From an uncultured Elusimicrobia bacterium (GTDB lineage: Bacteria > Elusimicrobiota > Endomicrobiia > Endomicrobiales > CAIRNS01), in the NCBI GenBank assembly GCA_903880015.1, contig CAIRNS010000029.1, forward strand, positions 5,378 to 69,377: a stretch of DNA of 64,000 nucleotides. Direction: 5' to 3'. Below, one piece after another: positions 1 through 64,000 of the stretch. The translations under genes were made by a program, and so were the position numbers. A model generated the notes under the pieces. The model saw nothing but the letters and a program-made list of their open reading frames with translations, made no database searches and was not told the origin of the DNA. Every line of letters starts with the position of its first letter. Positions within the stretch are counted from its first letter, which is position 1.

Positions 1-187
1 GACCAAAAAATATCACTGAACTGACCCGGTCTGCCGCTATTGCTCGGCGTAATAGTTTTCCCGGCCCGAGTATCTCTGCCTGACCGGCGAATTCATCGAT
101 GGACCGAGGTGCCATCCGGCGCGCCAATGGTGTATTTTCGACGGCTGTATTAGTATCCTTTGATGATTCAAAGAGTTCAGTTTGCAT
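1..187 (-). CDS. rarA: Replication-associated recombination protein A (AAA+ ATPase), 5' part; runs off the window edge
   Basis: Not in the ORF track. Manual translation from ATG at 187 gives MQTELFESSKDTNTAVENTPLARRMAPRSIDEFAGQAEILGPGKLLRRAIAADRVSSVIFFG, the typical RarA/MgsA N-terminus (PLA.RM.P....E..GQ..ILG.GK.LRRAI) leading into Walker A. Confidence 0.9.
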   Translation of the reverse strand, partial: MQTELFESSKDTNTAVENTPLARRMAPRSIDEFAGQAEILGPGKLLRRAIAADRVSSVIFFG

Positions 188-230
188 ATGTTTAAAATCA
201 CTTTTCAAAGCTTGAGGATATACAAAAAAA

Positions 231-379
231 TGCCCCACTGTGCCGTTTCTCAATCGATGTAAGTCCCAGTAATCAAAATGGATGTCAGGGATCCGGCCCA
301 AGAGCACGGATACACCACGACTTCCTGATAGGAACTTGTCGGCTTACATCAGATGAAGAGTGACCAACACCGCAGGGCT
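231..379 (-). ncRNA. ssrS: 6S RNA
   Basis: Directly downstream of zapA, the conserved ssrS position. Minus strand folds into a rod: GCCCUGC/GUGGGGC and GUGUUG/CGGCAC closing stems, a GAUGUAAG/CUUACAUC helix, a central bubble and an AUCCG/CGGAU apical stem, followed by a U-run. Confidence 0.8.
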
Positions 380-386
380 AAACGCA

Positions 387-671
387 TCAAACTGACAAAG
401 CGTTATCAAGTGCCTTGATAAGCTCATCAGCCTTCTTATCGAAAACTCCCGAAACATTGTCACGGGAATTTTTCAATCGGAACAATTCGTCAGCGATATT
501 CAACGCCGCCAGAATGGCAAGCTTTAGCGTGTCTGCGATGCCTGTGTCATTTTCAATCTCAGTCAATTTCTGTTCTAAATATTCAGCCAGTGAATATATC
601 ATTAATTCATCACCGGCAGGTGTTTCAACTTCATACACCACACCGCGAATTTTTACAGGAGTTTTATTCAT
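387..671 (-). CDS. zapA: Cell division protein ZapA
   Basis: 94 aa with V.I.G..Y N-terminus and LAILAALNIADELF motif. Confidence 0.92.
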   Translation of the reverse strand: MNKTPVKIRGVVYEVETPAGDELMIYSLAEYLEQKLTEIENDTGIADTLKLAILAALNIADELFRLKNSRDNVSGVFDKKADELIKALDNALSV

Positions 672-885
672 GTTTCATTTTCTTTAACAACTTTTCTATG
701 CGATGCGACAAAGCGGCATGCCGCTCGCGCAACTGCTCATTCTCGCGCACAACCCCCTGAACCCGCTTGTGTTCATCCTGGAGATGTTTAAGATCAGATT
801 CCAGCTTGCCTTTTTCCTTTTTAATGCGAATCAAGTGCTCGGCAGCCAAATGTACTTTCTTAGTTAATATTTCAATAAGTTCCAC
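664..885 (-). CDS. Short coiled-coil protein, ZapB-like
   Basis: 73-aa heptad-rich protein immediately upstream of and overlapping zapA; GTG start. Confidence 0.7.
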   Translation of the reverse strand: MELIEILTKKVHLAAEHLIRIKKEKGKLESDLKHLQDEHKRVQGVVRENEQLRERHAALSHRIEKLLKKMKHE

Positions 886-891
886 GCTTAA

Positions 892-920
892 ATTTTATAA
901 CTAAATTCAACCGCTGTCAA
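892..920 (-). promoter_or_regulatory. Sigma70-type promoter of the zapB-like/zapA/6S unit (apparently leaderless)
   Basis: TTGACA-17 nt-TAAAAT, then 6 nt to the GTG start; no Shine-Dalgarno. Confidence 0.7.
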
Positions 921-1071
921 GTGTTTATTTTGGTGCCTAGACAGGAAATTCCTGCAGAAAAGTTTATACCTTTTTGAAATACATGGAAATTGAAAACATA
1001 ACAATAAATCTAAACTCTTTAATGTAAAACTTCAACTCGGAATTTAGAGCAGGCAAACAGAGATTAAAAGA

Positions 1072-2517
1072 CTATTTGAGGAGAGCCGAGGGAATAATGG
1101 TATCTAAGCCAAGTATACACGCAGGATCAAATATTTTCTTGACGCGAGCAATTTCCTTCATGCCGGCAGTCCCAATCATTGCTTCTAAAAAAAGGTGTTT
1201 AAGCTTACCGATACCGTGCTCCGCCGACACTGTCCCCCCCAGTTGCACGGCCCGGGTGACCAGTTGCAAATAAAGCGCTCTGCTTGCGGTGAATTCTTCT
1301 TGCGTTTTAGGCAGGATATTAGCGTGCAGATGACATTCACCGATATGCCCGAAAATCAGATACTGCATACCTGATGCTTCAAAGGCCTCGTGATAGGCGT
1401 GCATCATGTCGATAAATGATTCTGGCGGAACAGCAATGTCAGTGCCTACCTTCGGTAACCGGTTCTGCTTGACGATTTGGTTTACTTTCTCAGGTAATGC
1501 GTGCCTGAATTCACGAAAGATTTCCTGCTCGCGAGCATTCGCTGAGAACCAGATAGCGTCCATTATTGCGTTGTTCGTTTCCAGAAGGGTATACCATTCT
1601 TGGACCGCGCAATCAGTGGCGGCAGCATCGACATCTTGTTCAAAAAAGATTGCCGCTTGCGCGCGCGGCGGAATGTGCGGATAATCCTCGCGCAGTAGTG
1701 CAAGTGAATAGCGGTCAAAGTACTCAAACGACAGCGCGGCAATTGCCGTGCGGGCCGACGAAACAAAACGCCACGATGCACTCTCGTTCTCAAAAAATGC
1801 AATGCCGGCGACACACTGTTGACCCAATGGGAGCAACTGTACTTCTATTTCGGTAATAACCCCCAGCGTCCCCTCTTGTCCGATAAATAAATCAATGAGG
1901 TCCATGTCGGGCGCAGAAAAATATCCTGCTGCATTTTTTATTTTGGGGAGACGGTAGCGAGGTGCCTGAAAAGTTCGGGAGGGAAGCTTAAATATATAGT
2001 CCTGAGCAATATACATGCCCCGGTAAATTTCCAATACTTCACCGGAAGATAAAACCACACGGAGGCGCTTAACATAATTACGGGTCGGCCCGTATTTATA
2101 GCCGCGGCTTCCGGAAGCATTTGTAGCGACATTTCCGCCTATCCATGCACTGCGCTCGGTAGGGTCCGGCGGATACATCAACCCTTTTTTTGCAGCGGCA
2201 ATCTTGAGTTCATCCACGCTAACGCCCGGCTGCACTATCGCCACTGCAGAACCGTCACTGTCAACGGTTATATCGAGTATGCGATTCATGCGTTCCAGAG
2301 ACAAAACCGATCCGCCAAACGGAACTCTCCCCCCCGTCACTCCGGTCCCAGCGCCGGCAATAGTCACCGGCGTAGTATCTTGTGCCGCCTGGCGCAGAAA
2401 ATTAATTATATCGACTTCAGATTCCGGGAAAGCCACACGGTCAGCTTTACCGCCGAGAAGTCCGGAATGGTCTTCCATGTATGAAGCAATAATTGATTGG
2501 TCAGTTTTTATGTGCAT
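1072..2517 (-). CDS. FAD-binding oxidoreductase, GlcD/D-lactate dehydrogenase family
   Basis: GAGTGVTGG, PPDPT..AWIGGNVATNASG, GQEGTLGVITE, FGHIGECHLH and GGTVSAEHGIGK motifs; start placed at MHIKTD (2517) to avoid overlap. Confidence 0.9.
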   Translation of the reverse strand: MHIKTDQSIIASYMEDHSGLLGGKADRVAFPESEVDIINFLRQAAQDTTPVTIAGAGTGVTGGRVPFGGSVLSLERMNRILDITVDSDGSAVAIVQPGVSVDELKIAAAKKGLMYPPDPTERSAWIGGNVATNASGSRGYKYGPTRNYVKRLRVVLSSGEVLEIYRGMYIAQDYIFKLPSRTFQAPRYRLPKIKNAAGYFSAPDMDLIDLFIGQEGTLGVITEIEVQLLPLGQQCVAGIAFFENESASWRFVSSARTAIAALSFEYFDRYSLALLREDYPHIPPRAQAAIFFEQDVDAAATDCAVQEWYTLLETNNAIMDAIWFSANAREQEIFREFRHALPEKVNQIVKQNRLPKVGTDIAVPPESFIDMMHAYHEAFEASGMQYLIFGHIGECHLHANILPKTQEEFTASRALYLQLVTRAVQLGGTVSAEHGIGKLKHLFLEAMIGTAGMKEIARVKKIFDPACILGLDTIIPSALLK

Positions 2518-2542
2518 GATGTATGTTGTCGGAAGAAAATAT

Positions 2543-3460
2543 TTACCAGATATATTTGAGGGGGTCTTTGGGTACACCGTTTTTTTTGATGGTAAAATGG
2601 AGATGCGGTCCGGTCACTCGTCCGGTGGCACCGCTTTTGGCAATGAGTTGGCGCGCCTTGACCCGTTGTCCCACATGAACAAGAACTCGGGATAAATGAC
2701 CGTATTGCGTTTCGTAACCGTCTTCATGGTCGACAAATACGGCTGTACCGTAATGTCCTATACCGTCGCTGGCAACGGTAACAACGCCGGCCGCTGCTGC
2801 GCCGACCCATGTGTTGCTTGGCACCGCTATATCTATCCCCCCGTGAAAACTATGCAGTGAACCGGTCACCGGATGCTTCCTCTTGCCAAAAAGACTGCTT
2901 AACCGGCCGCCCAGCGGCGAAGTGAAAAGTGAGCGAAGTTGATATTTCTCCTGCATTGCTTTGTTCATCAAATCAGTGTCGGGACGGACACCCGGAATAA
3001 ATATATATGATCCAGGAACGAGTGCGGCAACGCCGGTGTTGATGCCTTGAATTTTTTCGGGTGCTACGCGGTATCGCGCTCCGACGCTTACCCATGTATC
3101 GCCGGTTTGGACCGGGTGTAACGAACCACCCTTCGACGGAATCAATATTCTCTGACCAATAGCAACATCATAGGTTTCCAGCTGGGGATTACATCCGATG
3201 ATGCTATGCACCGAATAATGATGACGCGATGCTATTTTCCAAAGATTTTCTTTGGACTTAACGGTGTGAATATAGAATCCGACGGTAGGAACTTTTTGTT
3301 GCAGATACGCCAGACGCCTCGCAAGAAGGTCAGTCAACTCAGGGGTTTTGTTAACTGTCGCTGTCCGCTCCACCGAGAAAGAAAAAATCGGCAGCAATAG
3401 AATTATGGAAAATAAAAGCAGGAGATGCTTCATCGGGAAAACAAATGGTCTGATGATCAT
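2543..3460 (-). CDS. LysM-domain M23 family metallopeptidase
   Basis: Signal/TM segment, two LysM repeats, HGGIDIA (HxxxD) and GPHLHF (HxH) zinc motifs; ATGA overlap with pheT stop. Confidence 0.9.
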   Translation of the reverse strand: MIIRPFVFPMKHLLLLFSIILLLPIFSFSVERTATVNKTPELTDLLARRLAYLQQKVPTVGFYIHTVKSKENLWKIASRHHYSVHSIIGCNPQLETYDVAIGQRILIPSKGGSLHPVQTGDTWVSVGARYRVAPEKIQGINTGVAALVPGSYIFIPGVRPDTDLMNKAMQEKYQLRSLFTSPLGGRLSSLFGKRKHPVTGSLHSFHGGIDIAVPSNTWVGAAAAGVVTVASDGIGHYGTAVFVDHEDGYETQYGHLSRVLVHVGQRVKARQLIAKSGATGRVTGPHLHFTIKKNGVPKDPLKYIW

Positions 3461-5820
3461 TTTCTCAGGACAACGGCATGTTTTTTTTCAAGCGCGGCGA
3501 GGATATCAGCGACTATTTTTTGCGTATCTTGGTCGGTAAGAGTTCGGTCACTGCGGCGCATTGAGAGATGCAGCGTATAACTTATCTTGTCACTGCCGAT
3601 TTTGACTGCATCAGCGTAGACATCGATAAGCTGGGTGTCTATCTCGAGTTCTTGTTCTGCGGTGCGGGTAATCACGGTCACGATGCTGTCCAACGGCACT
3701 GAGAAAGCGGCCACAAGTGATAAATCTATATTGACCGGCGGAAAGCGTTTGAGAGCGCTATATCGTTTGTCTTTGTCGCCGGCAGGAAGCTCGAGAATAT
3801 CAGTTTCAAACTCTCCGTAGAGTATATCCCCGCAACCGAGCTGTTGGCAATAATCAGGACGCAAGACGCCAAATTCTCCGGCAAGTTTTCCCGCAATTTC
3901 AAGGCGGGCGTTCTTGCCCGGATGGAAATACGATTGGCAATTCTTGTTTTCAACGGTACGGTATTTGCGATCGCACAACACCGTGGCGAGTATGCCTGAT
4001 AAAAAATTGAAATCTGCCGCCTGTGGGACTTTCTTGCCATACCACTGCCACCACGAACCCCAAACGCACCCCGTTAAGATAACGGCAAGGCGCTTTTTTT
4101 CGCCAACGGATGTAAAGACAGTGCCGGTTTCATACAAGCGAACATCGGGAAACCCCTGTCCAAGATTGCTTTTAAGGTTTTTCCACAGTCCCGGCAAAAG
4201 GGACGGACGCAAAAGCTCATATTCTTTGGATAAAGGGTTCGCCAAACGATGGGAGGATGAGAGCGCGAACAGCGTCAATTCTTTTTCCTCGACAAAGGAA
4301 TAGTTGAGCGCTTCGGAAAAACCGAGTGCAGTAAGACGGGCATAGATCTCCGTCATCACTGGTTTGCGCGATTTATTTTCCTGCAAATCAGGAATAATCG
4401 GCATGACTGTCTGCGGAATATGTTCATAGCCATTGATACGGGCAATTTCTTCGATAAGATCAACTTCCTGAGTAACATCGCGCCGCCATGAAGGGACAAC
4501 GACTGAACAACCCGATGGCCGGTCAGAAACAATCATACCGAGATGCGTAAGAATCGTTTTAATTTCAGCGTACGGAACGGCAAGTCCGAGGACTTTTTCT
4601 ACAAACGCCGTGCGCAGGTCTATCATGACCGGCGCATGTGGTTGGGGGGCGCGATCGGTGCTGTTGCGCAAGGTTCCACCAGCTAGACGGATTATAAGCT
4701 CAACAGCGCGTGCGGCAGCCCGTTCAGAAGCATCCCAGGAACTGCCGCGTTCAAAACGGTATGAGGAATCCGTTGAAAGCTCAAGCTTTTTAGATGTCTT
4801 ACGAATACTGACAGGTGCGAAAAGAGCGCTTTCGATGACAATATTTTTGGTCGATTCAGTAACACCGGAATGTTCCCCGCCCATGACACCGGCTATCGCC
4901 TGAGGTTTTACCGCATCGGCAATAACAAGCATCGTATCGTTGAGTGTATATTTCTTTCCGTCAAGCGCGGTGATAGTTTCAAGAGCAGTGGCTCTGCGGA
5001 CAATGATCTGCTTGCCCTCAAGATTCTCGATATCGAACGCATGGAGAGGGTGCCCCAGTTCCATAAGCACATAGTTTGTAATATCTACAATATTGTTAAT
5101 GGCACGAATACCGCAGGACTCAAGGCGCCGAACTACCCAGTCGGGCGATGGTTTAACCGTTACCCCTTCGATTACGCATCCAATATAACGAAAGCACAGG
5201 TCGGTATCATTAATGGTCACCGGAAAGGAATCGTCAAATGGTATGGCTTGTATCTCAGGCAGGCGTACCGCTGTATTAAATTTAGCGGCAAGTTCACGGG
5301 CAACCCCCCAGTGACTGAGACAATCGCCGCGATTGGTAGTAATTTCAACATCTAAAATGGTATCTAAGCTGTCTAACACTGATTCAAGGGGTTTGCCTAA
5401 CGGCGTATTTTCAGGAAGGACCATTATACCGGCGGATTGAGCCGCCAGACCCAGCTCGACTTCCGAGCAAATCATACCCTGCGATTCAATGCCCCTTATT
5501 TTCGCCTTCTTAATCACAAAATCGCCCGGCAATTGCGCCCCTATAACCGCCAAAGCTATAATCTGACCGGCTTCAACATTAGCAGCTCCGCACACGATTG
5601 AATAAGTGGTCGAACCGGTATCAACAGTACATAATGACAGCTTATCCGCTTGCGGGTGCTTATCTTTGGTCAATACTTTAGCGGTAATTACATTGGTCCA
5701 ATTTCCCGAAGAGGAAACAATCTTTGTTTCAAGCCCTAAAAACAAAAGAATATCACACAGCCCCGTTGCGGTGACATCAAAGTCGACAAATTCTTTTAAC
5801 CAGTTATATGATATTTTCAT
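3457..5820 (-). CDS. pheT: Phenylalanine--tRNA ligase beta subunit
   Basis: MKISYNWLKEFV start, EITTNRGDCLS, NNIVDITNYV, SYRFERG, DLIEEIARINGY and C-terminal anticodon-binding domain. Confidence 0.97.
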   Translation of the reverse strand: MKISYNWLKEFVDFDVTATGLCDILLFLGLETKIVSSSGNWTNVITAKVLTKDKHPQADKLSLCTVDTGSTTYSIVCGAANVEAGQIIALAVIGAQLPGDFVIKKAKIRGIESQGMICSEVELGLAAQSAGIMVLPENTPLGKPLESVLDSLDTILDVEITTNRGDCLSHWGVARELAAKFNTAVRLPEIQAIPFDDSFPVTINDTDLCFRYIGCVIEGVTVKPSPDWVVRRLESCGIRAINNIVDITNYVLMELGHPLHAFDIENLEGKQIIVRRATALETITALDGKKYTLNDTMLVIADAVKPQAIAGVMGGEHSGVTESTKNIVIESALFAPVSIRKTSKKLELSTDSSYRFERGSSWDASERAAARAVELIIRLAGGTLRNSTDRAPQPHAPVMIDLRTAFVEKVLGLAVPYAEIKTILTHLGMIVSDRPSGCSVVVPSWRRDVTQEVDLIEEIARINGYEHIPQTVMPIIPDLQENKSRKPVMTEIYARLTALGFSEALNYSFVEEKELTLFALSSSHRLANPLSKEYELLRPSLLPGLWKNLKSNLGQGFPDVRLYETGTVFTSVGEKKRLAVILTGCVWGSWWQWYGKKVPQAADFNFLSGILATVLCDRKYRTVENKNCQSYFHPGKNARLEIAGKLAGEFGVLRPDYCQQLGCGDILYGEFETDILELPAGDKDKRYSALKRFPPVNIDLSLVAAFSVPLDSIVTVITRTAEQELEIDTQLIDVYADAVKIGSDKISYTLHLSMRRSDRTLTDQDTQKIVADILAALEKKHAVVLRK

Positions 5821-5888
5821 TTTATTATTGTATAGTAAAATCAATCCTATTGTTATATCTACATCAATTGTTGTTAATTAAATTTGCG

Positions 5889-6908
5889 TTAAAACTGTTT
5901 AAGAAACTGCAAATTATTCTCATAGAGCAACCGCATATCATCAATACCGTACATAAACATTACAAACCGCTCAACGCCAAGCCCAAAGGCAAATCCGGTG
6001 TATTTCTCGGCATCGTATTTAACTGCCTTAAACACATTAGGATGTACCATGCCGCTGCCAAGAACCTCAAGCCAACCGCTGTTCTTACACACGCGGCACC
6101 CCTTTCCCCCACAGATGGTGCACTGAATGTCCACTTCAGCCGAAGGTTCTGTAAATTGGAAGTGTGAAGGACGGAAGCGAAGTTTGACAGATGAACCGAA
6201 CAAACGATGAATAAATAGAGTCAAAGTACCCTTAAGATCGGCAAAAGTGATATTTGTGTCCACTGCAAGCCCTTCAATTTGATGAAAAATAGCGGAATGC
6301 GTGGCGTCAGTAGCTTCGTTGCGATAAACGCGGCCAGGTATAACAATCTTCAATGGCGGCTGGCGTGTCTCCATGGCATGCACTTGCCCAGGAGAAGTAT
6401 GAGTCCTCAATAGCTGTTTATAGCCCTCGAGGTAAAATGTATCTTGGGTATCGCGCGCGGGATGGTTTGCAGGGATGTTAAGAGCTTCGAAGTTGTACCA
6501 ATCGGTCTCAATTTCCGGCCCGTCACCAACGACAAAACCTAACGAGCGAAAAATAGAGACCATCTCATCCATGGTCTGCCGAATAGGATGGCGGCTACCC
6601 AGGGGAAAAGGAAATGCTAGTTGCGGCGAAGTATCTATTTTTTCAGACGCCAGCTTGCCGGCAAGCACAGCGCTGTTAATATCACGTAAACGAACTTCAA
6701 CATCAGCTTCAAGCGCCACCCGAGCGGCATTGGCTTGCTGTCCGGCAATCTTCCGCTCGTCAATCGGCAGTGACGATAACCCCTTTAAAATTTCGGTTAT
6801 CGCACCCTTGCGCCCCAGATACGCAACTTTAACCGCTTCTACCTCTTCTGGCGTCCGGGCTGCCGCAAGCTTATCGCCTGCTTCTTTTAATAAAGCGTCT
6901 GCATTCAC
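5889..6908 (-). CDS. pheS: Phenylalanine--tRNA ligase alpha subunit
   Basis: HPARDTQDTFY, LLRTHTSP, FHQIEGL, RFRPSHFQFTEPSAE and GFAFGLGVER motifs. Confidence 0.98.
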   Translation of the reverse strand: MNADALLKEAGDKLAAARTPEEVEAVKVAYLGRKGAITEILKGLSSLPIDERKIAGQQANAARVALEADVEVRLRDINSAVLAGKLASEKIDTSPQLAFPFPLGSRHPIRQTMDEMVSIFRSLGFVVGDGPEIETDWYNFEALNIPANHPARDTQDTFYLEGYKQLLRTHTSPGQVHAMETRQPPLKIVIPGRVYRNEATDATHSAIFHQIEGLAVDTNITFADLKGTLTLFIHRLFGSSVKLRFRPSHFQFTEPSAEVDIQCTICGGKGCRVCKNSGWLEVLGSGMVHPNVFKAVKYDAEKYTGFAFGLGVERFVMFMYGIDDMRLLYENNLQFLKQF

Positions 6909-7264
6909 GCTTTCTCCCCGGCTCCTTTGGCTATTTCAACAAGCTGTTTAAAAGTAGCATCATCGGAAACAGCCAATTCAGCAAGCATTTTCCTGTCGAT
7001 GAGAACATTGGCTTTGCGCAGTCCAGAGACGAATGTGCTGTAACTCATCCCAAATTCACGCGCTGCTGCGTTAAGACGAACTATCCACATCTGACGAAAA
7101 TCAGCTTTTCTGTCTTTTCGTCCGACATACATGTATCTCATGGACCGTTCAACCTGCTGCAATGCTATGCGCCAGCGGGAGCTCTTATCTGCATAGCCGC
7201 CCTTGGCTAATTTCATTATTTTTTTCTTGCGTTGCCGCGTGTATACTACAGCTTTTGCTCTCAT
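6905..7264 (-). CDS. rplT: 50S ribosomal protein L20
   Basis: KKIMKLAKGG, RKDRKADFRQMWIVRLNAAAR and IDRKMLAELA; operon position. Confidence 0.97.
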   Translation of the reverse strand: MRAKAVVYTRQRKKKIMKLAKGGYADKSSRWRIALQQVERSMRYMYVGRKDRKADFRQMWIVRLNAAAREFGMSYSTFVSGLRKANVLIDRKMLAELAVSDDATFKQLVEIAKGAGEKA

Positions 7265-7366
7265 GATATAACTCCTTAGAATGGTGAATATATTTTCAGA
7301 TTAACTATGGATCTCGCAACGGATACCTGCCCAACAATACATTACGCTTCGGCGGTACGGATGCGA

Positions 7367-7567
7367 TTAGAAAGAGTACGGCAAAAACTTCTTTATGATC
7401 TTGACATCGGTTTTATCAAGGATAGCAGAATGTTTCCGCTTCAATCCTTTGTCGGACGCCATACCCGCCATCAAGTGACGCAACCCTCTTTTTTTGTGCT
7501 TCACTTTTCCTGATTTCGTAACTATAAAGCGCTTCTTCGCGCCGCTATGTGAATGTATCTTCGGCAT
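7367..7567 (-). CDS. rpmI: 50S ribosomal protein L35
   Basis: MPKIHSHSGAKKRFIVTKSGK; lies between infC and rplT. Confidence 0.97.
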   Translation of the reverse strand: MPKIHSHSGAKKRFIVTKSGKVKHKKRGLRHLMAGMASDKGLKRKHSAILDKTDVKIIKKFLPYSF

Positions 7568-7585
7568 GTTTTTCCTCCTCTGTAT

Positions 7586-8110
7586 TTATTTTTTTACTAA
7601 TTTTTTGGGCATCAGCGTGATGGACAAACGATTCCCGAACAGATTCGGCCTTTGTTCAAGCTCACTGATATCGCCTAACGTGGTATATATTCTTTCAAGC
7701 AGTTTCATGCCCAAGTCCCGGTGCTGCATTTCACGGCCCATAAAAACAACCGTGGCCTGGACTTTGTTGTTTTCCGTCAGAAACTCCCGGGCATGCTTTA
7801 ACTTTGTTTCAAGGTCATGGTCGCTGATACGCACGCGAACCCGAATCTCTTTGAGCTGACCGCCTGTTTTCTGTTTCTTCCGCGCTTCCCGTTCCTTTTT
7901 CTCCTGATCATAACGGAATTTCGGAAAATCAATAATCTTGCATACCGGTGGCGTGGATGCTCCCGATATCTCAACCAGATCCCTGCCTTTGTCCTGCGCC
8001 ATTTTCAACGCATCGGCAATCGCGGTAATCCCCACCTGCGTGCCATCTTCATCGATAAGACGAACCTGAGGAACCCTGATGTAAGAATTGATACGATAGC
8101 GTCTGTCTAC
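7586..8110 (-). CDS. infC: Translation initiation factor IF-3 (non-canonical start, probably GTA)
   Basis: IF3 motifs DLVEIS..PPVCKIIDF and KEIRVR..ISDHDLETK. The frame extends upstream of the ORF-track start through RINSYIRVPQVRLIDEDG to GGAGG-CTACC-GTA at 8110. Confidence 0.95.
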   Translation of the reverse strand, partial: VDRRYRINSYIRVPQVRLIDEDGTQVGITAIADALKMAQDKGRDLVEISGASTPPVCKIIDFPKFRYDQEKKEREARKKQKTGGQLKEIRVRVRISDHDLETKLKHAREFLTENNKVQATVVFMGREMQHRDLGMKLLERIYTTLGDISELEQRPNLFGNRLSITLMPKKLVKK

Positions 8111-8255
8111 GGTAGCCTCCCTTTTGTCGCGCCCTTTCGGGCTTATCCCGCCTAAGCGGGACTGTTCCGGCTCAAAGCCGATTTGCTTCGTCGGAACGCT
8201 CCACGAGGAGAAACCTTCGGTTTCTCCGTTTCGCCGTTGTACTCACTATTTGCAA

Positions 8256-8390
8256 TAAAAAAAAGACAGCACGAATGCCATCCTTTATAATAATTCAAAA
8301 TAAAACTATATTTGAATTAACTTCAACGACAAAACCTCTTTCCCGTAGGTGGAGGTGAGCTGAACCAGGATGGCAGCTACTTTCTACTTA
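8256..8390 (-). promoter_or_regulatory. L20-leader-like transcription attenuator upstream of infC-rpmI-rplT
   Basis: AAGTAGAA...CTCACC motif; terminator AAGGATGGCA-TTCG-TGCTGTCTT-polyU (8257-8285) whose 5' arm is complementary to upstream TGCCATCCT (8367-8375). Confidence 0.75.
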
Positions 8391-8393
8391 ATT

Positions 8394-8422
8394 AGTGTAT
8401 CAAAAAGTCATGGCTCTGTCAA
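8394..8422 (-). promoter_or_regulatory. Sigma70 promoter for the infC operon
   Basis: TTGACA-17 nt-TACACT with extended -10 TG. Confidence 0.8.
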
Positions 8423-8433
8423 ACAAAACGGTT

Positions 8434-10182
8434 TCAAAGCGGTTTTAATGATTCTGCTTCTATCGCTTTTTGTTGGATGATAAATTCAGTAATGAGCGGG
8501 GTGCCGTGGTCTTTGCCGTCAGGGGAACGAACCGCGACCGTGCCGGCGGCTACTTCTTTATCGCCAATAATAAGCATATAGGGTACTTTTTGGAGTGTGG
8601 CTTCTCGGATCTTCAGTCCGATTTTCTGGTTACGGTCGTCGAATTCTGCGCGGAATCCCGCAGCACGGAGCTTTTCAAGGACTTCTCTGCCATATGCTGC
8701 CTGATTATCCGTGATGTTCATAACGATAAACTGTACGGGCGCCAGCCAAAGCGGGAATAGACCGGCATAATGCTCTATGAGTACGCCGAAGAACCGTTCG
8801 AGCGAGCCCATCAGCGCACGATGAATCATGTATGGGCGAACTTTTTTCCCTTCGCTGTCAACATAGGTCATATTGAAGCGTTCAGGAAGATTAAAATCAA
8901 ACTGTATGGTCGAACACTGCCATTCACGATTCAAAGCATCTTTGATCTTGATGTCTATTTTGGGGCCGTAGAAGGCACCGCCGCCCTCATCAAGAGTGCA
9001 GTCCAGTCCTTCAGCCTTTACCGCTGCTTCAAGGGCTTTTATGGCATCATTCCATTGGGCTTCATCACCGACAGATTTCTCTTTTGGTTTGGTTGCCAGA
9101 TAGACCGCAAATTCTTTAAACCCGAACGCACCAAGCATTTTCAGGCAAAAACGAAGCACCCTGCTTATTTCCTCGGGCATCTGGTCCGGACGGCAGATTA
9201 TATGTGCATCATCCTGAGTGAAACCGCGAACCCGCATTAACCCGTGCAATACCCCGCTCTTTTCATACCGGTACACCGTACCCAGTTCCGCCCAGCGCAG
9301 CGGAAGTTCGCGGTATGAGTACAGAGAATTTTTGTACATCATGATATGGAACGGGCAATTCATCGGTTTAACAAAATAATCCTGCCCATCAACATCCATT
9401 GCAGCGTACATGTTTTCTTTGTAAAAATCCAAATGTCCGCTGGTTGCCCACAGATCGCCCCTGCCAACATGCGGTGAAAAAACGATATCATAGCCATTGG
9501 CGACATGCTGGGCGCGCCAAAAATCTTCAATTTTAAGACGAATACGCGCGCCTTTGGGATGCCAGAGAATAAGACCGGGGCCGACTTCTTCCGCGGTAGA
9601 ATAAAGATCGAGTTCTCTGCCGAGTTTTCGATGGTCGCGTTTCTTTGCTTCTTCAATGCGCACCAGATACGCTTCAAGGTCTTCCTTCGTATAAAAAGCT
9701 GTCCCGTAAATACGCTGAAGCATTTCACGATTTTCGTCGCCGCGCCAGTACGCACCAGCAACAGAAAGAAGTTTAAAATGTTTTATCTCGCTGGAATAGC
9801 GAACATGGGGCCCCCGGCAAAGATCAACAAAGGGGCCTGACTGGTAATAAGTGACTGTTTGATCAACTATACCGTTTATTAATTCAACTTTATATTTTTC
9901 CCCTTTTGCGACAAAATCAGCTATTGCTTTATCCTTGGGGATTTCAGTGCACAGAAAAGGATGATTGCCCTTGGCAATCTCTTTCATCTTCTTTTCAATT
10001 GTTATCAGATCTTCGGGGGTAAAAGGGGTTGGGCGGTCGAAATCGTAATAGAATCCATCTTCTATAGAGGGCCCAATGGCAACCTTTGTTTCCGGGAACA
10101 GCTCAACAACGGCCGCGGCCATCAGATGGGCGGCAGAGTGACGCAGGACAGCAATATCTTTTTCTTTTACTTCGTTGACCAC
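8434..10182 (-). CDS. thrS: Threonine--tRNA ligase (short form lacking the N-terminal TGS domain)
   Basis: RHSAAHLMA, DLCRGPH, GAYWRG, RDHRKLG, KPMNCPFH, RVRGFTQDDAH and GAFYGPKID motifs. Confidence 0.98.
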   Translation of the reverse strand: MVNEVKEKDIAVLRHSAAHLMAAAVVELFPETKVAIGPSIEDGFYYDFDRPTPFTPEDLITIEKKMKEIAKGNHPFLCTEIPKDKAIADFVAKGEKYKVELINGIVDQTVTYYQSGPFVDLCRGPHVRYSSEIKHFKLLSVAGAYWRGDENREMLQRIYGTAFYTKEDLEAYLVRIEEAKKRDHRKLGRELDLYSTAEEVGPGLILWHPKGARIRLKIEDFWRAQHVANGYDIVFSPHVGRGDLWATSGHLDFYKENMYAAMDVDGQDYFVKPMNCPFHIMMYKNSLYSYRELPLRWAELGTVYRYEKSGVLHGLMRVRGFTQDDAHIICRPDQMPEEISRVLRFCLKMLGAFGFKEFAVYLATKPKEKSVGDEAQWNDAIKALEAAVKAEGLDCTLDEGGGAFYGPKIDIKIKDALNREWQCSTIQFDFNLPERFNMTYVDSEGKKVRPYMIHRALMGSLERFFGVLIEHYAGLFPLWLAPVQFIVMNITDNQAAYGREVLEKLRAAGFRAEFDDRNQKIGLKIREATLQKVPYMLIIGDKEVAAGTVAVRSPDGKDHGTPLITEFIIQQKAIEAESLKPL

Positions 10183-10194
10183 GGAATTTCTCCT

Positions 10195-10223
10195 AAAAAA
10201 ATCCCCTTCCGCTGGGGAAAGGG
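10195..10223 (-). terminator. Intrinsic terminator after tRNA-Val, directly before the thrS RBS
   Basis: CCCUUUCC-CCAGC-GGAAGGGG stem (one G-U pair) followed by A-U7, then AGGAG. Confidence 0.7.
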
Positions 10224-10251
10224 CAAGTACTAACCGTCATCACGACATATA

Positions 10252-10328
10252 TGGTGCCCGATACAGGATTCGAACCTGTGACCCCTTCCATGTCAAGGAA
10301 GTACTCTAACCAACTGAGCTAACCGGGC
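10252..10328 (-). tRNA. tRNA-Val(GAC)
   Basis: Cloverleaf GCCCGGT...; anticodon arm CTTCC-TTGACAT-GGAAG; T-loop GTTCGAATC; encoded CCA. Confidence 0.97.
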
Positions 10329-10357
10329 ATTAAAGAACGAATATATTTGCAAACAAG

Positions 10358-10430
10358 AGGTGCGGGTCGGATTTGAACCGACGAATAGCGGTTTTGCAGA
10401 CCGCTCCCTTAACCACTTGGGTACCGCACC
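10358..10430 (-). tRNA. tRNA-Cys(GCA)
   Basis: GGTGCGG acceptor stem; anticodon arm GCGGT-CTGCAAA-ACCGC; T-loop GTTCAAATC; U73; CCA not encoded. Confidence 0.96.
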
Positions 10431-10695
10431 GATAAGAGTGGTTATTAAACATTATTTGCCAGTAATCTGTCAAGGGAAATATTGTAAACATGAAGGAATT
10501 ATTCATCTTGATATTCCTTATTACTGCCAATAATTAGAGCACATAATGGCAATCAGTTGTACAATGATCTTCAGATATTCTATAGACTTAATTGAGGAAT
10601 CCATAATTGCATGGTGTTTGTAAAATAAATTCCCTGGCATCTGGAAAATCTCCAAATATCAGGGAATGTTTAGTACAACAAAGCTTAATAACTCA

Positions 10696-11061
10696 CTATT
10701 CTAACACTTTTTTTATTTTCAGAAGGATATCGTCCATTTTGAACGGTTTTTTGCAAAAATCTTTGGCTTCCATGTTACCCACCATTCGCGCAGCTTCTTC
10801 TTGGGAATATGAACTTACAAATATGATGGGTATAGTCGAGGTTTGTACTGATAATGAAATATTTTTAAAAGCAGTAATGCCGCCACCGCCCGGCATCTTT
10901 AAATCCAAAATAATGAGATCAGGATGAAAATCATGAGCTTGTTTGACACCTTGATAGGCATCGTGTGCTACTACAACTTCATAACCGTGTGAAATAAGCT
11001 CTATTGTTAGTACTTGTGCCAATGGGATATCATCGTCGACAATAAGGATTTTCTGAGACAC
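10696..11061 (-). CDS. Single-domain response regulator (CheY-like receiver)
   Basis: KILIVDDD, PDLIILDLKMP, FVSS and KKPF; GTG start after GGAGG. Confidence 0.93.
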   Translation of the reverse strand: MSQKILIVDDDIPLAQVLTIELISHGYEVVVAHDAYQGVKQAHDFHPDLIILDLKMPGGGGITAFKNISLSVQTSTIPIIFVSSYSQEEAARMVGNMEAKDFCKKPFKMDDILLKIKKVLE

Positions 11062-11128
11062 ATGTACCTCCATGAAGAACATTGCTCATGGTTTTGACAA
11101 TGCATTTCAAAAAGATAATATTAAAAGT

Positions 11129-11497
11129 TTATTTTTTTAGAACATTATTAATTTTCAGAAGAATATCATCCATTTTGAACGGCTTCGTGAAAAAATCTTT
11201 TGCCCCCATGCCCATCACATTTCGCCTTACTTCTTCAGTATCGTAGGCAGTGATAAAAATAACAGGGATACTTGCGGTATTTGCTGATATTGAAAGATTT
11301 TTGAAAGTAGTTATTCCGCCGCCGCCGGGAAGCATTATATCCAAAATTATAAGATCTGGGGACTCATCATGAGCAAGCTTTATCCCCTGAAAAGCATCAT
11401 GGGCCACAACAACATCATACTCGTGCTCATTTAGCCGTTCTTTCAATAAATTAGCTATGTTAACATCATCATCAATGATAAGAATTTTCTGAGCCAA
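11129..11497 (-). CDS. Single-domain response regulator (CheY-like receiver), paralog of the adjacent gene
   Basis: KILIIDDD, PDLIILDIMLP, FITAY and TKPF; TTG start after GGAGG. Confidence 0.93.
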   Translation of the reverse strand: MAQKILIIDDDVNIANLLKERLNEHEYDVVVAHDAFQGIKLAHDESPDLIILDIMLPGGGGITTFKNLSISANTASIPVIFITAYDTEEVRRNVMGMGAKDFFTKPFKMDDILLKINNVLKK

Positions 11498-11888
11498 GAT
11501 TTGCCTCCATGGATTTAGATGTCAACGAGAAAATTATAGCATTATTAAATCAAGAATGCATACATAATTGTTTTTATAAACTGAATGCTGATTATCCATA
11601 ACAATAGAATTCGCATTAACTCTATATAAACCTTAAGACATATTGAATTTTAGATTATTATCAGAAGCATGACTAAATGAAACTATTAAATAATTGATAA
11701 ATCAATCTGTTTAATAAATATTACAATAACCAAACATGCTTTTATTGATGTAAATATTTGTTCCAACAGCAAAACATCCGGTTAAATCAACCATCAAAAG
11801 TTTTTCAAATATTTTACATCTGCTTTAGACATATTTCTCTCCTTCAGCATACTATGTAGGTGAAGGAAGCAGAAAGGGGATGATTATC

Positions 11889-12098
11889 ATGTCACTGCAA
11901 GAATTCATCAGACTAGAAACAGAGGCATTGAGCATCGTCAATGAGAAGGACAGGACCATGGCATGGAAAGCGGTTGAATGCGGTGCTATGGAGAAAGTGC
12001 GGTTGTATGCTGAGAGCGTGAACTACGAGATTGGCTTAACTGATGTTACGGACATTATTTGGACTGAACTATGCGATTATTTAACCCCAAAACGCTGA
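11889..12098 (+). CDS. Small acidic hypothetical protein
   Basis: Purine-rich SD (GAAAGGGGA) before ATG; higher GC than the AT-rich flanks; followed by a hairpin at ~12101-12131; no recognisable motif. Confidence 0.55.
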   Translation: MSLQEFIRLETEALSIVNEKDRTMAWKAVECGAMEKVRLYAESVNYEIGLTDVTDIIWTELCDYLTPKR

Positions 12099-12226
12099 AA
12101 GCGCAAAATCATATAACAAGTGATCTTGCGCTTTCCCATACTGTTGATATGCTATCTGCGCGCGCTCCGTTGCTTCTGCTTGCCTAATTCTTCCATTACG
12201 ACAACAATATGACAGCAATAACATTT

Positions 12227-13642
12227 TTATTGGATACAGTTGTTAACTATTTTTTTGCCCCACAAAATAAGGTTTTTCGTTTTTTCCTCACTCCCCGTCT
12301 CCGCATACACCCGTATCATTGGCTCAGTGCCTGAAGGGCGCAATAATAGCCATGAATCGTCACTTAACACGAACTCAATACCATCATAATCCTTGACTGC
12401 GACTACCTTTAACCCGCCAATGACCGCAGGGATGTGATTCTTTATCTCTTTGACAAAATCACTTTTCGGTATGCCGGGATTAGGGATATCCGTCCGTAAA
12501 TAGCATGAAGCTCCATATTTTTTTTCCAAATCCTTAAGCAGTCGCGAGAGCGTTTTTCCTGTTGACGCAAGCATCTCGATTATCATCAAGGAGTTTAATA
12601 TGCCGTCCCGTTCCGGGAGATAGTTTCCATAACCGTATCCTCCGCTTTCCTCTCCGCCCATGAGGACAGGCAGCTCAGGGTTCTGGTCCATTATCCGGTT
12701 TGCAATATGCTTAAATCCGACAGATACCTCTTCAAACGGAAGATTGTAATCACGGGCGATCCGTTCGCTCAAATATCCCAGCGATATTGACTGTACTACT
12801 TTTCCCCGCATCCCCTTGCATGAGCACAAATAATGCAGTAAAAGTGGGAACACCTGATGCGGTGTCAGATATCGCCCGCGGTCATCAACTACGCCGATGC
12901 GGTCTGCATCGCCGTCAGTCGCAAGCCCGGCATGTGCGCGTTGTTTTCTGACAGCTTTTTTTAAATCACCTAAAACATGGTCTATCGGTTCAGGATGCAA
13001 TCCGCCGAACAAAGGATCAGGATGTCCATGAATCTCTGTCACAATGGGCTTTGCCCGTCCAATAATGCTCTGCAGGTAGCCCATACCGGCGCCATACAGC
13101 GGGTCGGCAACGATGGATACTGAAGATTTCCGTATGAGAGGAAGGTCTACGACTGAGGAAAGTCGTTTAAAATAGGAAGAAGAAAAATCAGCAAAGCAGA
13201 TATCATTATGTACAACCGGAACAGTGGGCAGAGTTTGCTGTAAAAATTTCTCAAAACGGCCGGTGATTGCTTCCGGAGCTGAACTACCTGACGATGTTTT
13301 ATATTTGAACCCATTAAAAAAAGCTGGATTATGACTTGCCGAAATCATCACCCCGCCGAACGCGCGATGTGAAACGGTCGCTGATGAGAGGGCAGGGGTA
13401 GAGACAACTTTGTTGCTGAGTATGACCCGGCATCCGTAATGAGTTAGTGTCTCGGCAACGCTCCGGGCAAATGACCCCGAGAGAAACCGTGTATCATAAC
13501 CAACCACAATCAACGGTGATTTGGTGCAGGATAACGCATAATCTGCTACGGCAGCGGAAACGCGCCGCACATTGGCAAAAGTAAATTCTTCACCGATTAT
13601 CGCCCGCCACCCGTCAGTCCCGAATAGTATAGGCGTGCTCAT
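12227..13642 (-). CDS. Phosphoglucomutase/phosphomannomutase family protein
   Basis: FGTDGWR, ISASHNP (phosphoserine), TDGDADR (metal binding), GGEESGG and RPSGTEP. Confidence 0.95.
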   Translation of the reverse strand: MSTPILFGTDGWRAIIGEEFTFANVRRVSAAVADYALSCTKSPLIVVGYDTRFLSGSFARSVAETLTHYGCRVILSNKVVSTPALSSATVSHRAFGGVMISASHNPAFFNGFKYKTSSGSSAPEAITGRFEKFLQQTLPTVPVVHNDICFADFSSSYFKRLSSVVDLPLIRKSSVSIVADPLYGAGMGYLQSIIGRAKPIVTEIHGHPDPLFGGLHPEPIDHVLGDLKKAVRKQRAHAGLATDGDADRIGVVDDRGRYLTPHQVFPLLLHYLCSCKGMRGKVVQSISLGYLSERIARDYNLPFEEVSVGFKHIANRIMDQNPELPVLMGGEESGGYGYGNYLPERDGILNSLMIIEMLASTGKTLSRLLKDLEKKYGASCYLRTDIPNPGIPKSDFVKEIKNHIPAVIGGLKVVAVKDYDGIEFVLSDDSWLLLRPSGTEPMIRVYAETGSEEKTKNLILWGKKIVNNCIQ

Positions 13643-16305
13643 CCGAGAATCACATTGATACGGTGTTTCCCCGGAGAAAGCGGCTGTATCAGATTACCCG
13701 TAATTGATTCGCCATCAACGGATATTGAACGGACTTTCGCATTGGGCACCAGGCGAGGATTGTTAAACGCGATTTCATAATCAGCTCCGCGAAAATGAAT
13801 GGATAAAGAACATACTTTAAATTCCTGAGTTGACGGAAGACAAGGATCTATGCGCAATCCGTCAATCTCTCCCCGGACGCCGAAAAAGAAATTCTGAAAT
13901 AAGTGACGAGTCCATCCACCGGATGCCGTAAGCATCGGGTATTCGCCGCGGCAGGGATAATTGGGATTATCGGAGGAAATATAATACTCCGGTATCCACG
14001 GTCCGGTCCGCAAACGCTGTTGGGGATGATTAAGGGGATTTATGCCTGAAAAAATCTTAAATGCCTCGTCGGCACGTTTTCTTCTGAGAAGCGCCCATGC
14101 CATAAAAAGATTGGCATGGCAGAAAAGAGCGTTATTCTCTTTGGTTCCCGCGGCAAAACCCGAAATCCGGCCGACGGATTTATCAAACTTCGTATAGGGC
14201 GGATAGTTCAGTTTCAAGGCACCACCGGCAATAGCATCGGCAAGATGCGTCGTCGTTGATTTCAACACCGTCTCTACTGCGCCGATACGGTCAGCAGCTT
14301 CAGAAAGCAGAGACCATGTCTGAGGCATAAGCATCATGACAAAATCATCACTTGTGGGGTTTTTCTTTTTTGTCCCCCGTGGTTTGAAAATACTATCAAC
14401 AGGTCTACCATCAGCGTGGAAATATGCAGTGTAATATTCACCGTTCCACGCCACTTCATTGACCCGCTCTATGGTAACTTTTGCTTTGGCGCGCAAGTCA
14501 GCGACGATATCCTTGATGGGTACTTTCTTTATTCTGCCGGAAATTTCGGCGTTTACATGGTCAAGGAAAGTTCTCAGCTTGAATTGCTTGTACTCAACGG
14601 GGAAATTTGCAATCGGTTCCTCGCTCCAGTCCTCAATTAGTTCGGTCAGTTCTTCGAAAAGATCGACTGATACTGTGGCGGTCCGGCGAGCGAATTCTTC
14701 AAGGAAATTCGCCAGCTCTACGCAGTCCTGGGCAAGCCCCATCGAGAAAGTTACATTTTCCCCTTTGACCTGATCAACCGCATCATTCCAATCTGCCCTG
14801 TTCTGACGCAAAAGATTCATACTGCCGACATCATAAAACATGGTCAACAATTGAGTCAGTAAATGTTCGAGAACCGTTCCCGTATACATCACGCCGTCTT
14901 TTGTTTTTTGGCGTTCAATACGCCCAGGTCCCCAGGCAATATCCTTGAGATCTCCACGATCCCGATAAGAGTCCTTGAAGTAGGCGATAGAATCATTGAC
15001 TAAAAAGGTGATATCGCCCAGATAATTTATCAGTAGCAGAACTGTCTGCGTTGTCCAGTAAGGATGGTCGCACCACAAACCATTGATTTCATCGCTGCCA
15101 AATTCCTTCGTCCGGGCAAAAAACCGGGTAGCGTTTGTCCCATCAAGGCGAATCCCCGCCAGCGTGTGGAGAGTGCGTTGTTTAAGTCCGTGAGGGTCGA
15201 TTATGGTTGCGGCCATCATGTCCTGCCAAAAGTCACGCCAGCCGGAAAAATCGGAGCCATAATCGAACTGAGGGTGTCCCGTGTTCCCGAACCAATAGCG
15301 CATGGAGAGCTGATAGCACCACCATGTGTTCCATAACAAACTGAAATCTTTGTCAGCTGTTGTGATCGTTATCCGCGTGGTGCGTTCTTTCCAAAACGCA
15401 ACCAATGCATTAAACGACTGCTCGGACTTAGCCCAAGTATATTCATGTATCTTCGATTCCGGTTCGCCATGATGAATCCCGTTCAAAACGACGATTTTCA
15501 CTGACTCACCCGGCTTGAGGATTATATTCTTAAACTCAATGGCACCGACAGCCTCTTTGCCATAGCACTGCATTTTTGGCGGTTGATTTTTTAAAATCGC
15601 TTCAGGGAACATCCATGAGTAGTCAGCTCCTAAAAAACTCTCCCGATCCGTATAGAACCTGTTGCCCTTTTTCCCCTTTGATGTCTCTGCGGCCATAAAA
15701 TAGCATATGTCGCTTGCTTCGGTTTTTCCCTCAACCCATTCAAGCCCGGGAAGTATTTCAATATGGTCGGTGACACGGCTGGTGTTGTATAACCGCACCA
15801 CATCACGATGATACTCCGTATATGCTCGATTTCCGCCGAAAATGGGTACCGTAGGAATAAAATCAATCGCCTGTTTCTTTGATGATGTGTTCGTGACAGT
15901 CACCATCCACACTTCCATCATTTCTTTGAGAGGAACGAACACGGTCGCCTCAACGGCAAGACCGAGTGCTTTTGATGTCGCCGAAAACCGAGCATAGCCC
16001 AACCCCATCTCAAAGGACTGTTTTGTGGTGCGGTCGTCAGAAGGAAACGGATTATTTGCAAGCCATGGATTTTCACCGGCCGGCCGCACCCATAGAAACC
16101 GGCCATTATTCTTGGGAAAGTTTTGCCCGTCAAACTCGCCAAACATCCGGGTATAATCAAATCCGCTGAACCCGCGAAGATAATTGTCGCTGATCGCAAA
16201 ATACTGCGGTCCGTTTGCCAGCATATGCACCAGCGGCTGCGGCAAAGCCCGTACATTTTTAACTACGCATTCTCCGGCATCGTTATAATCCCATAATTTG
16301 ACCAT
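13639..16305 (-). CDS. GH94 glycoside phosphorylase, laminaribiose-phosphorylase-like
   Basis: GWRDFWQD, AGIRLDGTNAT, YTGTVLEHLL, ADWND (catalytic Asp), GTKENNALFCH and YPMLTASGGW; 888 aa. Confidence 0.85.
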   Translation of the reverse strand: MVKLWDYNDAGECVVKNVRALPQPLVHMLANGPQYFAISDNYLRGFSGFDYTRMFGEFDGQNFPKNNGRFLWVRPAGENPWLANNPFPSDDRTTKQSFEMGLGYARFSATSKALGLAVEATVFVPLKEMMEVWMVTVTNTSSKKQAIDFIPTVPIFGGNRAYTEYHRDVVRLYNTSRVTDHIEILPGLEWVEGKTEASDICYFMAAETSKGKKGNRFYTDRESFLGADYSWMFPEAILKNQPPKMQCYGKEAVGAIEFKNIILKPGESVKIVVLNGIHHGEPESKIHEYTWAKSEQSFNALVAFWKERTTRITITTADKDFSLLWNTWWCYQLSMRYWFGNTGHPQFDYGSDFSGWRDFWQDMMAATIIDPHGLKQRTLHTLAGIRLDGTNATRFFARTKEFGSDEINGLWCDHPYWTTQTVLLLINYLGDITFLVNDSIAYFKDSYRDRGDLKDIAWGPGRIERQKTKDGVMYTGTVLEHLLTQLLTMFYDVGSMNLLRQNRADWNDAVDQVKGENVTFSMGLAQDCVELANFLEEFARRTATVSVDLFEELTELIEDWSEEPIANFPVEYKQFKLRTFLDHVNAEISGRIKKVPIKDIVADLRAKAKVTIERVNEVAWNGEYYTAYFHADGRPVDSIFKPRGTKKKNPTSDDFVMMLMPQTWSLLSEAADRIGAVETVLKSTTTHLADAIAGGALKLNYPPYTKFDKSVGRISGFAAGTKENNALFCHANLFMAWALLRRKRADEAFKIFSGINPLNHPQQRLRTGPWIPEYYISSDNPNYPCRGEYPMLTASGGWTRHLFQNFFFGVRGEIDGLRIDPCLPSTQEFKVCSLSIHFRGADYEIAFNNPRLVPNAKVRSISVDGESITGNLIQPLSPGKHRINVILG

Positions 16306-16351
16306 ACAGAGTGCTCCTTACTATGGAAAATATTTTTTCTTGATTTGATGG

Positions 16352-16708
16352 CTATTTATTAATGCGGTTGTAGTCGTCGTCAAGACGAACTATATCAGAT
16401 AGTTCCGGACTTGAAACCTCAATCAACCAACAGGCGATTAATGCTTCGGTCCGATGAACCGTTTTTGCAGGCACATGAACTACCTGTCCGGGTTTGATTA
16501 TTTTCGTGACAAGTCGGCGGGCATCGGTTCCTAAGGATATCTTCATACGTCCGCGAAGCAGATAAAATGATTCATCTTTGAATGTATGATATTGCAAACT
16601 CAGGCGATGCCCCTTCTTAATAAAGATCATCTTGCCTGCATAACGCTTTGTAGCGGCGAACAGATGTTCTTCACCCCACGGTTTTTTGGTTATCTTAATT
16701 TTAGACAT
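16352..16708 (-). CDS. Cupin-domain protein (mannose-6-phosphate isomerase type II C-terminal-like)
   Basis: KPWG, LSLQYH..KDE, PAKTVHR and EVSSPELSDIVRLDDDY; SD GGAG before ATG 16708. Confidence 0.85.
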   Translation of the reverse strand: MSKIKITKKPWGEEHLFAATKRYAGKMIFIKKGHRLSLQYHTFKDESFYLLRGRMKISLGTDARRLVTKIIKPGQVVHVPAKTVHRTEALIACWLIEVSSPELSDIVRLDDDYNRINK

Positions 16709-16803
16709 AGTATCTCCGCCAGAGTTGGTGTAGTGACGATGAATTATATAAAAATGGGGGCGATTTGACAAGGAAGGCAGGTTTTGGCTACAATGTCGAT
16801 GCT

Positions 16804-17298
16804 ATGGTGATTAAAACAAAAAAAATAATCAGACCTGACTGGGACCAATATTTTATGAAATTGGCGTTTCTGGTTGCTGAACGCTCAACATGCCGCCGTC
16901 ATCATGTCGGGGCTGTCATTGTGCGCAACAAACGCATCCTGACTACGGGGTACAACGGCGCGGCGGCGGGAACCGTCGATTGCCTCAAACTGGGATGTCT
17001 TCGCGAACAACTGGGAATCCCCTCAGGAACGCGCCATGAAATCTGCCGCGCGATCCATGCCGAGCAGAACGCCATCATTCAAGCAGGACTGCACGGCATC
17101 ACCATCAAGGATTCCACCATTTACTGTACACATTCCCCCTGCATACTTTGCGCAAAAATGCTGGTTAATGCGGGCATGCAAAAGTTTGTTATGTGTATTG
17201 ATTACCCCGACGAATCTTTTAAAGCGTTGTTTGATGAAGCGGGCATTACCTACCAGAAAACATCCATGCCGGACCTATCAATATCCATCCTCAAATAA
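16804..17298 (+). CDS. dCMP deaminase (ComEB/deoxycytidylate deaminase family)
   Basis: RPDWDQYFM, RSTC.R..VGAV, TGYNG, HAEQNA and PC..C zinc motifs; TTGACA-18 nt-TACAAT promoter just upstream. Confidence 0.93.
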   Translation: MVIKTKKIIRPDWDQYFMKLAFLVAERSTCRRHHVGAVIVRNKRILTTGYNGAAAGTVDCLKLGCLREQLGIPSGTRHEICRAIHAEQNAIIQAGLHGITIKDSTIYCTHSPCILCAKMLVNAGMQKFVMCIDYPDESFKALFDEAGITYQKTSMPDLSISILK

Positions 17299-17326
17299 AC
17301 ACCTGCCGCACAACAACCGAATTCAC

Positions 17327-18373
17327 TCAGGGAACCAATTGCGCATCAACGCTATACGCCGCCGTTTTATCAATAATCAGCTTAAAAGATGTCAACTTTT
17401 CAATGCGTTTAGCCAGGTCAACGGCAGAACCTTTTTTCATAGCAACATCCACAATAGCCCGGCCGTTCTCATACGAGCGTACCCGGCAATCCCTCACTTC
17501 AATGAGAGCACGGATCGAGCGGTTCATATCGTTGAGAGTGTTAATACTGGTCACCTTATCAATGGACAGCCGAACAGTAGATCGTTCTCTTAAAAATGTT
17601 ATAACCGTTTTTGGCAAAGTTCTGCCGGTCTTTTGCGCTGCTGTAACGATGGCTGCCTTTGCGGCTGCAGGTCTATTAGCGTCAACTCCTCCCACGGTCT
17701 CTTGAACTGTGGTAATAACATCCTGCGACTCAGCCATGCGCGCCGAGAGAGTTATGTTCGCCCTGTAGGAAATCAGCCCGCCGAGCCCTTGGTCGGTATT
17801 GAAAGAACTCTCAGCCCGCCCGGTAACCTGAATATCCGATGGGGTTGAATCGGCGACCACAAACCCCTCGTCCATGAACCCTTTCTTCAATACATCAGCG
17901 GTATAGTGAGCGGAAGAAGGCAATCCATCGACAGTTTCGTCAACGACAATGGTAACGATGGGATTTCCCAGTTTTTTTGGTTCAAGATCAAGCGCCTGGA
18001 TTTTCTTTGCAAGATCCTCTTTGCGAACTAGCGCTTTAATGGTAACTCGGGAAAAATCGCCCTCGCGCCATTGTTTTACAATATCGTATCGTTCGACATA
18101 TCCCTCTGTTTGTGAAGTGATATTGTCTTCAATGAGCATCGCCTTTGAAACCAGCGCCTCTTGAGAAACATAGACACCAATGACCAATCCCAACGCATTC
18201 TTTAAAGCGTCATGAACAGCGGCGGTATGGGCCCCGACGGTATCATTGTTGACTATAGGAGACATCCCGTCAGCAATAACGACCTCACTTGTCGCCGTTG
18301 CCTTCATAGCAACTTTCCCCGATGCACAGGCGCATAGCACACCGGCAAGCAAGACCAGAAATAGTGGTTTCAT
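17327..18373 (-). CDS. Lipoprotein with FlgT N-terminal-like domain
   Basis: Lipobox LCAC; A..AAVHDALKNAL...IGVYVSQE.LV....LIEDNI.SQTEGYV resembles the FlgT_N family. Confidence 0.7.
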   Translation of the reverse strand: MKPLFLVLLAGVLCACASGKVAMKATATSEVVIADGMSPIVNNDTVGAHTAAVHDALKNALGLVIGVYVSQEALVSKAMLIEDNITSQTEGYVERYDIVKQWREGDFSRVTIKALVRKEDLAKKIQALDLEPKKLGNPIVTIVVDETVDGLPSSAHYTADVLKKGFMDEGFVVADSTPSDIQVTGRAESSFNTDQGLGGLISYRANITLSARMAESQDVITTVQETVGGVDANRPAAAKAAIVTAAQKTGRTLPKTVITFLRERSTVRLSIDKVTSINTLNDMNRSIRALIEVRDCRVRSYENGRAIVDVAMKKGSAVDLAKRIEKLTSFKLIIDKTAAYSVDAQLVP

Positions 18374-18392
18374 AGACACATCCTTTGAGAAA

Positions 18393-18857
18393 CTATTCGA
18401 CCAATTTCAGACCCATTTCTTTTAACGATTTCTTGGAAACACGAAGAACGACAACACAGCCATCGTCGGCAGTCCATTCAGTCCGGGTAACCTGAGCGCC
18501 TTTAATGGCTGCGTCAATCTTTGTCGCAATCAGTGAATCGGTCTCGATTGCTTTCTCAACAGTGATTCCACCCTCAAGCTTTACGCCTTTTATGAGCGAC
18601 AACATATTGTATTGCGCATTAACTATCGATGAGTTGCGTGAAGTCGCCATTTTCTGTGTTTTGTTAGCCAATGACTGGTCGGCTGCGCCTATGCCGCGGG
18701 CAAATACATAATGATCCGTTATTCCCTGTTCTACCCATTCGCGTTGTATCTCGCCTTCTTTTGAAACTGTCCCACGATCAGGGGCAGTAGCACAGCCAAA
18801 ACCGAACACCGCAACAGCCGCGAGAATAACCATGCTGCTTTTCTTGAACATGTTCAT
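18393..18857 (-). CDS. LPP20/FlgP-like lipoprotein
   Basis: Lipobox FGFGC; ARGIG...Q....A..N.....AQ.N+...IKGV....G.TV and IDAAIKGAQV pattern of the LPP20 family. Confidence 0.7.
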   Translation of the reverse strand: MNMFKKSSMVILAAVAVFGFGCATAPDRGTVSKEGEIQREWVEQGITDHYVFARGIGAADQSLANKTQKMATSRNSSIVNAQYNMLSLIKGVKLEGGITVEKAIETDSLIATKIDAAIKGAQVTRTEWTADDGCVVVLRVSKKSLKEMGLKLVE

Positions 18858-18884
18858 ACACTCCCCCTTATTGTTTGTGTATCG

Positions 18885-20813
18885 TCACATCTTAAATAGA
18901 TTCTTTACGGCATCACCCGCCTGCTTCTTAAGGTCTTCGGCGGCTTTATTCTTTTCCTGATTGACGCGGTCCTTCATTTCATTTTCGCGGGAGGATGCCT
19001 GCGATTTTGCAGCATCTACCTGAGCCTGCAAACCATTCTGCTTCCCCGTTAACTGACCAAGCAGTTCATCCCGCTTCGCGGAAAATTGCCCCAGCAGTTC
19101 CTGCTTTTTTTGTTCAGTAAGCTTATCGATTTCAGCACGCACGCGGCTTTGCGCTTCAGCCATCTTATCGCCAAATAGCTTTTGAAGGCGGTCAGAAAGC
19201 AACTTGTCTATGTTTGACGACACCGACATAGAAAGATTGTCCATGGTTCCGCTCGTTTTCGCCGTTACCTGGATTTTGGGAATACCATCCCAAAGTTTGG
19301 CAAGGGTTGCGTGCAATTCATCAACAGCAGTCGATGAACGAACCAAAGAAAATTGAGATATCGTTAAATCCATAGTACAGTCAATCGTGTCGTTTTGCAG
19401 CATGAAGCGCGCATTGACTTCGGCAGTCCCAGACTCAAAAGGCGGCAAATACTCAGAGCTCGGGATACCCAAGTCCGCCGGATTCATGCCGGCATAATTA
19501 ACTGTAATAGTGTCTTGCGGAACCGCAATACAATGATTAAACAACGCTTCGAGAGCCAATTTCTTCCCAGCCTGCGTTCCATGCAGCTTTGCAACCAATG
19601 GTCTACCCAGCAGGACGGGATCAGAAGTAATGTCAGTGACAGTCCCGGTAAAAGCAAGTGGTTCCCCTTGTTTACCCGTACCGCCGGTTGTGCCGTTCAT
19701 GGCCATCATGGCTATAAGAAAATCTGGAGGATTATAGGCGGTTGGAAAACTGACATCCGTGCCACGCTGGCGTTTGCGTACGATTTTCGTATCATCCTTC
19801 TTTCGCGGCGGCATATATTTCTGAACCAGATGCATATAATACATCGCTGATTGTACACGGTTGACCCACAGTGGGCCGAACAGCGATTGCGACACATTGC
19901 CTACGGAAAGCGAAGGAAGTTTAAGCTTTGATGAAACTGATCTCCAATCGCTGTCTTTAAGTGCATTAATCTTGACAATCATATCCTTCTGGTCGCCGAA
20001 ATCAGCCGTTAGTCGGGTTTTCATCGTGGCAATGTCGCTCACGGTTTTCTCAGTATCTTCTTTAACCTGCTTTAACTGAGCAAGTTTTGCTTTTGCTGCG
20101 GCTATGTCTTCGACAGAATTAACCTTAATTTTTGAAACATCATCAATCGCTGCCCGCAGTGCAGCACTCTTTTGATCGACATTAATGGCACCGATAGATG
20201 TCTGATACTGCGCATATTTGTCCTGGACACCCTTCTGCAGGGTATCCATCTCTTTAATTGATGAAAGGTCCGCAGCAGATATAAGTTTTTCAGGGGAAAA
20301 ATTCTTCAGCATGCCCTGCGCTGAAGTAATGGCTGCGACAGAAGGCAGTCCGGAAACTTCCTTCGAACCTTTTTCCTTAATTGCATTAAAAAGCTTATAA
20401 CTTATGCTGTTCTTGTTTTCTTTAGCGGCGTTTTTCTCAAGTGCAGCTATTTTTTTAGGCGGCAAAGCACCCGACACATCGCGCCGCGTACCCCACGAAA
20501 TACCCGTGACGGACATTTCATTGATAATAAGCTTTTTTGACAGTAACGGCAGGGGCTTCATGCTGAATTGGACCCGTTCAAAGGCAAAGAGGTTCTTCCA
20601 AACATCACTTTTGTCGGCAATAGTCAGCCCGGATATAGAAATTGATAAATCCCGCATCCGTGTTTTAACCGATGCCACTTCGACTTTCGCGCCAAAAACA
20701 CCTTCACCCGATGAAATAAGTGCATGTTTGAGTATGCTGTCTAAAAAGAAAAAAGTGCCCGCAACCACGGCGACAATAATTAAACCGACAGGAATGACGA
20801 ATTTCCATCGCAT
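18885..20813 (-). CDS. TIGR03545 family protein (AsmA-like membrane-anchored protein)
   Basis: MRWK..+ TM anchor, FGAKVEV, GT.R..SGALP, R.RGTDV.FP and SSNIDKLL; helical ends; paired with TIGR03546. Confidence 0.8.
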   Translation of the reverse strand: MRWKFVIPVGLIIVAVVAGTFFFLDSILKHALISSGEGVFGAKVEVASVKTRMRDLSISISGLTIADKSDVWKNLFAFERVQFSMKPLPLLSKKLIINEMSVTGISWGTRRDVSGALPPKKIAALEKNAAKENKNSISYKLFNAIKEKGSKEVSGLPSVAAITSAQGMLKNFSPEKLISAADLSSIKEMDTLQKGVQDKYAQYQTSIGAINVDQKSAALRAAIDDVSKIKVNSVEDIAAAKAKLAQLKQVKEDTEKTVSDIATMKTRLTADFGDQKDMIVKINALKDSDWRSVSSKLKLPSLSVGNVSQSLFGPLWVNRVQSAMYYMHLVQKYMPPRKKDDTKIVRKRQRGTDVSFPTAYNPPDFLIAMMAMNGTTGGTGKQGEPLAFTGTVTDITSDPVLLGRPLVAKLHGTQAGKKLALEALFNHCIAVPQDTITVNYAGMNPADLGIPSSEYLPPFESGTAEVNARFMLQNDTIDCTMDLTISQFSLVRSSTAVDELHATLAKLWDGIPKIQVTAKTSGTMDNLSMSVSSNIDKLLSDRLQKLFGDKMAEAQSRVRAEIDKLTEQKKQELLGQFSAKRDELLGQLTGKQNGLQAQVDAAKSQASSRENEMKDRVNQEKNKAAEDLKKQAGDAVKNLFKM

Positions 20814-20827
20814 AATGTTACTCCGTT

Positions 20828-21343
20828 TTATTGATTGTATTTGTCATACAGGTTGAGTGAAGAAGAAAGCTTGAAAACTTTCATGATCTTCCATTGTTCG
20901 ACTTTCGAGGCAAGATTCGCGCGATAGTATACGATAAACCAGCGCATTCCCAGAAAAACGGGAACACACAGAATCAGTGCAATACAAAAACTGCCGAGCA
21001 CAACAGTGTTATTGAAACGGGTAAATGCAATAAGCGGCAGATTATAGAGATGCGCCCAGACAGGCGTCAATCCGGTTGAGGTGACTAACAGGAAATACCC
21101 TATACGGTCAGCCAGCGGATCAGCGAAATAACCAATGACAGAAAAAAGGGTCGCCATAAGCGCGGCTGAACCTATATTGACATTGAGTAAAAGAATCACC
21201 AGCACCATCCCAGCGGTAAGCAGGTTTTTCGCGGGCAAAATACCAATCATCATGCCCAGCATACATCCGCCGGCGATTTGATTGGGTGAAATTTTTGAAT
21301 GGAGCGTCGTCATTATGCTCTTAAGGATTTTTAACCAAAACAT
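20828..21343 (-). CDS. TIGR03546 (DUF2062) family membrane protein
   Basis: SPNQIAGG..LG...G..P, LYNLPL..FTRFNNTVVLGS and YR. Confidence 0.85.
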   Translation of the reverse strand: MFWLKILKSIMTTLHSKISPNQIAGGCMLGMMIGILPAKNLLTAGMVLVILLLNVNIGSAALMATLFSVIGYFADPLADRIGYFLLVTSTGLTPVWAHLYNLPLIAFTRFNNTVVLGSFCIALILCVPVFLGMRWFIVYYRANLASKVEQWKIMKVFKLSSSLNLYDKYNQ

Positions 21344-21981
21344 ACCGCCTCCATAAGTTCCTGTGGATGCTCCACAAACAGATCAGGATGTAATTGTATC
21401 AAACTATCATATTCCCCATATCCATAGCCGACAGCAATTGAATGAACACCTGCGGACTGAGCGCACAGCACATCATTTACCCCGTCGCCTATAAGAACGG
21501 TCTTATTCGGAGCAACGCCTAATTTTGACATCATCGCTATAAGAGCGTCCGGGGCAGGTTTTCGTATGTTCATAGTATCACTTCCCCACACCAGCGCGAA
21601 ATCATCAAATATGCCAAGTCCTTTAAGAATAACTCGTGAGTGAACTTCCTGCTTATTAGTCAACACTGCCATTGTACCATGCCGGCAACCGCTAATCACC
21701 GTCGATATCCCCGGATACAGAACAGTTGCATCGAGCAAATGGGTTGAATAGTATTCAAGGAACAATTGTAAACCGTGCTGTCGTTGAGTGACTGATACAT
21801 TCGGCAACACTAACGCCATAAGCGCCTTGACACCGTTGCCGATAAACGAACGCATCTCCTTCAACGACAACAGCGGAAGGGTATATATGGTACGGACATG
21901 ATTTGCCGCAGTCGTCAAATCCTGCAAAGAATCTATGAGCGTTCCGTCAAGATCAAATACAATTAAATCAAACCGCGTCAT
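21331..21981 (-). CDS. HAD-family phosphatase (phosphoglycolate phosphatase-like)
   Basis: FDLDGTLIDS, LTNK, KPAP and IGDGVND; TAATG coupling to the glgP stop. Confidence 0.9.
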   Translation of the reverse strand: MTRFDLIVFDLDGTLIDSLQDLTTAANHVRTIYTLPLLSLKEMRSFIGNGVKALMALVLPNVSVTQRQHGLQLFLEYYSTHLLDATVLYPGISTVISGCRHGTMAVLTNKQEVHSRVILKGLGIFDDFALVWGSDTMNIRKPAPDALIAMMSKLGVAPNKTVLIGDGVNDVLCAQSAGVHSIAVGYGYGEYDSLIQLHPDLFVEHPQELMEAVCFG

Positions 21982-24575
21982 TATTGCCAAGTAATCAATC
22001 CGGGAATATACAACTCTTTCCCGTCTCTGAACGGCAGGACACGAACGACATACCCGCATGAACCGACCCGCGCAGCCGTCACAACAGCTTCATACTGATA
22101 TGTGCCGTTGTCATTGGTTCCGACAAGTTTTGTGGGAGTTACGAAGGTTGCACTCAAACGGTGCTTTGAGTCGATATATCCCGCGTATACCTGCACACAG
22201 ACATCTTCCGGCTTCAAAGAACCAAGATCGATCTTTGCGTTAACTTTAAATGTCCCGCCAAGCGGGATATCATCGGTAAGATCATCACCCGTTGTAACGA
22301 TTTTGACGAGCGGCCAGTTAGCGGTCAATTTCTTTGTCCACTCGGCAAGGCGTTTTACCGGAGAATAGTTATCCTGCGACAAAACACCTGTCTGAGCACT
22401 TGCCGGCATATAAAACTTCCGTGTATATTCTTCTATCATCCGAGTCGAATTAAAGGCAGGACATATCGTCTGCATTGCAATCTTCATCTTGTGTATCCAC
22501 TGCCGAGGCAAACCATCTTGGCCTCGTAGATAATACAGCGGGACAATATCTTTTTCAAGAATATCATAAATCGCCTTGCTTTCTATCTCATCTTGATATT
22601 CCTGATCAGCATATTCCTCGCCGGAACCAATAATCCACCCGTTGAGCCCGTTATATCCCTCGCACCACCATCCGTCAAGGATACTCAGATTCAGCACGCC
22701 GTTGACCGCCGCTTTCATGCCGCTCGTGCCCGATGCTTCTGCGGGCCGGCGAGGATTGTTCAGCCAGATGTCCGTTCCCTGAACCAAATAATGAGCAACC
22801 GTCATATCATAATCTTCAATAAACACTATTTTATGACGCAAATCGTAATCTTTGACGATGTGAATAATAGTTTTGATGACTTCTTTGCCGACATTGTCCT
22901 GGGGATGCGCTTTACCGGCGATTATCAATTGTACCGGCCGGTCTTTCTGCGTCAATATTTTCTTGAGCCGGTCCATATCGCGAAACAAAAGATTTCCCCG
23001 CTTATAGCCCGCAAAGCGGCGCGAAAAACCAATAGTAAGCGCCTCGGGATCAAGCACTTCTTCGGCCATATTGATTTCATACGGGGATTCGCCACGGCGA
23101 ATCAGTTGAACCTTCAAGCGCTGACGCGCAAACGACACCAGGCGTTCGCGACGGCGTTCATGACTGCGCCATAACTCCGCGTCAGGGATGTCCCCCACCC
23201 GCTGCCAAATGGTCAAATCAGCAGGGTCATCTTTCCAAACCTGCCCGATATAGCGGTCAAATAACCCGGCCATCTCGTAAGAAATCCATGTGTTGGCGTG
23301 AATCCCGTTAGTAATTGAAGTAATCGGTATGTCGCTGCGCGGCACATTAGGCCAAATGCTCTGCCACATCCCGCGAGAAATGGTCCCGTGCAGGCGACTG
23401 ACACCATTGGCAAAACCGGTAAAACGAAGCGCAAGAACGGTCATTGAAAAATTGCTTTTGAGGTCAGAGGGCGTTTCCCGTCCCAGCGCAAGTAACGTTT
23501 CGGCTGTTAACCCCATTTTTTTGTACAGAGGTAAAATATATTTTTCTATAAGCTCAGGGGAAAAAACCTCGTTGCCGGCAGGCACCGGAGTATGCGTTGT
23601 AAAAACGCACGACGCCTTCACGAGCTCTTTGGCTTCATTAAATGAAAACCCTTTCTCCTCCATATGCATCCGGATGCGCTCAAAAAGTAAAAAAGCGGAG
23701 TGACCTTCATTAATATGGATAACGCTCGGATTGTATCCAAGCACTTTCAACGCCCGCATACCGCCAATCCCGAGAACAGTCTCCTGGCGAAGGCGCATCT
23801 CGCGGTCACCGCCGTAAAGCTGTGAAGTGATTTCCCGATCTTCAGGGCGATTACCATCGATATCAGTATCAAGCAAATAGAGTTTGACTCGTCCTACCTG
23901 AACTTTCCAAATCTGCGCCCAGACCTTGCCGCCGGGATGTTCCACACATATCTGCAGGGGCATGCCTTTTTCATCTTTTACCAACTGCATAGGCATTTTA
24001 AAAAAATGATTCTCGACATATTCTTCCTGCTGCCATCCGTCAAAGTTAAGATATTGTTTGAAATAACCATACCGATAGAGAAGTCCGACACCAACAAGGG
24101 GCAAGCCCATGTCGCTGGCCGATTTGAGATGATCGCCAGAAAGAATCCCCAAGCCACCTGAGTAGATTGGCAAACATTCGCTGATCCCGAATTCAGTTGA
24201 AAAATAGGCAATTGATGATCCGTTTTGATCGGGAAATTCCCTTGAAAACCAAGTCGGCATTTCTAAATAGCGTTTTAATCCGCCAGCTATGCGCTCCAGC
24301 TGAGTTACGAAACTATCATCTTTGGAAAGTTCCTGTAACCGCGTCTGGTCAATAGATCCCAATAACCGCACGGGATTATGATAGGTCTCTTCCCACAAAG
24401 CACGGTCCATGCGACGAAAAAGCTCCACCGCATCGCTGGTCCAGACCCACCAAAGGTTATACGCAATATCCAGAAGAGGGGTTAGATTCTCGGGTAAAGA
24501 AGGCACAACGACATACGATGTTGAGTTTGCAGCTACATATTTCTCCGCGTCTAAATTAAATGGGTCCTTTTGCAT
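21981..24575 (-). CDS. glgP: Alpha-glucan (glycogen) phosphorylase
   Basis: AYNLWWVW, YSGGLGILSGDHLKSASD, HINEGH, RRFAGYKR and EASGTSGMKAAVNG (PLP lysine). Confidence 0.96.
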   Translation of the reverse strand: MQKDPFNLDAEKYVAANSTSYVVVPSLPENLTPLLDIAYNLWWVWTSDAVELFRRMDRALWEETYHNPVRLLGSIDQTRLQELSKDDSFVTQLERIAGGLKRYLEMPTWFSREFPDQNGSSIAYFSTEFGISECLPIYSGGLGILSGDHLKSASDMGLPLVGVGLLYRYGYFKQYLNFDGWQQEEYVENHFFKMPMQLVKDEKGMPLQICVEHPGGKVWAQIWKVQVGRVKLYLLDTDIDGNRPEDREITSQLYGGDREMRLRQETVLGIGGMRALKVLGYNPSVIHINEGHSAFLLFERIRMHMEEKGFSFNEAKELVKASCVFTTHTPVPAGNEVFSPELIEKYILPLYKKMGLTAETLLALGRETPSDLKSNFSMTVLALRFTGFANGVSRLHGTISRGMWQSIWPNVPRSDIPITSITNGIHANTWISYEMAGLFDRYIGQVWKDDPADLTIWQRVGDIPDAELWRSHERRRERLVSFARQRLKVQLIRRGESPYEINMAEEVLDPEALTIGFSRRFAGYKRGNLLFRDMDRLKKILTQKDRPVQLIIAGKAHPQDNVGKEVIKTIIHIVKDYDLRHKIVFIEDYDMTVAHYLVQGTDIWLNNPRRPAEASGTSGMKAAVNGVLNLSILDGWWCEGYNGLNGWIIGSGEEYADQEYQDEIESKAIYDILEKDIVPLYYLRGQDGLPRQWIHKMKIAMQTICPAFNSTRMIEEYTRKFYMPASAQTGVLSQDNYSPVKRLAEWTKKLTANWPLVKIVTTGDDLTDDIPLGGTFKVNAKIDLGSLKPEDVCVQVYAGYIDSKHRLSATFVTPTKLVGTNDNGTYQYEAVVTAARVGSCGYVVRVLPFRDGKELYIPGLITWQ

Positions 24576-24589
24576 TAGATGTCCCTTTC

Positions 24590-25876
24590 CTATTCCAATA
24601 TACCTTTGATTTTATCCTGATTAAATCCGCCGCCGGAATCTTTGAGCGCATCAAACATAAAATAACGCACATGAATTTTCTTGCCGGGAACTATATCTTG
24701 CAGCATCTTTGTCCAATAATCGAGTATTTCCGTATTGTATTCTTTTTTAGGCACACAAAATATGACACTGACATCTTTGATATTTTCCCACGGTATACCG
24801 GCGATAACTGAGTCCTTCGTGCCAGCACTTGCAAATGAATTCTTTACTTCATCAATAAGGGTCTTATCCTGAACACCACTCAATTCATACGATCCGGCTG
24901 GATCATTTTTCCCGTCACCGATAATAATATAGCGAAGCTCGATACCGATGTCTCGGTCAAACGCACCCCATGCACTGACAAGATTCTGAACTTCCATGAA
25001 GCTACGCCGGAAAAATGTACCATAATCAGTGCCGGCATGAAACACACGCCACCCGGCAGACAAACTTTGATTTACCAAGCGATTGATCGTTTCATTGAGC
25101 TCCGCCGCCGAAGGCAACGTTGCCGTAGAACTACTCGTTCCCACTAAAAAAAATAAATTTGAATTAAGATGAGGGATTGATCCGTACAAACCCATTTTTA
25201 CTATATCGGGATTAAGCGGCTCCTTGTTTGCCTCTTCAATGCCGGCAACAAACATAGTAACAAGCTGGGTTACATCGGCTTGCAGTTGACGTACTTTCTC
25301 GGGTTGATCGGGCACCGTCACTTCAACGGAGAACTTATCCAACCCCATTTTAGCCCTAACGATGCAGCGTTTGATCTGCTGAACACTCTGAGGATTAAGA
25401 GAGTCATCAAATTTTTCCGGAACTGTGGTACGCTCATAATCAAATTTTGTGAGCGATACAGCTAGCAAATTTAAATTCGCATGAACTTCGTCAGCCATGG
25501 ACAGCATCGCACGTGGTCGTGAAACCCCGTTGGCAAGAGCGACAATGACATCGGTAACATTGTCTAGAGCCCGACGCATCCCTTCTCTGTCGAACTGTTT
25601 TACAAAATCTCCGCTGACTCGTTTTGTCCTGACGACAAATGTCTTTTCGTCACTGACAATATTAATTTTATTAACACAATCTCTCAGATCACTAACCACT
25701 TCAAGTGCCTGCTCCCGAGAAATAGATGCCGCCTTTTTCTGAGTGACCATGGCACTGTGCCAGAAAGAACGACTTGCATCAACACCAATGATGTATACAC
25801 GCGGCGATTCAGGCGCCCTGCCGCCGCACGCAGTCAACAACAACACGATTCCGGCAAAAATACGTATACGCCTCAT
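24590..25876 (-). CDS. Lipoprotein with split vWA (MIDAS) domain and helical insert
   Basis: Lipobox LLTAC; IIGVDASRS (DxSxS), GTDY and IIIGDGKND MIDAS elements separated by a long helical segment. Confidence 0.65.
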   Translation of the reverse strand: MRRIRIFAGIVLLLTACGGRAPESPRVYIIGVDASRSFWHSAMVTQKKAASISREQALEVVSDLRDCVNKINIVSDEKTFVVRTKRVSGDFVKQFDREGMRRALDNVTDVIVALANGVSRPRAMLSMADEVHANLNLLAVSLTKFDYERTTVPEKFDDSLNPQSVQQIKRCIVRAKMGLDKFSVEVTVPDQPEKVRQLQADVTQLVTMFVAGIEEANKEPLNPDIVKMGLYGSIPHLNSNLFFLVGTSSSTATLPSAAELNETINRLVNQSLSAGWRVFHAGTDYGTFFRRSFMEVQNLVSAWGAFDRDIGIELRYIIIGDGKNDPAGSYELSGVQDKTLIDEVKNSFASAGTKDSVIAGIPWENIKDVSVIFCVPKKEYNTEILDYWTKMLQDIVPGKKIHVRYFMFDALKDSGGGFNQDKIKGILE

Positions 25877-27183
25877 TATACCGCTCCTGATTTTTGATCA
25901 GAATTATCCTGACCATTTGTTCTGTTTTCACCTACGGGACTTTCGAGCGCCGGAACATCATTGAACCTGCGGCCGGGCACAAATTTTCCCCAAAAAATTA
26001 TTGCATTGTGCAGGAATTGCGATTGGAATCCATTAGTACTGAAAACAATCATCGGCACAAAAACGAACAATACAAATAATCCGGTATAAATGCCGGTTAG
26101 TGGCAGTTTTGAAGCGACTGCCAAAGTATAGTACGCATATCCCGCGCCGATAACGGTGATAAAACTTTCCAAAAACATGGAAAAAACCATAATCTCGTTA
26201 ATTTTACGCTCGTTGCGTATAGTGCGGCATTCGTTTCGCAAACGGACAAAAAATATGCCCAGAATCGGACCGTAGAAATACGCAATGGCAGATTTGTACA
26301 TCAACACAGGGAAATTATATGTTTCCCGACGACGGGCATCTGCGGTGGCAAGAATATAACTGCCAATTGTTGTTACAAAAGGAACGAAAGCGACAATGGG
26401 CACCAGTATAAGGTCGAGATACACTTTTATCTTTACCGGGAACCAGAATATCAATTGCTTAAGGCCCTCATCTGCGGCGATGAACGGAAGAAGTCCTTTG
26501 TGAAAGAGCGGCAAAAATCCCACATAAATGAGACAGACCTCCATAAAAAATAGTATCAAAAATCCGGATGTAAAAAATAAGGCGGGAACCAATATGCTGT
26601 AAATAAATTTCCATAAAAGAACAAAAGTTTTTACCAGCACCATAAAGGGATACACGACAAGGATATACGCCGATATCTGAAATGTGTTCGCTGACGAAAA
26701 AGGAAGAAAAAGAACAAATAAGAGCACTTGCAGTACAAACTGAGTTGTGTTAGACCAGTTAGCGCTAAACAAATGCGGATAATATGAGCGCATGACATCC
26801 AACGCCAAAATAAAATATTTCATCAAAAAAGGGAATATGAGGAAATAGGAAACAATAAGAATAATAGGGAAACGAAACAACAAATCGCTGATACGATCGA
26901 TGAAAGGCGCTGGGTCGGGATAATGTTCGTCTTTTGCCGTGCGAAACTGTTTGAGCAACTCGCCATCTTTATCTTTGGCAATCTTGGGATAATATTTTTT
27001 ATAATTTAGTTTAAGGGATGATTTTGGAAATAGGAAGTAAAGAACACTGTCAACCGTCTCAAAGAGAGCTAAACGCACCATGCCCATCGCTATAAGAATT
27101 ATACTGATAACACAGAGACCAATAATCAACAGATCAAGACCTGTTACAACTAATTTGAATCCGGGCATAGACAAGCTCCTCAT
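25876..27183 (-). CDS. Multi-pass integral membrane protein, unknown function
   Basis: 435 aa with about 9-10 hydrophobic segments; TAATG coupling to the vWA lipoprotein; TTGACT-17 nt-TAGCAT promoter upstream. Confidence 0.75.
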   Translation of the reverse strand: MRSLSMPGFKLVVTGLDLLIIGLCVISIILIAMGMVRLALFETVDSVLYFLFPKSSLKLNYKKYYPKIAKDKDGELLKQFRTAKDEHYPDPAPFIDRISDLLFRFPIILIVSYFLIFPFLMKYFILALDVMRSYYPHLFSANWSNTTQFVLQVLLFVLFLPFSSANTFQISAYILVVYPFMVLVKTFVLLWKFIYSILVPALFFTSGFLILFFMEVCLIYVGFLPLFHKGLLPFIAADEGLKQLIFWFPVKIKVYLDLILVPIVAFVPFVTTIGSYILATADARRRETYNFPVLMYKSAIAYFYGPILGIFFVRLRNECRTIRNERKINEIMVFSMFLESFITVIGAGYAYYTLAVASKLPLTGIYTGLFVLFVFVPMIVFSTNGFQSQFLHNAIIFWGKFVPGRRFNDVPALESPVGENRTNGQDNSDQKSGAV

Positions 27184-27242
27184 GGATCAAATATATATAA
27201 TATTAGACCTTTTAATGCTATCAAAATTTAAAAATATAGTCA

Positions 27243-27275
27243 ATAAAAAAACCGCTCATTTCTGAACGGTTTTAT
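27243..27275. terminator. Probable terminator after tRNA-Gly
   Basis: A-run, ACCG/CGGT imperfect stem, T-run. Confidence 0.5.
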
Positions 27276-27311
27276 TCAACAAAATATAAATTAATCTATT
27301 TGTATACTATA

Positions 27312-27383
27312 AGCGGGAGATGGGGCTTGAACCCACGACCTTCTCGTTGGCAACGAGACGTTCTACCACTGAACTACTCCCGC
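27312..27383 (-). tRNA. tRNA-Gly(GCC)
   Basis: GCGGGAG acceptor stem; anticodon arm TCTCG-TTGCCAA-CGAGA; T-loop GTTCAAG; CCA not encoded. Confidence 0.96.
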
Positions 27384-27415
27384 AGAAAACCGATAATGTA
27401 CTATAAAAATATGTA

Positions 27416-27497
27416 TGCTTGGGGCGGGACTTGAACCCGCATCCCGTTAGGGACACGCCCCTCAAACGTGCGCGTATGCCAATTCCGCCACCCAAGC
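27416..27497 (-). tRNA. tRNA-Leu(GAG)
   Basis: GCTTGGG acceptor stem; anticodon arm CACGT-TTGAGGG-GCGTG; long variable arm; CCA not encoded; typical position after secG. Confidence 0.96.
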
Positions 27498-27517
27498 ACT
27501 GAACTCTGATACTAAAT

Positions 27518-27823
27518 CTATTTTGGCAGAGGAACGCTCGGAGGGGTCACCGGAATATACGGTATCTGGCTCGTCACAGAACGCGTTGAAAGCCGCGAAC
27601 TGACTATGGTCATAACGAGAGAAGAAGCCATAAAAACGATTGCCATAGCTACGGTGACTTTTTTAATAAAAGCCAACCCTGACGGCGCACTAAACAACTG
27701 ATCCGACCCGCCGCCACTGCCAAAAAGCCCGGATATGCCCGAACCTTTTCCGGCCTGCAACAGCACAATGAGAATCAGTGAAACACACGCAATAAGATGG
27801 ATAATGAGAAGAATTGTTTGCAT
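27518..27823 (-). CDS. secG: Preprotein translocase subunit SecG
   Basis: LILIVLLQAGKGSG..GLFG motif; two TM segments. Confidence 0.95.
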   Translation of the reverse strand: MQTILLIIHLIACVSLILIVLLQAGKGSGISGLFGSGGGSDQLFSAPSGLAFIKKVTVAMAIVFMASSLVMTIVSSRLSTRSVTSQIPYIPVTPPSVPLPK

Positions 27824-27829
27824 TTTATT

Positions 27830-27858
27830 ATTATATCACATTTACCTATTGAAATCAA
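27830..27858 (-). promoter_or_regulatory. secG promoter (apparently leaderless)
   Basis: TTGATT-17 nt-(TG)nTATAAT, 6 nt before ATG; no SD. Confidence 0.7.
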
Positions 27859-27863
27859 ACTAT

Positions 27864-29078
27864 CTATTTATTGTTGAGTGCCGCGATGCCCGGAAGCACT
27901 TTGCCCTCAAGAAATTCAAGGGAAGCTCCGCCGCCCGTTGAAATATGGGATATTCTTTTATCAACCCCCGCCTTCTTTACCGCGGAAACCGAATCACCGC
28001 CACCGACGACCGATACGGCGCCCTTGTCAGTTGCCTGCGCTACGAGAGTTGCTATCTCAACAGTCCCCTTTGAAAATTGATCAATTTCAAAAATACCCAG
28101 CGGTCCGTTCCATACAATTGTTTTAGCACTAAGAACAAGCGGCGCTATCAGTGCCAGCGTTTTCGGGCCGACATCAACGCCCATGAACCCCGCGGGAACA
28201 CCATTGTCGGCGGTAATCTTTACTACCGCGCCATCGGGAATCTTCTTGTTGGCAAAATCCACTGAATCGACGATAGTATGGTCAACCGGTATAACTAAAT
28301 TAACTTTTTTCTCACGCGCTTTATTAATAAGCTCTGCGGCCAGGTCAATCTTATCAATTTCAACCAGCGATTTCCCCGTTTCAATACCCATGGCCTTAAG
28401 GAAAGTAAACGCCATGGCACCGCCGATAACCAATGAATCCACTTTACTCAAAAGATTTTCAATGACGCTGATTTTGTCTGAAACCTTAGCGCCCCCAAGA
28501 ATGGCCAGGAACGGCCGCTGAGGATTGTTCAACGCCTCGCCAAGAAATTTCAATTCTTTTTCAACGAGAAATCCTGCAACGGCGGTAGCAAGATGATTTA
28601 CGATGCCGGCAGTTGACGCATGCGCACGATGCACTGTTCCGAACGCATCCTGAACGAACACTTCGCCAAGAGACGCCAGTTCGGTGGCAAACGCATCGTC
28701 ATTTTTTTCTTCTTCGGGATGGAAACGAAGATTTTCAAGGAGCAGAATCTCACCCGACTTAAGATCTTGAGCCATCTTTTTGACTTCCGACCCAATACAA
28801 TCCGATGCCATTTTGACCGGTAATTTAAGTAACTCACTTAACCGTTGGGCTGCTGGCTTCAAGCTCATCGCCGCGACAACTTTACCTTTCGGGCGTCCAA
28901 GATGGGACATGAGAATAACCGCTGCATTCTGGGAAAGGAGATATTGAATAGTCGGCAGCGTCGCGGCAATCCGCTTATCGTTGGTTATCTGTTGTTTCTC
29001 ATCAAGGGGAACATTATAGTCAACCCGGACAAGGACTTTTTTTCCCTGAACAGAAATATCCCGTATGGTCTTTTTCAT
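27864..29078 (-). CDS. pgk: Phosphoglycerate kinase
   Basis: [28 protein letters not shown] and [11 protein letters not shown]. Confidence 0.98.
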
Positions 29079-29102
29079 GACTAATACCTCACACCCGAAA
29101 TA

Positions 29103-30149
29103 TTATTTCGAGCTCATGTATATAATAAGATCGACAACGCGATTGGAATAGCCCCATTCATTGTCATACCATGAAAGAACTTTTATTAAATTCCCTTCAA
29201 TTACTTTGGTAATCCCTGCATCAACAAAAGAGCTCAAGGGGCAATGATTGAAATCAACGGATACAAGCGGTTCATCGGTGTATCCGAGAATGCCTTTCAT
29301 TTTTCCTAAGGATGCAGCTTTGAGTGCGGCATTTATTTCTGCAGCGGTAGCCGGTTTTTTTAAGACAGCAGTTAAATCAACCGCTGACACATTAGGTGTC
29401 GGAACGCGAATGGCAAATCCGTCAAGTTTCCCTTTGAGTTCAGGAATAACCAGAGCAATTGCTTTTGCTGCGCCCGTCGATGTAGGAATCATTGAAACCG
29501 CTGCAGCGCGGGCACGACGAAGATCTGAATGCGCCATGTCCTGAATTCTCTGGTCGTTGGTGTAGGCATGGACTGTGGTCATCAAACCTTTTTCAATGCC
29601 CCATATATCATTAATAACTTTGGCAACAGGCCCAAGACAATTGGTGGTGCAAGAGGCATTGGAAACAACATGATGGTTTTTGGGATCGTATTTGTCATCA
29701 TTGACGCCCATGACAATGGTAATATCTTCACCTTCAGCCGGGGCTGAGATAATGACTTTTTTTGCGCCGCCTTTAGTGATATGGCTTTCTGCGCCGCGGA
29801 CTTCTTTGCCCTTTTTGTTTACGCCGTCTTTCTTAATGGTAAATAGTCCGGTTGATTCTACAACATAATCAACGCCGAGATCTTTCCAAGGAAGTTCAGC
29901 CGGATCTCTTTTCTTAAGGACTTTTATAATTTTTCCGTTGACGCTTATTTCATCTTCATTAAGCGCTTTTATTTCGCCCGGGAACTGTCCGTGCACTGAA
30001 TCGTATTTGAACAGGTGCGCATTCGATTTGGAATCCGTAAGGTCGTTTATCGCGACCAGTTCGATATTTTTGTCATTACGCTCAAGAATGGCGCGCGCTA
30101 CCAACCGTCCAATTCTGCCGAAACCGTTAATACCAACTTTCACTGTCAT
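29103..30149 (-). CDS. gap: Type I glyceraldehyde-3-phosphate dehydrogenase
   Basis: [20 protein letters not shown] and WYDNEWGYS. Confidence 0.98.
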
Positions 30150-30206
30150 GTAAGTGTCCCCCTTAGTATCGAGCTTGCCTCACGGCAAGCATATAATTGA
30201 ATGTTG

Positions 30207-30235
30207 ATGATATAAAAAATTTTACTGAGTGTCAA
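30207..30235 (-). promoter_or_regulatory. gap-pgk promoter
   Basis: TTGACA-17 nt-TATCAT; 5' UTR contains hairpin GCTTGCC/GGCAAGC. Confidence 0.7.
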
Positions 30236-30306
30236 ATAACTAAATTCAGACAAGGTCAATTAGAAATATGCGTGATGGTAATCTGGCACGATTTTGATTT
30301 CAAATA

Positions 30307-30384
30307 TGTAGCGGCGCAGCTTGCTTCGCCGCCTTTGAAGTTACGGTTTTCGGCAACACCGGCAGAGCAAGCTCTGCAGCTACA
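30307..30384. repeat. Inverted GTAG-type REP doublet (REPIN-like), family A
   Basis: TGTAG-CGGCGCAGCTTGCTTCGCCG ... CGGCAGAGCAAGCTCTGCAG-CTACA. Confidence 0.7.
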
Positions 30385-30411
30385 AGGATACAAAAACGAC
30401 ACCAATGGTTG

Positions 30412-31128
30412 TTAATCGCGAGCTACCGTCACGCAGACGACTGACAATGCACCGGATTTCTTCAGCGCGGCGGCGCAGGCATCCAGTGTTGAGCAGGTTG
30501 TAGCAACATCATCAACTAATAAGATCTTTTTTCGGTGAATGTGCAAGGGATCCTTCACTGCCATAACTCCCTGCATGTTTTTTAATCTTTCCTGGCGACC
30601 AAGAGATGCCTGAACTCGGCCGCGACGCCGTCGCACAAGCGTATTGGTTATCAGCGGCTTATCAAGCGCTGTCGCGAGAATTCTTCCCAGCAATTCCGCC
30701 TGATTATAGCCGCGCAGCCATTGCTTTGACCAATGCAGAGGGACGGGGATGATACTATCAATATCACTGAGTTCTGGATGTTTTTCCACACAATCAATCA
30801 ATAGTTTTCCCAGATACCGCGCGGCATAATCCCGATGAGCGTATTTGAATGCACAAATCAATTTCTTTACCCCCCCTTCATAGCGGGTCGCCGAACGATT
30901 GACCGAGAAATGAAAGCCAACGCCTCTATTACAGAAATAGCAATGCGCCCCCCCGCTTTCAAGAGGTTGTCCACATTTGATGCAAAACAGACCCTCAATA
31001 CGCTTGACGGCGTCATTACAGCGCGAACAAACACGGCATGAGTCATTAATCGGCAGATCGGTGCCGCAGATAACGCAGGTAAGCGGGAAGAAGAAAGCAA
31101 GAATGTGAGAAAAAAGATTATTTAGAAT
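30412..31128 (-). CDS. comF: ComF/GntX family protein (double zinc ribbon + phosphoribosyltransferase)
   Basis: Uninterrupted frame FFP..CVIC...CSRC...CIKC...CYFC into KY, PVPLH..K...RGYNQA and LLVDDVATT. No ATG/GTG/TTG in frame upstream of the zinc ribbons; best start is ATT at 31128. Confidence 0.88.
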   Translation of the reverse strand: MLNNLFSHILAFFFPLTCVICGTDLPINDSCRVCSRCNDAVKRIEGLFCIKCGQPLESGGAHCYFCNRGVGFHFSVNRSATRYEGGVKKLICAFKYAHRDYAARYLGKLLIDCVEKHPELSDIDSIIPVPLHWSKQWLRGYNQAELLGRILATALDKPLITNTLVRRRRGRVQASLGRQERLKNMQGVMAVKDPLHIHRKKILLVDDVATTCSTLDACAAALKKSGALSVVCVTVARD

Positions 31129-34100
31129 TGGATAGTCAACTTTCCGGTGGCTTCCAAAGCAGTATAATTGGTTTTGGGGTTATCGCGATACTCAAAGCGG
31201 TTCCAACCCAGACCGAGCGACATGCGGAAATTCTGGGAGACTTCGTAATCAGCGGTACTGGCAATCGCATAATTAACATTATTATCCCGCTCGATATTCA
31301 AACTCGAATTATGCGTCAGATATTTTAAGGTTGTGGTAAAAATAAAGCGATTCGTCAACGGGAGAGTGCGGCGCGTGAACGGTATCGGAATTCCCCGCGG
31401 GAAGGACATATCCGTGTTGACTTGTCCGGTGTAAGTATTAGTAAACAATTGTGTGGTCAGGGCGCCGAGTCCGTCAACGCGCCATGTCTGCGCGTTTTCA
31501 TATCGGACCATGAACCGCCATTTTCCCGAAGTAAACCCGCTCTGGCTCGACCATGAAATGTCATCGCCCTCTTGCGTCAGCCGATTAAGTACAATATCAA
31601 AATCCCGTGTATGCGCAGTGTTGACAGTGAAATTAAGGTCCAGCTTTCTTACCAGATTGAACCGCCAATCACCGCCATAGGATTTGGTTTCGCTGTGAGC
31701 TATGAGAAGGGTATCCACGGATTTTTGCTGGAGACGAAAATTAATTTGAGAATCGCTCAGCCAGCGGTCGAGATACAACATTTTTTCCGATTGACTGAGC
31801 CCGATAAGCAAATCGGGCCAGACACGCGTATACACATCGCGTTTTGTCCCCGTAATATAGGAATGCTCGTCACTGCCGGAATAAGTAAAATTAGTGGTGA
31901 CCGTTCTCAGTGGTGACAACCTTCCATAGAGACCAAGCGCTTCAAACGGATTATACCGCCCTGAGATACGGATATCATTTTTTTGAACTACTGATTTAAC
32001 GAGATAGTATGTTGTAGTTCCCGGCGTCGGGATCGCCAGGAGCGGATTATCACGGACAATAAGCTTATCCATGGACGGAATTGCGGCTGTCACCGAGCTG
32101 TCGACATTGTCGTAGGAATCGGAATCCTGGATGCGAAACGATGACGAAAACCCCAGTGACTGGGTATACGCATAATTAAATATATCCTTGACCTGAAAAT
32201 TCCATGCCAACTCGCCGGCAGCGTTGCGCTCGATATATTTTCTTTGCGATGGATACACCGGATTGACAGGGTCAGTGCTCATCGTAAGGTTATAGTTTTC
32301 CCGTGTGTTTATCGAATAATTAACGCTGGGCTGCAGCCATTTGAATATGGTCAAAGAACTTGTCGCGCCTACATCCTGAGAAGCAGATTTAGGATATTCC
32401 CGAGCTACGGTGAAATCTTTATTCTTTTCTTTGACCTTGTTGATATTGTAGCTCGGGCTGAATAAAAATCCGTTCCACAACTGAAACGGTGTTTTAAGCG
32501 CAAATGAATCCGTTATTTCCAGCGTATGATAATCAGTTATCTGCAAATACTTCTGTGCAGCTAAAGGATCAAGAAATGCGTCAGTGTCAATAATCTTTGT
32601 CGACGGATAAACGCGGTAATAAGAATTTGTCTGACTGTAGCTGCCCGTAACGCTTGTGGGAAGAAAAAATACGCGCGCCGGCGTCGCATAACTAAAATTC
32701 CCCAGCAATGTTTCCCGATCTTCAAGTCGGCTAATCTGCTGAGAATCGATGATACTGCGTTGGTATGTACCCCCCATTTGGGGAAACCATTTACCCAGAG
32801 ACAAGCTTGAATCTGCAGCGCCGGTATAGGAAGTGACCCGCCCTTCATCAAGCACTGAAAGCAAATCGTTTTGATTTTGAACAACGGAGGGTGTTATCGT
32901 CCGTGAACGCATCATACGGGCAGTAAACGGCACCCAGGTAATTCCGCCGAGATTTAGCCCTTTAAAACCAAGCTGTCCGGAATCTTCAAGTAAATCGCGA
33001 TTATAAACTCCCGCTGCAAATGTCTGGAAATTGCGATTTATCTCTTTGCGGCTCCCGCCCGCAGTAATCGCTCCGACGCGTCCGGCACCCGGCCACAGCA
33101 GGTCCATGCTCGCCCGCCACGCCTCTCCGCTTTTTTTCATTGCATCACTGACATGGATTTCGTTTACCCACACTTCCCCGGTTTTCGGTCCAACCGCCCG
33201 CACTCCAATCTTCAACTGACTGATATTTGCCAGATTCGGTGTCCCGACTAACTTTATTGTTGCACGAGGATCATCGCTCACCCAATGGTCCGCCTTGTTA
33301 GCGCTGCCGACCTGACGAATAGTTATCAACTGCCAGGTATTCACCCACTCCGCGGGAATGGGCATAGAGTACTCATAATAGTTTAGGTCGCTGCCACCCG
33401 CTTGAAGGAAAAAAGTATCACCCTGCGCCTGTTTGCAGTAAACAAAAAATTTCAAATTACCGTAACTTGAAAAATCATAAGGGCGCCCGGAATAAACAAG
33501 GACTGCCCCCAATTGCGTAGTGGTCGTTCCCACGACATTATATTTAAGCGAAAGTGCCTGTTCTTTTGCCTTGGTAGTGGTAGTTTGAGTTTTATATAAC
33601 TGCTGATAATAATAATTGTTGGCAAGGCTCACATAGTCAGAATTATCGGTATTTATGGCAGTTATCGTTAGAGAACTACCGGTTACCGCATTGGCCGTGT
33701 CGGCCAACCAGCGATTGCCGACCATAGACAACCCGGCAATTGAAATGCTCCCTTTTTGCTGCGATGCCCCGCGAATTGTTACGCGCACCTCGCGAATATT
33801 TTTCCAGTCATCGGGAACAGCGATATTGAGCGGAATACGGAAAAATTTCCATCCGCTCCAGTCCACCGATGTATGGGCGACTCCGTTAGCGTCAAGTATC
33901 GATTTTCCATCGGTGTTTGCCGGCCCATAGGGGCAACCGGCAGCCGGCAGCTCAACTGTATCAATCTGTCCATTGGCATTAAAATCCTCGCTGTCGAGCT
34001 TCCCGTTCCCGGCTCCGATTTTGGTTATGGATCCGTCGGGATTGACAAAGTCCCATCCAATATCTTCACCTGAATCCAGTGTCCGGTTATAATTAAGGTC

Positions 34101-36497
34101 TTCCGATTCAAGTCCGGTGTTATTGCTGAATCTCTCGTTAAATGTCCCGTACGACACACTGATTTCTTCACCTTTTCCATCGCCGTTGATCCATGTCTCC
34201 AAATACAGTTTCTTTGAGAAATCCAAACCGCTTGTTGAGAGCGTCTGCACAAGTGAAACCTCATTTGAGTGAAGAAGGTTATAATTGATATTGAGTATTT
34301 GCTGTTTATCATCCGTCTGATATACCAAACTCGGGCTGATCTCGCTTTTTGATACTTCCTGGCTGACCCATGTAAGATCGGTGGCATAGAAAGGCACATT
34401 GGGACCGGTCGGCGCATAGCGCCACTGCTCAGTCAGCATTGAGATACCGTCCTCTTGCTTGATGCCTTCCATTGACTCAACCATGGCTTTGTCCATGATG
34501 TTGGGATTTTGTTCGCTCCGCGCATATTCACCGCTTACAGACATGGTCACGGAACTCAGTGGTATCTTAATATTTGTTGCACGAGAGTCGACCTCGCCAA
34601 CCAGCAAACTTGACGGCGTTGAACGAATGTCCGGAACAGTCTGGCCTTGAGCGGCAAAATCATACACAAAACTCGACCCGACAAAAATATCTTTCGTGAG
34701 AGACAATTCCGAGCGCATACCAACGAGCGTTGAACCGCTTGATCCGCCGAAAGGGGCGTAATCATAGGAAACATCGATAACCGTGTTTTCGTCAATACGG
34801 TCTTCGTTGTACAAGGTCAGTATCCCGGCGTCATAATCAATAAAATAGTCCTCGTTTGCTTTTAATACCCGGGCATTTACGGTAACCCTTTCCGACTGCG
34901 GAACGATACCGGGGCGCAGATTGATTATCTTAATCCGGTAACGGTATTCAGAAACGATGTTGTACCGGTGTGTATTTGAGGAATACAAATCATCCGGTAA
35001 CGGTTTGGCGCTTGCCGGATCAAAATTAAAGATTCCGTTCTCGAAATCAACGACAACATTCGAAGGATATGTGGGAACCGCCTTGTTGCCGGGCATGAGC
35101 GTAGCCGGAACAGCAGCATTAAGATCCTCTATGCGCAGGATAAAATTTCCGCGGCCGTTATCTCTGACTATTTTTATATTGCCGAGACTGTAAAATGTTT
35201 TCAGTTCGGTGGAAACGCCCAACGGGTTTGTAATGCCAAGCGCAGCGTTGGCGGTGGATACATTGTTGCGGTCTTTAATTAACAAAGGGTTACCAGGAAC
35301 GGCACCGCCAGAACTAAGCCATGTACCGTCATTCTTTTGATAATCAATAGCCACCGCCCAATCAGACCCCAGTCGATTGCGGAAAACAATATTGCCGGTG
35401 TGATAATCGACCGTGTAATCCTGACCTGCCACAAGAAGGTCGAAGTTTCCCGCATAAGAAAATCCCGGGTTGGGCAACAGTGACGACAATGAAGTGGCGG
35501 TGGAAATAACTATTTTCGAATTATTATCATTGCGGATATCATCCTGATAAATTTTAACGGTTCCCGCCTTTATAGCATCAACCCCGGCGTTCGTCGCGTA
35601 GTATTTAAGCGAAATGAAAGAAGTATCGGCTATCGTCACGCGGTTAAACTGCGTATTGCCGGTAAAGCGCTTTACTTCGGACAATCCTTTGGTCCGTGAG
35701 AAAAAACCCTGCGTATGCAAGGACTTGTAGCGGGTATCGAGTTTTACGCCGAACAACTGGCGGGAATAGCCGACGAATTCTGTCGAAGGAAGCGACATGA
35801 CGATATCGCCGAACGCCGCCTCCTGAACAAATTCGTTCGGATCGCCTTTGTAAACAACGGATATGTCGCGCTTGTCTGCGACGGTATCGTCAAAATCGAC
35901 ATTAACATTTATCTTTCGCCCCACCCGCCCTTTAATGCGCACCTGGAGTTCCTGCTTCATATCGAAACTGCTGGAGTTAACCCGTGTGCCGATCTCAGGC
36001 TGGTCGTAAATCGTGGATTTCATGGTCACGCCGATTAGTTTTCTGCCTGAAATGAACAACTGCGATTCATACGGCAGTTCGACAGAAAGACCCGGTGGAA
36101 GCGGCAGAGGAGCGGGGCGGGTAATCGTACTGACCGCCACAGTCGGCTCCTGAGAAACACCGGATTCCTGCGTATGGCGCATTTGTTGCCAACGGTCTTT
36201 TGAGTAGTAAACATTCTTATTGGTATCAAGAAATTCCAGAAATTCGGTTCCGGCAACCCCCTGCGGAGTAGTGGTTGGTAAAGATATTTCATATGCCGTA
36301 GCTACCGCAGTAGGTGTGGAAACGAAGGGAGTTACAGAATCAGCGGGAGAAGAAATAAGGGTAGCGAAAAAACTTTCTTTGTCAGAACCTAAAATTGAAT
36401 ATTTACTATCAGAAAGGCGGGAAAAAGGTTCCGCATACGCTGCTCGGGGGGCAAACGAAATGACCATATAAATGAAAATATACAATGCTTTTCGCAT
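31122..36497 (-). CDS. SprA/Sov-like giant outer-membrane beta-barrel (T9SS translocon homolog)
   Basis: Signal peptide; FDMKQELQV.IKGRVG..INVNVDFDD, YKGD..EFVQEAAFGD+..SLP...F.GYS.QLFGVK, SERVTVN...L....DY.IDY..G.L, SEDLN.N..LD and GEVWVNEI motifs as in SprA; alternating beta-strand C-terminus ending in Phe. Confidence 0.8.
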   Translation of the reverse strand: MRKALYIFIYMVISFAPRAAYAEPFSRLSDSKYSILGSDKESFFATLISSPADSVTPFVSTPTAVATAYEISLPTTTPQGVAGTEFLEFLDTNKNVYYSKDRWQQMRHTQESGVSQEPTVAVSTITRPAPLPLPPGLSVELPYESQLFISGRKLIGVTMKSTIYDQPEIGTRVNSSSFDMKQELQVRIKGRVGRKINVNVDFDDTVADKRDISVVYKGDPNEFVQEAAFGDIVMSLPSTEFVGYSRQLFGVKLDTRYKSLHTQGFFSRTKGLSEVKRFTGNTQFNRVTIADTSFISLKYYATNAGVDAIKAGTVKIYQDDIRNDNNSKIVISTATSLSSLLPNPGFSYAGNFDLLVAGQDYTVDYHTGNIVFRNRLGSDWAVAIDYQKNDGTWLSSGGAVPGNPLLIKDRNNVSTANAALGITNPLGVSTELKTFYSLGNIKIVRDNGRGNFILRIEDLNAAVPATLMPGNKAVPTYPSNVVVDFENGIFNFDPASAKPLPDDLYSSNTHRYNIVSEYRYRIKIINLRPGIVPQSERVTVNARVLKANEDYFIDYDAGILTLYNEDRIDENTVIDVSYDYAPFGGSSGSTLVGMRSELSLTKDIFVGSSFVYDFAAQGQTVPDIRSTPSSLLVGEVDSRATNIKIPLSSVTMSVSGEYARSEQNPNIMDKAMVESMEGIKQEDGISMLTEQWRYAPTGPNVPFYATDLTWVSQEVSKSEISPSLVYQTDDKQQILNINYNLLHSNEVSLVQTLSTSGLDFSKKLYLETWINGDGKGEEISVSYGTFNERFSNNTGLESEDLNYNRTLDSGEDIGWDFVNPDGSITKIGAGNGKLDSEDFNANGQIDTVELPAAGCPYGPANTDGKSILDANGVAHTSVDWSGWKFFRIPLNIAVPDDWKNIREVRVTIRGASQQKGSISIAGLSMVGNRWLADTANAVTGSSLTITAINTDNSDYVSLANNYYYQQLYKTQTTTTKAKEQALSLKYNVVGTTTTQLGAVLVYSGRPYDFSSYGNLKFFVYCKQAQGDTFFLQAGGSDLNYYEYSMPIPAEWVNTWQLITIRQVGSANKADHWVSDDPRATIKLVGTPNLANISQLKIGVRAVGPKTGEVWVNEIHVSDAMKKSGEAWRASMDLLWPGAGRVGAITAGGSRKEINRNFQTFAAGVYNRDLLEDSGQLGFKGLNLGGITWVPFTARMMRSRTITPSVVQNQNDLLSVLDEGRVTSYTGAADSSLSLGKWFPQMGGTYQRSIIDSQQISRLEDRETLLGNFSYATPARVFFLPTSVTGSYSQTNSYYRVYPSTKIIDTDAFLDPLAAQKYLQITDYHTLEITDSFALKTPFQLWNGFLFSPSYNINKVKEKNKDFTVAREYPKSASQDVGATSSLTIFKWLQPSVNYSINTRENYNLTMSTDPVNPVYPSQRKYIERNAAGELAWNFQVKDIFNYAYTQSLGFSSSFRIQDSDSYDNVDSSVTAAIPSMDKLIVRDNPLLAIPTPGTTTYYLVKSVVQKNDIRISGRYNPFEALGLYGRLSPLRTVTTNFTYSGSDEHSYITGTKRDVYTRVWPDLLIGLSQSEKMLYLDRWLSDSQINFRLQQKSVDTLLIAHSETKSYGGDWRFNLVRKLDLNFTVNTAHTRDFDIVLNRLTQEGDDISWSSQSGFTSGKWRFMVRYENAQTWRVDGLGALTTQLFTNTYTGQVNTDMSFPRGIPIPFTRRTLPLTNRFIFTTTLKYLTHNSSLNIERDNNVNYAIASTADYEVSQNFRMSLGLGWNRFEYRDNPKTNYTALEATGKLTIQF

Positions 36498-36557
36498 GTC
36501 ATTAAATTATAACTCATTTTATATCATTTTGCTACATTTTTTTATATAATACCAACC

Positions 36558-37649
36558 ATGAAGATCGTTCACCGCTATGTTATCAGGGAATTCATCGAAG
36601 CATCCTTTTTTGGGCTAGTGGTTTTTTCCACAATTTTACTGCTCGACCAGGTATTTCAGCTTATTAATCTGATACTCTCAAAACACGTTTCTGTTTTTCT
36701 TGTTGCCAAACTGTTTCTCTTGGTTCTTCCCAACATCTTTTCGCTGACGGTCCCCATGGCAACCCTTTTTGGCATTTTGCTAGCTTTCGGCCGCCTTTCC
36801 GAAGATAACGAGATAACAGCCCTGCGCGGAACGGGATCCGCCTACGGCTCCTTTACTTTCCCGATACTTATCTGTGCGGCTGCACTCAGTTTTTCGCTGA
36901 TATATTTTAATCAATTTTTGTCCCCAAACACCCACAAAAGCTTCCGGAAGATGTACACCGAGATATTAACCAATACGCCGTTGATTAGATTTGAAGAAAA
37001 AACAATTACCACAATCGGCGAGTATCATCTGTATGTAAAACGCTCCGATACTGATGCGGGCGTTCTGCGCGGTATCAATATTTATAAGTTTTCAAACGAG
37101 GAAGTTGGCGTTCCGTGGCGCATCGCCGCTTCTTCAGGGACGGTCGCCGTAACGCCGCAAGCGGTGATATTAACTTTGCACAACGGCTATTGGCAAAAAC
37201 CAAACCCTGCCAGACCGGGCAATTTGATTCACATGACATTTCGCACCTATATTTTCCCCATCCCCATAAACGACAAAGCACTACCGGCAAGCCAGTCGCT
37301 GAGAGAAATGAACTTTAACGAACTTCGTCAGGAAATAGCGACCTACCGGACACGAAAAATGCCTACCAATTTCCTTGAAAATGAGTTCTGGTTGCGATTC
37401 GTTTTGGCACTTGCCCCATTGATGTTCGCAATCATCGCTATCCCCTTGGGGATTATCACTGAAAAAGGCGCAAAATCGATCGGATTCGGCATGAGTTTAT
37501 TAATATTGTTTGGATTTTATATATTGCTGGTCACCGCTATGAACATTGGCGAGAACGGCTACATACGACCCGGGATTATTTTGTGGCTTCCCCATATAGT
37601 CCTTCTGGCTGCCGGCAGTTTTCTCTGGAAAAAAATGTTGAGGAAATAA
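36558..37649 (+). CDS. lptF: LPS export permease LptF family
   Basis: RYVIREF, PMATLFGILLAFGRLSEDNEITALRGTG, periplasmic domain and C-terminal TMs. Confidence 0.9.
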   Translation: MKIVHRYVIREFIEASFFGLVVFSTILLLDQVFQLINLILSKHVSVFLVAKLFLLVLPNIFSLTVPMATLFGILLAFGRLSEDNEITALRGTGSAYGSFTFPILICAAALSFSLIYFNQFLSPNTHKSFRKMYTEILTNTPLIRFEEKTITTIGEYHLYVKRSDTDAGVLRGINIYKFSNEEVGVPWRIAASSGTVAVTPQAVILTLHNGYWQKPNPARPGNLIHMTFRTYIFPIPINDKALPASQSLREMNFNELRQEIATYRTRKMPTNFLENEFWLRFVLALAPLMFAIIAIPLGIITEKGAKSIGFGMSLLILFGFYILLVTAMNIGENGYIRPGIILWLPHIVLLAAGSFLWKKMLRK

Positions 37650-37652
37650 ATT

Positions 37653-38729
37653 ATGCTTTTGTACCGATATCTATCCCGCGAATTTATTAAACCGTTGATT
37701 TTTAGCACCGCCAGTTTTGGCGGATTAGTTATGATTTCCGAGTTTTTTCGGGAGTTAAATTATTATCTCGAGAAAAAAGTTAATTTCATCGATGTTTTCG
37801 CCTATCTTTTGTGCAATCTTCCCTGGTGGTGCATTCAAGTATTGCCGGTCTCCGTCCTGTTGGCAGTGTTGTTTTCGCTGGGCGATCTTGCGCGCCATAA
37901 CGAGATAACCGCGGTTAAGGCATCCGGAGTTAATCTGTGGAAGATCATACTGCTCTTTATGCTGGGCGGATTGCTGATCGGCGTCAGTGATTTTGCCGTA
38001 CGGGAACTGGTTATCCCCCACACAGTGCGCCTTGCGGAAGTTATCCGTGACACCCGCATTCACCGCGAAGACGCATCCGACCATTATCAATATTACAATC
38101 ATGTCGTCACTTTGCCGGGCAACGGCAGAATGACAATCGGATATCTCAACCTCAAAACAAAGACAATGACCGCGGTCGTCATTGACTATTTCGACGACAA
38201 CGACGAGCTTCGGCGGCAAGTTGTCGCTGCGTCAGCTGATTGGGTTAACGACGATTGGAGTTTTCGCCAGGGCGTCGAACGCATTTTCACGCCAGCCGGC
38301 AGCGAAGATCATCCGTTTTCGCAGCAGAACAATATCATGAAGGTCCCCCCGGATGCCTTTGTTGTTAAACATTTGCGCCCCGAACTGATGAATACGCGGG
38401 CTTTTTTCCGGTATATAAAAACCTTTGAGCTGATTGGCGCTCCCGTGCAAAACGAAAAGATACAACTACACCAGCGGTTTGCGGCAGTTTTCAGCCACAT
38501 GATCGTGATGTGCATCGGCATACCCTTCGCGCTGGGGTTGGGAAGCCGGCACGGGAAATTGATTAGTTTTACGTTTGCGCTTATTTTTGCGTTTATCTAT
38601 TGGGGATTGCAGGCAGTCGGACAATCACTAGGCGAGAATAAAATTATTTCCCCGCTTATGGCAGCGTGGCTTGCTAATATTATTTTTGCGTGGATTGGTT
38701 TGTGGATGATTGCAAAGGTAGACAAATAA
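37653..38729 (+). CDS. lptG: LPS export permease LptG family
   Basis: RYLSREF, LPVSVLLAVLFSLG.LARHNEITAVKASG and P.MAAWLANIIF. Confidence 0.9.
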   Translation: MLLYRYLSREFIKPLIFSTASFGGLVMISEFFRELNYYLEKKVNFIDVFAYLLCNLPWWCIQVLPVSVLLAVLFSLGDLARHNEITAVKASGVNLWKIILLFMLGGLLIGVSDFAVRELVIPHTVRLAEVIRDTRIHREDASDHYQYYNHVVTLPGNGRMTIGYLNLKTKTMTAVVIDYFDDNDELRRQVVAASADWVNDDWSFRQGVERIFTPAGSEDHPFSQQNNIMKVPPDAFVVKHLRPELMNTRAFFRYIKTFELIGAPVQNEKIQLHQRFAAVFSHMIVMCIGIPFALGLGSRHGKLISFTFALIFAFIYWGLQAVGQSLGENKIISPLMAAWLANIIFAWIGLWMIAKVDK

Positions 38730-38746
38730 TTCATATACATCTGGAT

Positions 38747-40414
38747 TTATCGGATGATGGCGAGTTTTCCGGTTTTGGTTATGGTGTCCGCTTTTACACG
38801 GTAGAGATAAATACCGGGTGCAACATCTTCGTTGGACTCATTCTTGCCGTTCCAATCACATTCATACACCCACTTATTGTTAACTGATTTATCCAAGCGC
38901 AACAAAAATGTATCTTTGTTAAATGATGCCACTTTCTCGCCGGCAATAGTATAAATGTCCAAAAAAATACTTTCTGGCGGACGGGTTGCCTGGAAGACCA
39001 CCGTCGTTATCACACCGCTGGCGGAACGCGGATGAGGGTGTCCTGCCCCCGAGGGGTTAGGATAATTGGTTAATTTGTCTATGCTTGCCTCCGGCAATAC
39101 CACAATTTTCTTAAAACTGGCGTCCGCGCGTCCTGACTGAAGAATAATATCAGCGATTGCTATGTCGGTAACACCACCACTAAAAGTATTTGACCGAGGC
39201 GAAACAAAGGATGAACCAGCGACAAAAGCGTCACTGGGGTGCCCGGGTGCTTTAAAGGAACCGGCAGCAGGGACAAGAGCAACGCCGCGGTGCGGCACCC
39301 CGCTGTTGACATCATTGTTCGATAACCGCGTCGCATTAAGCGCAATAGCGTCATCAATATGCCATATGACGATACCGGAGCCAGGAGCAGTTAAATCATA
39401 TTTCATGCGCGTGGAATCCGGATTACGGTATTCGGCAATAAAATACTCTGTGGAAACAGCACTGTCAATCGGTATCTTGTAATAACCGGTTGTCTGTGCG
39501 GTTTCAATGTCGCCAAATTCAATTTTCTTGCTGTCTGAGAGCAAGCGGGTAGGCAAATCGACATATTTAAGAAAGTTTTTAGACCATACATCCAAATGAG
39601 GAGGGTTACCCGAATTATCTGTACCGTAAGGATAATCCATTAAACTCCATGCGCCCATAGTGCTGGTGCCCCCAGCATTGGTGGTATCATAGAGGTCAGG
39701 AAGCGCCAGTTGATGGCCAAACTCATGACAGATAACCCCCAACTGCGTATAGCTGGGGGCAGATACAGCAGCCGGGACTACCGTAAACCCGTCAAATGTC
39801 TTCGGGCCGGTACCGGCGGAATTAAGCGCCTGCGGGTCATACATTGACCACAAATCAGCTGAATCCCCCGATTCTTCTTCTCCCGCCCCGGCATGGTAAA
39901 TCATCAGATAATCATAATCGGAATATCCCGCACCCGGAGGCGAGGGCATACCAGCCGTAGCGTCTGTAAACAGCCGCGTTAAATCAGCATCTGTTTCATT
40001 GTTGTAGGAACCAACGTTTTTCGGAAGAGTCACGCTGGTGGTCACCGTCGCCGTAACGGTGAACAGCGTATATGAATTCTCATAGTAGTAATTGCGCATG
40101 GATGAAAAAAATGTCGCTGCATCCGTCAAGTAAGAAGCCGGTAAACTAGGTCCACTCCCGGGAAATTGCACGGGTATAACCAATATCTTTTTTGTTGTAG
40201 CTGTCAGTAATGCTTTTTCACCCGCCATCCGTATCGCGCCTTTCATCTGAAGAGATAGGCGCATCTTCTCCCCCATAGAACGACACGATTTGAATGCAAC
40301 TGGCTTTTGATGGGTAGCCCCTCCCCGATTGATAGGCGGCGCAGCAAAAAGAAAATCATGCCCCATAATAATCGTCGCAAAAAGAAGCAATAAACCAACC
40401 AATATTCTATTCAT
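38747..40414 (-). CDS. M6 family zinc metalloprotease with C-terminal T9SS type A/FlgD-Ig sorting-like domain
   Basis: Signal peptide; YY.ENSY, HAGAGEE, HEFGH..ALPDLYD, WSLM..G and GIVIWHID; C-terminus NYPNP...IYTIAGEKV...WNGKN....VAPGIYLYRV......GKLAIIR. Confidence 0.9.
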   Translation of the reverse strand: MNRILVGLLLLFATIIMGHDFLFAAPPINRGGATHQKPVAFKSCRSMGEKMRLSLQMKGAIRMAGEKALLTATTKKILVIPVQFPGSGPSLPASYLTDAATFFSSMRNYYYENSYTLFTVTATVTTSVTLPKNVGSYNNETDADLTRLFTDATAGMPSPPGAGYSDYDYLMIYHAGAGEEESGDSADLWSMYDPQALNSAGTGPKTFDGFTVVPAAVSAPSYTQLGVICHEFGHQLALPDLYDTTNAGGTSTMGAWSLMDYPYGTDNSGNPPHLDVWSKNFLKYVDLPTRLLSDSKKIEFGDIETAQTTGYYKIPIDSAVSTEYFIAEYRNPDSTRMKYDLTAPGSGIVIWHIDDAIALNATRLSNNDVNSGVPHRGVALVPAAGSFKAPGHPSDAFVAGSSFVSPRSNTFSGGVTDIAIADIILQSGRADASFKKIVVLPEASIDKLTNYPNPSGAGHPHPRSASGVITTVVFQATRPPESIFLDIYTIAGEKVASFNKDTFLLRLDKSVNNKWVYECDWNGKNESNEDVAPGIYLYRVKADTITKTGKLAIIR

Positions 40415-40438
40415 AATTATTTAATAATCTTTAACTTA

Positions 40439-40527
40439 AAATCCGCCCCAGCCCTCCTTTGCAAAAGGAGGGAGTTTGCGGCAATATCCTTACCCCCCCC
40501 TTTGCAAAGGGAGATTCAGGGGGATTT
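40439..40527. repeat. Inverted doublet of AAATCC..CCCTTTGCAAAGGG palindromic repeat, family C
   Basis: AAATCCGCCCCAGCCCTCCTTTGCAAAAGGAGGG faces the reverse complement AAATCCCCCTGAATCTCCCTTTGCAAAGGGGGG. Confidence 0.7.
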
Positions 40528-40545
40528 GATGTGTTCTGTTTGCTT

Positions 40546-40588
40546 AAAAAAATGAAGACGCGAAACGACTTGGTCGTTTCGCGTCTTC
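40546..40588 (-). terminator. Intrinsic terminator of the lipoprotein/barrel operon
   Basis: 16-bp perfect stem GAAGACGCGAAACGAC/GTCGTTTCGCGTCTTC followed by a U-run on the minus strand. Confidence 0.8.
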
Positions 40589-40610
40589 GTATTAAGTATG
40601 CGAAAACAAC

Positions 40611-42194
40611 CTATTTCTTCTTTGCTGACGGTACCGATAACTTATCCGGCAGCGCTGCGGCCGGTTTTGCGACAGGCGGAGCAGGCGTTATTGCAGGAAC
40701 TACCGCTGGGGTTGTTGCCGTCGCCGGCGATTGAACGGGAACCACAGCTGCCGGAGCAACAGGAACAACAGGCGTCACAGGGGATACAACCGGCATCACC
40801 GGGGTGACCGTTGTCGAGGTGACGGGGTTAGTCACACTCGTCGGCGGGACAAGTATTTGCCCCGTTGTCGGAGCAATCAAATCAACCGCAGGTGCCGGAG
40901 ATATATTTTTAACAGGAACTGGTTTTGTCGCCTTCTTTACAACTACATCCTCTTCGGACTTTACATCATTGCCGTATGCCCGGCCTTTAGCGTCGCCCCA
41001 GCTCAGAGCGAGCGTTATCTGGTGATTCCATTCAGGCAACTGTCCGGCAAATCTGCCGGTTTCATCAGCCCAGTAGGCATAATCTGCACGCAACCCAAGG
41101 TAAGGAACGCGCAATCCGCCACCGAATGTCGGATAACCGGAATTAAAGCCGCCCCGGACGGAGATTGGGCCAAAGCGCATTTCGGCGCCCATATGCACTT
41201 TCTTCCAGCCGGTATCATCAAAAAGGCGCTCATCGGTATTTAAAATATCGCGAATATCACCGACAAAAACAATGCGGTCGTGAGTATTAATCGCTTTGCC
41301 CGGCCAATATGCGATTTTTGACGGGATATACGCTACACCGGTGTTCCACTGTGAGTTTATCATCCCGGTATAAGCTGCTTTATCCAGTTGACCTGCTTTT
41401 GAAGCGGTTACTTTGTCGTATTTTATAGTCGTACCACCCACATCCGTGATCTGCAATCCAAGATTCCAGCGCGTGGTCGGCTGATACATTGCGCCCAAAT
41501 CCATACCATATCCATCACCGCTTTGAAGCTGAGGATTAAAGTTCTGGAATTCAAGAACTGATTTATTGAGTTCTTCAATTTTGTTGCGGGAAATAGCTTT
41601 AAGTGTCGTACCGATGGACGCCTTCCCAGGTAAGTAAGGGACACTATTAAACTGGTGCGCCAGAGGAATAGCCGCAACCGCATCAATATTGCCGAATACA
41701 CTTATGCTGGGAATTATCAAACTGCGGTTAAACTGAAAACCGATTTCTGCCTGAGCGAATATTCCGGCGCCCCAGGTAATGTTCTTGTTGCCCGTCAAAT
41801 AACTCGTATTGGGCAAACCGACTCTGACGCGGGGGCGATAGGTCGTTATACGATCATTGATAACATTGAGAAGATCAATCTTTTTCTGATTCGTCAACTT
41901 ATCAAAGTTTTCAAGATCAGTTTTATTATCCTGATAAAAATTGTAAAAATTCAGGACATCTTCGCTGATGTTAATCGGTATTTCAAATGCAACAAACTGA
42001 CTTCCCTGTCGCTGGGTCAACCCCGCGGGATTGTAGAAAATTGCATTCTGATCGTCGCTGAGCGCGACAAACGCACCACCCATGCCGAGCGGACGGACAC
42101 CACGAAAGAACACCGGCGTCTCGGCAGCAATTACGGTCGCGCTTAACAGGGTAGCTGTGATTGAAAGACAAATAAAGCGTTTAATTGTTTGCAT
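40611..42194 (-). CDS. PorV/FadL/TraF-like outer-membrane beta-barrel with Pro/Val/Thr/Ala-rich C-terminal tail
   Basis: Signal peptide; GVRPLGMGGAFVALSDDQNAIFYNPAGL hatch motif; GYGMDLGAMY, HMGAE, RGGFNSGY.TFG.G and DYAY strands; low-complexity tail of ~120 aa. Confidence 0.8.
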   Translation of the reverse strand: MQTIKRFICLSITATLLSATVIAAETPVFFRGVRPLGMGGAFVALSDDQNAIFYNPAGLTQRQGSQFVAFEIPINISEDVLNFYNFYQDNKTDLENFDKLTNQKKIDLLNVINDRITTYRPRVRVGLPNTSYLTGNKNITWGAGIFAQAEIGFQFNRSLIIPSISVFGNIDAVAAIPLAHQFNSVPYLPGKASIGTTLKAISRNKIEELNKSVLEFQNFNPQLQSGDGYGMDLGAMYQPTTRWNLGLQITDVGGTTIKYDKVTASKAGQLDKAAYTGMINSQWNTGVAYIPSKIAYWPGKAINTHDRIVFVGDIRDILNTDERLFDDTGWKKVHMGAEMRFGPISVRGGFNSGYPTFGGGLRVPYLGLRADYAYWADETGRFAGQLPEWNHQITLALSWGDAKGRAYGNDVKSEEDVVVKKATKPVPVKNISPAPAVDLIAPTTGQILVPPTSVTNPVTSTTVTPVMPVVSPVTPVVPVAPAAVVPVQSPATATTPAVVPAITPAPPVAKPAAALPDKLSVPSAKKK

Positions 42195-42209
42195 GTCGTT
42201 CTCTCCCCT

Positions 42210-43043
42210 TTATAGATAGTCAGTGTTGATATCCGCAAGCGTAACTCCCGCAAGGGACGACTGTGATTTCAAGTTGGTCAGCAATGCATCGACATCTTTC
42301 TTGATGTCAGCGACAGAAGAATCATTGCCCAGATTAAGTTTTTCATATACAGTTTTCAAGCGTTGAAACGCACTGGCAATATCTTTAGAAGCATCAACCA
42401 TGACCTGTTGCTCAGCGGCCGTAAGACCCGACTTGATGTTCACAAAAGTATAATCGGAATTTACGGTGAAAATACCCGCATCCTGAACATTAGTCGCGGC
42501 ACGCAGTATAAGACAGAATGCCGTGTTAATATTGGCATCAGCACTGTCAGGGGCTATAACACCGTCCGCTGTCCCCTTTATAATTTTTGGCAAAAGGTCG
42601 CTCTGCAAGACCCTGGCAACCGCCGCTCTAATTTTGGGCAGGTTATCAATAATCGATTGAGGCAGAATGTTAGTCGCAGGCGCACTGGCTTTCGCAATGG
42701 TGCTTAATGCCGGCGTGAGATGATTGACTGATGGCGCACTTGTTTGTTTAACCAGATTGGCGACTAACGCGGAAATATCCAAACCAGACTCCGCAAGAGT
42801 AGAAGAGGAATACCCATAAATCGCCTCGGTGCTTGAAGGGTCAGCGTCAAGAATTTTTTTATAATACTCAAGAGCTTTTACATAATCTTTTGCTTGAAAA
42901 GCCGCATATGCATCTGCAGCCAACGATTTTACATCCGAACTGGACCCTGCTTTATGCGCAGACCCAAAGAGATTGTTCTTACCACAACCGGTTAATCCTG
43001 CAAACAATAAACACATCAACAATACTGACACTATTCTGGACAT
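42210..43043 (-). CDS. Helical lipoprotein with N-terminal TPR-like repeat
   Basis: Lipobox LTGC; AYAAFQAKDYVKALEYYKKILDADPSSTEAIYG is TPR-like; strong SD AGGAGGAGG. Confidence 0.8.
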   Translation of the reverse strand: MSRIVSVLLMCLLFAGLTGCGKNNLFGSAHKAGSSSDVKSLAADAYAAFQAKDYVKALEYYKKILDADPSSTEAIYGYSSSTLAESGLDISALVANLVKQTSAPSVNHLTPALSTIAKASAPATNILPQSIIDNLPKIRAAVARVLQSDLLPKIIKGTADGVIAPDSADANINTAFCLILRAATNVQDAGIFTVNSDYTFVNIKSGLTAAEQQVMVDASKDIASAFQRLKTVYEKLNLGNDSSVADIKKDVDALLTNLKSQSSLAGVTLADINTDYL

Positions 43044-43098
43044 GTTTTCCTCCTCCTAAATGACTTCTTTTCTTTCTGTTATCCCTATCTTTAAATTC

Positions 43099-43132
43099 TG
43101 TCATCCTCGAATGGTTCTATCGGGGATATGGT
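43099..43132 (+). repeat. TCAT..CGA-loop-TCGGGGATAT palindromic repeat, family D
   Basis: TGTCATCCTCGAATGGTTCTATCGGGGATATGGT; a related copy lies on the minus strand at 48829-48859. Confidence 0.55.
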
Positions 43133-43149
43133 TTTAGTTTTATGTAAAA

Positions 43150-44418
<1,269 letters not shown>

Positions 44419-44431
44419 TCAATTATACTAG

Positions 44432-45610
44432 TTATTTACCGGCTTCACTACGCAGTTTGATGACCATGTTCAGCTCTTCCCAAGTAAACCCGGGAGCGCG
44501 GCGACCAAAATGGCCGTATGAGGCCGTCTTGCCGTAAATCGGCCGTCTTAGTTTTAGATATTCAATAATACCCCGCGGTGTCAGCGGGAAGAGTTTGCGA
44601 ACGATGCGGGAAATCTCTTTATCAGCTATGCGCGCCGTATCATGCGTGTCTATCATGACGGAAACTGGGTCAGCAACGCCGATTGCATATGCCAATTGCA
44701 CCGTGCAGCGCTCAGCCAAGCCAGCGCCAACAACATTCTTGGCAATGTGGCGCGCCATATAGCAGGCACTGCGGTCAACTTTCGTGGGGTCTTTTCCCGA
44801 AAATGCGCCGCCACCGTGTGCAGCCATACCGCCGTAGGTGTCAACGATAATCTTGCGCCCGGTAACACCAGCATCGCCCTGCGGGCCACCGACGACAAAC
44901 TTTCCGGTCGGATTAACAAAATATTTCGTTTTGCTGTCAACCCATTTCCCCACGATAGGCATGATAACCGTTTTGATAATCTCTTTGCGCGATGCCTCTG
45001 TGATCTTCTTTCCGGTGCGGTCAAGAATCTCTTCGGTATGCTGGGAGGATACGACAACCGTGTCAACGCGGACCGGCTTGCCATTCTTGTATTCAACCGT
45101 TACTTGGGATTTGCCATCCGGACCAAGATACTTAAGAATGCCCTTTTTGCGCACTTCGGTGAGACGAAGCGCCAGTTTATGCGCCAACATTATCGGCAGA
45201 GGCATTAATTCCGGGGTTTCCTTGCAGGCATAGCCAATCATCAACCCTTGGTCGCCGGCGCCGCCGGTGTCAACACCCTGCGAAATATCAGGCGACTGCG
45301 CGTGAATAGCATTAAGAATCGCGCAAGTTTTATAGTCAAAACCATACTTTGCATCGTTATATCCTATATCATTGATGACCTTGCGGGTAATTGCGTGAAC
45401 ATCAATGTTCGCTTTAGTGGTAATTTCACCGCCCACGATAACCAATCCCATGGAAATAAAGGTTTCACAGGCCACTCTACCGATGGGATCCTGGCGAAGC
45501 ACCTCGTCAAGAACACCGTCTGATATCTGGTCGCACACTTTATCCGGATGGCCTTCAGTAACTGACTCTGATGTAAAAACAAAATCCTTACCCTTCTGTG
45601 TGTCGTTCAT
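44432..45610 (-). CDS. metK: S-adenosylmethionine synthetase
   Basis: [30 protein letters not shown] and GGGAFSGKD. Confidence 0.98.
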
Positions 45611-45673
45611 TTCTAAACTTCTCCTTTTTCTATTAACAAATTCACATTGAATAGGGATCTAAACCAATATGTG

Positions 45674-46702
45674 CTAGTCAATGTTGAGAACTGCACCTTC
45701 AAAAACGGAAATATCAGCTGAAACTTTAGCATCATAACCGATGATGCAGTTGTCCAGATGTACATTTTTAGCAACAGTAACTTTTTCCCACAATATCGAG
45801 TTATAAATTGCCGCTTTTTCACCGATGGTGGTATGATCACCTACCGTCGAATATTTACCGATTATAGCATTTTTTCCGATAAAACAATAGTCACCAATTA
45901 CACACGGCGCATGCAGTTGAACCCCCGTGCCGATGGTGGTGCCTTTCCCTACCCAAATCCCCGGCTTAATCTGCGTCCCGGGGATTTCAATTTTAAGTTT
46001 CCGGTCCAAAGCGTCACGGACTCCCTTTTTATATTCGGCAAGATTACCCACATCGGTCCAATATTCATCCATGACATAGCCGAATATTCGTTTTTTCTTC
46101 TTAAGCAGGTCAGGCCACATCTGACTGCCGAAATCATAAAAAGTATCGGCAGGAATATAGCGGAACACTTCGGGCTCCAATATATACATCCCAGTGTTGA
46201 CCGTATTGGCAAACACATCGCTCCAACTGGGTTTCTCAATGAAGCGTTTTATCCGACCGCCTTTATCGGTTAAGGTTACGCCATAATCGAATTTGGTATC
46301 AATGGCTTTGATAACCATCGTTGCCAAAGCTTTGTTTTTTTTATGAAATGCAATGGCTTTGGTCAAATCGATATCGGTCAACCCGTCACCGGACATAACG
46401 ACAAATGTCGAATCAAATAAATCTTCCATCTTTTTGACGCCGCCGGCAGTGCCGAGCAAACTTTTTTCCGTTGAATAGGTTATATGAATTTTATGGCGGG
46501 CACCTGTGCCAAAATGTTTTTTGATGATAGCCGGGTAGGAATGCAGATTTACAACTACCGAACGGATTCCGTGGGCAATTAAATTTTCGATGGTATGTTC
46601 CAAGACCGGTTTATTAACAACCGGGACCATCGGTTTGGGGATTGCGTAGGTTAACGGGCGTAAACGCGTTCCGGCACCGGCAGCCATTACAAATGCTTTC
46701 AC
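45674..46702 (-). CDS. NDP-sugar pyrophosphorylase (mannose-1-phosphate guanylyltransferase-like) with left-handed beta-helix
   Basis: AAGAGTRLRPLT...PKP, GTAG, FIEKP, WTDVG and hexapeptide repeats; GTG start. Confidence 0.9.
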   Translation of the reverse strand: MKAFVMAAGAGTRLRPLTYAIPKPMVPVVNKPVLEHTIENLIAHGIRSVVVNLHSYPAIIKKHFGTGARHKIHITYSTEKSLLGTAGGVKKMEDLFDSTFVVMSGDGLTDIDLTKAIAFHKKNKALATMVIKAIDTKFDYGVTLTDKGGRIKRFIEKPSWSDVFANTVNTGMYILEPEVFRYIPADTFYDFGSQMWPDLLKKKKRIFGYVMDEYWTDVGNLAEYKKGVRDALDRKLKIEIPGTQIKPGIWVGKGTTIGTGVQLHAPCVIGDYCFIGKNAIIGKYSTVGDHTTIGEKAAIYNSILWEKVTVAKNVHLDNCIIGYDAKVSADISVFEGAVLNID

Positions 46703-46742
46703 AAATGTCCTCCGTTAAACTACTGTTTGAATTATTGCTTCA

Positions 46743-46771
46743 GACGGGCGGACGCGAGCCCCGCCCCTACG
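46743..46771 (-). repeat. Single GTAG-type REP, family B
   Basis: Reverse complement CGTAG-GGGCGGGG-CTCGC-GTCCGCCC; same family as 50331-50445. Confidence 0.7.
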
Positions 46772-46798
46772 AATTAAAATGGCACACCTGCGGTATAA

Positions 46799-47854
46799 TT
46801 ACAATTTTGAATAGCGGGTGATTGTTGTTTTGTCGCCCAGCACGGTGCCGGGGCTGATGACGGCATTGGGCTCAACGACACAGTGTTTGCCGATCAATAC
46901 TTTCTCAAGCCGAACGCCTTCGCCGATGCGCGTACCATCGAGAATAACTGAATCAGAAATAACTGTTCCTTTACCAATGGTAACGCCGTTGCCCAGCGAT
47001 ACCGCACCGGAGAAAGTGACTGTGTCGTCGATAATAACACTATCGCCGCACACTAGCGTTCCATCGCACTGCAAATTGTCGCCAAATTTCACATTCTTGC
47101 CGGCGGAGACATTTTTCATGCACTTCTTGCCCGCAATGGCTACCTTAATCCGGTTTGCCATAATATCCGCATGCGCCTGCATATATTTTTCGACTGTACC
47201 GATGTCCATCCAATAATAAGGCGCGGTGTATCCAAATAATGGAAAATTTTGTTCAAGCAGTGAAGGGAAGAGCCCGCGCTCAACCGAATAATGGACGCCG
47301 GCAGGGATATGTTCTAACGCAAGGGGTTCAAAGAGGTATATACCTGCGTTAATCGTATTGCAGGTGACTTCTTCCCATGAGGGTTTTTCAAGAAACTGCC
47401 CAATCTTTCCGTTTTTGTCCGTCTCTATCAAGCCATAGGCGGTAGGATCTTTGACGCGGGTCAGCGCAATAGAAACGCACGCTTTCTTTGCGCGGTGATA
47501 GGCAATAAACTTCGTCACATCAATATCGGTTAAAATATCACCGTTTAAAATGAGCGTGGTTCCCTTGAGCGCATGCATCGCGTTGCGGATAGCTCCACCC
47601 GTCCCCAAGGGAGATTTTTCATGCACATAGCGGATGGTAATACCCCATTTTTCCCCCGTGCCGAAATAGTCCTTAAAAGACCGCGGAAGATAGGAAACAC
47701 AAAAAACCACATCGGTAATTCCATGGCGTTTAAGCAAATCTATCTGATACTCAAGGAACGGTTTATTGAGGATGGGAAGAAGGGGTTTTGGCGTCACGCA
47801 GGTCAAAGGGCGTAATCGGGTACCCATCCCGCCAATCAATATAAGAGCTTTCAT
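46799..47854 (-). CDS. Second NDP-sugar pyrophosphorylase (GMPP-like)
   Basis: MKALILIGGMGTRLRPLT...PKP, LGTGG, FLEKP, WMDIGT and hexapeptide repeats; ATGA overlap with the upstream epimerase. Confidence 0.9.
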   Translation of the reverse strand: MKALILIGGMGTRLRPLTCVTPKPLLPILNKPFLEYQIDLLKRHGITDVVFCVSYLPRSFKDYFGTGEKWGITIRYVHEKSPLGTGGAIRNAMHALKGTTLILNGDILTDIDVTKFIAYHRAKKACVSIALTRVKDPTAYGLIETDKNGKIGQFLEKPSWEEVTCNTINAGIYLFEPLALEHIPAGVHYSVERGLFPSLLEQNFPLFGYTAPYYWMDIGTVEKYMQAHADIMANRIKVAIAGKKCMKNVSAGKNVKFGDNLQCDGTLVCGDSVIIDDTVTFSGAVSLGNGVTIGKGTVISDSVILDGTRIGEGVRLEKVLIGKHCVVEPNAVISPGTVLGDKTTITRYSKL

Positions 47855-48771
47855 GGTTTTTTGAAATAGTCCAAGGTGACGGACAAACCTTTCTCTATGG
47901 CAACAGCAGGTTTCCATCCAAGCACTTTTTCAGCCTTGCGGCTGTCAAGGAAACTGCGCAGAAGCTCGCCCGGGCGAGCGGGTTTGAGAACTGGCGCCTT
48001 TTTATACCCAGTACTACGACTCATCATCCGCGCAAGGTCTCTGACTGATGTCAGTTTTCCGGTGCCGATATTGATAATTTCATTATCTCCCCGCGTCAAC
48101 GCGCGAATGTTGGCATCAACGACATCTTTAACAAAAACATAGTCGCGCGTCTGACTACCGTTGCCGAATATCAGGATACTATCGTTGCCCAGCATACGCT
48201 GAGCAAAAATGGCAACCACACCCGCCTCGCCATGCGGATCCTGGCGCGGACCGTACACATTTGCGTAACGCAAAATCGTGTATTTTATCCCGTAAAGCTC
48301 AGCGTAAAAGTTCAAATAAAATTCGATAGCATATTTACCTATGCCGTACGGGGACAAAGGGTTCCCCCGCGCTGACTCATTAGGCGGCTTTTTACCGCAA
48401 TCACCGTAAATTGTTCCGCCAGAGGATGAAAATATGACCTTTTTAACCCCGTATTTCCGCCCGCTTTCCAAAATATTCAATGTCCCGAGGATATTAACTT
48501 TCGCATCAAACCCGGGGTCGGCCACTGACTTTCGTACATCTATTTGGGCAGCAAGGTGTTCAATTATTTCAGGCCGTTCTTTCTTAAAAATCTTATCAAT
48601 CGCAGGCGCATCGGTAATATCCGCCTTGTAAAACCTCGCCCGAGGATTAATGTTTTTCTTTTTCCCTGACGATAGATTATCTACGATAGCTACCGAATGA
48701 CCCCGATTGACCAATTCGTCAACAATATTAGATCCAATAAACCCCGCCCCACCCGTAACCAAAATCTTCAT
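47851..48771 (-). CDS. NAD-dependent epimerase (UDP-glucose 4-epimerase-like)
   Basis: GGAGFIGS, HLAAQIDVR.S, YGIGK (YxxxK) and NVYGPRQDPHGEAGVV. Confidence 0.92.
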   Translation of the reverse strand: MKILVTGGAGFIGSNIVDELVNRGHSVAIVDNLSSGKKKNINPRARFYKADITDAPAIDKIFKKERPEIIEHLAAQIDVRKSVADPGFDAKVNILGTLNILESGRKYGVKKVIFSSSGGTIYGDCGKKPPNESARGNPLSPYGIGKYAIEFYLNFYAELYGIKYTILRYANVYGPRQDPHGEAGVVAIFAQRMLGNDSILIFGNGSQTRDYVFVKDVVDANIRALTRGDNEIINIGTGKLTSVRDLARMMSRSTGYKKAPVLKPARPGELLRSFLDSRKAEKVLGWKPAVAIEKGLSVTLDYFKKP

Positions 48772-48828
48772 GCAATTTCCTTTTTTTGTATTTACACTAA
48801 AACAGAATGAAAGTATAAATATTTATAC

Positions 48829-48859
48829 ACCATATTCCCGATGAAACCCTCTGGAATGA
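48829..48859 (-). repeat. Second copy of family D palindromic repeat
   Basis: Reverse complement TCATTCCAGAGGGTTTCATCGGGAATATGGT. Confidence 0.5.
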
Positions 48860-48876
48860 GCACAGGATAAGCATTG

Positions 48877-50256
48877 TCAATACGCACCCGTTTTTCCAAA
48901 AATTGCCGGAAGGGTATTAAACAATATCTGGAGATCCAGTCCAGGTGACCAATTCTCGATATAATAAATATCGAGTTCTATCATTTCTTCATAACTCAGA
49001 TTTGCACGGCCGGAAATCTGCCACAAACCGGTAATGCCGGGAAGAACACGCAAACGGCGTTTCGCCCAATCGTCATAGGCGGCTGCTTCCCACAACACCT
49101 GCGGGCGTGGACCGACCAAGCTCATATCGCCTTTAAGCACATTGAAAAGCTGAAGAACTTCATCAATACTGAACCGACGAAGAAATTTCCCAATATTGGT
49201 GACACGGGGATCATTGCTCATCTTAAATACCGGCCCCTGTCGTTCGCTCTGGTGTTTAAACTTTTCCAGAAGCTCATCGGCATTAATCACCATGGTTCGG
49301 AACTTATAAAATTCAAATATCTGCCCGCGATAACCCATTCGTTTATGCCGATACATAAATGGGCCGGCCGAATCAATCTTTATAAGCACCAATATACACA
49401 ACAAAATCGGCCACAAAAATGAAAGAATTATTATAGACACCAAAATATCCATAACCCGCTTAAAATAGAAATTAAATCCACTAAACGATACCGGCTTTAG
49501 ATGGTAAATAGGTATCCCTAACGAAGAATCAATGCGCAATTCTCCGCGGCACAGCTGTACGATATTGGGAATGAATTTCAATTCAACTGCACGGGTTTCA
49601 CACCAGTCATATACATTCATCAAGGCCGTGTCATTCCACTCCTGGCGCACCAGAATGACTTGATGGATATTTTTTTCAACAATTATCTCTTTCATGCGTT
49701 CGATGTAGGATTCTTCCTTAAATGGCAGATAAAAAACCTGGAAATGCGGCTGTTTCTTGACAATCGACTTAATCATCTGGTTATCTTCACCGACGATCAA
49801 TATCGACTCGCGATTCACAAAAGAACGCAGTATAAACCATGCAATACCCTTGAAAAGCTGGCGGTAAATCAAAATACTGCCGGTCATTATTATCCAAAAC
49901 AGAACAAAGGTCAGACGCGAAAAAGAAAAGTCACGGTAAAAGAACGATGCCAGAATCAAAAAAATAATCCCGACGGTAACTGACCGCATTATGCGGACCA
50001 ATTCGTCAAGAAGAGGCACGAAGTAGGTCTTATAAAAACCGTTTTGAATAAACAAGAAACACATTAACGGAATAGCGTAATATAGCATCTGCCAATAAAA
50101 TGTCCACATCGGCAGCCCTTTAGTGACAGGAAAAAAGTTGATCACAAAGGAATAAAAGCGGGCGTGGTAGGCAAAATACAGAGAAATCCCAACAAAGCAA
50201 GCGTCCAGCACAAACAAAAGAGGGACAATAAAAAGCTGCGATCGAGTAAATCTCAT
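48877..50256 (-). CDS. Undecaprenyl-phosphate sugar-phosphotransferase (WcaJ/WbaP family initiating transferase)
   Basis: N-terminal TMs; KR.MDI, KFRTM, DPRVT..GKFLRR.SIDE..Q..NVL.GDMSLVGPRP and PGITGLWQ. Confidence 0.93.
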   Translation of the reverse strand: MRFTRSQLFIVPLLFVLDACFVGISLYFAYHARFYSFVINFFPVTKGLPMWTFYWQMLYYAIPLMCFLFIQNGFYKTYFVPLLDELVRIMRSVTVGIIFLILASFFYRDFSFSRLTFVLFWIIMTGSILIYRQLFKGIAWFILRSFVNRESILIVGEDNQMIKSIVKKQPHFQVFYLPFKEESYIERMKEIIVEKNIHQVILVRQEWNDTALMNVYDWCETRAVELKFIPNIVQLCRGELRIDSSLGIPIYHLKPVSFSGFNFYFKRVMDILVSIIILSFLWPILLCILVLIKIDSAGPFMYRHKRMGYRGQIFEFYKFRTMVINADELLEKFKHQSERQGPVFKMSNDPRVTNIGKFLRRFSIDEVLQLFNVLKGDMSLVGPRPQVLWEAAAYDDWAKRRLRVLPGITGLWQISGRANLSYEEMIELDIYYIENWSPGLDLQILFNTLPAIFGKTGAY

Positions 50257-50263
50257 AGGTTTG

Positions 50264-50292
50264 ATTTTATCATTTTATTTATTTTTCCGCAA
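50264..50292 (-). promoter_or_regulatory. Internal promoter of the initiating transferase (apparently leaderless)
   Basis: TTGCGG-17 nt-(TG)nTAAAAT, 7 nt before ATG; no SD. Confidence 0.6.
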
Positions 50293-50330
50293 AATTGGCA
50301 CATAACCTTCATCGCCGTTTATGCTGAATT

Positions 50331-50445
50331 TGTAGGGGCGGGCCGCACGTCCGCCCGAACATCGTCTTTGTTGATTATTTGTATTTCTGCCTTACTTCAA
50401 TTTTCCTGCTTTATGAATCCGGCGGACGCTAGGCCCGCCCCTACA
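50331..50445. repeat. Inverted GTAG-type REP doublet (REPIN-like), family B
   Basis: TGTAG-GGGCGGGC-CGCAC-GTCCGCCC ... GGCGGAC-GCTAG-GCCCGCCC-CTACA with an AT-rich spacer. Confidence 0.75.
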
Positions 50446-50458
50446 ACACCAATCAATT

Positions 50459-51613
50459 CTATTTTAAGACACGGACAAGGGCTTCGTATACTTCTTGTAT
50501 GCCTATTGACTGCATGCAGCGGTTCGTTGAACATCCATACTCAAATCCAAGGTACAGGCAGGGACTGCACGGGATAACGGACCATACGCACACGGCGGCA
50601 TCAGAAACCGGTCCCCATTTTCGCGGGTCGGTCGGGCCGTGCAACGCCACCAAAGGAATACCTAGGGCTGCTGCTAAGTGCATCACCCCCGTATTGCCGC
50701 ACACCATCCCCCGCGCATGAGTGAGTACTGCAGCGTAATCAGGCAATGAGATGGCCGGCAATACTTTTGCCATACTGCCAATCGACTCGGCAATAACTTG
50801 ATTTGATTGAATGTCCTGTCCGGTCCCCGTAATAAGCAGTTTCATTTCGGGATAGGCAGCCGCGATTTTCTTGCCTAATCCAATATAATAAGCAGGTGGC
50901 CATTGCCGTTGACTGCCGTGTGCAGGCGTTTCAGGGTGAAAAACCACAAATGCATCCGACCCTATATCAGCATCCTGAAGAATATGAATTGCCCGCTTTT
51001 TTGATAATTCGGTTACCGGAAATTCAAGTTTCCTATCATCCTTTTCAATGCCTAATGCCGGAAAGACAGCGGAAACCAAATCAAGAAAACAATCAATCTC
51101 GTGGCGTCCTTGCCTATGCTCAACCGCATGGTCATATATAAAGTGCCGATACTGCCCCTTTGTTTTAAATCCTATTATCTGCGCGGCACCGCTGGCAAGT
51201 GCGAGCAAAGGCGGCAAACGGGTCCACTGATCGAAATCAAACGCGATGGCATAGTGATTGCTTTTATCAAACAAAGTTCCTATTTTCAGGGGATTGCGGG
51301 CCATGGCGCCTATATCGATTACAACTACGCTGTCAATATAAGGCGACCCTTTGAAAACAACTTCATTTATCCGCGTGCACACAACTGTCAGTCGAACGCC
51401 GGGAAACGCTTGCTTAATTTTTCGCAAGGCAGGGATAAGTAAAATCGAATCGCCAAGTGCAGAGAGTTTAATTGCCAGGACTTGTGTCACAACAGGGGCA
51501 TCTACGCCGCCCCCCCGCATGTGTCGCAGTGCCTTGCGCAACCATCCCAAAAGCCACACCAGCGGAATACCCGCATATCTGTCGAGAGCTTTAAACAACC
51601 AATTACCGCGCAT
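50459..51613 (-). CDS. GT9 glycosyltransferase (heptosyltransferase-like)
   Basis: IKLSALGDSIL..P, RQWP, GNTGVMHLAAALG.P.VALHGPT and C.PC....GC....CM; SD GAGGT before ATG 51613. Confidence 0.9.
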   Translation of the reverse strand: MRGNWLFKALDRYAGIPLVWLLGWLRKALRHMRGGGVDAPVVTQVLAIKLSALGDSILLIPALRKIKQAFPGVRLTVVCTRINEVVFKGSPYIDSVVVIDIGAMARNPLKIGTLFDKSNHYAIAFDFDQWTRLPPLLALASGAAQIIGFKTKGQYRHFIYDHAVEHRQGRHEIDCFLDLVSAVFPALGIEKDDRKLEFPVTELSKKRAIHILQDADIGSDAFVVFHPETPAHGSQRQWPPAYYIGLGKKIAAAYPEMKLLITGTGQDIQSNQVIAESIGSMAKVLPAISLPDYAAVLTHARGMVCGNTGVMHLAAALGIPLVALHGPTDPRKWGPVSDAAVCVWSVIPCSPCLYLGFEYGCSTNRCMQSIGIQEVYEALVRVLK

Positions 51614-52802
51614 TATCCGCACCTCGGCCATGCATTTTTTCCGAGAGCACCCCTTCAATAACTGTGCTCATTTCTTCAATTCGTTTTTCCCATGTATGCA
51701 GTTTTGCGCATGCAATCCGTTTTCGCTGCAATGGCGGCGCATCTTCGCGGATAGCGCGCAGAATATTCTGTTCAAACTCCTCGCGAGTTCTAGAAAGATA
51801 GCAATAATCGCTATATTTGCTAAGCGCATCAAGATTCGTACTGACCACTGCTTTCCCTGCCGCAAGATATTCAAAGAATTTCATAGGAAACATATTCTTG
51901 GTATATTCATTGAGAATATTCGGTAATAGACACACATCGAACCCACGCAGGAACTCGGGCAATTCCCGGTAAGGTTTCCCTCCTAGCAGATGAATGTTGG
52001 AATATTTTCTTAGAAGCGTCAAGTCAGTCGCTTTCTCGCCCTCGCCGGTAACGCCAATGAGCTTTATCATCCATGCCGGATGTTTACTTGCCAGCAACGC
52101 CAACAAATCAAAATCAAGTTTGTATCCGCTTATTGCACCGATAAAACCAAGCGTCACCGGTTTTCGGCGCATATCCGACGGCAATTCAAGTTCCGAGAAC
52201 CCCCTATTAAAATGGTCAAAATCGGCGACATTGGGCATATAATAGGTGCGCGCATTAAATTGTTTCTTTGATTCATATAAGTTTTTGGCGGTCGTAAAGA
52301 CAATATCAGCTTTCTTTAATAACTCTTGCTCCATCGCCCCCACAATCCGGGGAATTCGCGGATTAGCTGATAATTCATCCACGCAATGATACACGCTCAG
52401 CTTCTGATCAAACAAACCAAGATACTCAACCGCATTGGGCACATAACTCCACACAATTGGCCGGGAAAATTTCAGTGATTTGACCACACGGGATAACTGC
52501 CACCGCAAAAACCAACGATTAAACTTCCGTACCGACGCATATTTGTGCAGAGGAATTACTAATGGCGAAAAAACATACAGTGTTTCACTGACCTTGCGTA
52601 CACCCCGCAACCACTTAACTATCCTCGCCGCCATGCGCCGTACATCCTTCTTCTGCAAAGACGGCTGGCGCAGACCCAATGATTCAATAAACAAAACAGA
52701 ATTGAACGCAGAGAACCTCAGCATCAAATGATGCTGATTGGTCTTGTACGGATTATCCCACTCCGCAAACCCGAAACAGATTATATGCTGGCGTTCAATC
52801 AT
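51603..52802 (-). CDS. GT-B glycosyltransferase (GT4/TuaH-like)
   Basis: W......NQHHLM, VYHCVDE, PNVADFDHF and FPMKFFEYLAAGK. Confidence 0.9.
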   Translation of the reverse strand: MIERQHIICFGFAEWDNPYKTNQHHLMLRFSAFNSVLFIESLGLRQPSLQKKDVRRMAARIVKWLRGVRKVSETLYVFSPLVIPLHKYASVRKFNRWFLRWQLSRVVKSLKFSRPIVWSYVPNAVEYLGLFDQKLSVYHCVDELSANPRIPRIVGAMEQELLKKADIVFTTAKNLYESKKQFNARTYYMPNVADFDHFNRGFSELELPSDMRRKPVTLGFIGAISGYKLDFDLLALLASKHPAWMIKLIGVTGEGEKATDLTLLRKYSNIHLLGGKPYRELPEFLRGFDVCLLPNILNEYTKNMFPMKFFEYLAAGKAVVSTNLDALSKYSDYCYLSRTREEFEQNILRAIREDAPPLQRKRIACAKLHTWEKRIEEMSTVIEGVLSEKMHGRGADNAR

Positions 52803-52806
52803 CGGT

Positions 52807-54016
52807 TTACTCACTCTTCGCGCGATCAATGGCTGTGGCTGCTTTCTCGTTTGCAGGGTTCATCCGCAGAGCGATTTCCCACAAGCGCACTGCGTCAGCT
52901 GTTTTCCCTTGCGCATACAGCACAAGCCCTGCGCGATATTTCTCGGCAGAACCTTCCTCATCAATATCGTGATGTATTGTTGATTCATTTTGTTTAGGCA
53001 AAACCTTTTGCTTTCTCTTACCTGATGATTTGTTAATTGACCCTGAAAGCGTTTTTACGGCCTTGTCGATACACTCGCCGGCTTTTAAATATAGCTCGAT
53101 TGCCCATGTGCCGGGATTGCCTTTACACAAAGATTGTACTTGTTCCATCGTTTTGATACAAGTCACCCAACTGCCGGCGGCGTACGCATCACTGCCGCGC
53201 GCGAATAATTGCCGTGCATTTTCCTCATGTTCTTTTTCCTGCTTGCGTTTATTCTCGTCAATAAGCAGAACTTTTGTTTTAGCCAGATAGCTTTTTACTT
53301 CTTCCTGCTCCGGATTAAACATCAATACTTTTTCCCATTCCTGCACGGCCGCGCCATAGTGCTTGCCTTGATAACTGACAAAAGCAATCGCATAAGAGAC
53401 CCATTCCAGATTGTCTTCATTAACGCCGCGGGATTTCTCATCCATCATCACAAGTATATCATCATAGTACTGGTCTGCCATCTCAAATTCAGGATATTCG
53501 AGTTTAAGACGGCGGAACTGTTCTATAGCGGTTAAATAGCATTTTTGATGGTATGAATTCCTTGCTTCATTAAAGAGATCCTTGGCTTTACTATCCCGTT
53601 GTTTGCGGAATTGCTTATCTTCGCTGAGCGCAACTTTTGCTTCGGCCATCAGCACGGCATTTTTCTTGACCTTCCCTTTTGAGCGGCTGAAATAAAACGA
53701 CATCCCCACCTTTGAAACCATCGCAAAACGACTGTAATCGATAGCGTAATCAATCCGGAACAACGGATGTTTATATCCAAACCCAGCGGTCACATGCTCG
53801 TCAAAACTACCGGCGCGCAGTATATATTTATTCATAAATGCATACTCTACGCCAACAGCGTACAGCGCTTGCTGTTCTTCTGCCCGCGAATCAAGATACA
53901 ACGATACAATATCGGAAGAAACCAGCCGGTACACAACCGGCATATCAAAAGCCACGCCGGCATGATAGCTGACGGGGTATGTTTCTTTATTTGAATTGAC
54001 AGGAAGAACTATGAAT
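52807..54016 (-). pseudogene. 5'-truncated PorV/UPF0164-like barrel + TPR protein (C-terminal remnant)
   Basis: Frame opens after a stop with no signal peptide: KETYPVSYHAGVAF..., AVGVEY..., LRAG....VTAGFG....RIDYA.......KVGMSFYF (last barrel strands) followed by several TPRs. The N-terminal barrel strands are missing. Confidence 0.65.
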
Positions 54017-54283
54017 CTACTTATTTGACTGACTTTCTATCGATCCCGCGATAGTATCGAGGCGGTCTTTTGATGCGTCTATTCTTTCTTGCAGCTCTCG
54101 GGTAGACACAACCTTTGCTGGGCTATTTGGGGAGATTTTCTCTGCCATCTGGTTTTGCGCAATTTCAGGGACAACCATTTCAAGGACCTTTTGAACAAAG
54201 AATGATAATACGGTTAAGACTAGTACAATCACCAACATTGCCATGTTTGAAATGCCGCGCTTTTTAAGTCCCGGAAATTCCAT
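54017..54283 (-). CDS. Small single-TM protein with prepilin-like (class III) N-terminus
   Basis: Strong SD AGGAGG; MEFPGLKKRG|ISNMAMLVIVLVLTVLSFF; 88 aa. Confidence 0.6.
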   Translation of the reverse strand: MEFPGLKKRGISNMAMLVIVLVLTVLSFFVQKVLEMVVPEIAQNQMAEKISPNSPAKVVSTRELQERIDASKDRLDTIAGSIESQSNK

Positions 54284-54326
54284 TTTCCCTCCTGGGAAAC
54301 ATCTGCCACAATTCGACCCGACTGTG

Positions 54327-55418
54327 TTAATATGTATTGATGGCTTGTGCGACTTGCTCCGCCTCACCTGTTGTAAGTTCAGGAAACATCGGGAGCGACA
54401 AAATGCACTCAGCATATTCCTCGGCAACGGGAGCAGTTCCTAAGGGCAGATTAATATCTTTATAAGCATCCTGGCGATGAATGGGAATGGGATAATGAAT
54501 AAGGGTTTGCACCCCGCGCGCAGTTAAATGCTCCTGCAGTGCATTGCGGGAACGCGTTCTGATGATATACAGATGATGCACCGGTTTACCGTATCCGGCT
54601 GTAATCGGCTTTATGATGAGCGGGTTGGTTATTTTTTCATCATATATCCGTGCAAGAGCCGCTCGTTGCGCGTTCCAACGGTTAAGATGCTTTAGTTTCA
54701 CGCGCAATACCGCAGCGTGAATTTCGTCAAGCCGGCTGTTAAACCCTTTGATAAGATGGTAATACCGTTTTTCCTGCCCGCCGTTACGCAGGAGTTTCAG
54801 GCGGTTTGCCATTTCTGCATTGTCCGTGACTATCATGCCACCATCACCATAACACCCCAGATTTTTGCTCGGGTAAAAACTAAAACACCCCGCATCGCCT
54901 ATGGTACCGACTTTTTTCCCCTTGTATTCGGCTCCATGGGCTTGGCAGGCATCTTCAATGACTTTTAAACGATGCTTTTTGGCAATCGCAAGAATCGGGT
55001 CCATATCGGCTGACTGTCCAAAGAGGTGGACTGGGATAATAGCTTTTGTTCTGGGGGTGATGGCTTTCTCAATAAGGGATGGATCCATCGTGTAGTGGTC
55101 TTTGTCAATATCCACAAATACCGGGGTTGCGTTGGCAAAAGAAATGGCTGATGCAGTGAAAGCGGCAGAATTGGGCACCGTGATAACCTCATCGCCTCGA
55201 TCAACGCCTGCAGCAACCAGAGCCAGATGAAGGGCCTCAGTACCCGAACCAACCCCGATGGCGTAGCGGGCACCCAAATACCCTGAGAACTCGGTTTCAA
55301 ATGATTCGCCCTGCTTGCCCAGGATAAACCAGCTGTCACTGAAAACCTGCGCAATGGCGCCGTCAATTTCCGGTTTGATTGATTCGTATTGCCGTTTGAG
55401 GTCAACGCTGGGTATCAT
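54327..55418 (-). CDS. DegT/DnrJ/EryC1/StrS sugar aminotransferase
   Basis: SGTEAL, PVHLFGQ, IEDACQAHGA, SFYPSKNLG (PLP lysine) and GFNSRLDE. Confidence 0.95.
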   Translation of the reverse strand: MIPSVDLKRQYESIKPEIDGAIAQVFSDSWFILGKQGESFETEFSGYLGARYAIGVGSGTEALHLALVAAGVDRGDEVITVPNSAAFTASAISFANATPVFVDIDKDHYTMDPSLIEKAITPRTKAIIPVHLFGQSADMDPILAIAKKHRLKVIEDACQAHGAEYKGKKVGTIGDAGCFSFYPSKNLGCYGDGGMIVTDNAEMANRLKLLRNGGQEKRYYHLIKGFNSRLDEIHAAVLRVKLKHLNRWNAQRAALARIYDEKITNPLIIKPITAGYGKPVHHLYIIRTRSRNALQEHLTARGVQTLIHYPIPIHRQDAYKDINLPLGTAPVAEEYAECILSLPMFPELTTGEAEQVAQAINTY

Positions 55419-55425
55419 AGTTGTT

Positions 55426-56415
55426 TTACCAATAGTATTGCTTATTTTTTTTGTAGTATTGAAAGGTATTTCTAATACCTTCTGAAAGTTTTACTTTAGG
55501 AATCCATCCGGTTGCTTTGGAAAACTTTGAATAGTCGGCTATATAGTCGCCAATCTCGATTGATTTGCTATCCGGCGGGAAAGGCACGATTTCATAGGAA
55601 CCTGAACCGTGTATCTGGATCATTTGCTCAACAATATCTTTAAGGTTTATCGGATTATGCCCGATATTAAACGCTTCCCCATTTGTTTTATCTGATTCCA
55701 TTGCCATCAACATGGCTTCAACGACATCATCGACATAATTAGTATCCCGTATCTGTTTGCCATCGCCGAATATCTTAACTTTCTGCCCTTCGAGTATCTG
55801 GCGGATAAACCAGTTGATTATCCCCTGGCGGTGATGCTTCATCTGATGGCGGGGGCCAAAAGTGTTGGTAAGGCGCAATGAACATGCCCGAATCCCGTAC
55901 ACATTGTTATACAAAATATGGTACCGCTCCCCGGCTATATTGTTGATGCCATTGACATCGGTGGGGTGCATGAGATGTTTTTCATCAACCGGCAGATAAT
56001 CGGCCTTGCCATACTGTCCCCGGGTTCCGGCAAAGAGGATTTTGACGCCCGGATTATGCTTCCTGCAGGATTCAAGGATGGAAAGCTGGGCTACACAATT
56101 GATGTTCAGGTCGGTGAATGGGTCTTTCATGCTGTCGGTATGGCTGAGTGTCCCCGCCAGATTAAATACATAGTCCTGACCCTGGACCAGATAATTCATG
56201 CTGGATATATCGCGCACATCGGAAATATTGACTTTTACTTTGTCTTCGATGCCGTGAATATTAAAAAGATTCCCGCCATAATCCGGAATAAGCGAGTCAA
56301 CCAGTGTAACTATTGCGTTTAATTCAACCAGTCGGTACGCCAGCGTACTGCCTATAAAACCCAGCCCCCCTGTAACAAGGACACGCTTTCCCGCAAAAGA
56401 GTTTTGAAAAGTCAT
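55426..56415 (-). CDS. NAD-dependent epimerase/dehydratase
   Basis: GGLGFIGS, NLAG..SH.DSM.DP and LRLTNTFGPR; the canonical YxxxK is replaced by NGINN. Confidence 0.9.
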   Translation of the reverse strand: MTFQNSFAGKRVLVTGGLGFIGSTLAYRLVELNAIVTLVDSLIPDYGGNLFNIHGIEDKVKVNISDVRDISSMNYLVQGQDYVFNLAGTLSHTDSMKDPFTDLNINCVAQLSILESCRKHNPGVKILFAGTRGQYGKADYLPVDEKHLMHPTDVNGINNIAGERYHILYNNVYGIRACSLRLTNTFGPRHQMKHHRQGIINWFIRQILEGQKVKIFGDGKQIRDTNYVDDVVEAMLMAMESDKTNGEAFNIGHNPINLKDIVEQMIQIHGSGSYEIVPFPPDSKSIEIGDYIADYSKFSKATGWIPKVKLSEGIRNTFQYYKKNKQYYW

Positions 56416-57623
56416 TTTAATCCTTTGTCTTCGTACACCTTCCGGTATACGGTTATGGTTTTCTCAGCCATGGCTTCCAAGCTGAATTTCGACCGCGCAG
56501 TATCGCGCGCATTTCTTCCCATTGCATCGCGCAATCCCGGGTACCGCACCAGTTCATCAATAAGCTTGGTAAGCCGTCCAATATCGTTGCGCGGATAAAC
56601 AAAGCCGTTCTTCCCGTCTTGTACGACGGAAGCAACCACTGAACGGATATCCGACACCACCACCGGCTTGGCACACGCCATCGCCTGGGGGATAGTTAAA
56701 TCGTATCCATTTTCACGGATAGTGGAATTAACAAAAATATCGCACAGATTAAAGTATGCCGGCAATTCATTATAGTCAATTATTCCTAAAAAATATACAT
56801 TTTTTTCTATTCCCAGACGGGAAGCCAGCGCAACCAGCTCCTTTTTATATTCCCCATCGCCGCCAATAAGCAGTTTAATATGCGGATGTTCTTTCAAAAG
56901 CCCGGGCAGCACGGATAGGATATTCTGTAATCCTTTTTCCAGCTTAAGCCGGGCTACGGAGAGTATAATAAAGTCAGACGACTCAAGACCAAGCGATTTG
57001 CGCAAAGCGCTATCAGGCGCACGCGGAGCAAAAGCGTCCACATCAATTCCATTATAGACCAAATGGATTTTCTGCGTATCAACTGCGTACCATTTTGCAA
57101 TAACTCCGACCTGAGAATCGCTGGTAGCGATAACGGCATCGGACAACGAGATAAAAGCGCGGTCGGCAAATAAATAGCTGTAAATATTTTTTATCAACCC
57201 CAGTTTGGCGCGAATATTAAACCCCAACCGGAGCTTCGTTTTAATTTCATCAATGGATGTTCCATGGAGCGATGTCACGACGGGTATCCCATATTTTTTA
57301 TGTATGCGCTTGCGTATCAGACGGCACGCTCCGGCGCTCTGACTATGAATAACATCGAAAGATTGCGTCGCATGAAGCTCCTCGAATTTTTGTACGCTCT
57401 TTGTCCACCAGTGACGGCCGTATTTCCCCGGCCGTGTCCCTGCAAGGTAATGCACAATAACACCATTTTTTTCCTCGTACTCAACACCGGAAGGATGAGC
57501 AGTAGTAATGATAGTAACATCTTCCCCTTTGACTGACAGCGAACGGGCTAAGGTCTCGATGTGCAGTTCCATTCCGCCGACGGCATGTGCGGGTAAAGTA
57601 CGAGTAAAAAAACATATTTTCAT
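56412..57623 (-). CDS. GT4 glycosyltransferase
   Basis: GGME, SLHG, VYNGID, ARL..EKG and ENGYDLTIPQAMACAKPVV. Confidence 0.92.
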   Translation of the reverse strand: MKICFFTRTLPAHAVGGMELHIETLARSLSVKGEDVTIITTAHPSGVEYEEKNGVIVHYLAGTRPGKYGRHWWTKSVQKFEELHATQSFDVIHSQSAGACRLIRKRIHKKYGIPVVTSLHGTSIDEIKTKLRLGFNIRAKLGLIKNIYSYLFADRAFISLSDAVIATSDSQVGVIAKWYAVDTQKIHLVYNGIDVDAFAPRAPDSALRKSLGLESSDFIILSVARLKLEKGLQNILSVLPGLLKEHPHIKLLIGGDGEYKKELVALASRLGIEKNVYFLGIIDYNELPAYFNLCDIFVNSTIRENGYDLTIPQAMACAKPVVVSDIRSVVASVVQDGKNGFVYPRNDIGRLTKLIDELVRYPGLRDAMGRNARDTARSKFSLEAMAEKTITVYRKVYEDKGLK

Positions 57624-57650
57624 AGTATTAACCTCATACAAGAAATTCCC

Positions 57651-59867
57651 TCACGCCCGCCCTGCTACACTGTCAACCAAACCATTCACTTCATCCCGCA
57701 CAGCCGCATAGCTGTACTTACTGACACAAAGCTCACGGGCTTTCTCCCCCAAACTGCGGGAGTACTCCCGGTTACTTAAAACGGTTTCCAGCGAGCGAGC
57801 GAGTTCGCTCACATTGCCTGCCTCATAGGTCAACCCGCATTCCCGGAGTATGTCGGGGATATCGTTTACTTTTGAAGCAATGATTGGTTTTCCCATTGCC
57901 ATGGCATCGAACAATTTTGCAGGAATCTGGCCCTTCGACGACGATGTGTTCTGCTGGGGGATCACCACCACATCGGCCATCGCCAAGAAGCCCGGAATAC
58001 GGTCGAACGGCTGTTGAACGAACAGGTGGCAAGCATCGCCCAATTGTGCCTTTACGCGATCATAGAGTTCGCGTTGATTCTTATCTGAAAGATTAAATCC
58101 AACCAGCATTAACAATGCATTCGGGACAGTAATCATCTTAAAAGCAGAGACCAACTCCCTGATACCTTTGTGCTCTCGGGGCGTCCCAAGAAAGAGGATC
58201 ACTTTTTTATCGGCTTCGACGCCGTATTGCCGGCGAAAATTATTCTTATCGTATATTGCAGGATCAAATATCTGAGTATCGCGGACATGGGGGATCAACA
58301 AGCCGCCGAAAGATTTCTGAAGATAGGTGTTGGAAACAATGCGGTGTCGTATACAGCGCGCCATAAGATCGCATACCAGCAGTTTGAGAATATCCCCTAA
58401 AGAAATAATTTTATGCACAAATCCGGCATTACTAAAACGGTCAAGTTCAAAACCAATCTCCCAATCATCGATATCGATAATCAAAGGCGTCCGCCGCCGC
58501 AGAAGAGCAAGCATTGCCAGGAACATACTGGGAAGAACCGGCTTGCTTATTATGATCAGGTCGCCGTCTAACAAGCGCGATAAACGGAGTGCTGTCGAGA
58601 AGTAATACCGCGCCTTTGAACACACTGAGTAGGTGTATGAGATCCCGACCGGCACCCGTTCTATCGGAGACCAAACGCTGCCTTCAAATGCGGGACCGAT
58701 AATTTCGACCGCATTGCGCAAACGAAGTAATTGCGCCAGCATAAATGCCCTGCCCACGCAATTGTGCGAAAAATCAGGAGTAATAATTGATATATGTTTA
58801 CATTGCGATGAAAATTCCGACATATCCGAGGGAGATTTCTGAACCTGTTTTTCCGCATCCAGCAACGCGATTGTCTGGCGGAATACTTCATCAACCGAGA
58901 TACCTGAAAGACACTTTTGATCGCGGCATGAAATACCTGAAAGACGATAACAAGGCGCACAATGTAAATGGCTCAGCACTACCGCATGAGGCACCTGCCA
59001 CGGATAATTTTTCCAGTAGAGCGTCGGGCCGAATATCCCCACAACAGGCACACGCATCGCCGCCGCCAAATGCATAAGACCGGAATCGTTGGAAACAAAC
59101 AAGTCACACCGAGCTATCAGTGAAGCCGTAGCGGTAATCGTTTCGGCGACAAAAATTGCGGGGACCGTTTTCATGAACCCCGCCATTGCATCAGCAAGCG
59201 TGCGTTCTTCCGGTCCGCCAAAAATAATTATATCCGCCTGAATCCTTTCGGCCAGCATGTCAGCCACAAGCGCAAACTTCTCTATCCCCCAGCGTTTCAC
59301 TGACAAGCCCAGGTCTATGCCCGACCCCGGATGGAAACCAATCTTCTGTCTGCCGGCTGTTTTCATAATGCGGTCGCTTGCCCGGGCAGCATTTTCCGGG
59401 GAAACAGAAAGCGCCATATTCGTTCTAATATCGGTTATTCCCAACGCACGCAACAGGTCAAGATTGTATTCAACTTCATGCTTTCGTTTTGTCTCTTTCA
59501 CACGATGGGTGAATAAAAACCCCCAAAAACCTTTTTTGTATCCGACACGAGCGGGGATTCTCAATAACCACCCAAGGAATGCTATTTTGAAACTTTTATC
59601 GAGAAAAGATGTGACAAAAAGATCGTAGTCGCCCTGTTTGAGCGTGCGCAGTAACGCCGTTACATCAGCAAACGACCATGACCGTTTGTTAAAATATATA
59701 CAATGATTAATCTCCGGCAACTCTTTGAGCAATTGCTGTGCCGGCACATTTGATACCAGCACATCAATAACTGCATGCGGATAGCGCGCCCGCAATGTGC
59801 GCACCACCGGAAGATACAGCAGGACATTCCCCATGCCTGTCGTTGCAACGCACAGTATTCGTTTCAT
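57651..59867 (-). CDS. Fused GT9 + GT4 bifunctional glycosyltransferase
   Basis: N-half TGMGNVLL..P, KRWG and SNDSGLMHLAAA...VVGIFGPT (GT9); C-half DIDDWE, FLGTPREHKG and PAKLFDAMAMGKP (GT4); start MKRILC couples by ATGA to the upstream stop. Confidence 0.88.
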   Translation of the reverse strand: MKRILCVATTGMGNVLLYLPVVRTLRARYPHAVIDVLVSNVPAQQLLKELPEINHCIYFNKRSWSFADVTALLRTLKQGDYDLFVTSFLDKSFKIAFLGWLLRIPARVGYKKGFWGFLFTHRVKETKRKHEVEYNLDLLRALGITDIRTNMALSVSPENAARASDRIMKTAGRQKIGFHPGSGIDLGLSVKRWGIEKFALVADMLAERIQADIIIFGGPEERTLADAMAGFMKTVPAIFVAETITATASLIARCDLFVSNDSGLMHLAAAMRVPVVGIFGPTLYWKNYPWQVPHAVVLSHLHCAPCYRLSGISCRDQKCLSGISVDEVFRQTIALLDAEKQVQKSPSDMSEFSSQCKHISIITPDFSHNCVGRAFMLAQLLRLRNAVEIIGPAFEGSVWSPIERVPVGISYTYSVCSKARYYFSTALRLSRLLDGDLIIISKPVLPSMFLAMLALLRRRTPLIIDIDDWEIGFELDRFSNAGFVHKIISLGDILKLLVCDLMARCIRHRIVSNTYLQKSFGGLLIPHVRDTQIFDPAIYDKNNFRRQYGVEADKKVILFLGTPREHKGIRELVSAFKMITVPNALLMLVGFNLSDKNQRELYDRVKAQLGDACHLFVQQPFDRIPGFLAMADVVVIPQQNTSSSKGQIPAKLFDAMAMGKPIIASKVNDIPDILRECGLTYEAGNVSELARSLETVLSNREYSRSLGEKARELCVSKYSYAAVRDEVNGLVDSVAGRA

Positions 59868-61120
59868 TTCACTCGTAATCCCATAATCATCCAAAGCGCC
59901 CCGGCAAGGCGAAGATCCATGATAAGAAAGTTCTCCGTCATACACTCGGCACCAAACCAAATAAATGCCATTGCAACGAGCAACGCATAGGTATCGCCGG
60001 AACGCAAAAAATCTAAAGAATATCGGCAAATTGCTGATATGAAAAATCCAACAAAACAGAGAAAAGCAAGAATCCCGGCTTTTGCCCATACAAAAAGAAA
60101 GACATTGTGGGGAGGCACCTTGAGTATCGCACCCACTTTTTCGGCATGCGGCGCATACGCCCGTTCCCAACTGTTACTATCTAAACCAACGCCTTTAACC
60201 CAATGGTCACCGATAACCAACGCCGAGGCGTGCCATATCCGGCTTCTGCCGTTTACAGAGGAATCAAATGTCCGGTATTTTGCGAGACGGGGCTGAAGCC
60301 ATGGCATCAACACAACCCCCGCAATTATAAACATTACGACAATCAGGGAAGGTATGACTGACCATTTTCGTTTGACCGTAAGCAGAACCAGTCCGCAAAG
60401 CATGGTCAGCGCGCACGCAATGACACCGGTCATAGTCCCAAAGGCAATTAACGCACAAAGCCAGAGCACACCGATTAACGGGAAGATATTCGAACGCTGT
60501 TTGCTCCACAGCCAACCGACAATCAGAAGATTAAATCCGGCAAACTGCGCACCTTCCTGTGCGTTTACAAACAGCCCGCCAGCCCTTCCCGCATCAAGCA
60601 CATTGCAAAAATAGCGATCAGCAAGCATGTTGCGAAGCGTATCGGGCTCGATGAATATCTTCATGATAGGGGATCCAAGAATAGCGTACTGATGTTCTTT
60701 GAACACAAATACAACCAACACCATTATTGCCAGCGGAACCGAAGAAAACAGAAAAACGCGCGCTATGCTAACGGGCGTCAGAGCCCCCCCCCTGTACGCG
60801 AACATAACATAGATTAAAATGCCCATCCCAAGAAATAAAATATGTTTGACTGCATCGACCTTATTGCCGGAATAGAAAAACGCACCAACAATGCACATAA
60901 AGAACCCAAGGTACCACAACACCGGACGCTGATCCCGGTCAGCAGCTATTTCGCGCATTCTATTGACAACCCCACGCTCTTTAAAAAAATACAAAAACAC
61001 ACCCACTGCTACGACAATCATATAGAGCGTGACATTTTTATCTTTATAAAAAGATGGCAGATAAATCTGGTACGGTATGAGGATAGTAATCACAATCAAC
61101 AACCGGTCAAAAAGTTTCAT
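59864..61120 (-). CDS. O-antigen ligase/polymerase (Wzy_C) family membrane protein
   Basis: Multi-TM; RAGGLF.N, S...R..IW and GVG...PHN motifs. Confidence 0.88.
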   Translation of the reverse strand: MKLFDRLLIVITILIPYQIYLPSFYKDKNVTLYMIVVAVGVFLYFFKERGVVNRMREIAADRDQRPVLWYLGFFMCIVGAFFYSGNKVDAVKHILFLGMGILIYVMFAYRGGALTPVSIARVFLFSSVPLAIMVLVVFVFKEHQYAILGSPIMKIFIEPDTLRNMLADRYFCNVLDAGRAGGLFVNAQEGAQFAGFNLLIVGWLWSKQRSNIFPLIGVLWLCALIAFGTMTGVIACALTMLCGLVLLTVKRKWSVIPSLIVVMFIIAGVVLMPWLQPRLAKYRTFDSSVNGRSRIWHASALVIGDHWVKGVGLDSNSWERAYAPHAEKVGAILKVPPHNVFLFVWAKAGILAFLCFVGFFISAICRYSLDFLRSGDTYALLVAMAFIWFGAECMTENFLIMDLRLAGALWMIMGLRVK

Positions 61121-61177
61121 GCGGTTTCTCTCATCTTAATAAAAATCATTTACTACCGAGTTTACTATCATTTTTTC

Positions 61178-62341
61178 TCATACTATCTTGCCTGCCCAAA
61201 GATCGCGCAGGAATGACTGCCATGGTACAATTTTGATGGGGTTCAGCGATCGTGCAGTGCGTTCGGTGGTGACAACGAATGCCTTTTTCGGGCTGTGTTC
61301 ATCAACAAATGCCTTAAGACCCTGAATATCTGTTCCACGCACTTCTCTGCCGCTTTTGACTTCAATAGCGACATTCCCATTATCAAGGATAAAATCAACC
61401 TCTAAACCGGTTTTGGTGCGCCAGTAGTTTATGGAAAATTCCTTGCCGCAATACGACCGGTATGCACGCAGTTCCATAAGAATAAAATGTTCAAAAGCCC
61501 TGCCGAAGGATGGGTCGCGGACAGATGAAATGGTTTTCCCCATAATGGTGTTGGCAATACCGTTGTCAAAAAAATAAAATTTGGGCGTTTTGAGAATGAT
61601 CTGCCGACACCGGTGACGCGTAAATGGTTCCAAAAGCGTTCCCACCAGAGTATCGGTGAGGATATGAAAATACTCTTTTGCCGTTTTGGCATCCACCCCG
61701 CTATCGCGCGCCACATTGGCATAATTAACCATTTCTCCGTGAGTAAACGCCAGCGCATCGAAAAATCGGGCGAAAGACGGAATATTGCGTACCAAACCCT
61801 CAGCAATGACCTCTTCCTTCAGATAATCTTGCACATAGGCGTTCCGAGCCCGCTTGCTCTGTTCCGCTGTTTGCAGATAATGTGCGGGGACCAATCCCTG
61901 ATTAAGAGCCCGCAAAAGGTCTATGTCGCCCAGTTCTGTGCTGGTAAGGGGATGCAGTTCGTAGCGCCAAGCGCGCCCTCCCAAAAGATTAGCATGTCCG
62001 CGCTTGAGTTTACGGGCGCTGGAACCACATAAAATAAATGAGAGTTTATGATCTTCAATAAGACGGTGCACTTCATCAAGAACCAAGGGGACTTTTTGCA
62101 CCTCGTCGAGTATGATGGGTTTTGACAGAGATGTGCTTGAACTCGCAAGGATCATCTCCCGTAAAACAGCAGGACGCTTGGCGACTGAAAGGAAAAGATC
62201 GGTATCGAGAAAATCGAAACGCAAACTATCGGGGAATGCATAGTGAAGAAAAGTTGTTTTTCCGGTCTTGCGCGGGCCCCACAAAAAAGCCGACTGCCCG
62301 CGGGGAAGTTTAATCTTCAACACTCGTTTTATTTCGCTCAT
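61178..62341 (-). CDS. AAA_14 ATPase with DUF4143 domain
   Basis: GPRKTGKTT (Walker A), ILDEVQK (Walker B), CGSSARKL, LLGGRA, PKFYFFD.G and YWRT..G.EVDF......IEVKS. Confidence 0.93.
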   Translation of the reverse strand: MSEIKRVLKIKLPRGQSAFLWGPRKTGKTTFLHYAFPDSLRFDFLDTDLFLSVAKRPAVLREMILASSSTSLSKPIILDEVQKVPLVLDEVHRLIEDHKLSFILCGSSARKLKRGHANLLGGRAWRYELHPLTSTELGDIDLLRALNQGLVPAHYLQTAEQSKRARNAYVQDYLKEEVIAEGLVRNIPSFARFFDALAFTHGEMVNYANVARDSGVDAKTAKEYFHILTDTLVGTLLEPFTRHRCRQIILKTPKFYFFDNGIANTIMGKTISSVRDPSFGRAFEHFILMELRAYRSYCGKEFSINYWRTKTGLEVDFILDNGNVAIEVKSGREVRGTDIQGLKAFVDEHSPKKAFVVTTERTARSLNPIKIVPWQSFLRDLWAGKIV

Positions 62342-62371
62342 AAAGGATTTAAACCCCTTTTAGGATTGCCT

Positions 62372-62406
62372 AAATGGAGTATACTCCATTTTAGTTAATT
62401 TGTCAA
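62372..62406 (-). promoter_or_regulatory. Promoter with perfect 20-bp palindrome centred on the -10 box
   Basis: TTGACA-17 nt-TATACT; AAATGGAGTATACTCCATTT (62372-62391) is a perfect inverted repeat. Confidence 0.8.
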
Positions 62407-62482
62407 GGGCACTATTGGGAACAATGCCAACCTGCCCACTAATTGAAAATCATCCCTGCAACAGCAAAAGGCGAGATATAAA

Positions 62483-64000
62483 TTAAACAACTGCATTTCG
62501 ATGGTTAAATCTTGCTTTTACCAGTACGACAAACGCGGAGATTTCCTTATTGCGCGTAAGCAAACCGATTACCACATACAACAATAACATGGTAGTGGAG
62601 CCAACTGCCAAACGCAGAATCAAACCGTATATCCCCGCATAATAGGGTATATACGAAAACACAAAAAATCCGCCGAGGGCTGAACAAAAAGCCATTAAAC
62701 ACAATCCTGCCATGTATCCCAGCTGACGCAGAGGTTGAAACTCTACCAAAAATGTTTTTAGGTACAGCAACAGGAAAATGAATATCAATAATTCCGAAAC
62801 AGAACGGGCCAAAGTTATGCCGCCAATCGCCCAGCGGTCCCGCAAAATAAGACCCAAGCCCAGATTTACCACAAGCGCAGCTGCGTAGGCAATCAGCAAA
62901 AAAGAAATCTTCTGGGTGCTGTAGTATGCCCGCAAAATAACATAATTAATTGCATAAAATGCCGCGCCGATACTGGCAAAACGCAGCGCATATGCGGTAA
63001 GCGCAGTTGACCCCGTATCAAATTTTCCCCGCTCAAAAAGTATTTGGATGACCGGCACATTAAACACAAACAATATCACGCACAACGGGATAGCAAGAAA
63101 TGCGGTTAATCTGAGAGCAAATATGAGTATATCGGTGAATTTCCTTCGTTCGTCAATACCTGCAAGATTGCTCATGAAAGGAAATACGGCAGTGGCAAGC
63201 GGTACGCCGCAGAATAACCACGGCGTTTCTCTGAGACGGTTGGAAAAATTAAGAGCTGACACGCTACCGGTGTCCAATCCCGCAGCAAGCTCACGGCTAA
63301 CCAAATCATTTCCAACAGCAAAGAGGGAAGCAATAAACAACGGAACCATCGCAATCAGCAAAGATTTTGTTTCAGGCAGGAATCGTAAAGAAAATCTATT
63401 CTTAATTGAAAACTTATTAACGGAAGAAAATAATACTGCCCACTGCAGGAATGCCCCCAGCAAAAGTCCCACTGCAATACTGTTTACACCCCATATCTTC
63501 GCCAAAACCAAGACGCCCGCGATAACGCCGATATTAAGCAGTATTTGCGCCGCCGCCGGGGCTACGAACTGTTCATGAACATTGAGCAAACTGCCATAAA
63601 ACGAAGCAATGCCCATAAAAAACATGGCAGGGAAAATTATGCGTGTGACCATGGATGCTGACAGAAATGTTTCGGAAGAAAGCTCCGGAGCCACAAAACG
63701 CACAACGATTCCCGGAAAACACATACCTGCGATGACCGCAATGACTAAAACCAACATGAGCAAAGAGGAAATATTAGACAATAAACGATCGGATTCTTCT
63801 TTAGATTTATTCTTAAGCGACTGAGCGTAGGCAGGAATAAAAACAGCTGTAAGCACGCCACCAGCAATGATTTCGCGGATGAAGTCCGGCCCGGACAAAC
63901 CGACAAAATAGGCGTCGGTACTCGCCGTGGTCCCGAACTGCGCCGCAATAATCATTTCCCGCACAAAACCAAGCACTTTGCCGACAACGGAGAAAAGAAA
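62483..64000 (-). CDS. murJ: MurJ/MviN family flippase (start lies beyond the window)
   Basis: KVLGFVRE..IA..FG....DAY, VFIP, TAVFP.MS and LFERGKF; frame open to the window edge. Confidence 0.93.
   Translation of the reverse strand, partial: FLFSVVGKVLGFVREMIIAAQFGTTASTDAYFVGLSGPDFIREIIAGGVLTAVFIPAYAQSLKNKSKEESDRLLSNISSLLMLVLVIAVIAGMCFPGIVVRFVAPELSSETFLSASMVTRIIFPAMFFMGIASFYGSLLNVHEQFVAPAAAQILLNIGVIAGVLVLAKIWGVNSIAVGLLLGAFLQWAVLFSSVNKFSIKNRFSLRFLPETKSLLIAMVPLFIASLFAVGNDLVSRELAAGLDTGSVSALNFSNRLRETPWLFCGVPLATAVFPFMSNLAGIDERRKFTDILIFALRLTAFLAIPLCVILFVFNVPVIQILFERGKFDTGSTALTAYALRFASIGAAFYAINYVILRAYYSTQKISFLLIAYAAALVVNLGLGLILRDRWAIGGITLARSVSELLIFIFLLLYLKTFLVEFQPLRQLGYMAGLCLMAFCSALGGFFVFSYIPYYAGIYGLILRLAVGSTTMLLLYVVIGLLTRNKEISAFVVLVKARFNHRNAVV

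Follow-up and report, generated by a model that had tools for sequence, protein, structure and literature searches.

The window analysed here, a stretch of 64,000 nucleotides from an Endomicrobiales MAG of the phylum Elusimicrobiota, encodes a true but shortened homologue of the outer-membrane translocon SprA/Sov, and this pore probably belongs to a type IX secretion system (T9SS) variant that works without the motor and employs dedicated cargo carriers. The host lies outside the Bacteroidota/FCB, as an earlier note on this DNA had supposed in finding it unlike Bacteroidota, and, of the 21 loci related to the window, all 20 with a named taxon likewise come from Elusimicrobia/Endomicrobia MAGs. 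In passages of PMC7463736 and PMC12421860, the T9SS is given as a system specific to Bacteroidota or the FCB superphylum. An SprA-type pore outside this known group, accompanied by no detectable motor, raises the question of how the pore is powered. The earlier note knew of no functional description of such a system, and a literature search likewise found no published account of one in Elusimicrobiota.

The four ORFs first claimed (31122-36497, 38747-40414, 40611-42194 and 42210-43043, all on the minus strand) were confirmed at these coordinates, and the signal peptide, terminal Phe, hatch motif and NYPNP tail ascribed to them are seen in the translations. Matches to TIGR04189 (E 2e-47), PorV_fam (E 9.5e-15) and TIGR03296 (133.6 bits) place the described features above chance. 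The reported 12-kb span is interrupted by lptF (36558-37649) and lptG (37653-38729), which lie on the plus strand, divergent from the translocon gene (PF03739, E 1.8e-74 and 4e-70), and were missing from the first list of the window's parts.

The gene at 31122-36497 (minus strand) encodes the short-form translocon of 1791 aa, with a signal-peptide-like N-terminus (MRKALYIFIYMVISFAPRAAYA) and the C-terminus ...KLTIQF, in which ...TIQF is the beta-signal; SprA/Sov likewise carries a signal peptide and ends in an aromatic beta-signal. TIGR04189 (SprA) matches the protein in three collinear stretches with 161.3 bits, below the curated equivalog cutoff of 200 bits, and neither a SprA_N match in a Pfam search nor a SprA match in a single-sequence search of the PDB was obtained. 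The family profile A1, built from 16 family members, matches PDB SprA (6h3i/6h3j) with E 4.9e-27 in four collinear stretches (profile/SprA 174-298/155-281, 547-623/701-777, 857-1074/1158-1404 and 1099-1209/1467-1575). The AF2 model of residues 600-1791 (the last 1192 residues; pLDDT 87.3) predicts a SprA-like giant barrel, for which each of the best four Foldseek matches is an SprA chain, with E 3.5e-40 to 8.7e-31 and TMq 0.56-0.59, and the fifth falls to E 6.6e-8, so that the strong matches are to SprA only. The initial view of the large ORF as SprA-like is thus upheld by HMM, PDB profile search and predicted fold.

Compared with SprA of F. johnsoniae (6H3I, 6H3J, 8GL6, 8GL8) and Sov of Porphyromonas gingivalis, the protein is alike in four collinear blocks and, as far as its C-terminal two-thirds were modelled, in the predicted giant single-chain beta-barrel fold; both forms are accompanied by PorV-family barrels and CTD-tagged proteins. 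It differs in its Elusimicrobiota host, in having no detected GldKLMN, PorU or PorP, and in its length of 1791 against 2403 aa in F. johnsoniae, the shortening being distributed along the chain (the profile-to-SprA offset starts at -19, reaches +368 by residue 1209 and ends at ~+590). The shorter length, put at ~1800 aa by the earlier note, is a conserved family trait: members measure roughly 1660-1950 aa and share many invariant residues at 30-70% identity across the phylum, which indicates long purifying selection on the pore, and the genes are intact, with no internal stops among the matches listed.

The pore gene is single-copy and nearly universal in the phylum, being present in 216 of 251 sampled Elusimicrobiota genomes and in 187 of the 196 high-quality ones. 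Cross-tabulation by hand of pore and PorV_fam presence over the 251 genomes gave 212 with both, 24 with neither, 11 with PorV only and 4 with the pore only, three of the last having just fragmentary pore matches. Within genus g3, each of the 15 PorV-positive genomes also carries the pore, and none of the 22 pore-negative ones has PorV_fam; this co-loss is restricted to one clade of shrinking genomes and does not represent independent events.

The putative cargo in the window is a secreted zinc metalloprotease of the M6 (InhA-type) family (38747-40414, minus strand; 555 aa), whose M6 domain is matched by TIGR03296, with 133.6 bits over a cutoff of 110.8, and by PF05547 (E 5e-17). The HEFGH motif at residue 230 is intact, so that the enzyme, judged from its sequence, is probably active. 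Its C-terminal sorting domain (residues 450-555; 38750-39067, minus strand) begins with NYPNP at residues 450-454, has the tail ...WNGKNESNEDVAPGIYLYRVKADTITKTGKLAIIR and, spanning NYPNP...KTGKLAIIR, resembles the T9SS type A CTD, bearing out the presence of CTD-type cargo. This domain aligns with positions 979-1079 of the PorU model, which are the model's C-terminal CTD part, and is matched weakly by FlgD_ig; TIGR04183 did not recover it at E<=0.01, and a custom genome CTD HMM, which has it among its seeds, gave E 3.7e-24. In the L014 ortholog, PF18962 reaches 25.9 bits against a cutoff of 27. An M6 domain followed by a C-terminal sorting domain is an arrangement shared with the M6 (immune inhibitor A) and NF052323 ('T9SS-dependent M6-like inactivated metalloprotease') proteins; the window's protease differs from the latter in its intact HEFGH and scores 59 bits against the NF052323 cutoff of 600.

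The 527-aa protein encoded upstream (40611-42194, minus strand) consists of a FadL/PorV-superfamily beta-barrel at residues 1 to ~400 (40995-42194) and a disordered tail at ~residues 401-527 (40614-40994); the AF2 model has a pLDDT of 83, falling below 50 from residue 441. The hatch motif GMGGAFVALSDDQNAIFYNPAGL occupies residues 37-59, and such an NPA-containing N-terminal segment is common to the FadL/PorV superfamily and not PorV-specific, the PDB matches including the FadL 'delta NPA' mutant. PorV_fam gives 55 bits (E 9.5e-15) against a cutoff of 90, the 14-strand hydrophobic-substrate channels TodX, TbuX and FadL lead the Foldseek matches (E 4e-8 to 1e-6) with PorV (6h3i_F) at rank 16 (E 5e-6), and relatives are labelled TraF_2 (PF13729) or DUF5723 (PF18990). 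The protein is a TraF_2/DUF5723-type barrel of FadL fold: of the PorV-like barrel first described, the family match stands, and assignment as core PorV was rejected on the sub-cutoff score, the identity of the relatives and the closer structural likeness to TodX/FadL. In contrast to FadL/TodX/TbuX, TraF_2 and DUF5723 proteins, it adjoins a CTD protease and a TPR lipoprotein and carries a 130-residue disordered tail, and it shows no sign of the hydrocarbon or fatty-acid uptake known from FadL/TodX/TbuX. The tail, presumably periplasmic, is Pro/Val/Thr/Ala-rich and ends in KKK; close orthologs alone have one of similar composition and variable sequence, and distant homologs stop at the barrel beta-signal.

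The gene of the 277-aa TPR lipoprotein (42210-43043, minus strand; lipobox LFAGLTGC, one TPR match to TPR_19 with 25.8 bits) stands upstream of the barrel gene at a distance of 15 bp, the two probably forming one operon, and its product is a putative partner of the barrel. The two genes co-occur in 4 of the 21 related loci, and the genome encodes three further PorV-family barrels with fused TPR domains. The lipobox and TPR reported for this protein hold; its identity as a SprE ortholog was rejected, as it has no SprE/PorW match and only generic TPR and weak BamD/PgaA matches.

The window's own genome (1.81 Mb, 99.92% complete) holds 12 PorV-family barrel genes, four of which exceed the cutoff, and about 10 CTD-bearing proteins: TIGR04183 finds six, five over cutoff, and the custom CTD HMM ten at E<=5e-9. 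A PorV-family gene is the direct neighbour of eight of the nine non-barrel CTD genes, including that of the M6 protease in the window, and the cargo types are hydrolase- or adhesin-like (M6, GH72/GH2-like, NHL propeller). Cognate cargo-shuttle pairs are known in the Bacteroidota T9SS from PorU-PorV and PorZ-PorQ. According to passages of PMC12618676, Bacteroidota type B cargo genes adjoin their cognate PorP/SprF shuttle genes, and the present genes likewise set a CTD cargo directly beside an outer-membrane barrel. They differ in that the barrels belong to the PorV/FadL superfamily (TIGR03519 is unmatched), the tails resemble type A, FlgD_ig or CHU_C domains, and additional periplasmic modules are attached to several of the barrels (OmpA, TPR, a disordered tail and, on one barrel, a CTD).

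We propose that Sec-delivered proteins with a T9SS-like CTD most likely leave via the SprA-like pore, and that the CTD would hand each cargo to a PorV/FadL-type barrel, usually encoded beside the cargo gene, which may remove the cargo from the pore or hold it anchored at the cell surface. The M6 metalloprotease of the window would be one such cargo and the upstream 527-aa barrel, co-made with the TPR lipoprotein, its dedicated partner. In F. johnsoniae, as described in part of PMC10994853, the CTD binds PorV loops within SprA and carrier-substrate release is the energy-requiring step; with no detectable GldL/M motor, GldK/N hub, PorU or PorP/SprF, carrier-cargo release in the Elusimicrobiota system would be spontaneous or otherwise driven.

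HMM searches for GldK/L/M/N gave no match in the window, in line with the earlier note, or in the whole genome. Over 201 genomes of the phylum, GldM and GldN were each found in none at E<=0.001 and GldL in one (24.7 bits, cutoff 68.3), these being results of four NCBIfam models run without a positive control, as the 14 control genomes contain no T9SS organism. GldK is a repurposed FGE-sulfatase fold, and the GldK-like matches in 50 of the 201 genomes, multi-copy and with a best score of 96 bits (cutoff 350), are consistent with generic FGE-sulfatase domains. PorU matches the genome through the CTD part of its model alone and PorP/SprF (TIGR03519) does not match it, these and GldK/L/M/N being the T9SS components looked for genome-wide besides the pore, PorV-family barrels and CTD proteins. 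It is conceivable, though unlikely, that a complete ordinary T9SS is present and energised as in Bacteroidota, its GldL/M and GldK/N being too diverged for the NCBIfam models or replaced by non-homologous analogues. The pore itself falls under its curated cutoff and escapes a single-sequence PDB search, so that smaller partners would be easier to miss, and the uncontrolled Gld models, the weak GldL-like match and the FGE-sulfatase-fold proteins agree with such divergence. However, GldM and GldN are found in none of the 201 genomes, the GldK-like matches are patchy and do not occur in the window's genome, the genome's sole MotA/ExbB/TolQ-family gene sits in a Tol-like operon (TolB, a 909-aa TPR protein, a 487-aa unknown barrel, TolQ, TolR), and none of the 21 related loci has a motor candidate near the pore gene.

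The neighbours of the pore gene in the 21 loci are lptG-lptF in 16 and comF in 17, against TPR plus barrel in 4 and M6 in 3. The TPR, barrel and M6 genes adjoin the pore gene as a lineage-specific group; of the compact locus first described, adjacency in the window stands and a conserved secretion operon does not. The conserved neighbours, lptFG and comF, are non-secretion genes, and lptFG is a phylum-wide neighbour, any role of which in secretion would be hypothetical. The divergent pore-lptFG adjacency, which persists to 32% protein identity, and the near-universal single copy of the pore would suit a SprA-like barrel with another main job, such as serving envelope biogenesis in connection with LPS transport, or acting as a large general channel, the barrel-cargo pairs exporting or anchoring CTD proteins independently. 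Family f20 points the same way in keeping the pore in 68 of 70 genomes with TIGR04183 matches in just 6 of 27 (genus g51, 0 of 15), which suggests either CTDs too diverged for detection or another core role for the pore, as do the LptD structures among the weak structural matches (E ~1e-4). We nevertheless regard this explanation as doubtful. The SprA match stands ~30 orders of magnitude above that of any other barrel, and the genome has its own BamA and a separate LptD candidate (C8:20313-22415; LptD_N 21.7 bits, PDB LptD E ~1e-5). LptF/G is retained in 17 of the 22 pore-less, PorV_fam-less g3 genomes, indicating that the Lpt system can do without the pore, and the equal conservation of comF implies that conserved gene order does not have to reflect a common function in this phylum.

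A decaying T9SS remnant acquired horizontally from an FCB bacterium, its motor lost and its leftover parts no longer working in secretion, would explain the undetected motor, hub, sortase and PorP and a pore ~600 residues shorter than that of F. johnsoniae, but is very improbable given the intact pore of constant length and invariant residues, the multi-copy PorV-family genes in most genomes, the CTD matches of up to 55 per genome and the confinement of fragmentary pores to a few reduced genomes (G022, G147, G225). As for the dedicated carriers that we favour, the pairing of M6 with a barrel occurs again in four related loci (L014, L015, L017 and L018), there with a non-orthologous barrel of 297 aa.

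The 1791-aa product of the gene at window positions 31122-36497 (-), which has a signal-peptide-like start and ends in ...TIQF, is a homologue of the type IX secretion (T9SS) translocon SprA by HMM, by profile search of the PDB and by fold. It matches the NCBIfam model TIGR04189 (SprA/Sov) with an E value of 2e-47 in three collinear stretches, and the whole protein scores 161.3 bits against an equivalog cutoff of 200 bits; in the genome search none of the three pore pieces lay above that cutoff, and the protein has no Pfam match. Searching the PDB needed a profile, since single-sequence phmmer with the pore matched nothing there; profile A1, built from 16 members of the pore family, retrieved SprA of Flavobacterium johnsoniae (6h3i and 6h3j) with an E value of 4.9e-27, in four collinear blocks reaching from SprA residue 155 to 1575. 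An AlphaFold2 model of residues 600-1791, made from 49 alignment rows with the N-terminal 599 residues left out, has a mean pLDDT of 87.3. Foldseek comparison of this model with the PDB put SprA chains in all four top places (E 3.5e-40 to 8.7e-31, TMq 0.56-0.59), followed in fifth place by the Deinococcus SlpA barrel (E 6.6e-8), so that residues 600-1791 have the giant-barrel fold of SprA and the SprA-type assignment proposed in the earlier note stands. The protein is about 600 residues shorter than the 2403-aa SprA; the numbering offset between profile and SprA rises steadily along the alignment, indicating that the missing residues are spread along the chain and do not correspond to a single deleted domain.

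The SprA-like pore family is real, conserved and unannotated. Profile A1 matches 216 of 251 sampled genomes of the phylum and 187 of the 196 high-quality ones, usually with one pore per genome, in frames of about 1650-1950 aa that are open throughout; the genomes without a match cluster in genus g3 (19/41 positive), where genome sizes are 0.4-1.4 Mb. When the C-terminal 1192 residues were compared with 1.84 billion cluster representatives, only 270 proteins were found at E<=0.001. The best 120 matches in a collection of 5.8 billion proteins are all about 1740-1915 aa long, and those that have a name are without exception called 'hypothetical protein' and come from Elusimicrobia or Endomicrobia. 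The host, as had been suspected, is not a member of the Bacteroidota: a scan in which each species was represented by a single genome gave 21 related loci; the titles of 20 name Elusimicrobia, Endomicrobiales or Endomicrobiaceae MAGs and that of the remaining one an unclassified 'bacterium', and the best locus has 70% identity. The host genome itself comprises 1.81 Mb in 31 contigs and is 99.92% complete.

Six genes lie in the 12-kb span that had been described as a compact secretion locus. Besides the pore gene they are lptF (36558-37649 (+); PF03739, E 1.8e-74), lptG (37653-38729 (+); PF03739, E 4e-70) and the genes for an M6 protease (38747-40414 (-), 555 aa), an outer-membrane barrel (40611-42194 (-), 527 aa) and a TPR lipoprotein (42210-43043 (-), 277 aa, with a lipobox and one TPR). 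The translations agree with what the earlier note had said of the four proteins it described; these observations are thus confirmed, and the interpretation placed on them is supported in part. What is conserved is the linkage of the pore gene to divergent lptG-lptF, which flank it in 16 of the 21 loci, and to comF, which comes after it in 17 of the 21, even at 32% identity; in the window a comF-like gene (30412-30861 (-)) directly follows the pore gene. The TPR and barrel genes stand beside the pore gene in four of the 21 loci (L012, L013, L016 and L025), the M6 gene lies between the barrel gene and lptG in three, and in four Endomicrobiaceae-type loci the M6 ortholog is 8-9 kb off, adjoining the gene for a different, 297-aa barrel. 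The 12-kb span is one locus only in part. The idea that the pore gene sits in a conserved secretion operon was rejected after the neighbours in all 21 loci had been clustered: apart from lptFG and comF, the clusters consisted of housekeeping genes (amylases, RmuC, a solute-binding protein and 6-phosphogluconolactonase).

The conserved lptFG adjacency, together with the lack of a PF04453 match in the genome and of an LptD among its eight large candidate outer-membrane proteins, raised the idea that the pore serves as an LPS translocon in place of LptD. This replacement was rejected, because the genome encodes an LptD candidate of its own (contig C8, 20313-22415 (-); 700 aa) and 17 of the 22 pore-less g3 genomes keep LptF/G, the five without both being 0.2-0.7 Mb in size and at most 78% complete. 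The LptD candidate has an LptD_N domain and weak matches to LptD structures in the PDB; it is divergent, falls outside PF04453 and ends without a terminal aromatic residue. A BamA is also encoded.

The window barrel, which bears GMGGAFVALSDDQNAIFYNPAGL, had been called PorV-like, and this holds at the level of the superfamily and not for core PorV. On the PorV_fam model (NF033709) it scores 55 bits (E 9.5e-15), under the cutoff of 90, and its relatives carry PF13729 (TraF_2) or PF18990 (DUF5723), some being named 'conjugal transfer protein TraF'. Its model (pLDDT 83) is a FadL-type barrel whose best structural matches are TodX, TbuX and FadL (E 4e-8 to 1e-6); as these outrank PorV (6h3i_F, rank 16, E 5e-6), we place the barrel in the FadL/PorV superfamily and outside core PorV. 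The NPA-containing motif pointed out in the earlier note is a feature of the whole superfamily. The TPR lipoprotein was likened to SprE, a comparison that finds no support, no PorW/SprE family match having been obtained in NCBIfam or Pfam. A gap of 15 bp separates its gene from that of the barrel, the two co-occur in 4/21 loci, and three other barrels of the genome are fused to TPR domains, for which reasons we read it as a partner of the barrel; its likeness to the TPR domain of a PorV-TPR fusion is a generic one-repeat likeness (E 3e-4).

The putative cargo, the M6 protease, scores 133.6 bits on TIGR03296 (cutoff 110.8) and has an intact HExxH motif (HEFGH, residue 230); its tail, with NYPNP at residue 450, ends in ...VAPGIYLYRVKADTITKTGKLAIIR. 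This tail is absent from the TIGR04183 matches of the genome at E<=0.01; it matches the C-terminal sorting domain (CTD) part of the PorU model, gives a weak FlgD_ig match and aligns with other CTDs of the genome. In locus L014 the M6 ortholog scores 25.9 bits on Por_Secre_tail (PF18962), against a cutoff of 27. The barrel gene is 196 bp upstream of the M6 gene, and co-folding of barrel residues 24-405 with the protease CTD (residues 445-555) gave a score of 0.00, which speaks neither for nor against binding.

Putative carriers and tagged cargo are found well beyond this span. PorV_fam has 14 matches in 12 genes of the genome, four of them above cutoff, and across the phylum it matches 223 of 251 genomes. 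TIGR04183 has six CTD matches in the genome, five above cutoff, and above-cutoff matches in 57 of 81 phylum genomes. A custom CTD HMM, seeded with seven tails of this genome and taken through three iterations over a crude ORF call (1516 frames of at least 100 aa), identified ten CTD-bearing proteins at E<=5e-9 and one marginal one. One of the ten is a PorV barrel with a fused CTD, and eight of the nine non-barrel CTD genes, that of the M6 protease included, directly adjoin a PorV-family gene. Among the cargo are an NHL propeller of 1109 aa, a protein resembling GH72/GH2 and others whose tails are of the FlgD_ig or CHU_C type. Several barrels are extended by periplasmic modules: an OmpA peptidoglycan-binding domain (E 2.4e-23) in a 660-aa protein (C28:106425-108407), TPR arrays in proteins of 714 and 715 aa (C28:97599-99743 and C22:63159-65306, respectively), and a disordered Pro/Val/Thr/Ala-rich tail in the window barrel. 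The PorV-CTD fusion (C2:59856-61151, 431 aa) has a CTD-like domain and a Lys-rich tail. A further ORF of the window (52807-53955 (-), 382 aa) contains TPR repeats and weakly matches PorV_fam in its C-terminal part (22.6 bits); it may be a PorV-TPR fusion that is truncated or was assigned the wrong start.

Pore and PorV-family genes tend to be kept or lost together. A hand count of the 251 genomes gives 212 with both, 24 with neither, 11 with PorV alone and four with the pore alone; eight of the 11 PorV-only genomes are under 91% complete, and three of the four pore-only genomes have fragmentary pore matches. In genus g3 the pore is present in each of the 15 PorV-positive genomes, and PorV is absent from each of the 22 that are pore-negative. 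Since these losses all come from a single clade whose genomes are shrinking, the support they lend to a functional link is weak. Family f20 has the pore in 68 of 70 genomes, 1-3 PorV genes, and a TIGR04183 match in 6/27 genomes (0/15 in genus g51); this scarcity of recognised tails runs against a role of the pore in export of CTD proteins. In its genera g42 and g51, genomes of 1.3-1.8 Mb retain the SprA-like gene alongside no more than 1-3 PorV-family genes, and a TIGR04183 tail is hardly ever seen in them; f20 may represent a minimal form of the system, or it may have cargo tags that go unrecognised.

The motor genes stated to be missing from the window went undetected more widely, no above-cutoff match being seen in the host genome or in 201 phylum genomes at least 90% complete, with models whose control genomes include no T9SS organism, so that these negatives for motor and hub are uncontrolled. 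GldK (TIGR03525), GldL (TIGR03513), GldM (TIGR03517) and GldN (TIGR03523) gave nothing in the host genome at E<=0.01. Across the 201 genomes, again without positive control, GldM and GldN were found in none and GldL in one, weakly (24.7 bits). GldK was above cutoff in none; its sub-cutoff matches in 50/201 (best 96 against 350 bits), many of them multi-copy, are confined to the FGE-sulfatase part of the model. A genome-wide search for porK, porL, porM, porN and porU thus recovered nothing except the CTD part of PorU: all six matches to NF033707 fall within model positions 979-1093, the best reaching 31 bits against a cutoff of 420. PorP/SprF (TIGR03519) had no match in the genome at E<=0.01, with a model that likewise lacks a positive control. 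The single MotA/ExbB/TolQ-family gene of the genome belongs to a Tol-like operon (C17:18826-25713) encoding TolB (429 aa), a 909-aa TPR protein, a 487-aa protein, TolQ and TolR; neither TolA nor Pal was identified in the annotated stretch around it. The 487-aa product is barrel-like, with a signal peptide, the end ...LTVQF and no Pfam match.

T9SS is described as specific to the Bacteroidota or the FCB superphylum (PMC7463736, PMC12421860, PMC7192894) and as strictly reliant on a proton-driven motor and hub (PMC7463736, PMC12421860, PMC10994853). In the F. johnsoniae system the cargo CTD is reported to bind loops of PorV that extend into SprA by way of its lateral opening, and removal of the motor traps cargo on the pore, release of carrier and cargo being held to require energy (PMC10994853); the energy chain, it is proposed, works by means of a moving GldK/PorK track disulfide-linked to outer-membrane proteins (PMC12635249), and type B cargo are described as using cognate shuttles from adjacent genes (PMC12618676). 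Recent work argues that the motor contributes to transport solely by pulling the complex of carrier and cargo off the SprA pore. The genome resembles this canonical system in having an SprA homologue, PorV-family barrels and CTD cargo, and differs from it in that GldKLMN, PorU and PorP/SprF were not detected, the Gld and PorP models being without positive control. This inventory, in which a pore is accompanied by tagged cargo and numerous dedicated carriers and in which motor, hub and sortase went undetected, would fit a simpler version of T9SS. Each carrier would take its own cargo from the SprA-like pore and probably keep it on the cell surface, with release either unassisted or driven by another energy source. 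We tentatively propose, while thinking it somewhat likelier to fail than to hold, a working SprA-type export that dispenses with the GldLM/GldKN chain, in which one PorV-type barrel per cargo extracts and anchors it, release comes from cargo folding, barrel-cargo affinity or the sole PMF stator TolQR, and the arrangement may be ancestral to the motorised T9SS and gliding apparatus of the Bacteroidota.

A whole phylum that keeps pore, carriers and cargo tags under selection with no motor in sight would put the motor model to a natural test, since extraction must either work without energy input or rely on another energiser. SprA-type secretion would extend beyond its accepted range, hundreds of 'hypothetical' 1800-aa proteins and the barrels annotated 'TraF' would acquire a function, and the gene pairing suggests one cargo, one carrier as a general design. 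For work on T9SS the system is of high interest. Both Elusimicrobium and Endomicrobium include strains in culture, and the question is therefore open to experimental test. A literature search that left the supplementary tables of T9SS surveys outside its reach found no paper on SprA-type or type IX secretion in Elusimicrobiota.

Other envelope proteins of the genome deserve mention. A candidate YadA-anchor trimeric autotransporter (C2:131143-134415 (-), 1090 aa) and a CsgG/FlgO-like lipoprotein (C22:50714-51985 (-), 423 aa) suggest that this small genome has additional routes of surface export. A 940-aa protein (C9:16705-19527 (-)) has an unusual architecture, in which a Peptidase_MA_2 domain and PD40/DPPIV beta-propeller repeats are joined to an Omp85-type barrel at the C-terminus. 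In the window, the GC content drops to 0.376 at positions 10001-12000, compared with about 0.46-0.48 in the remainder.
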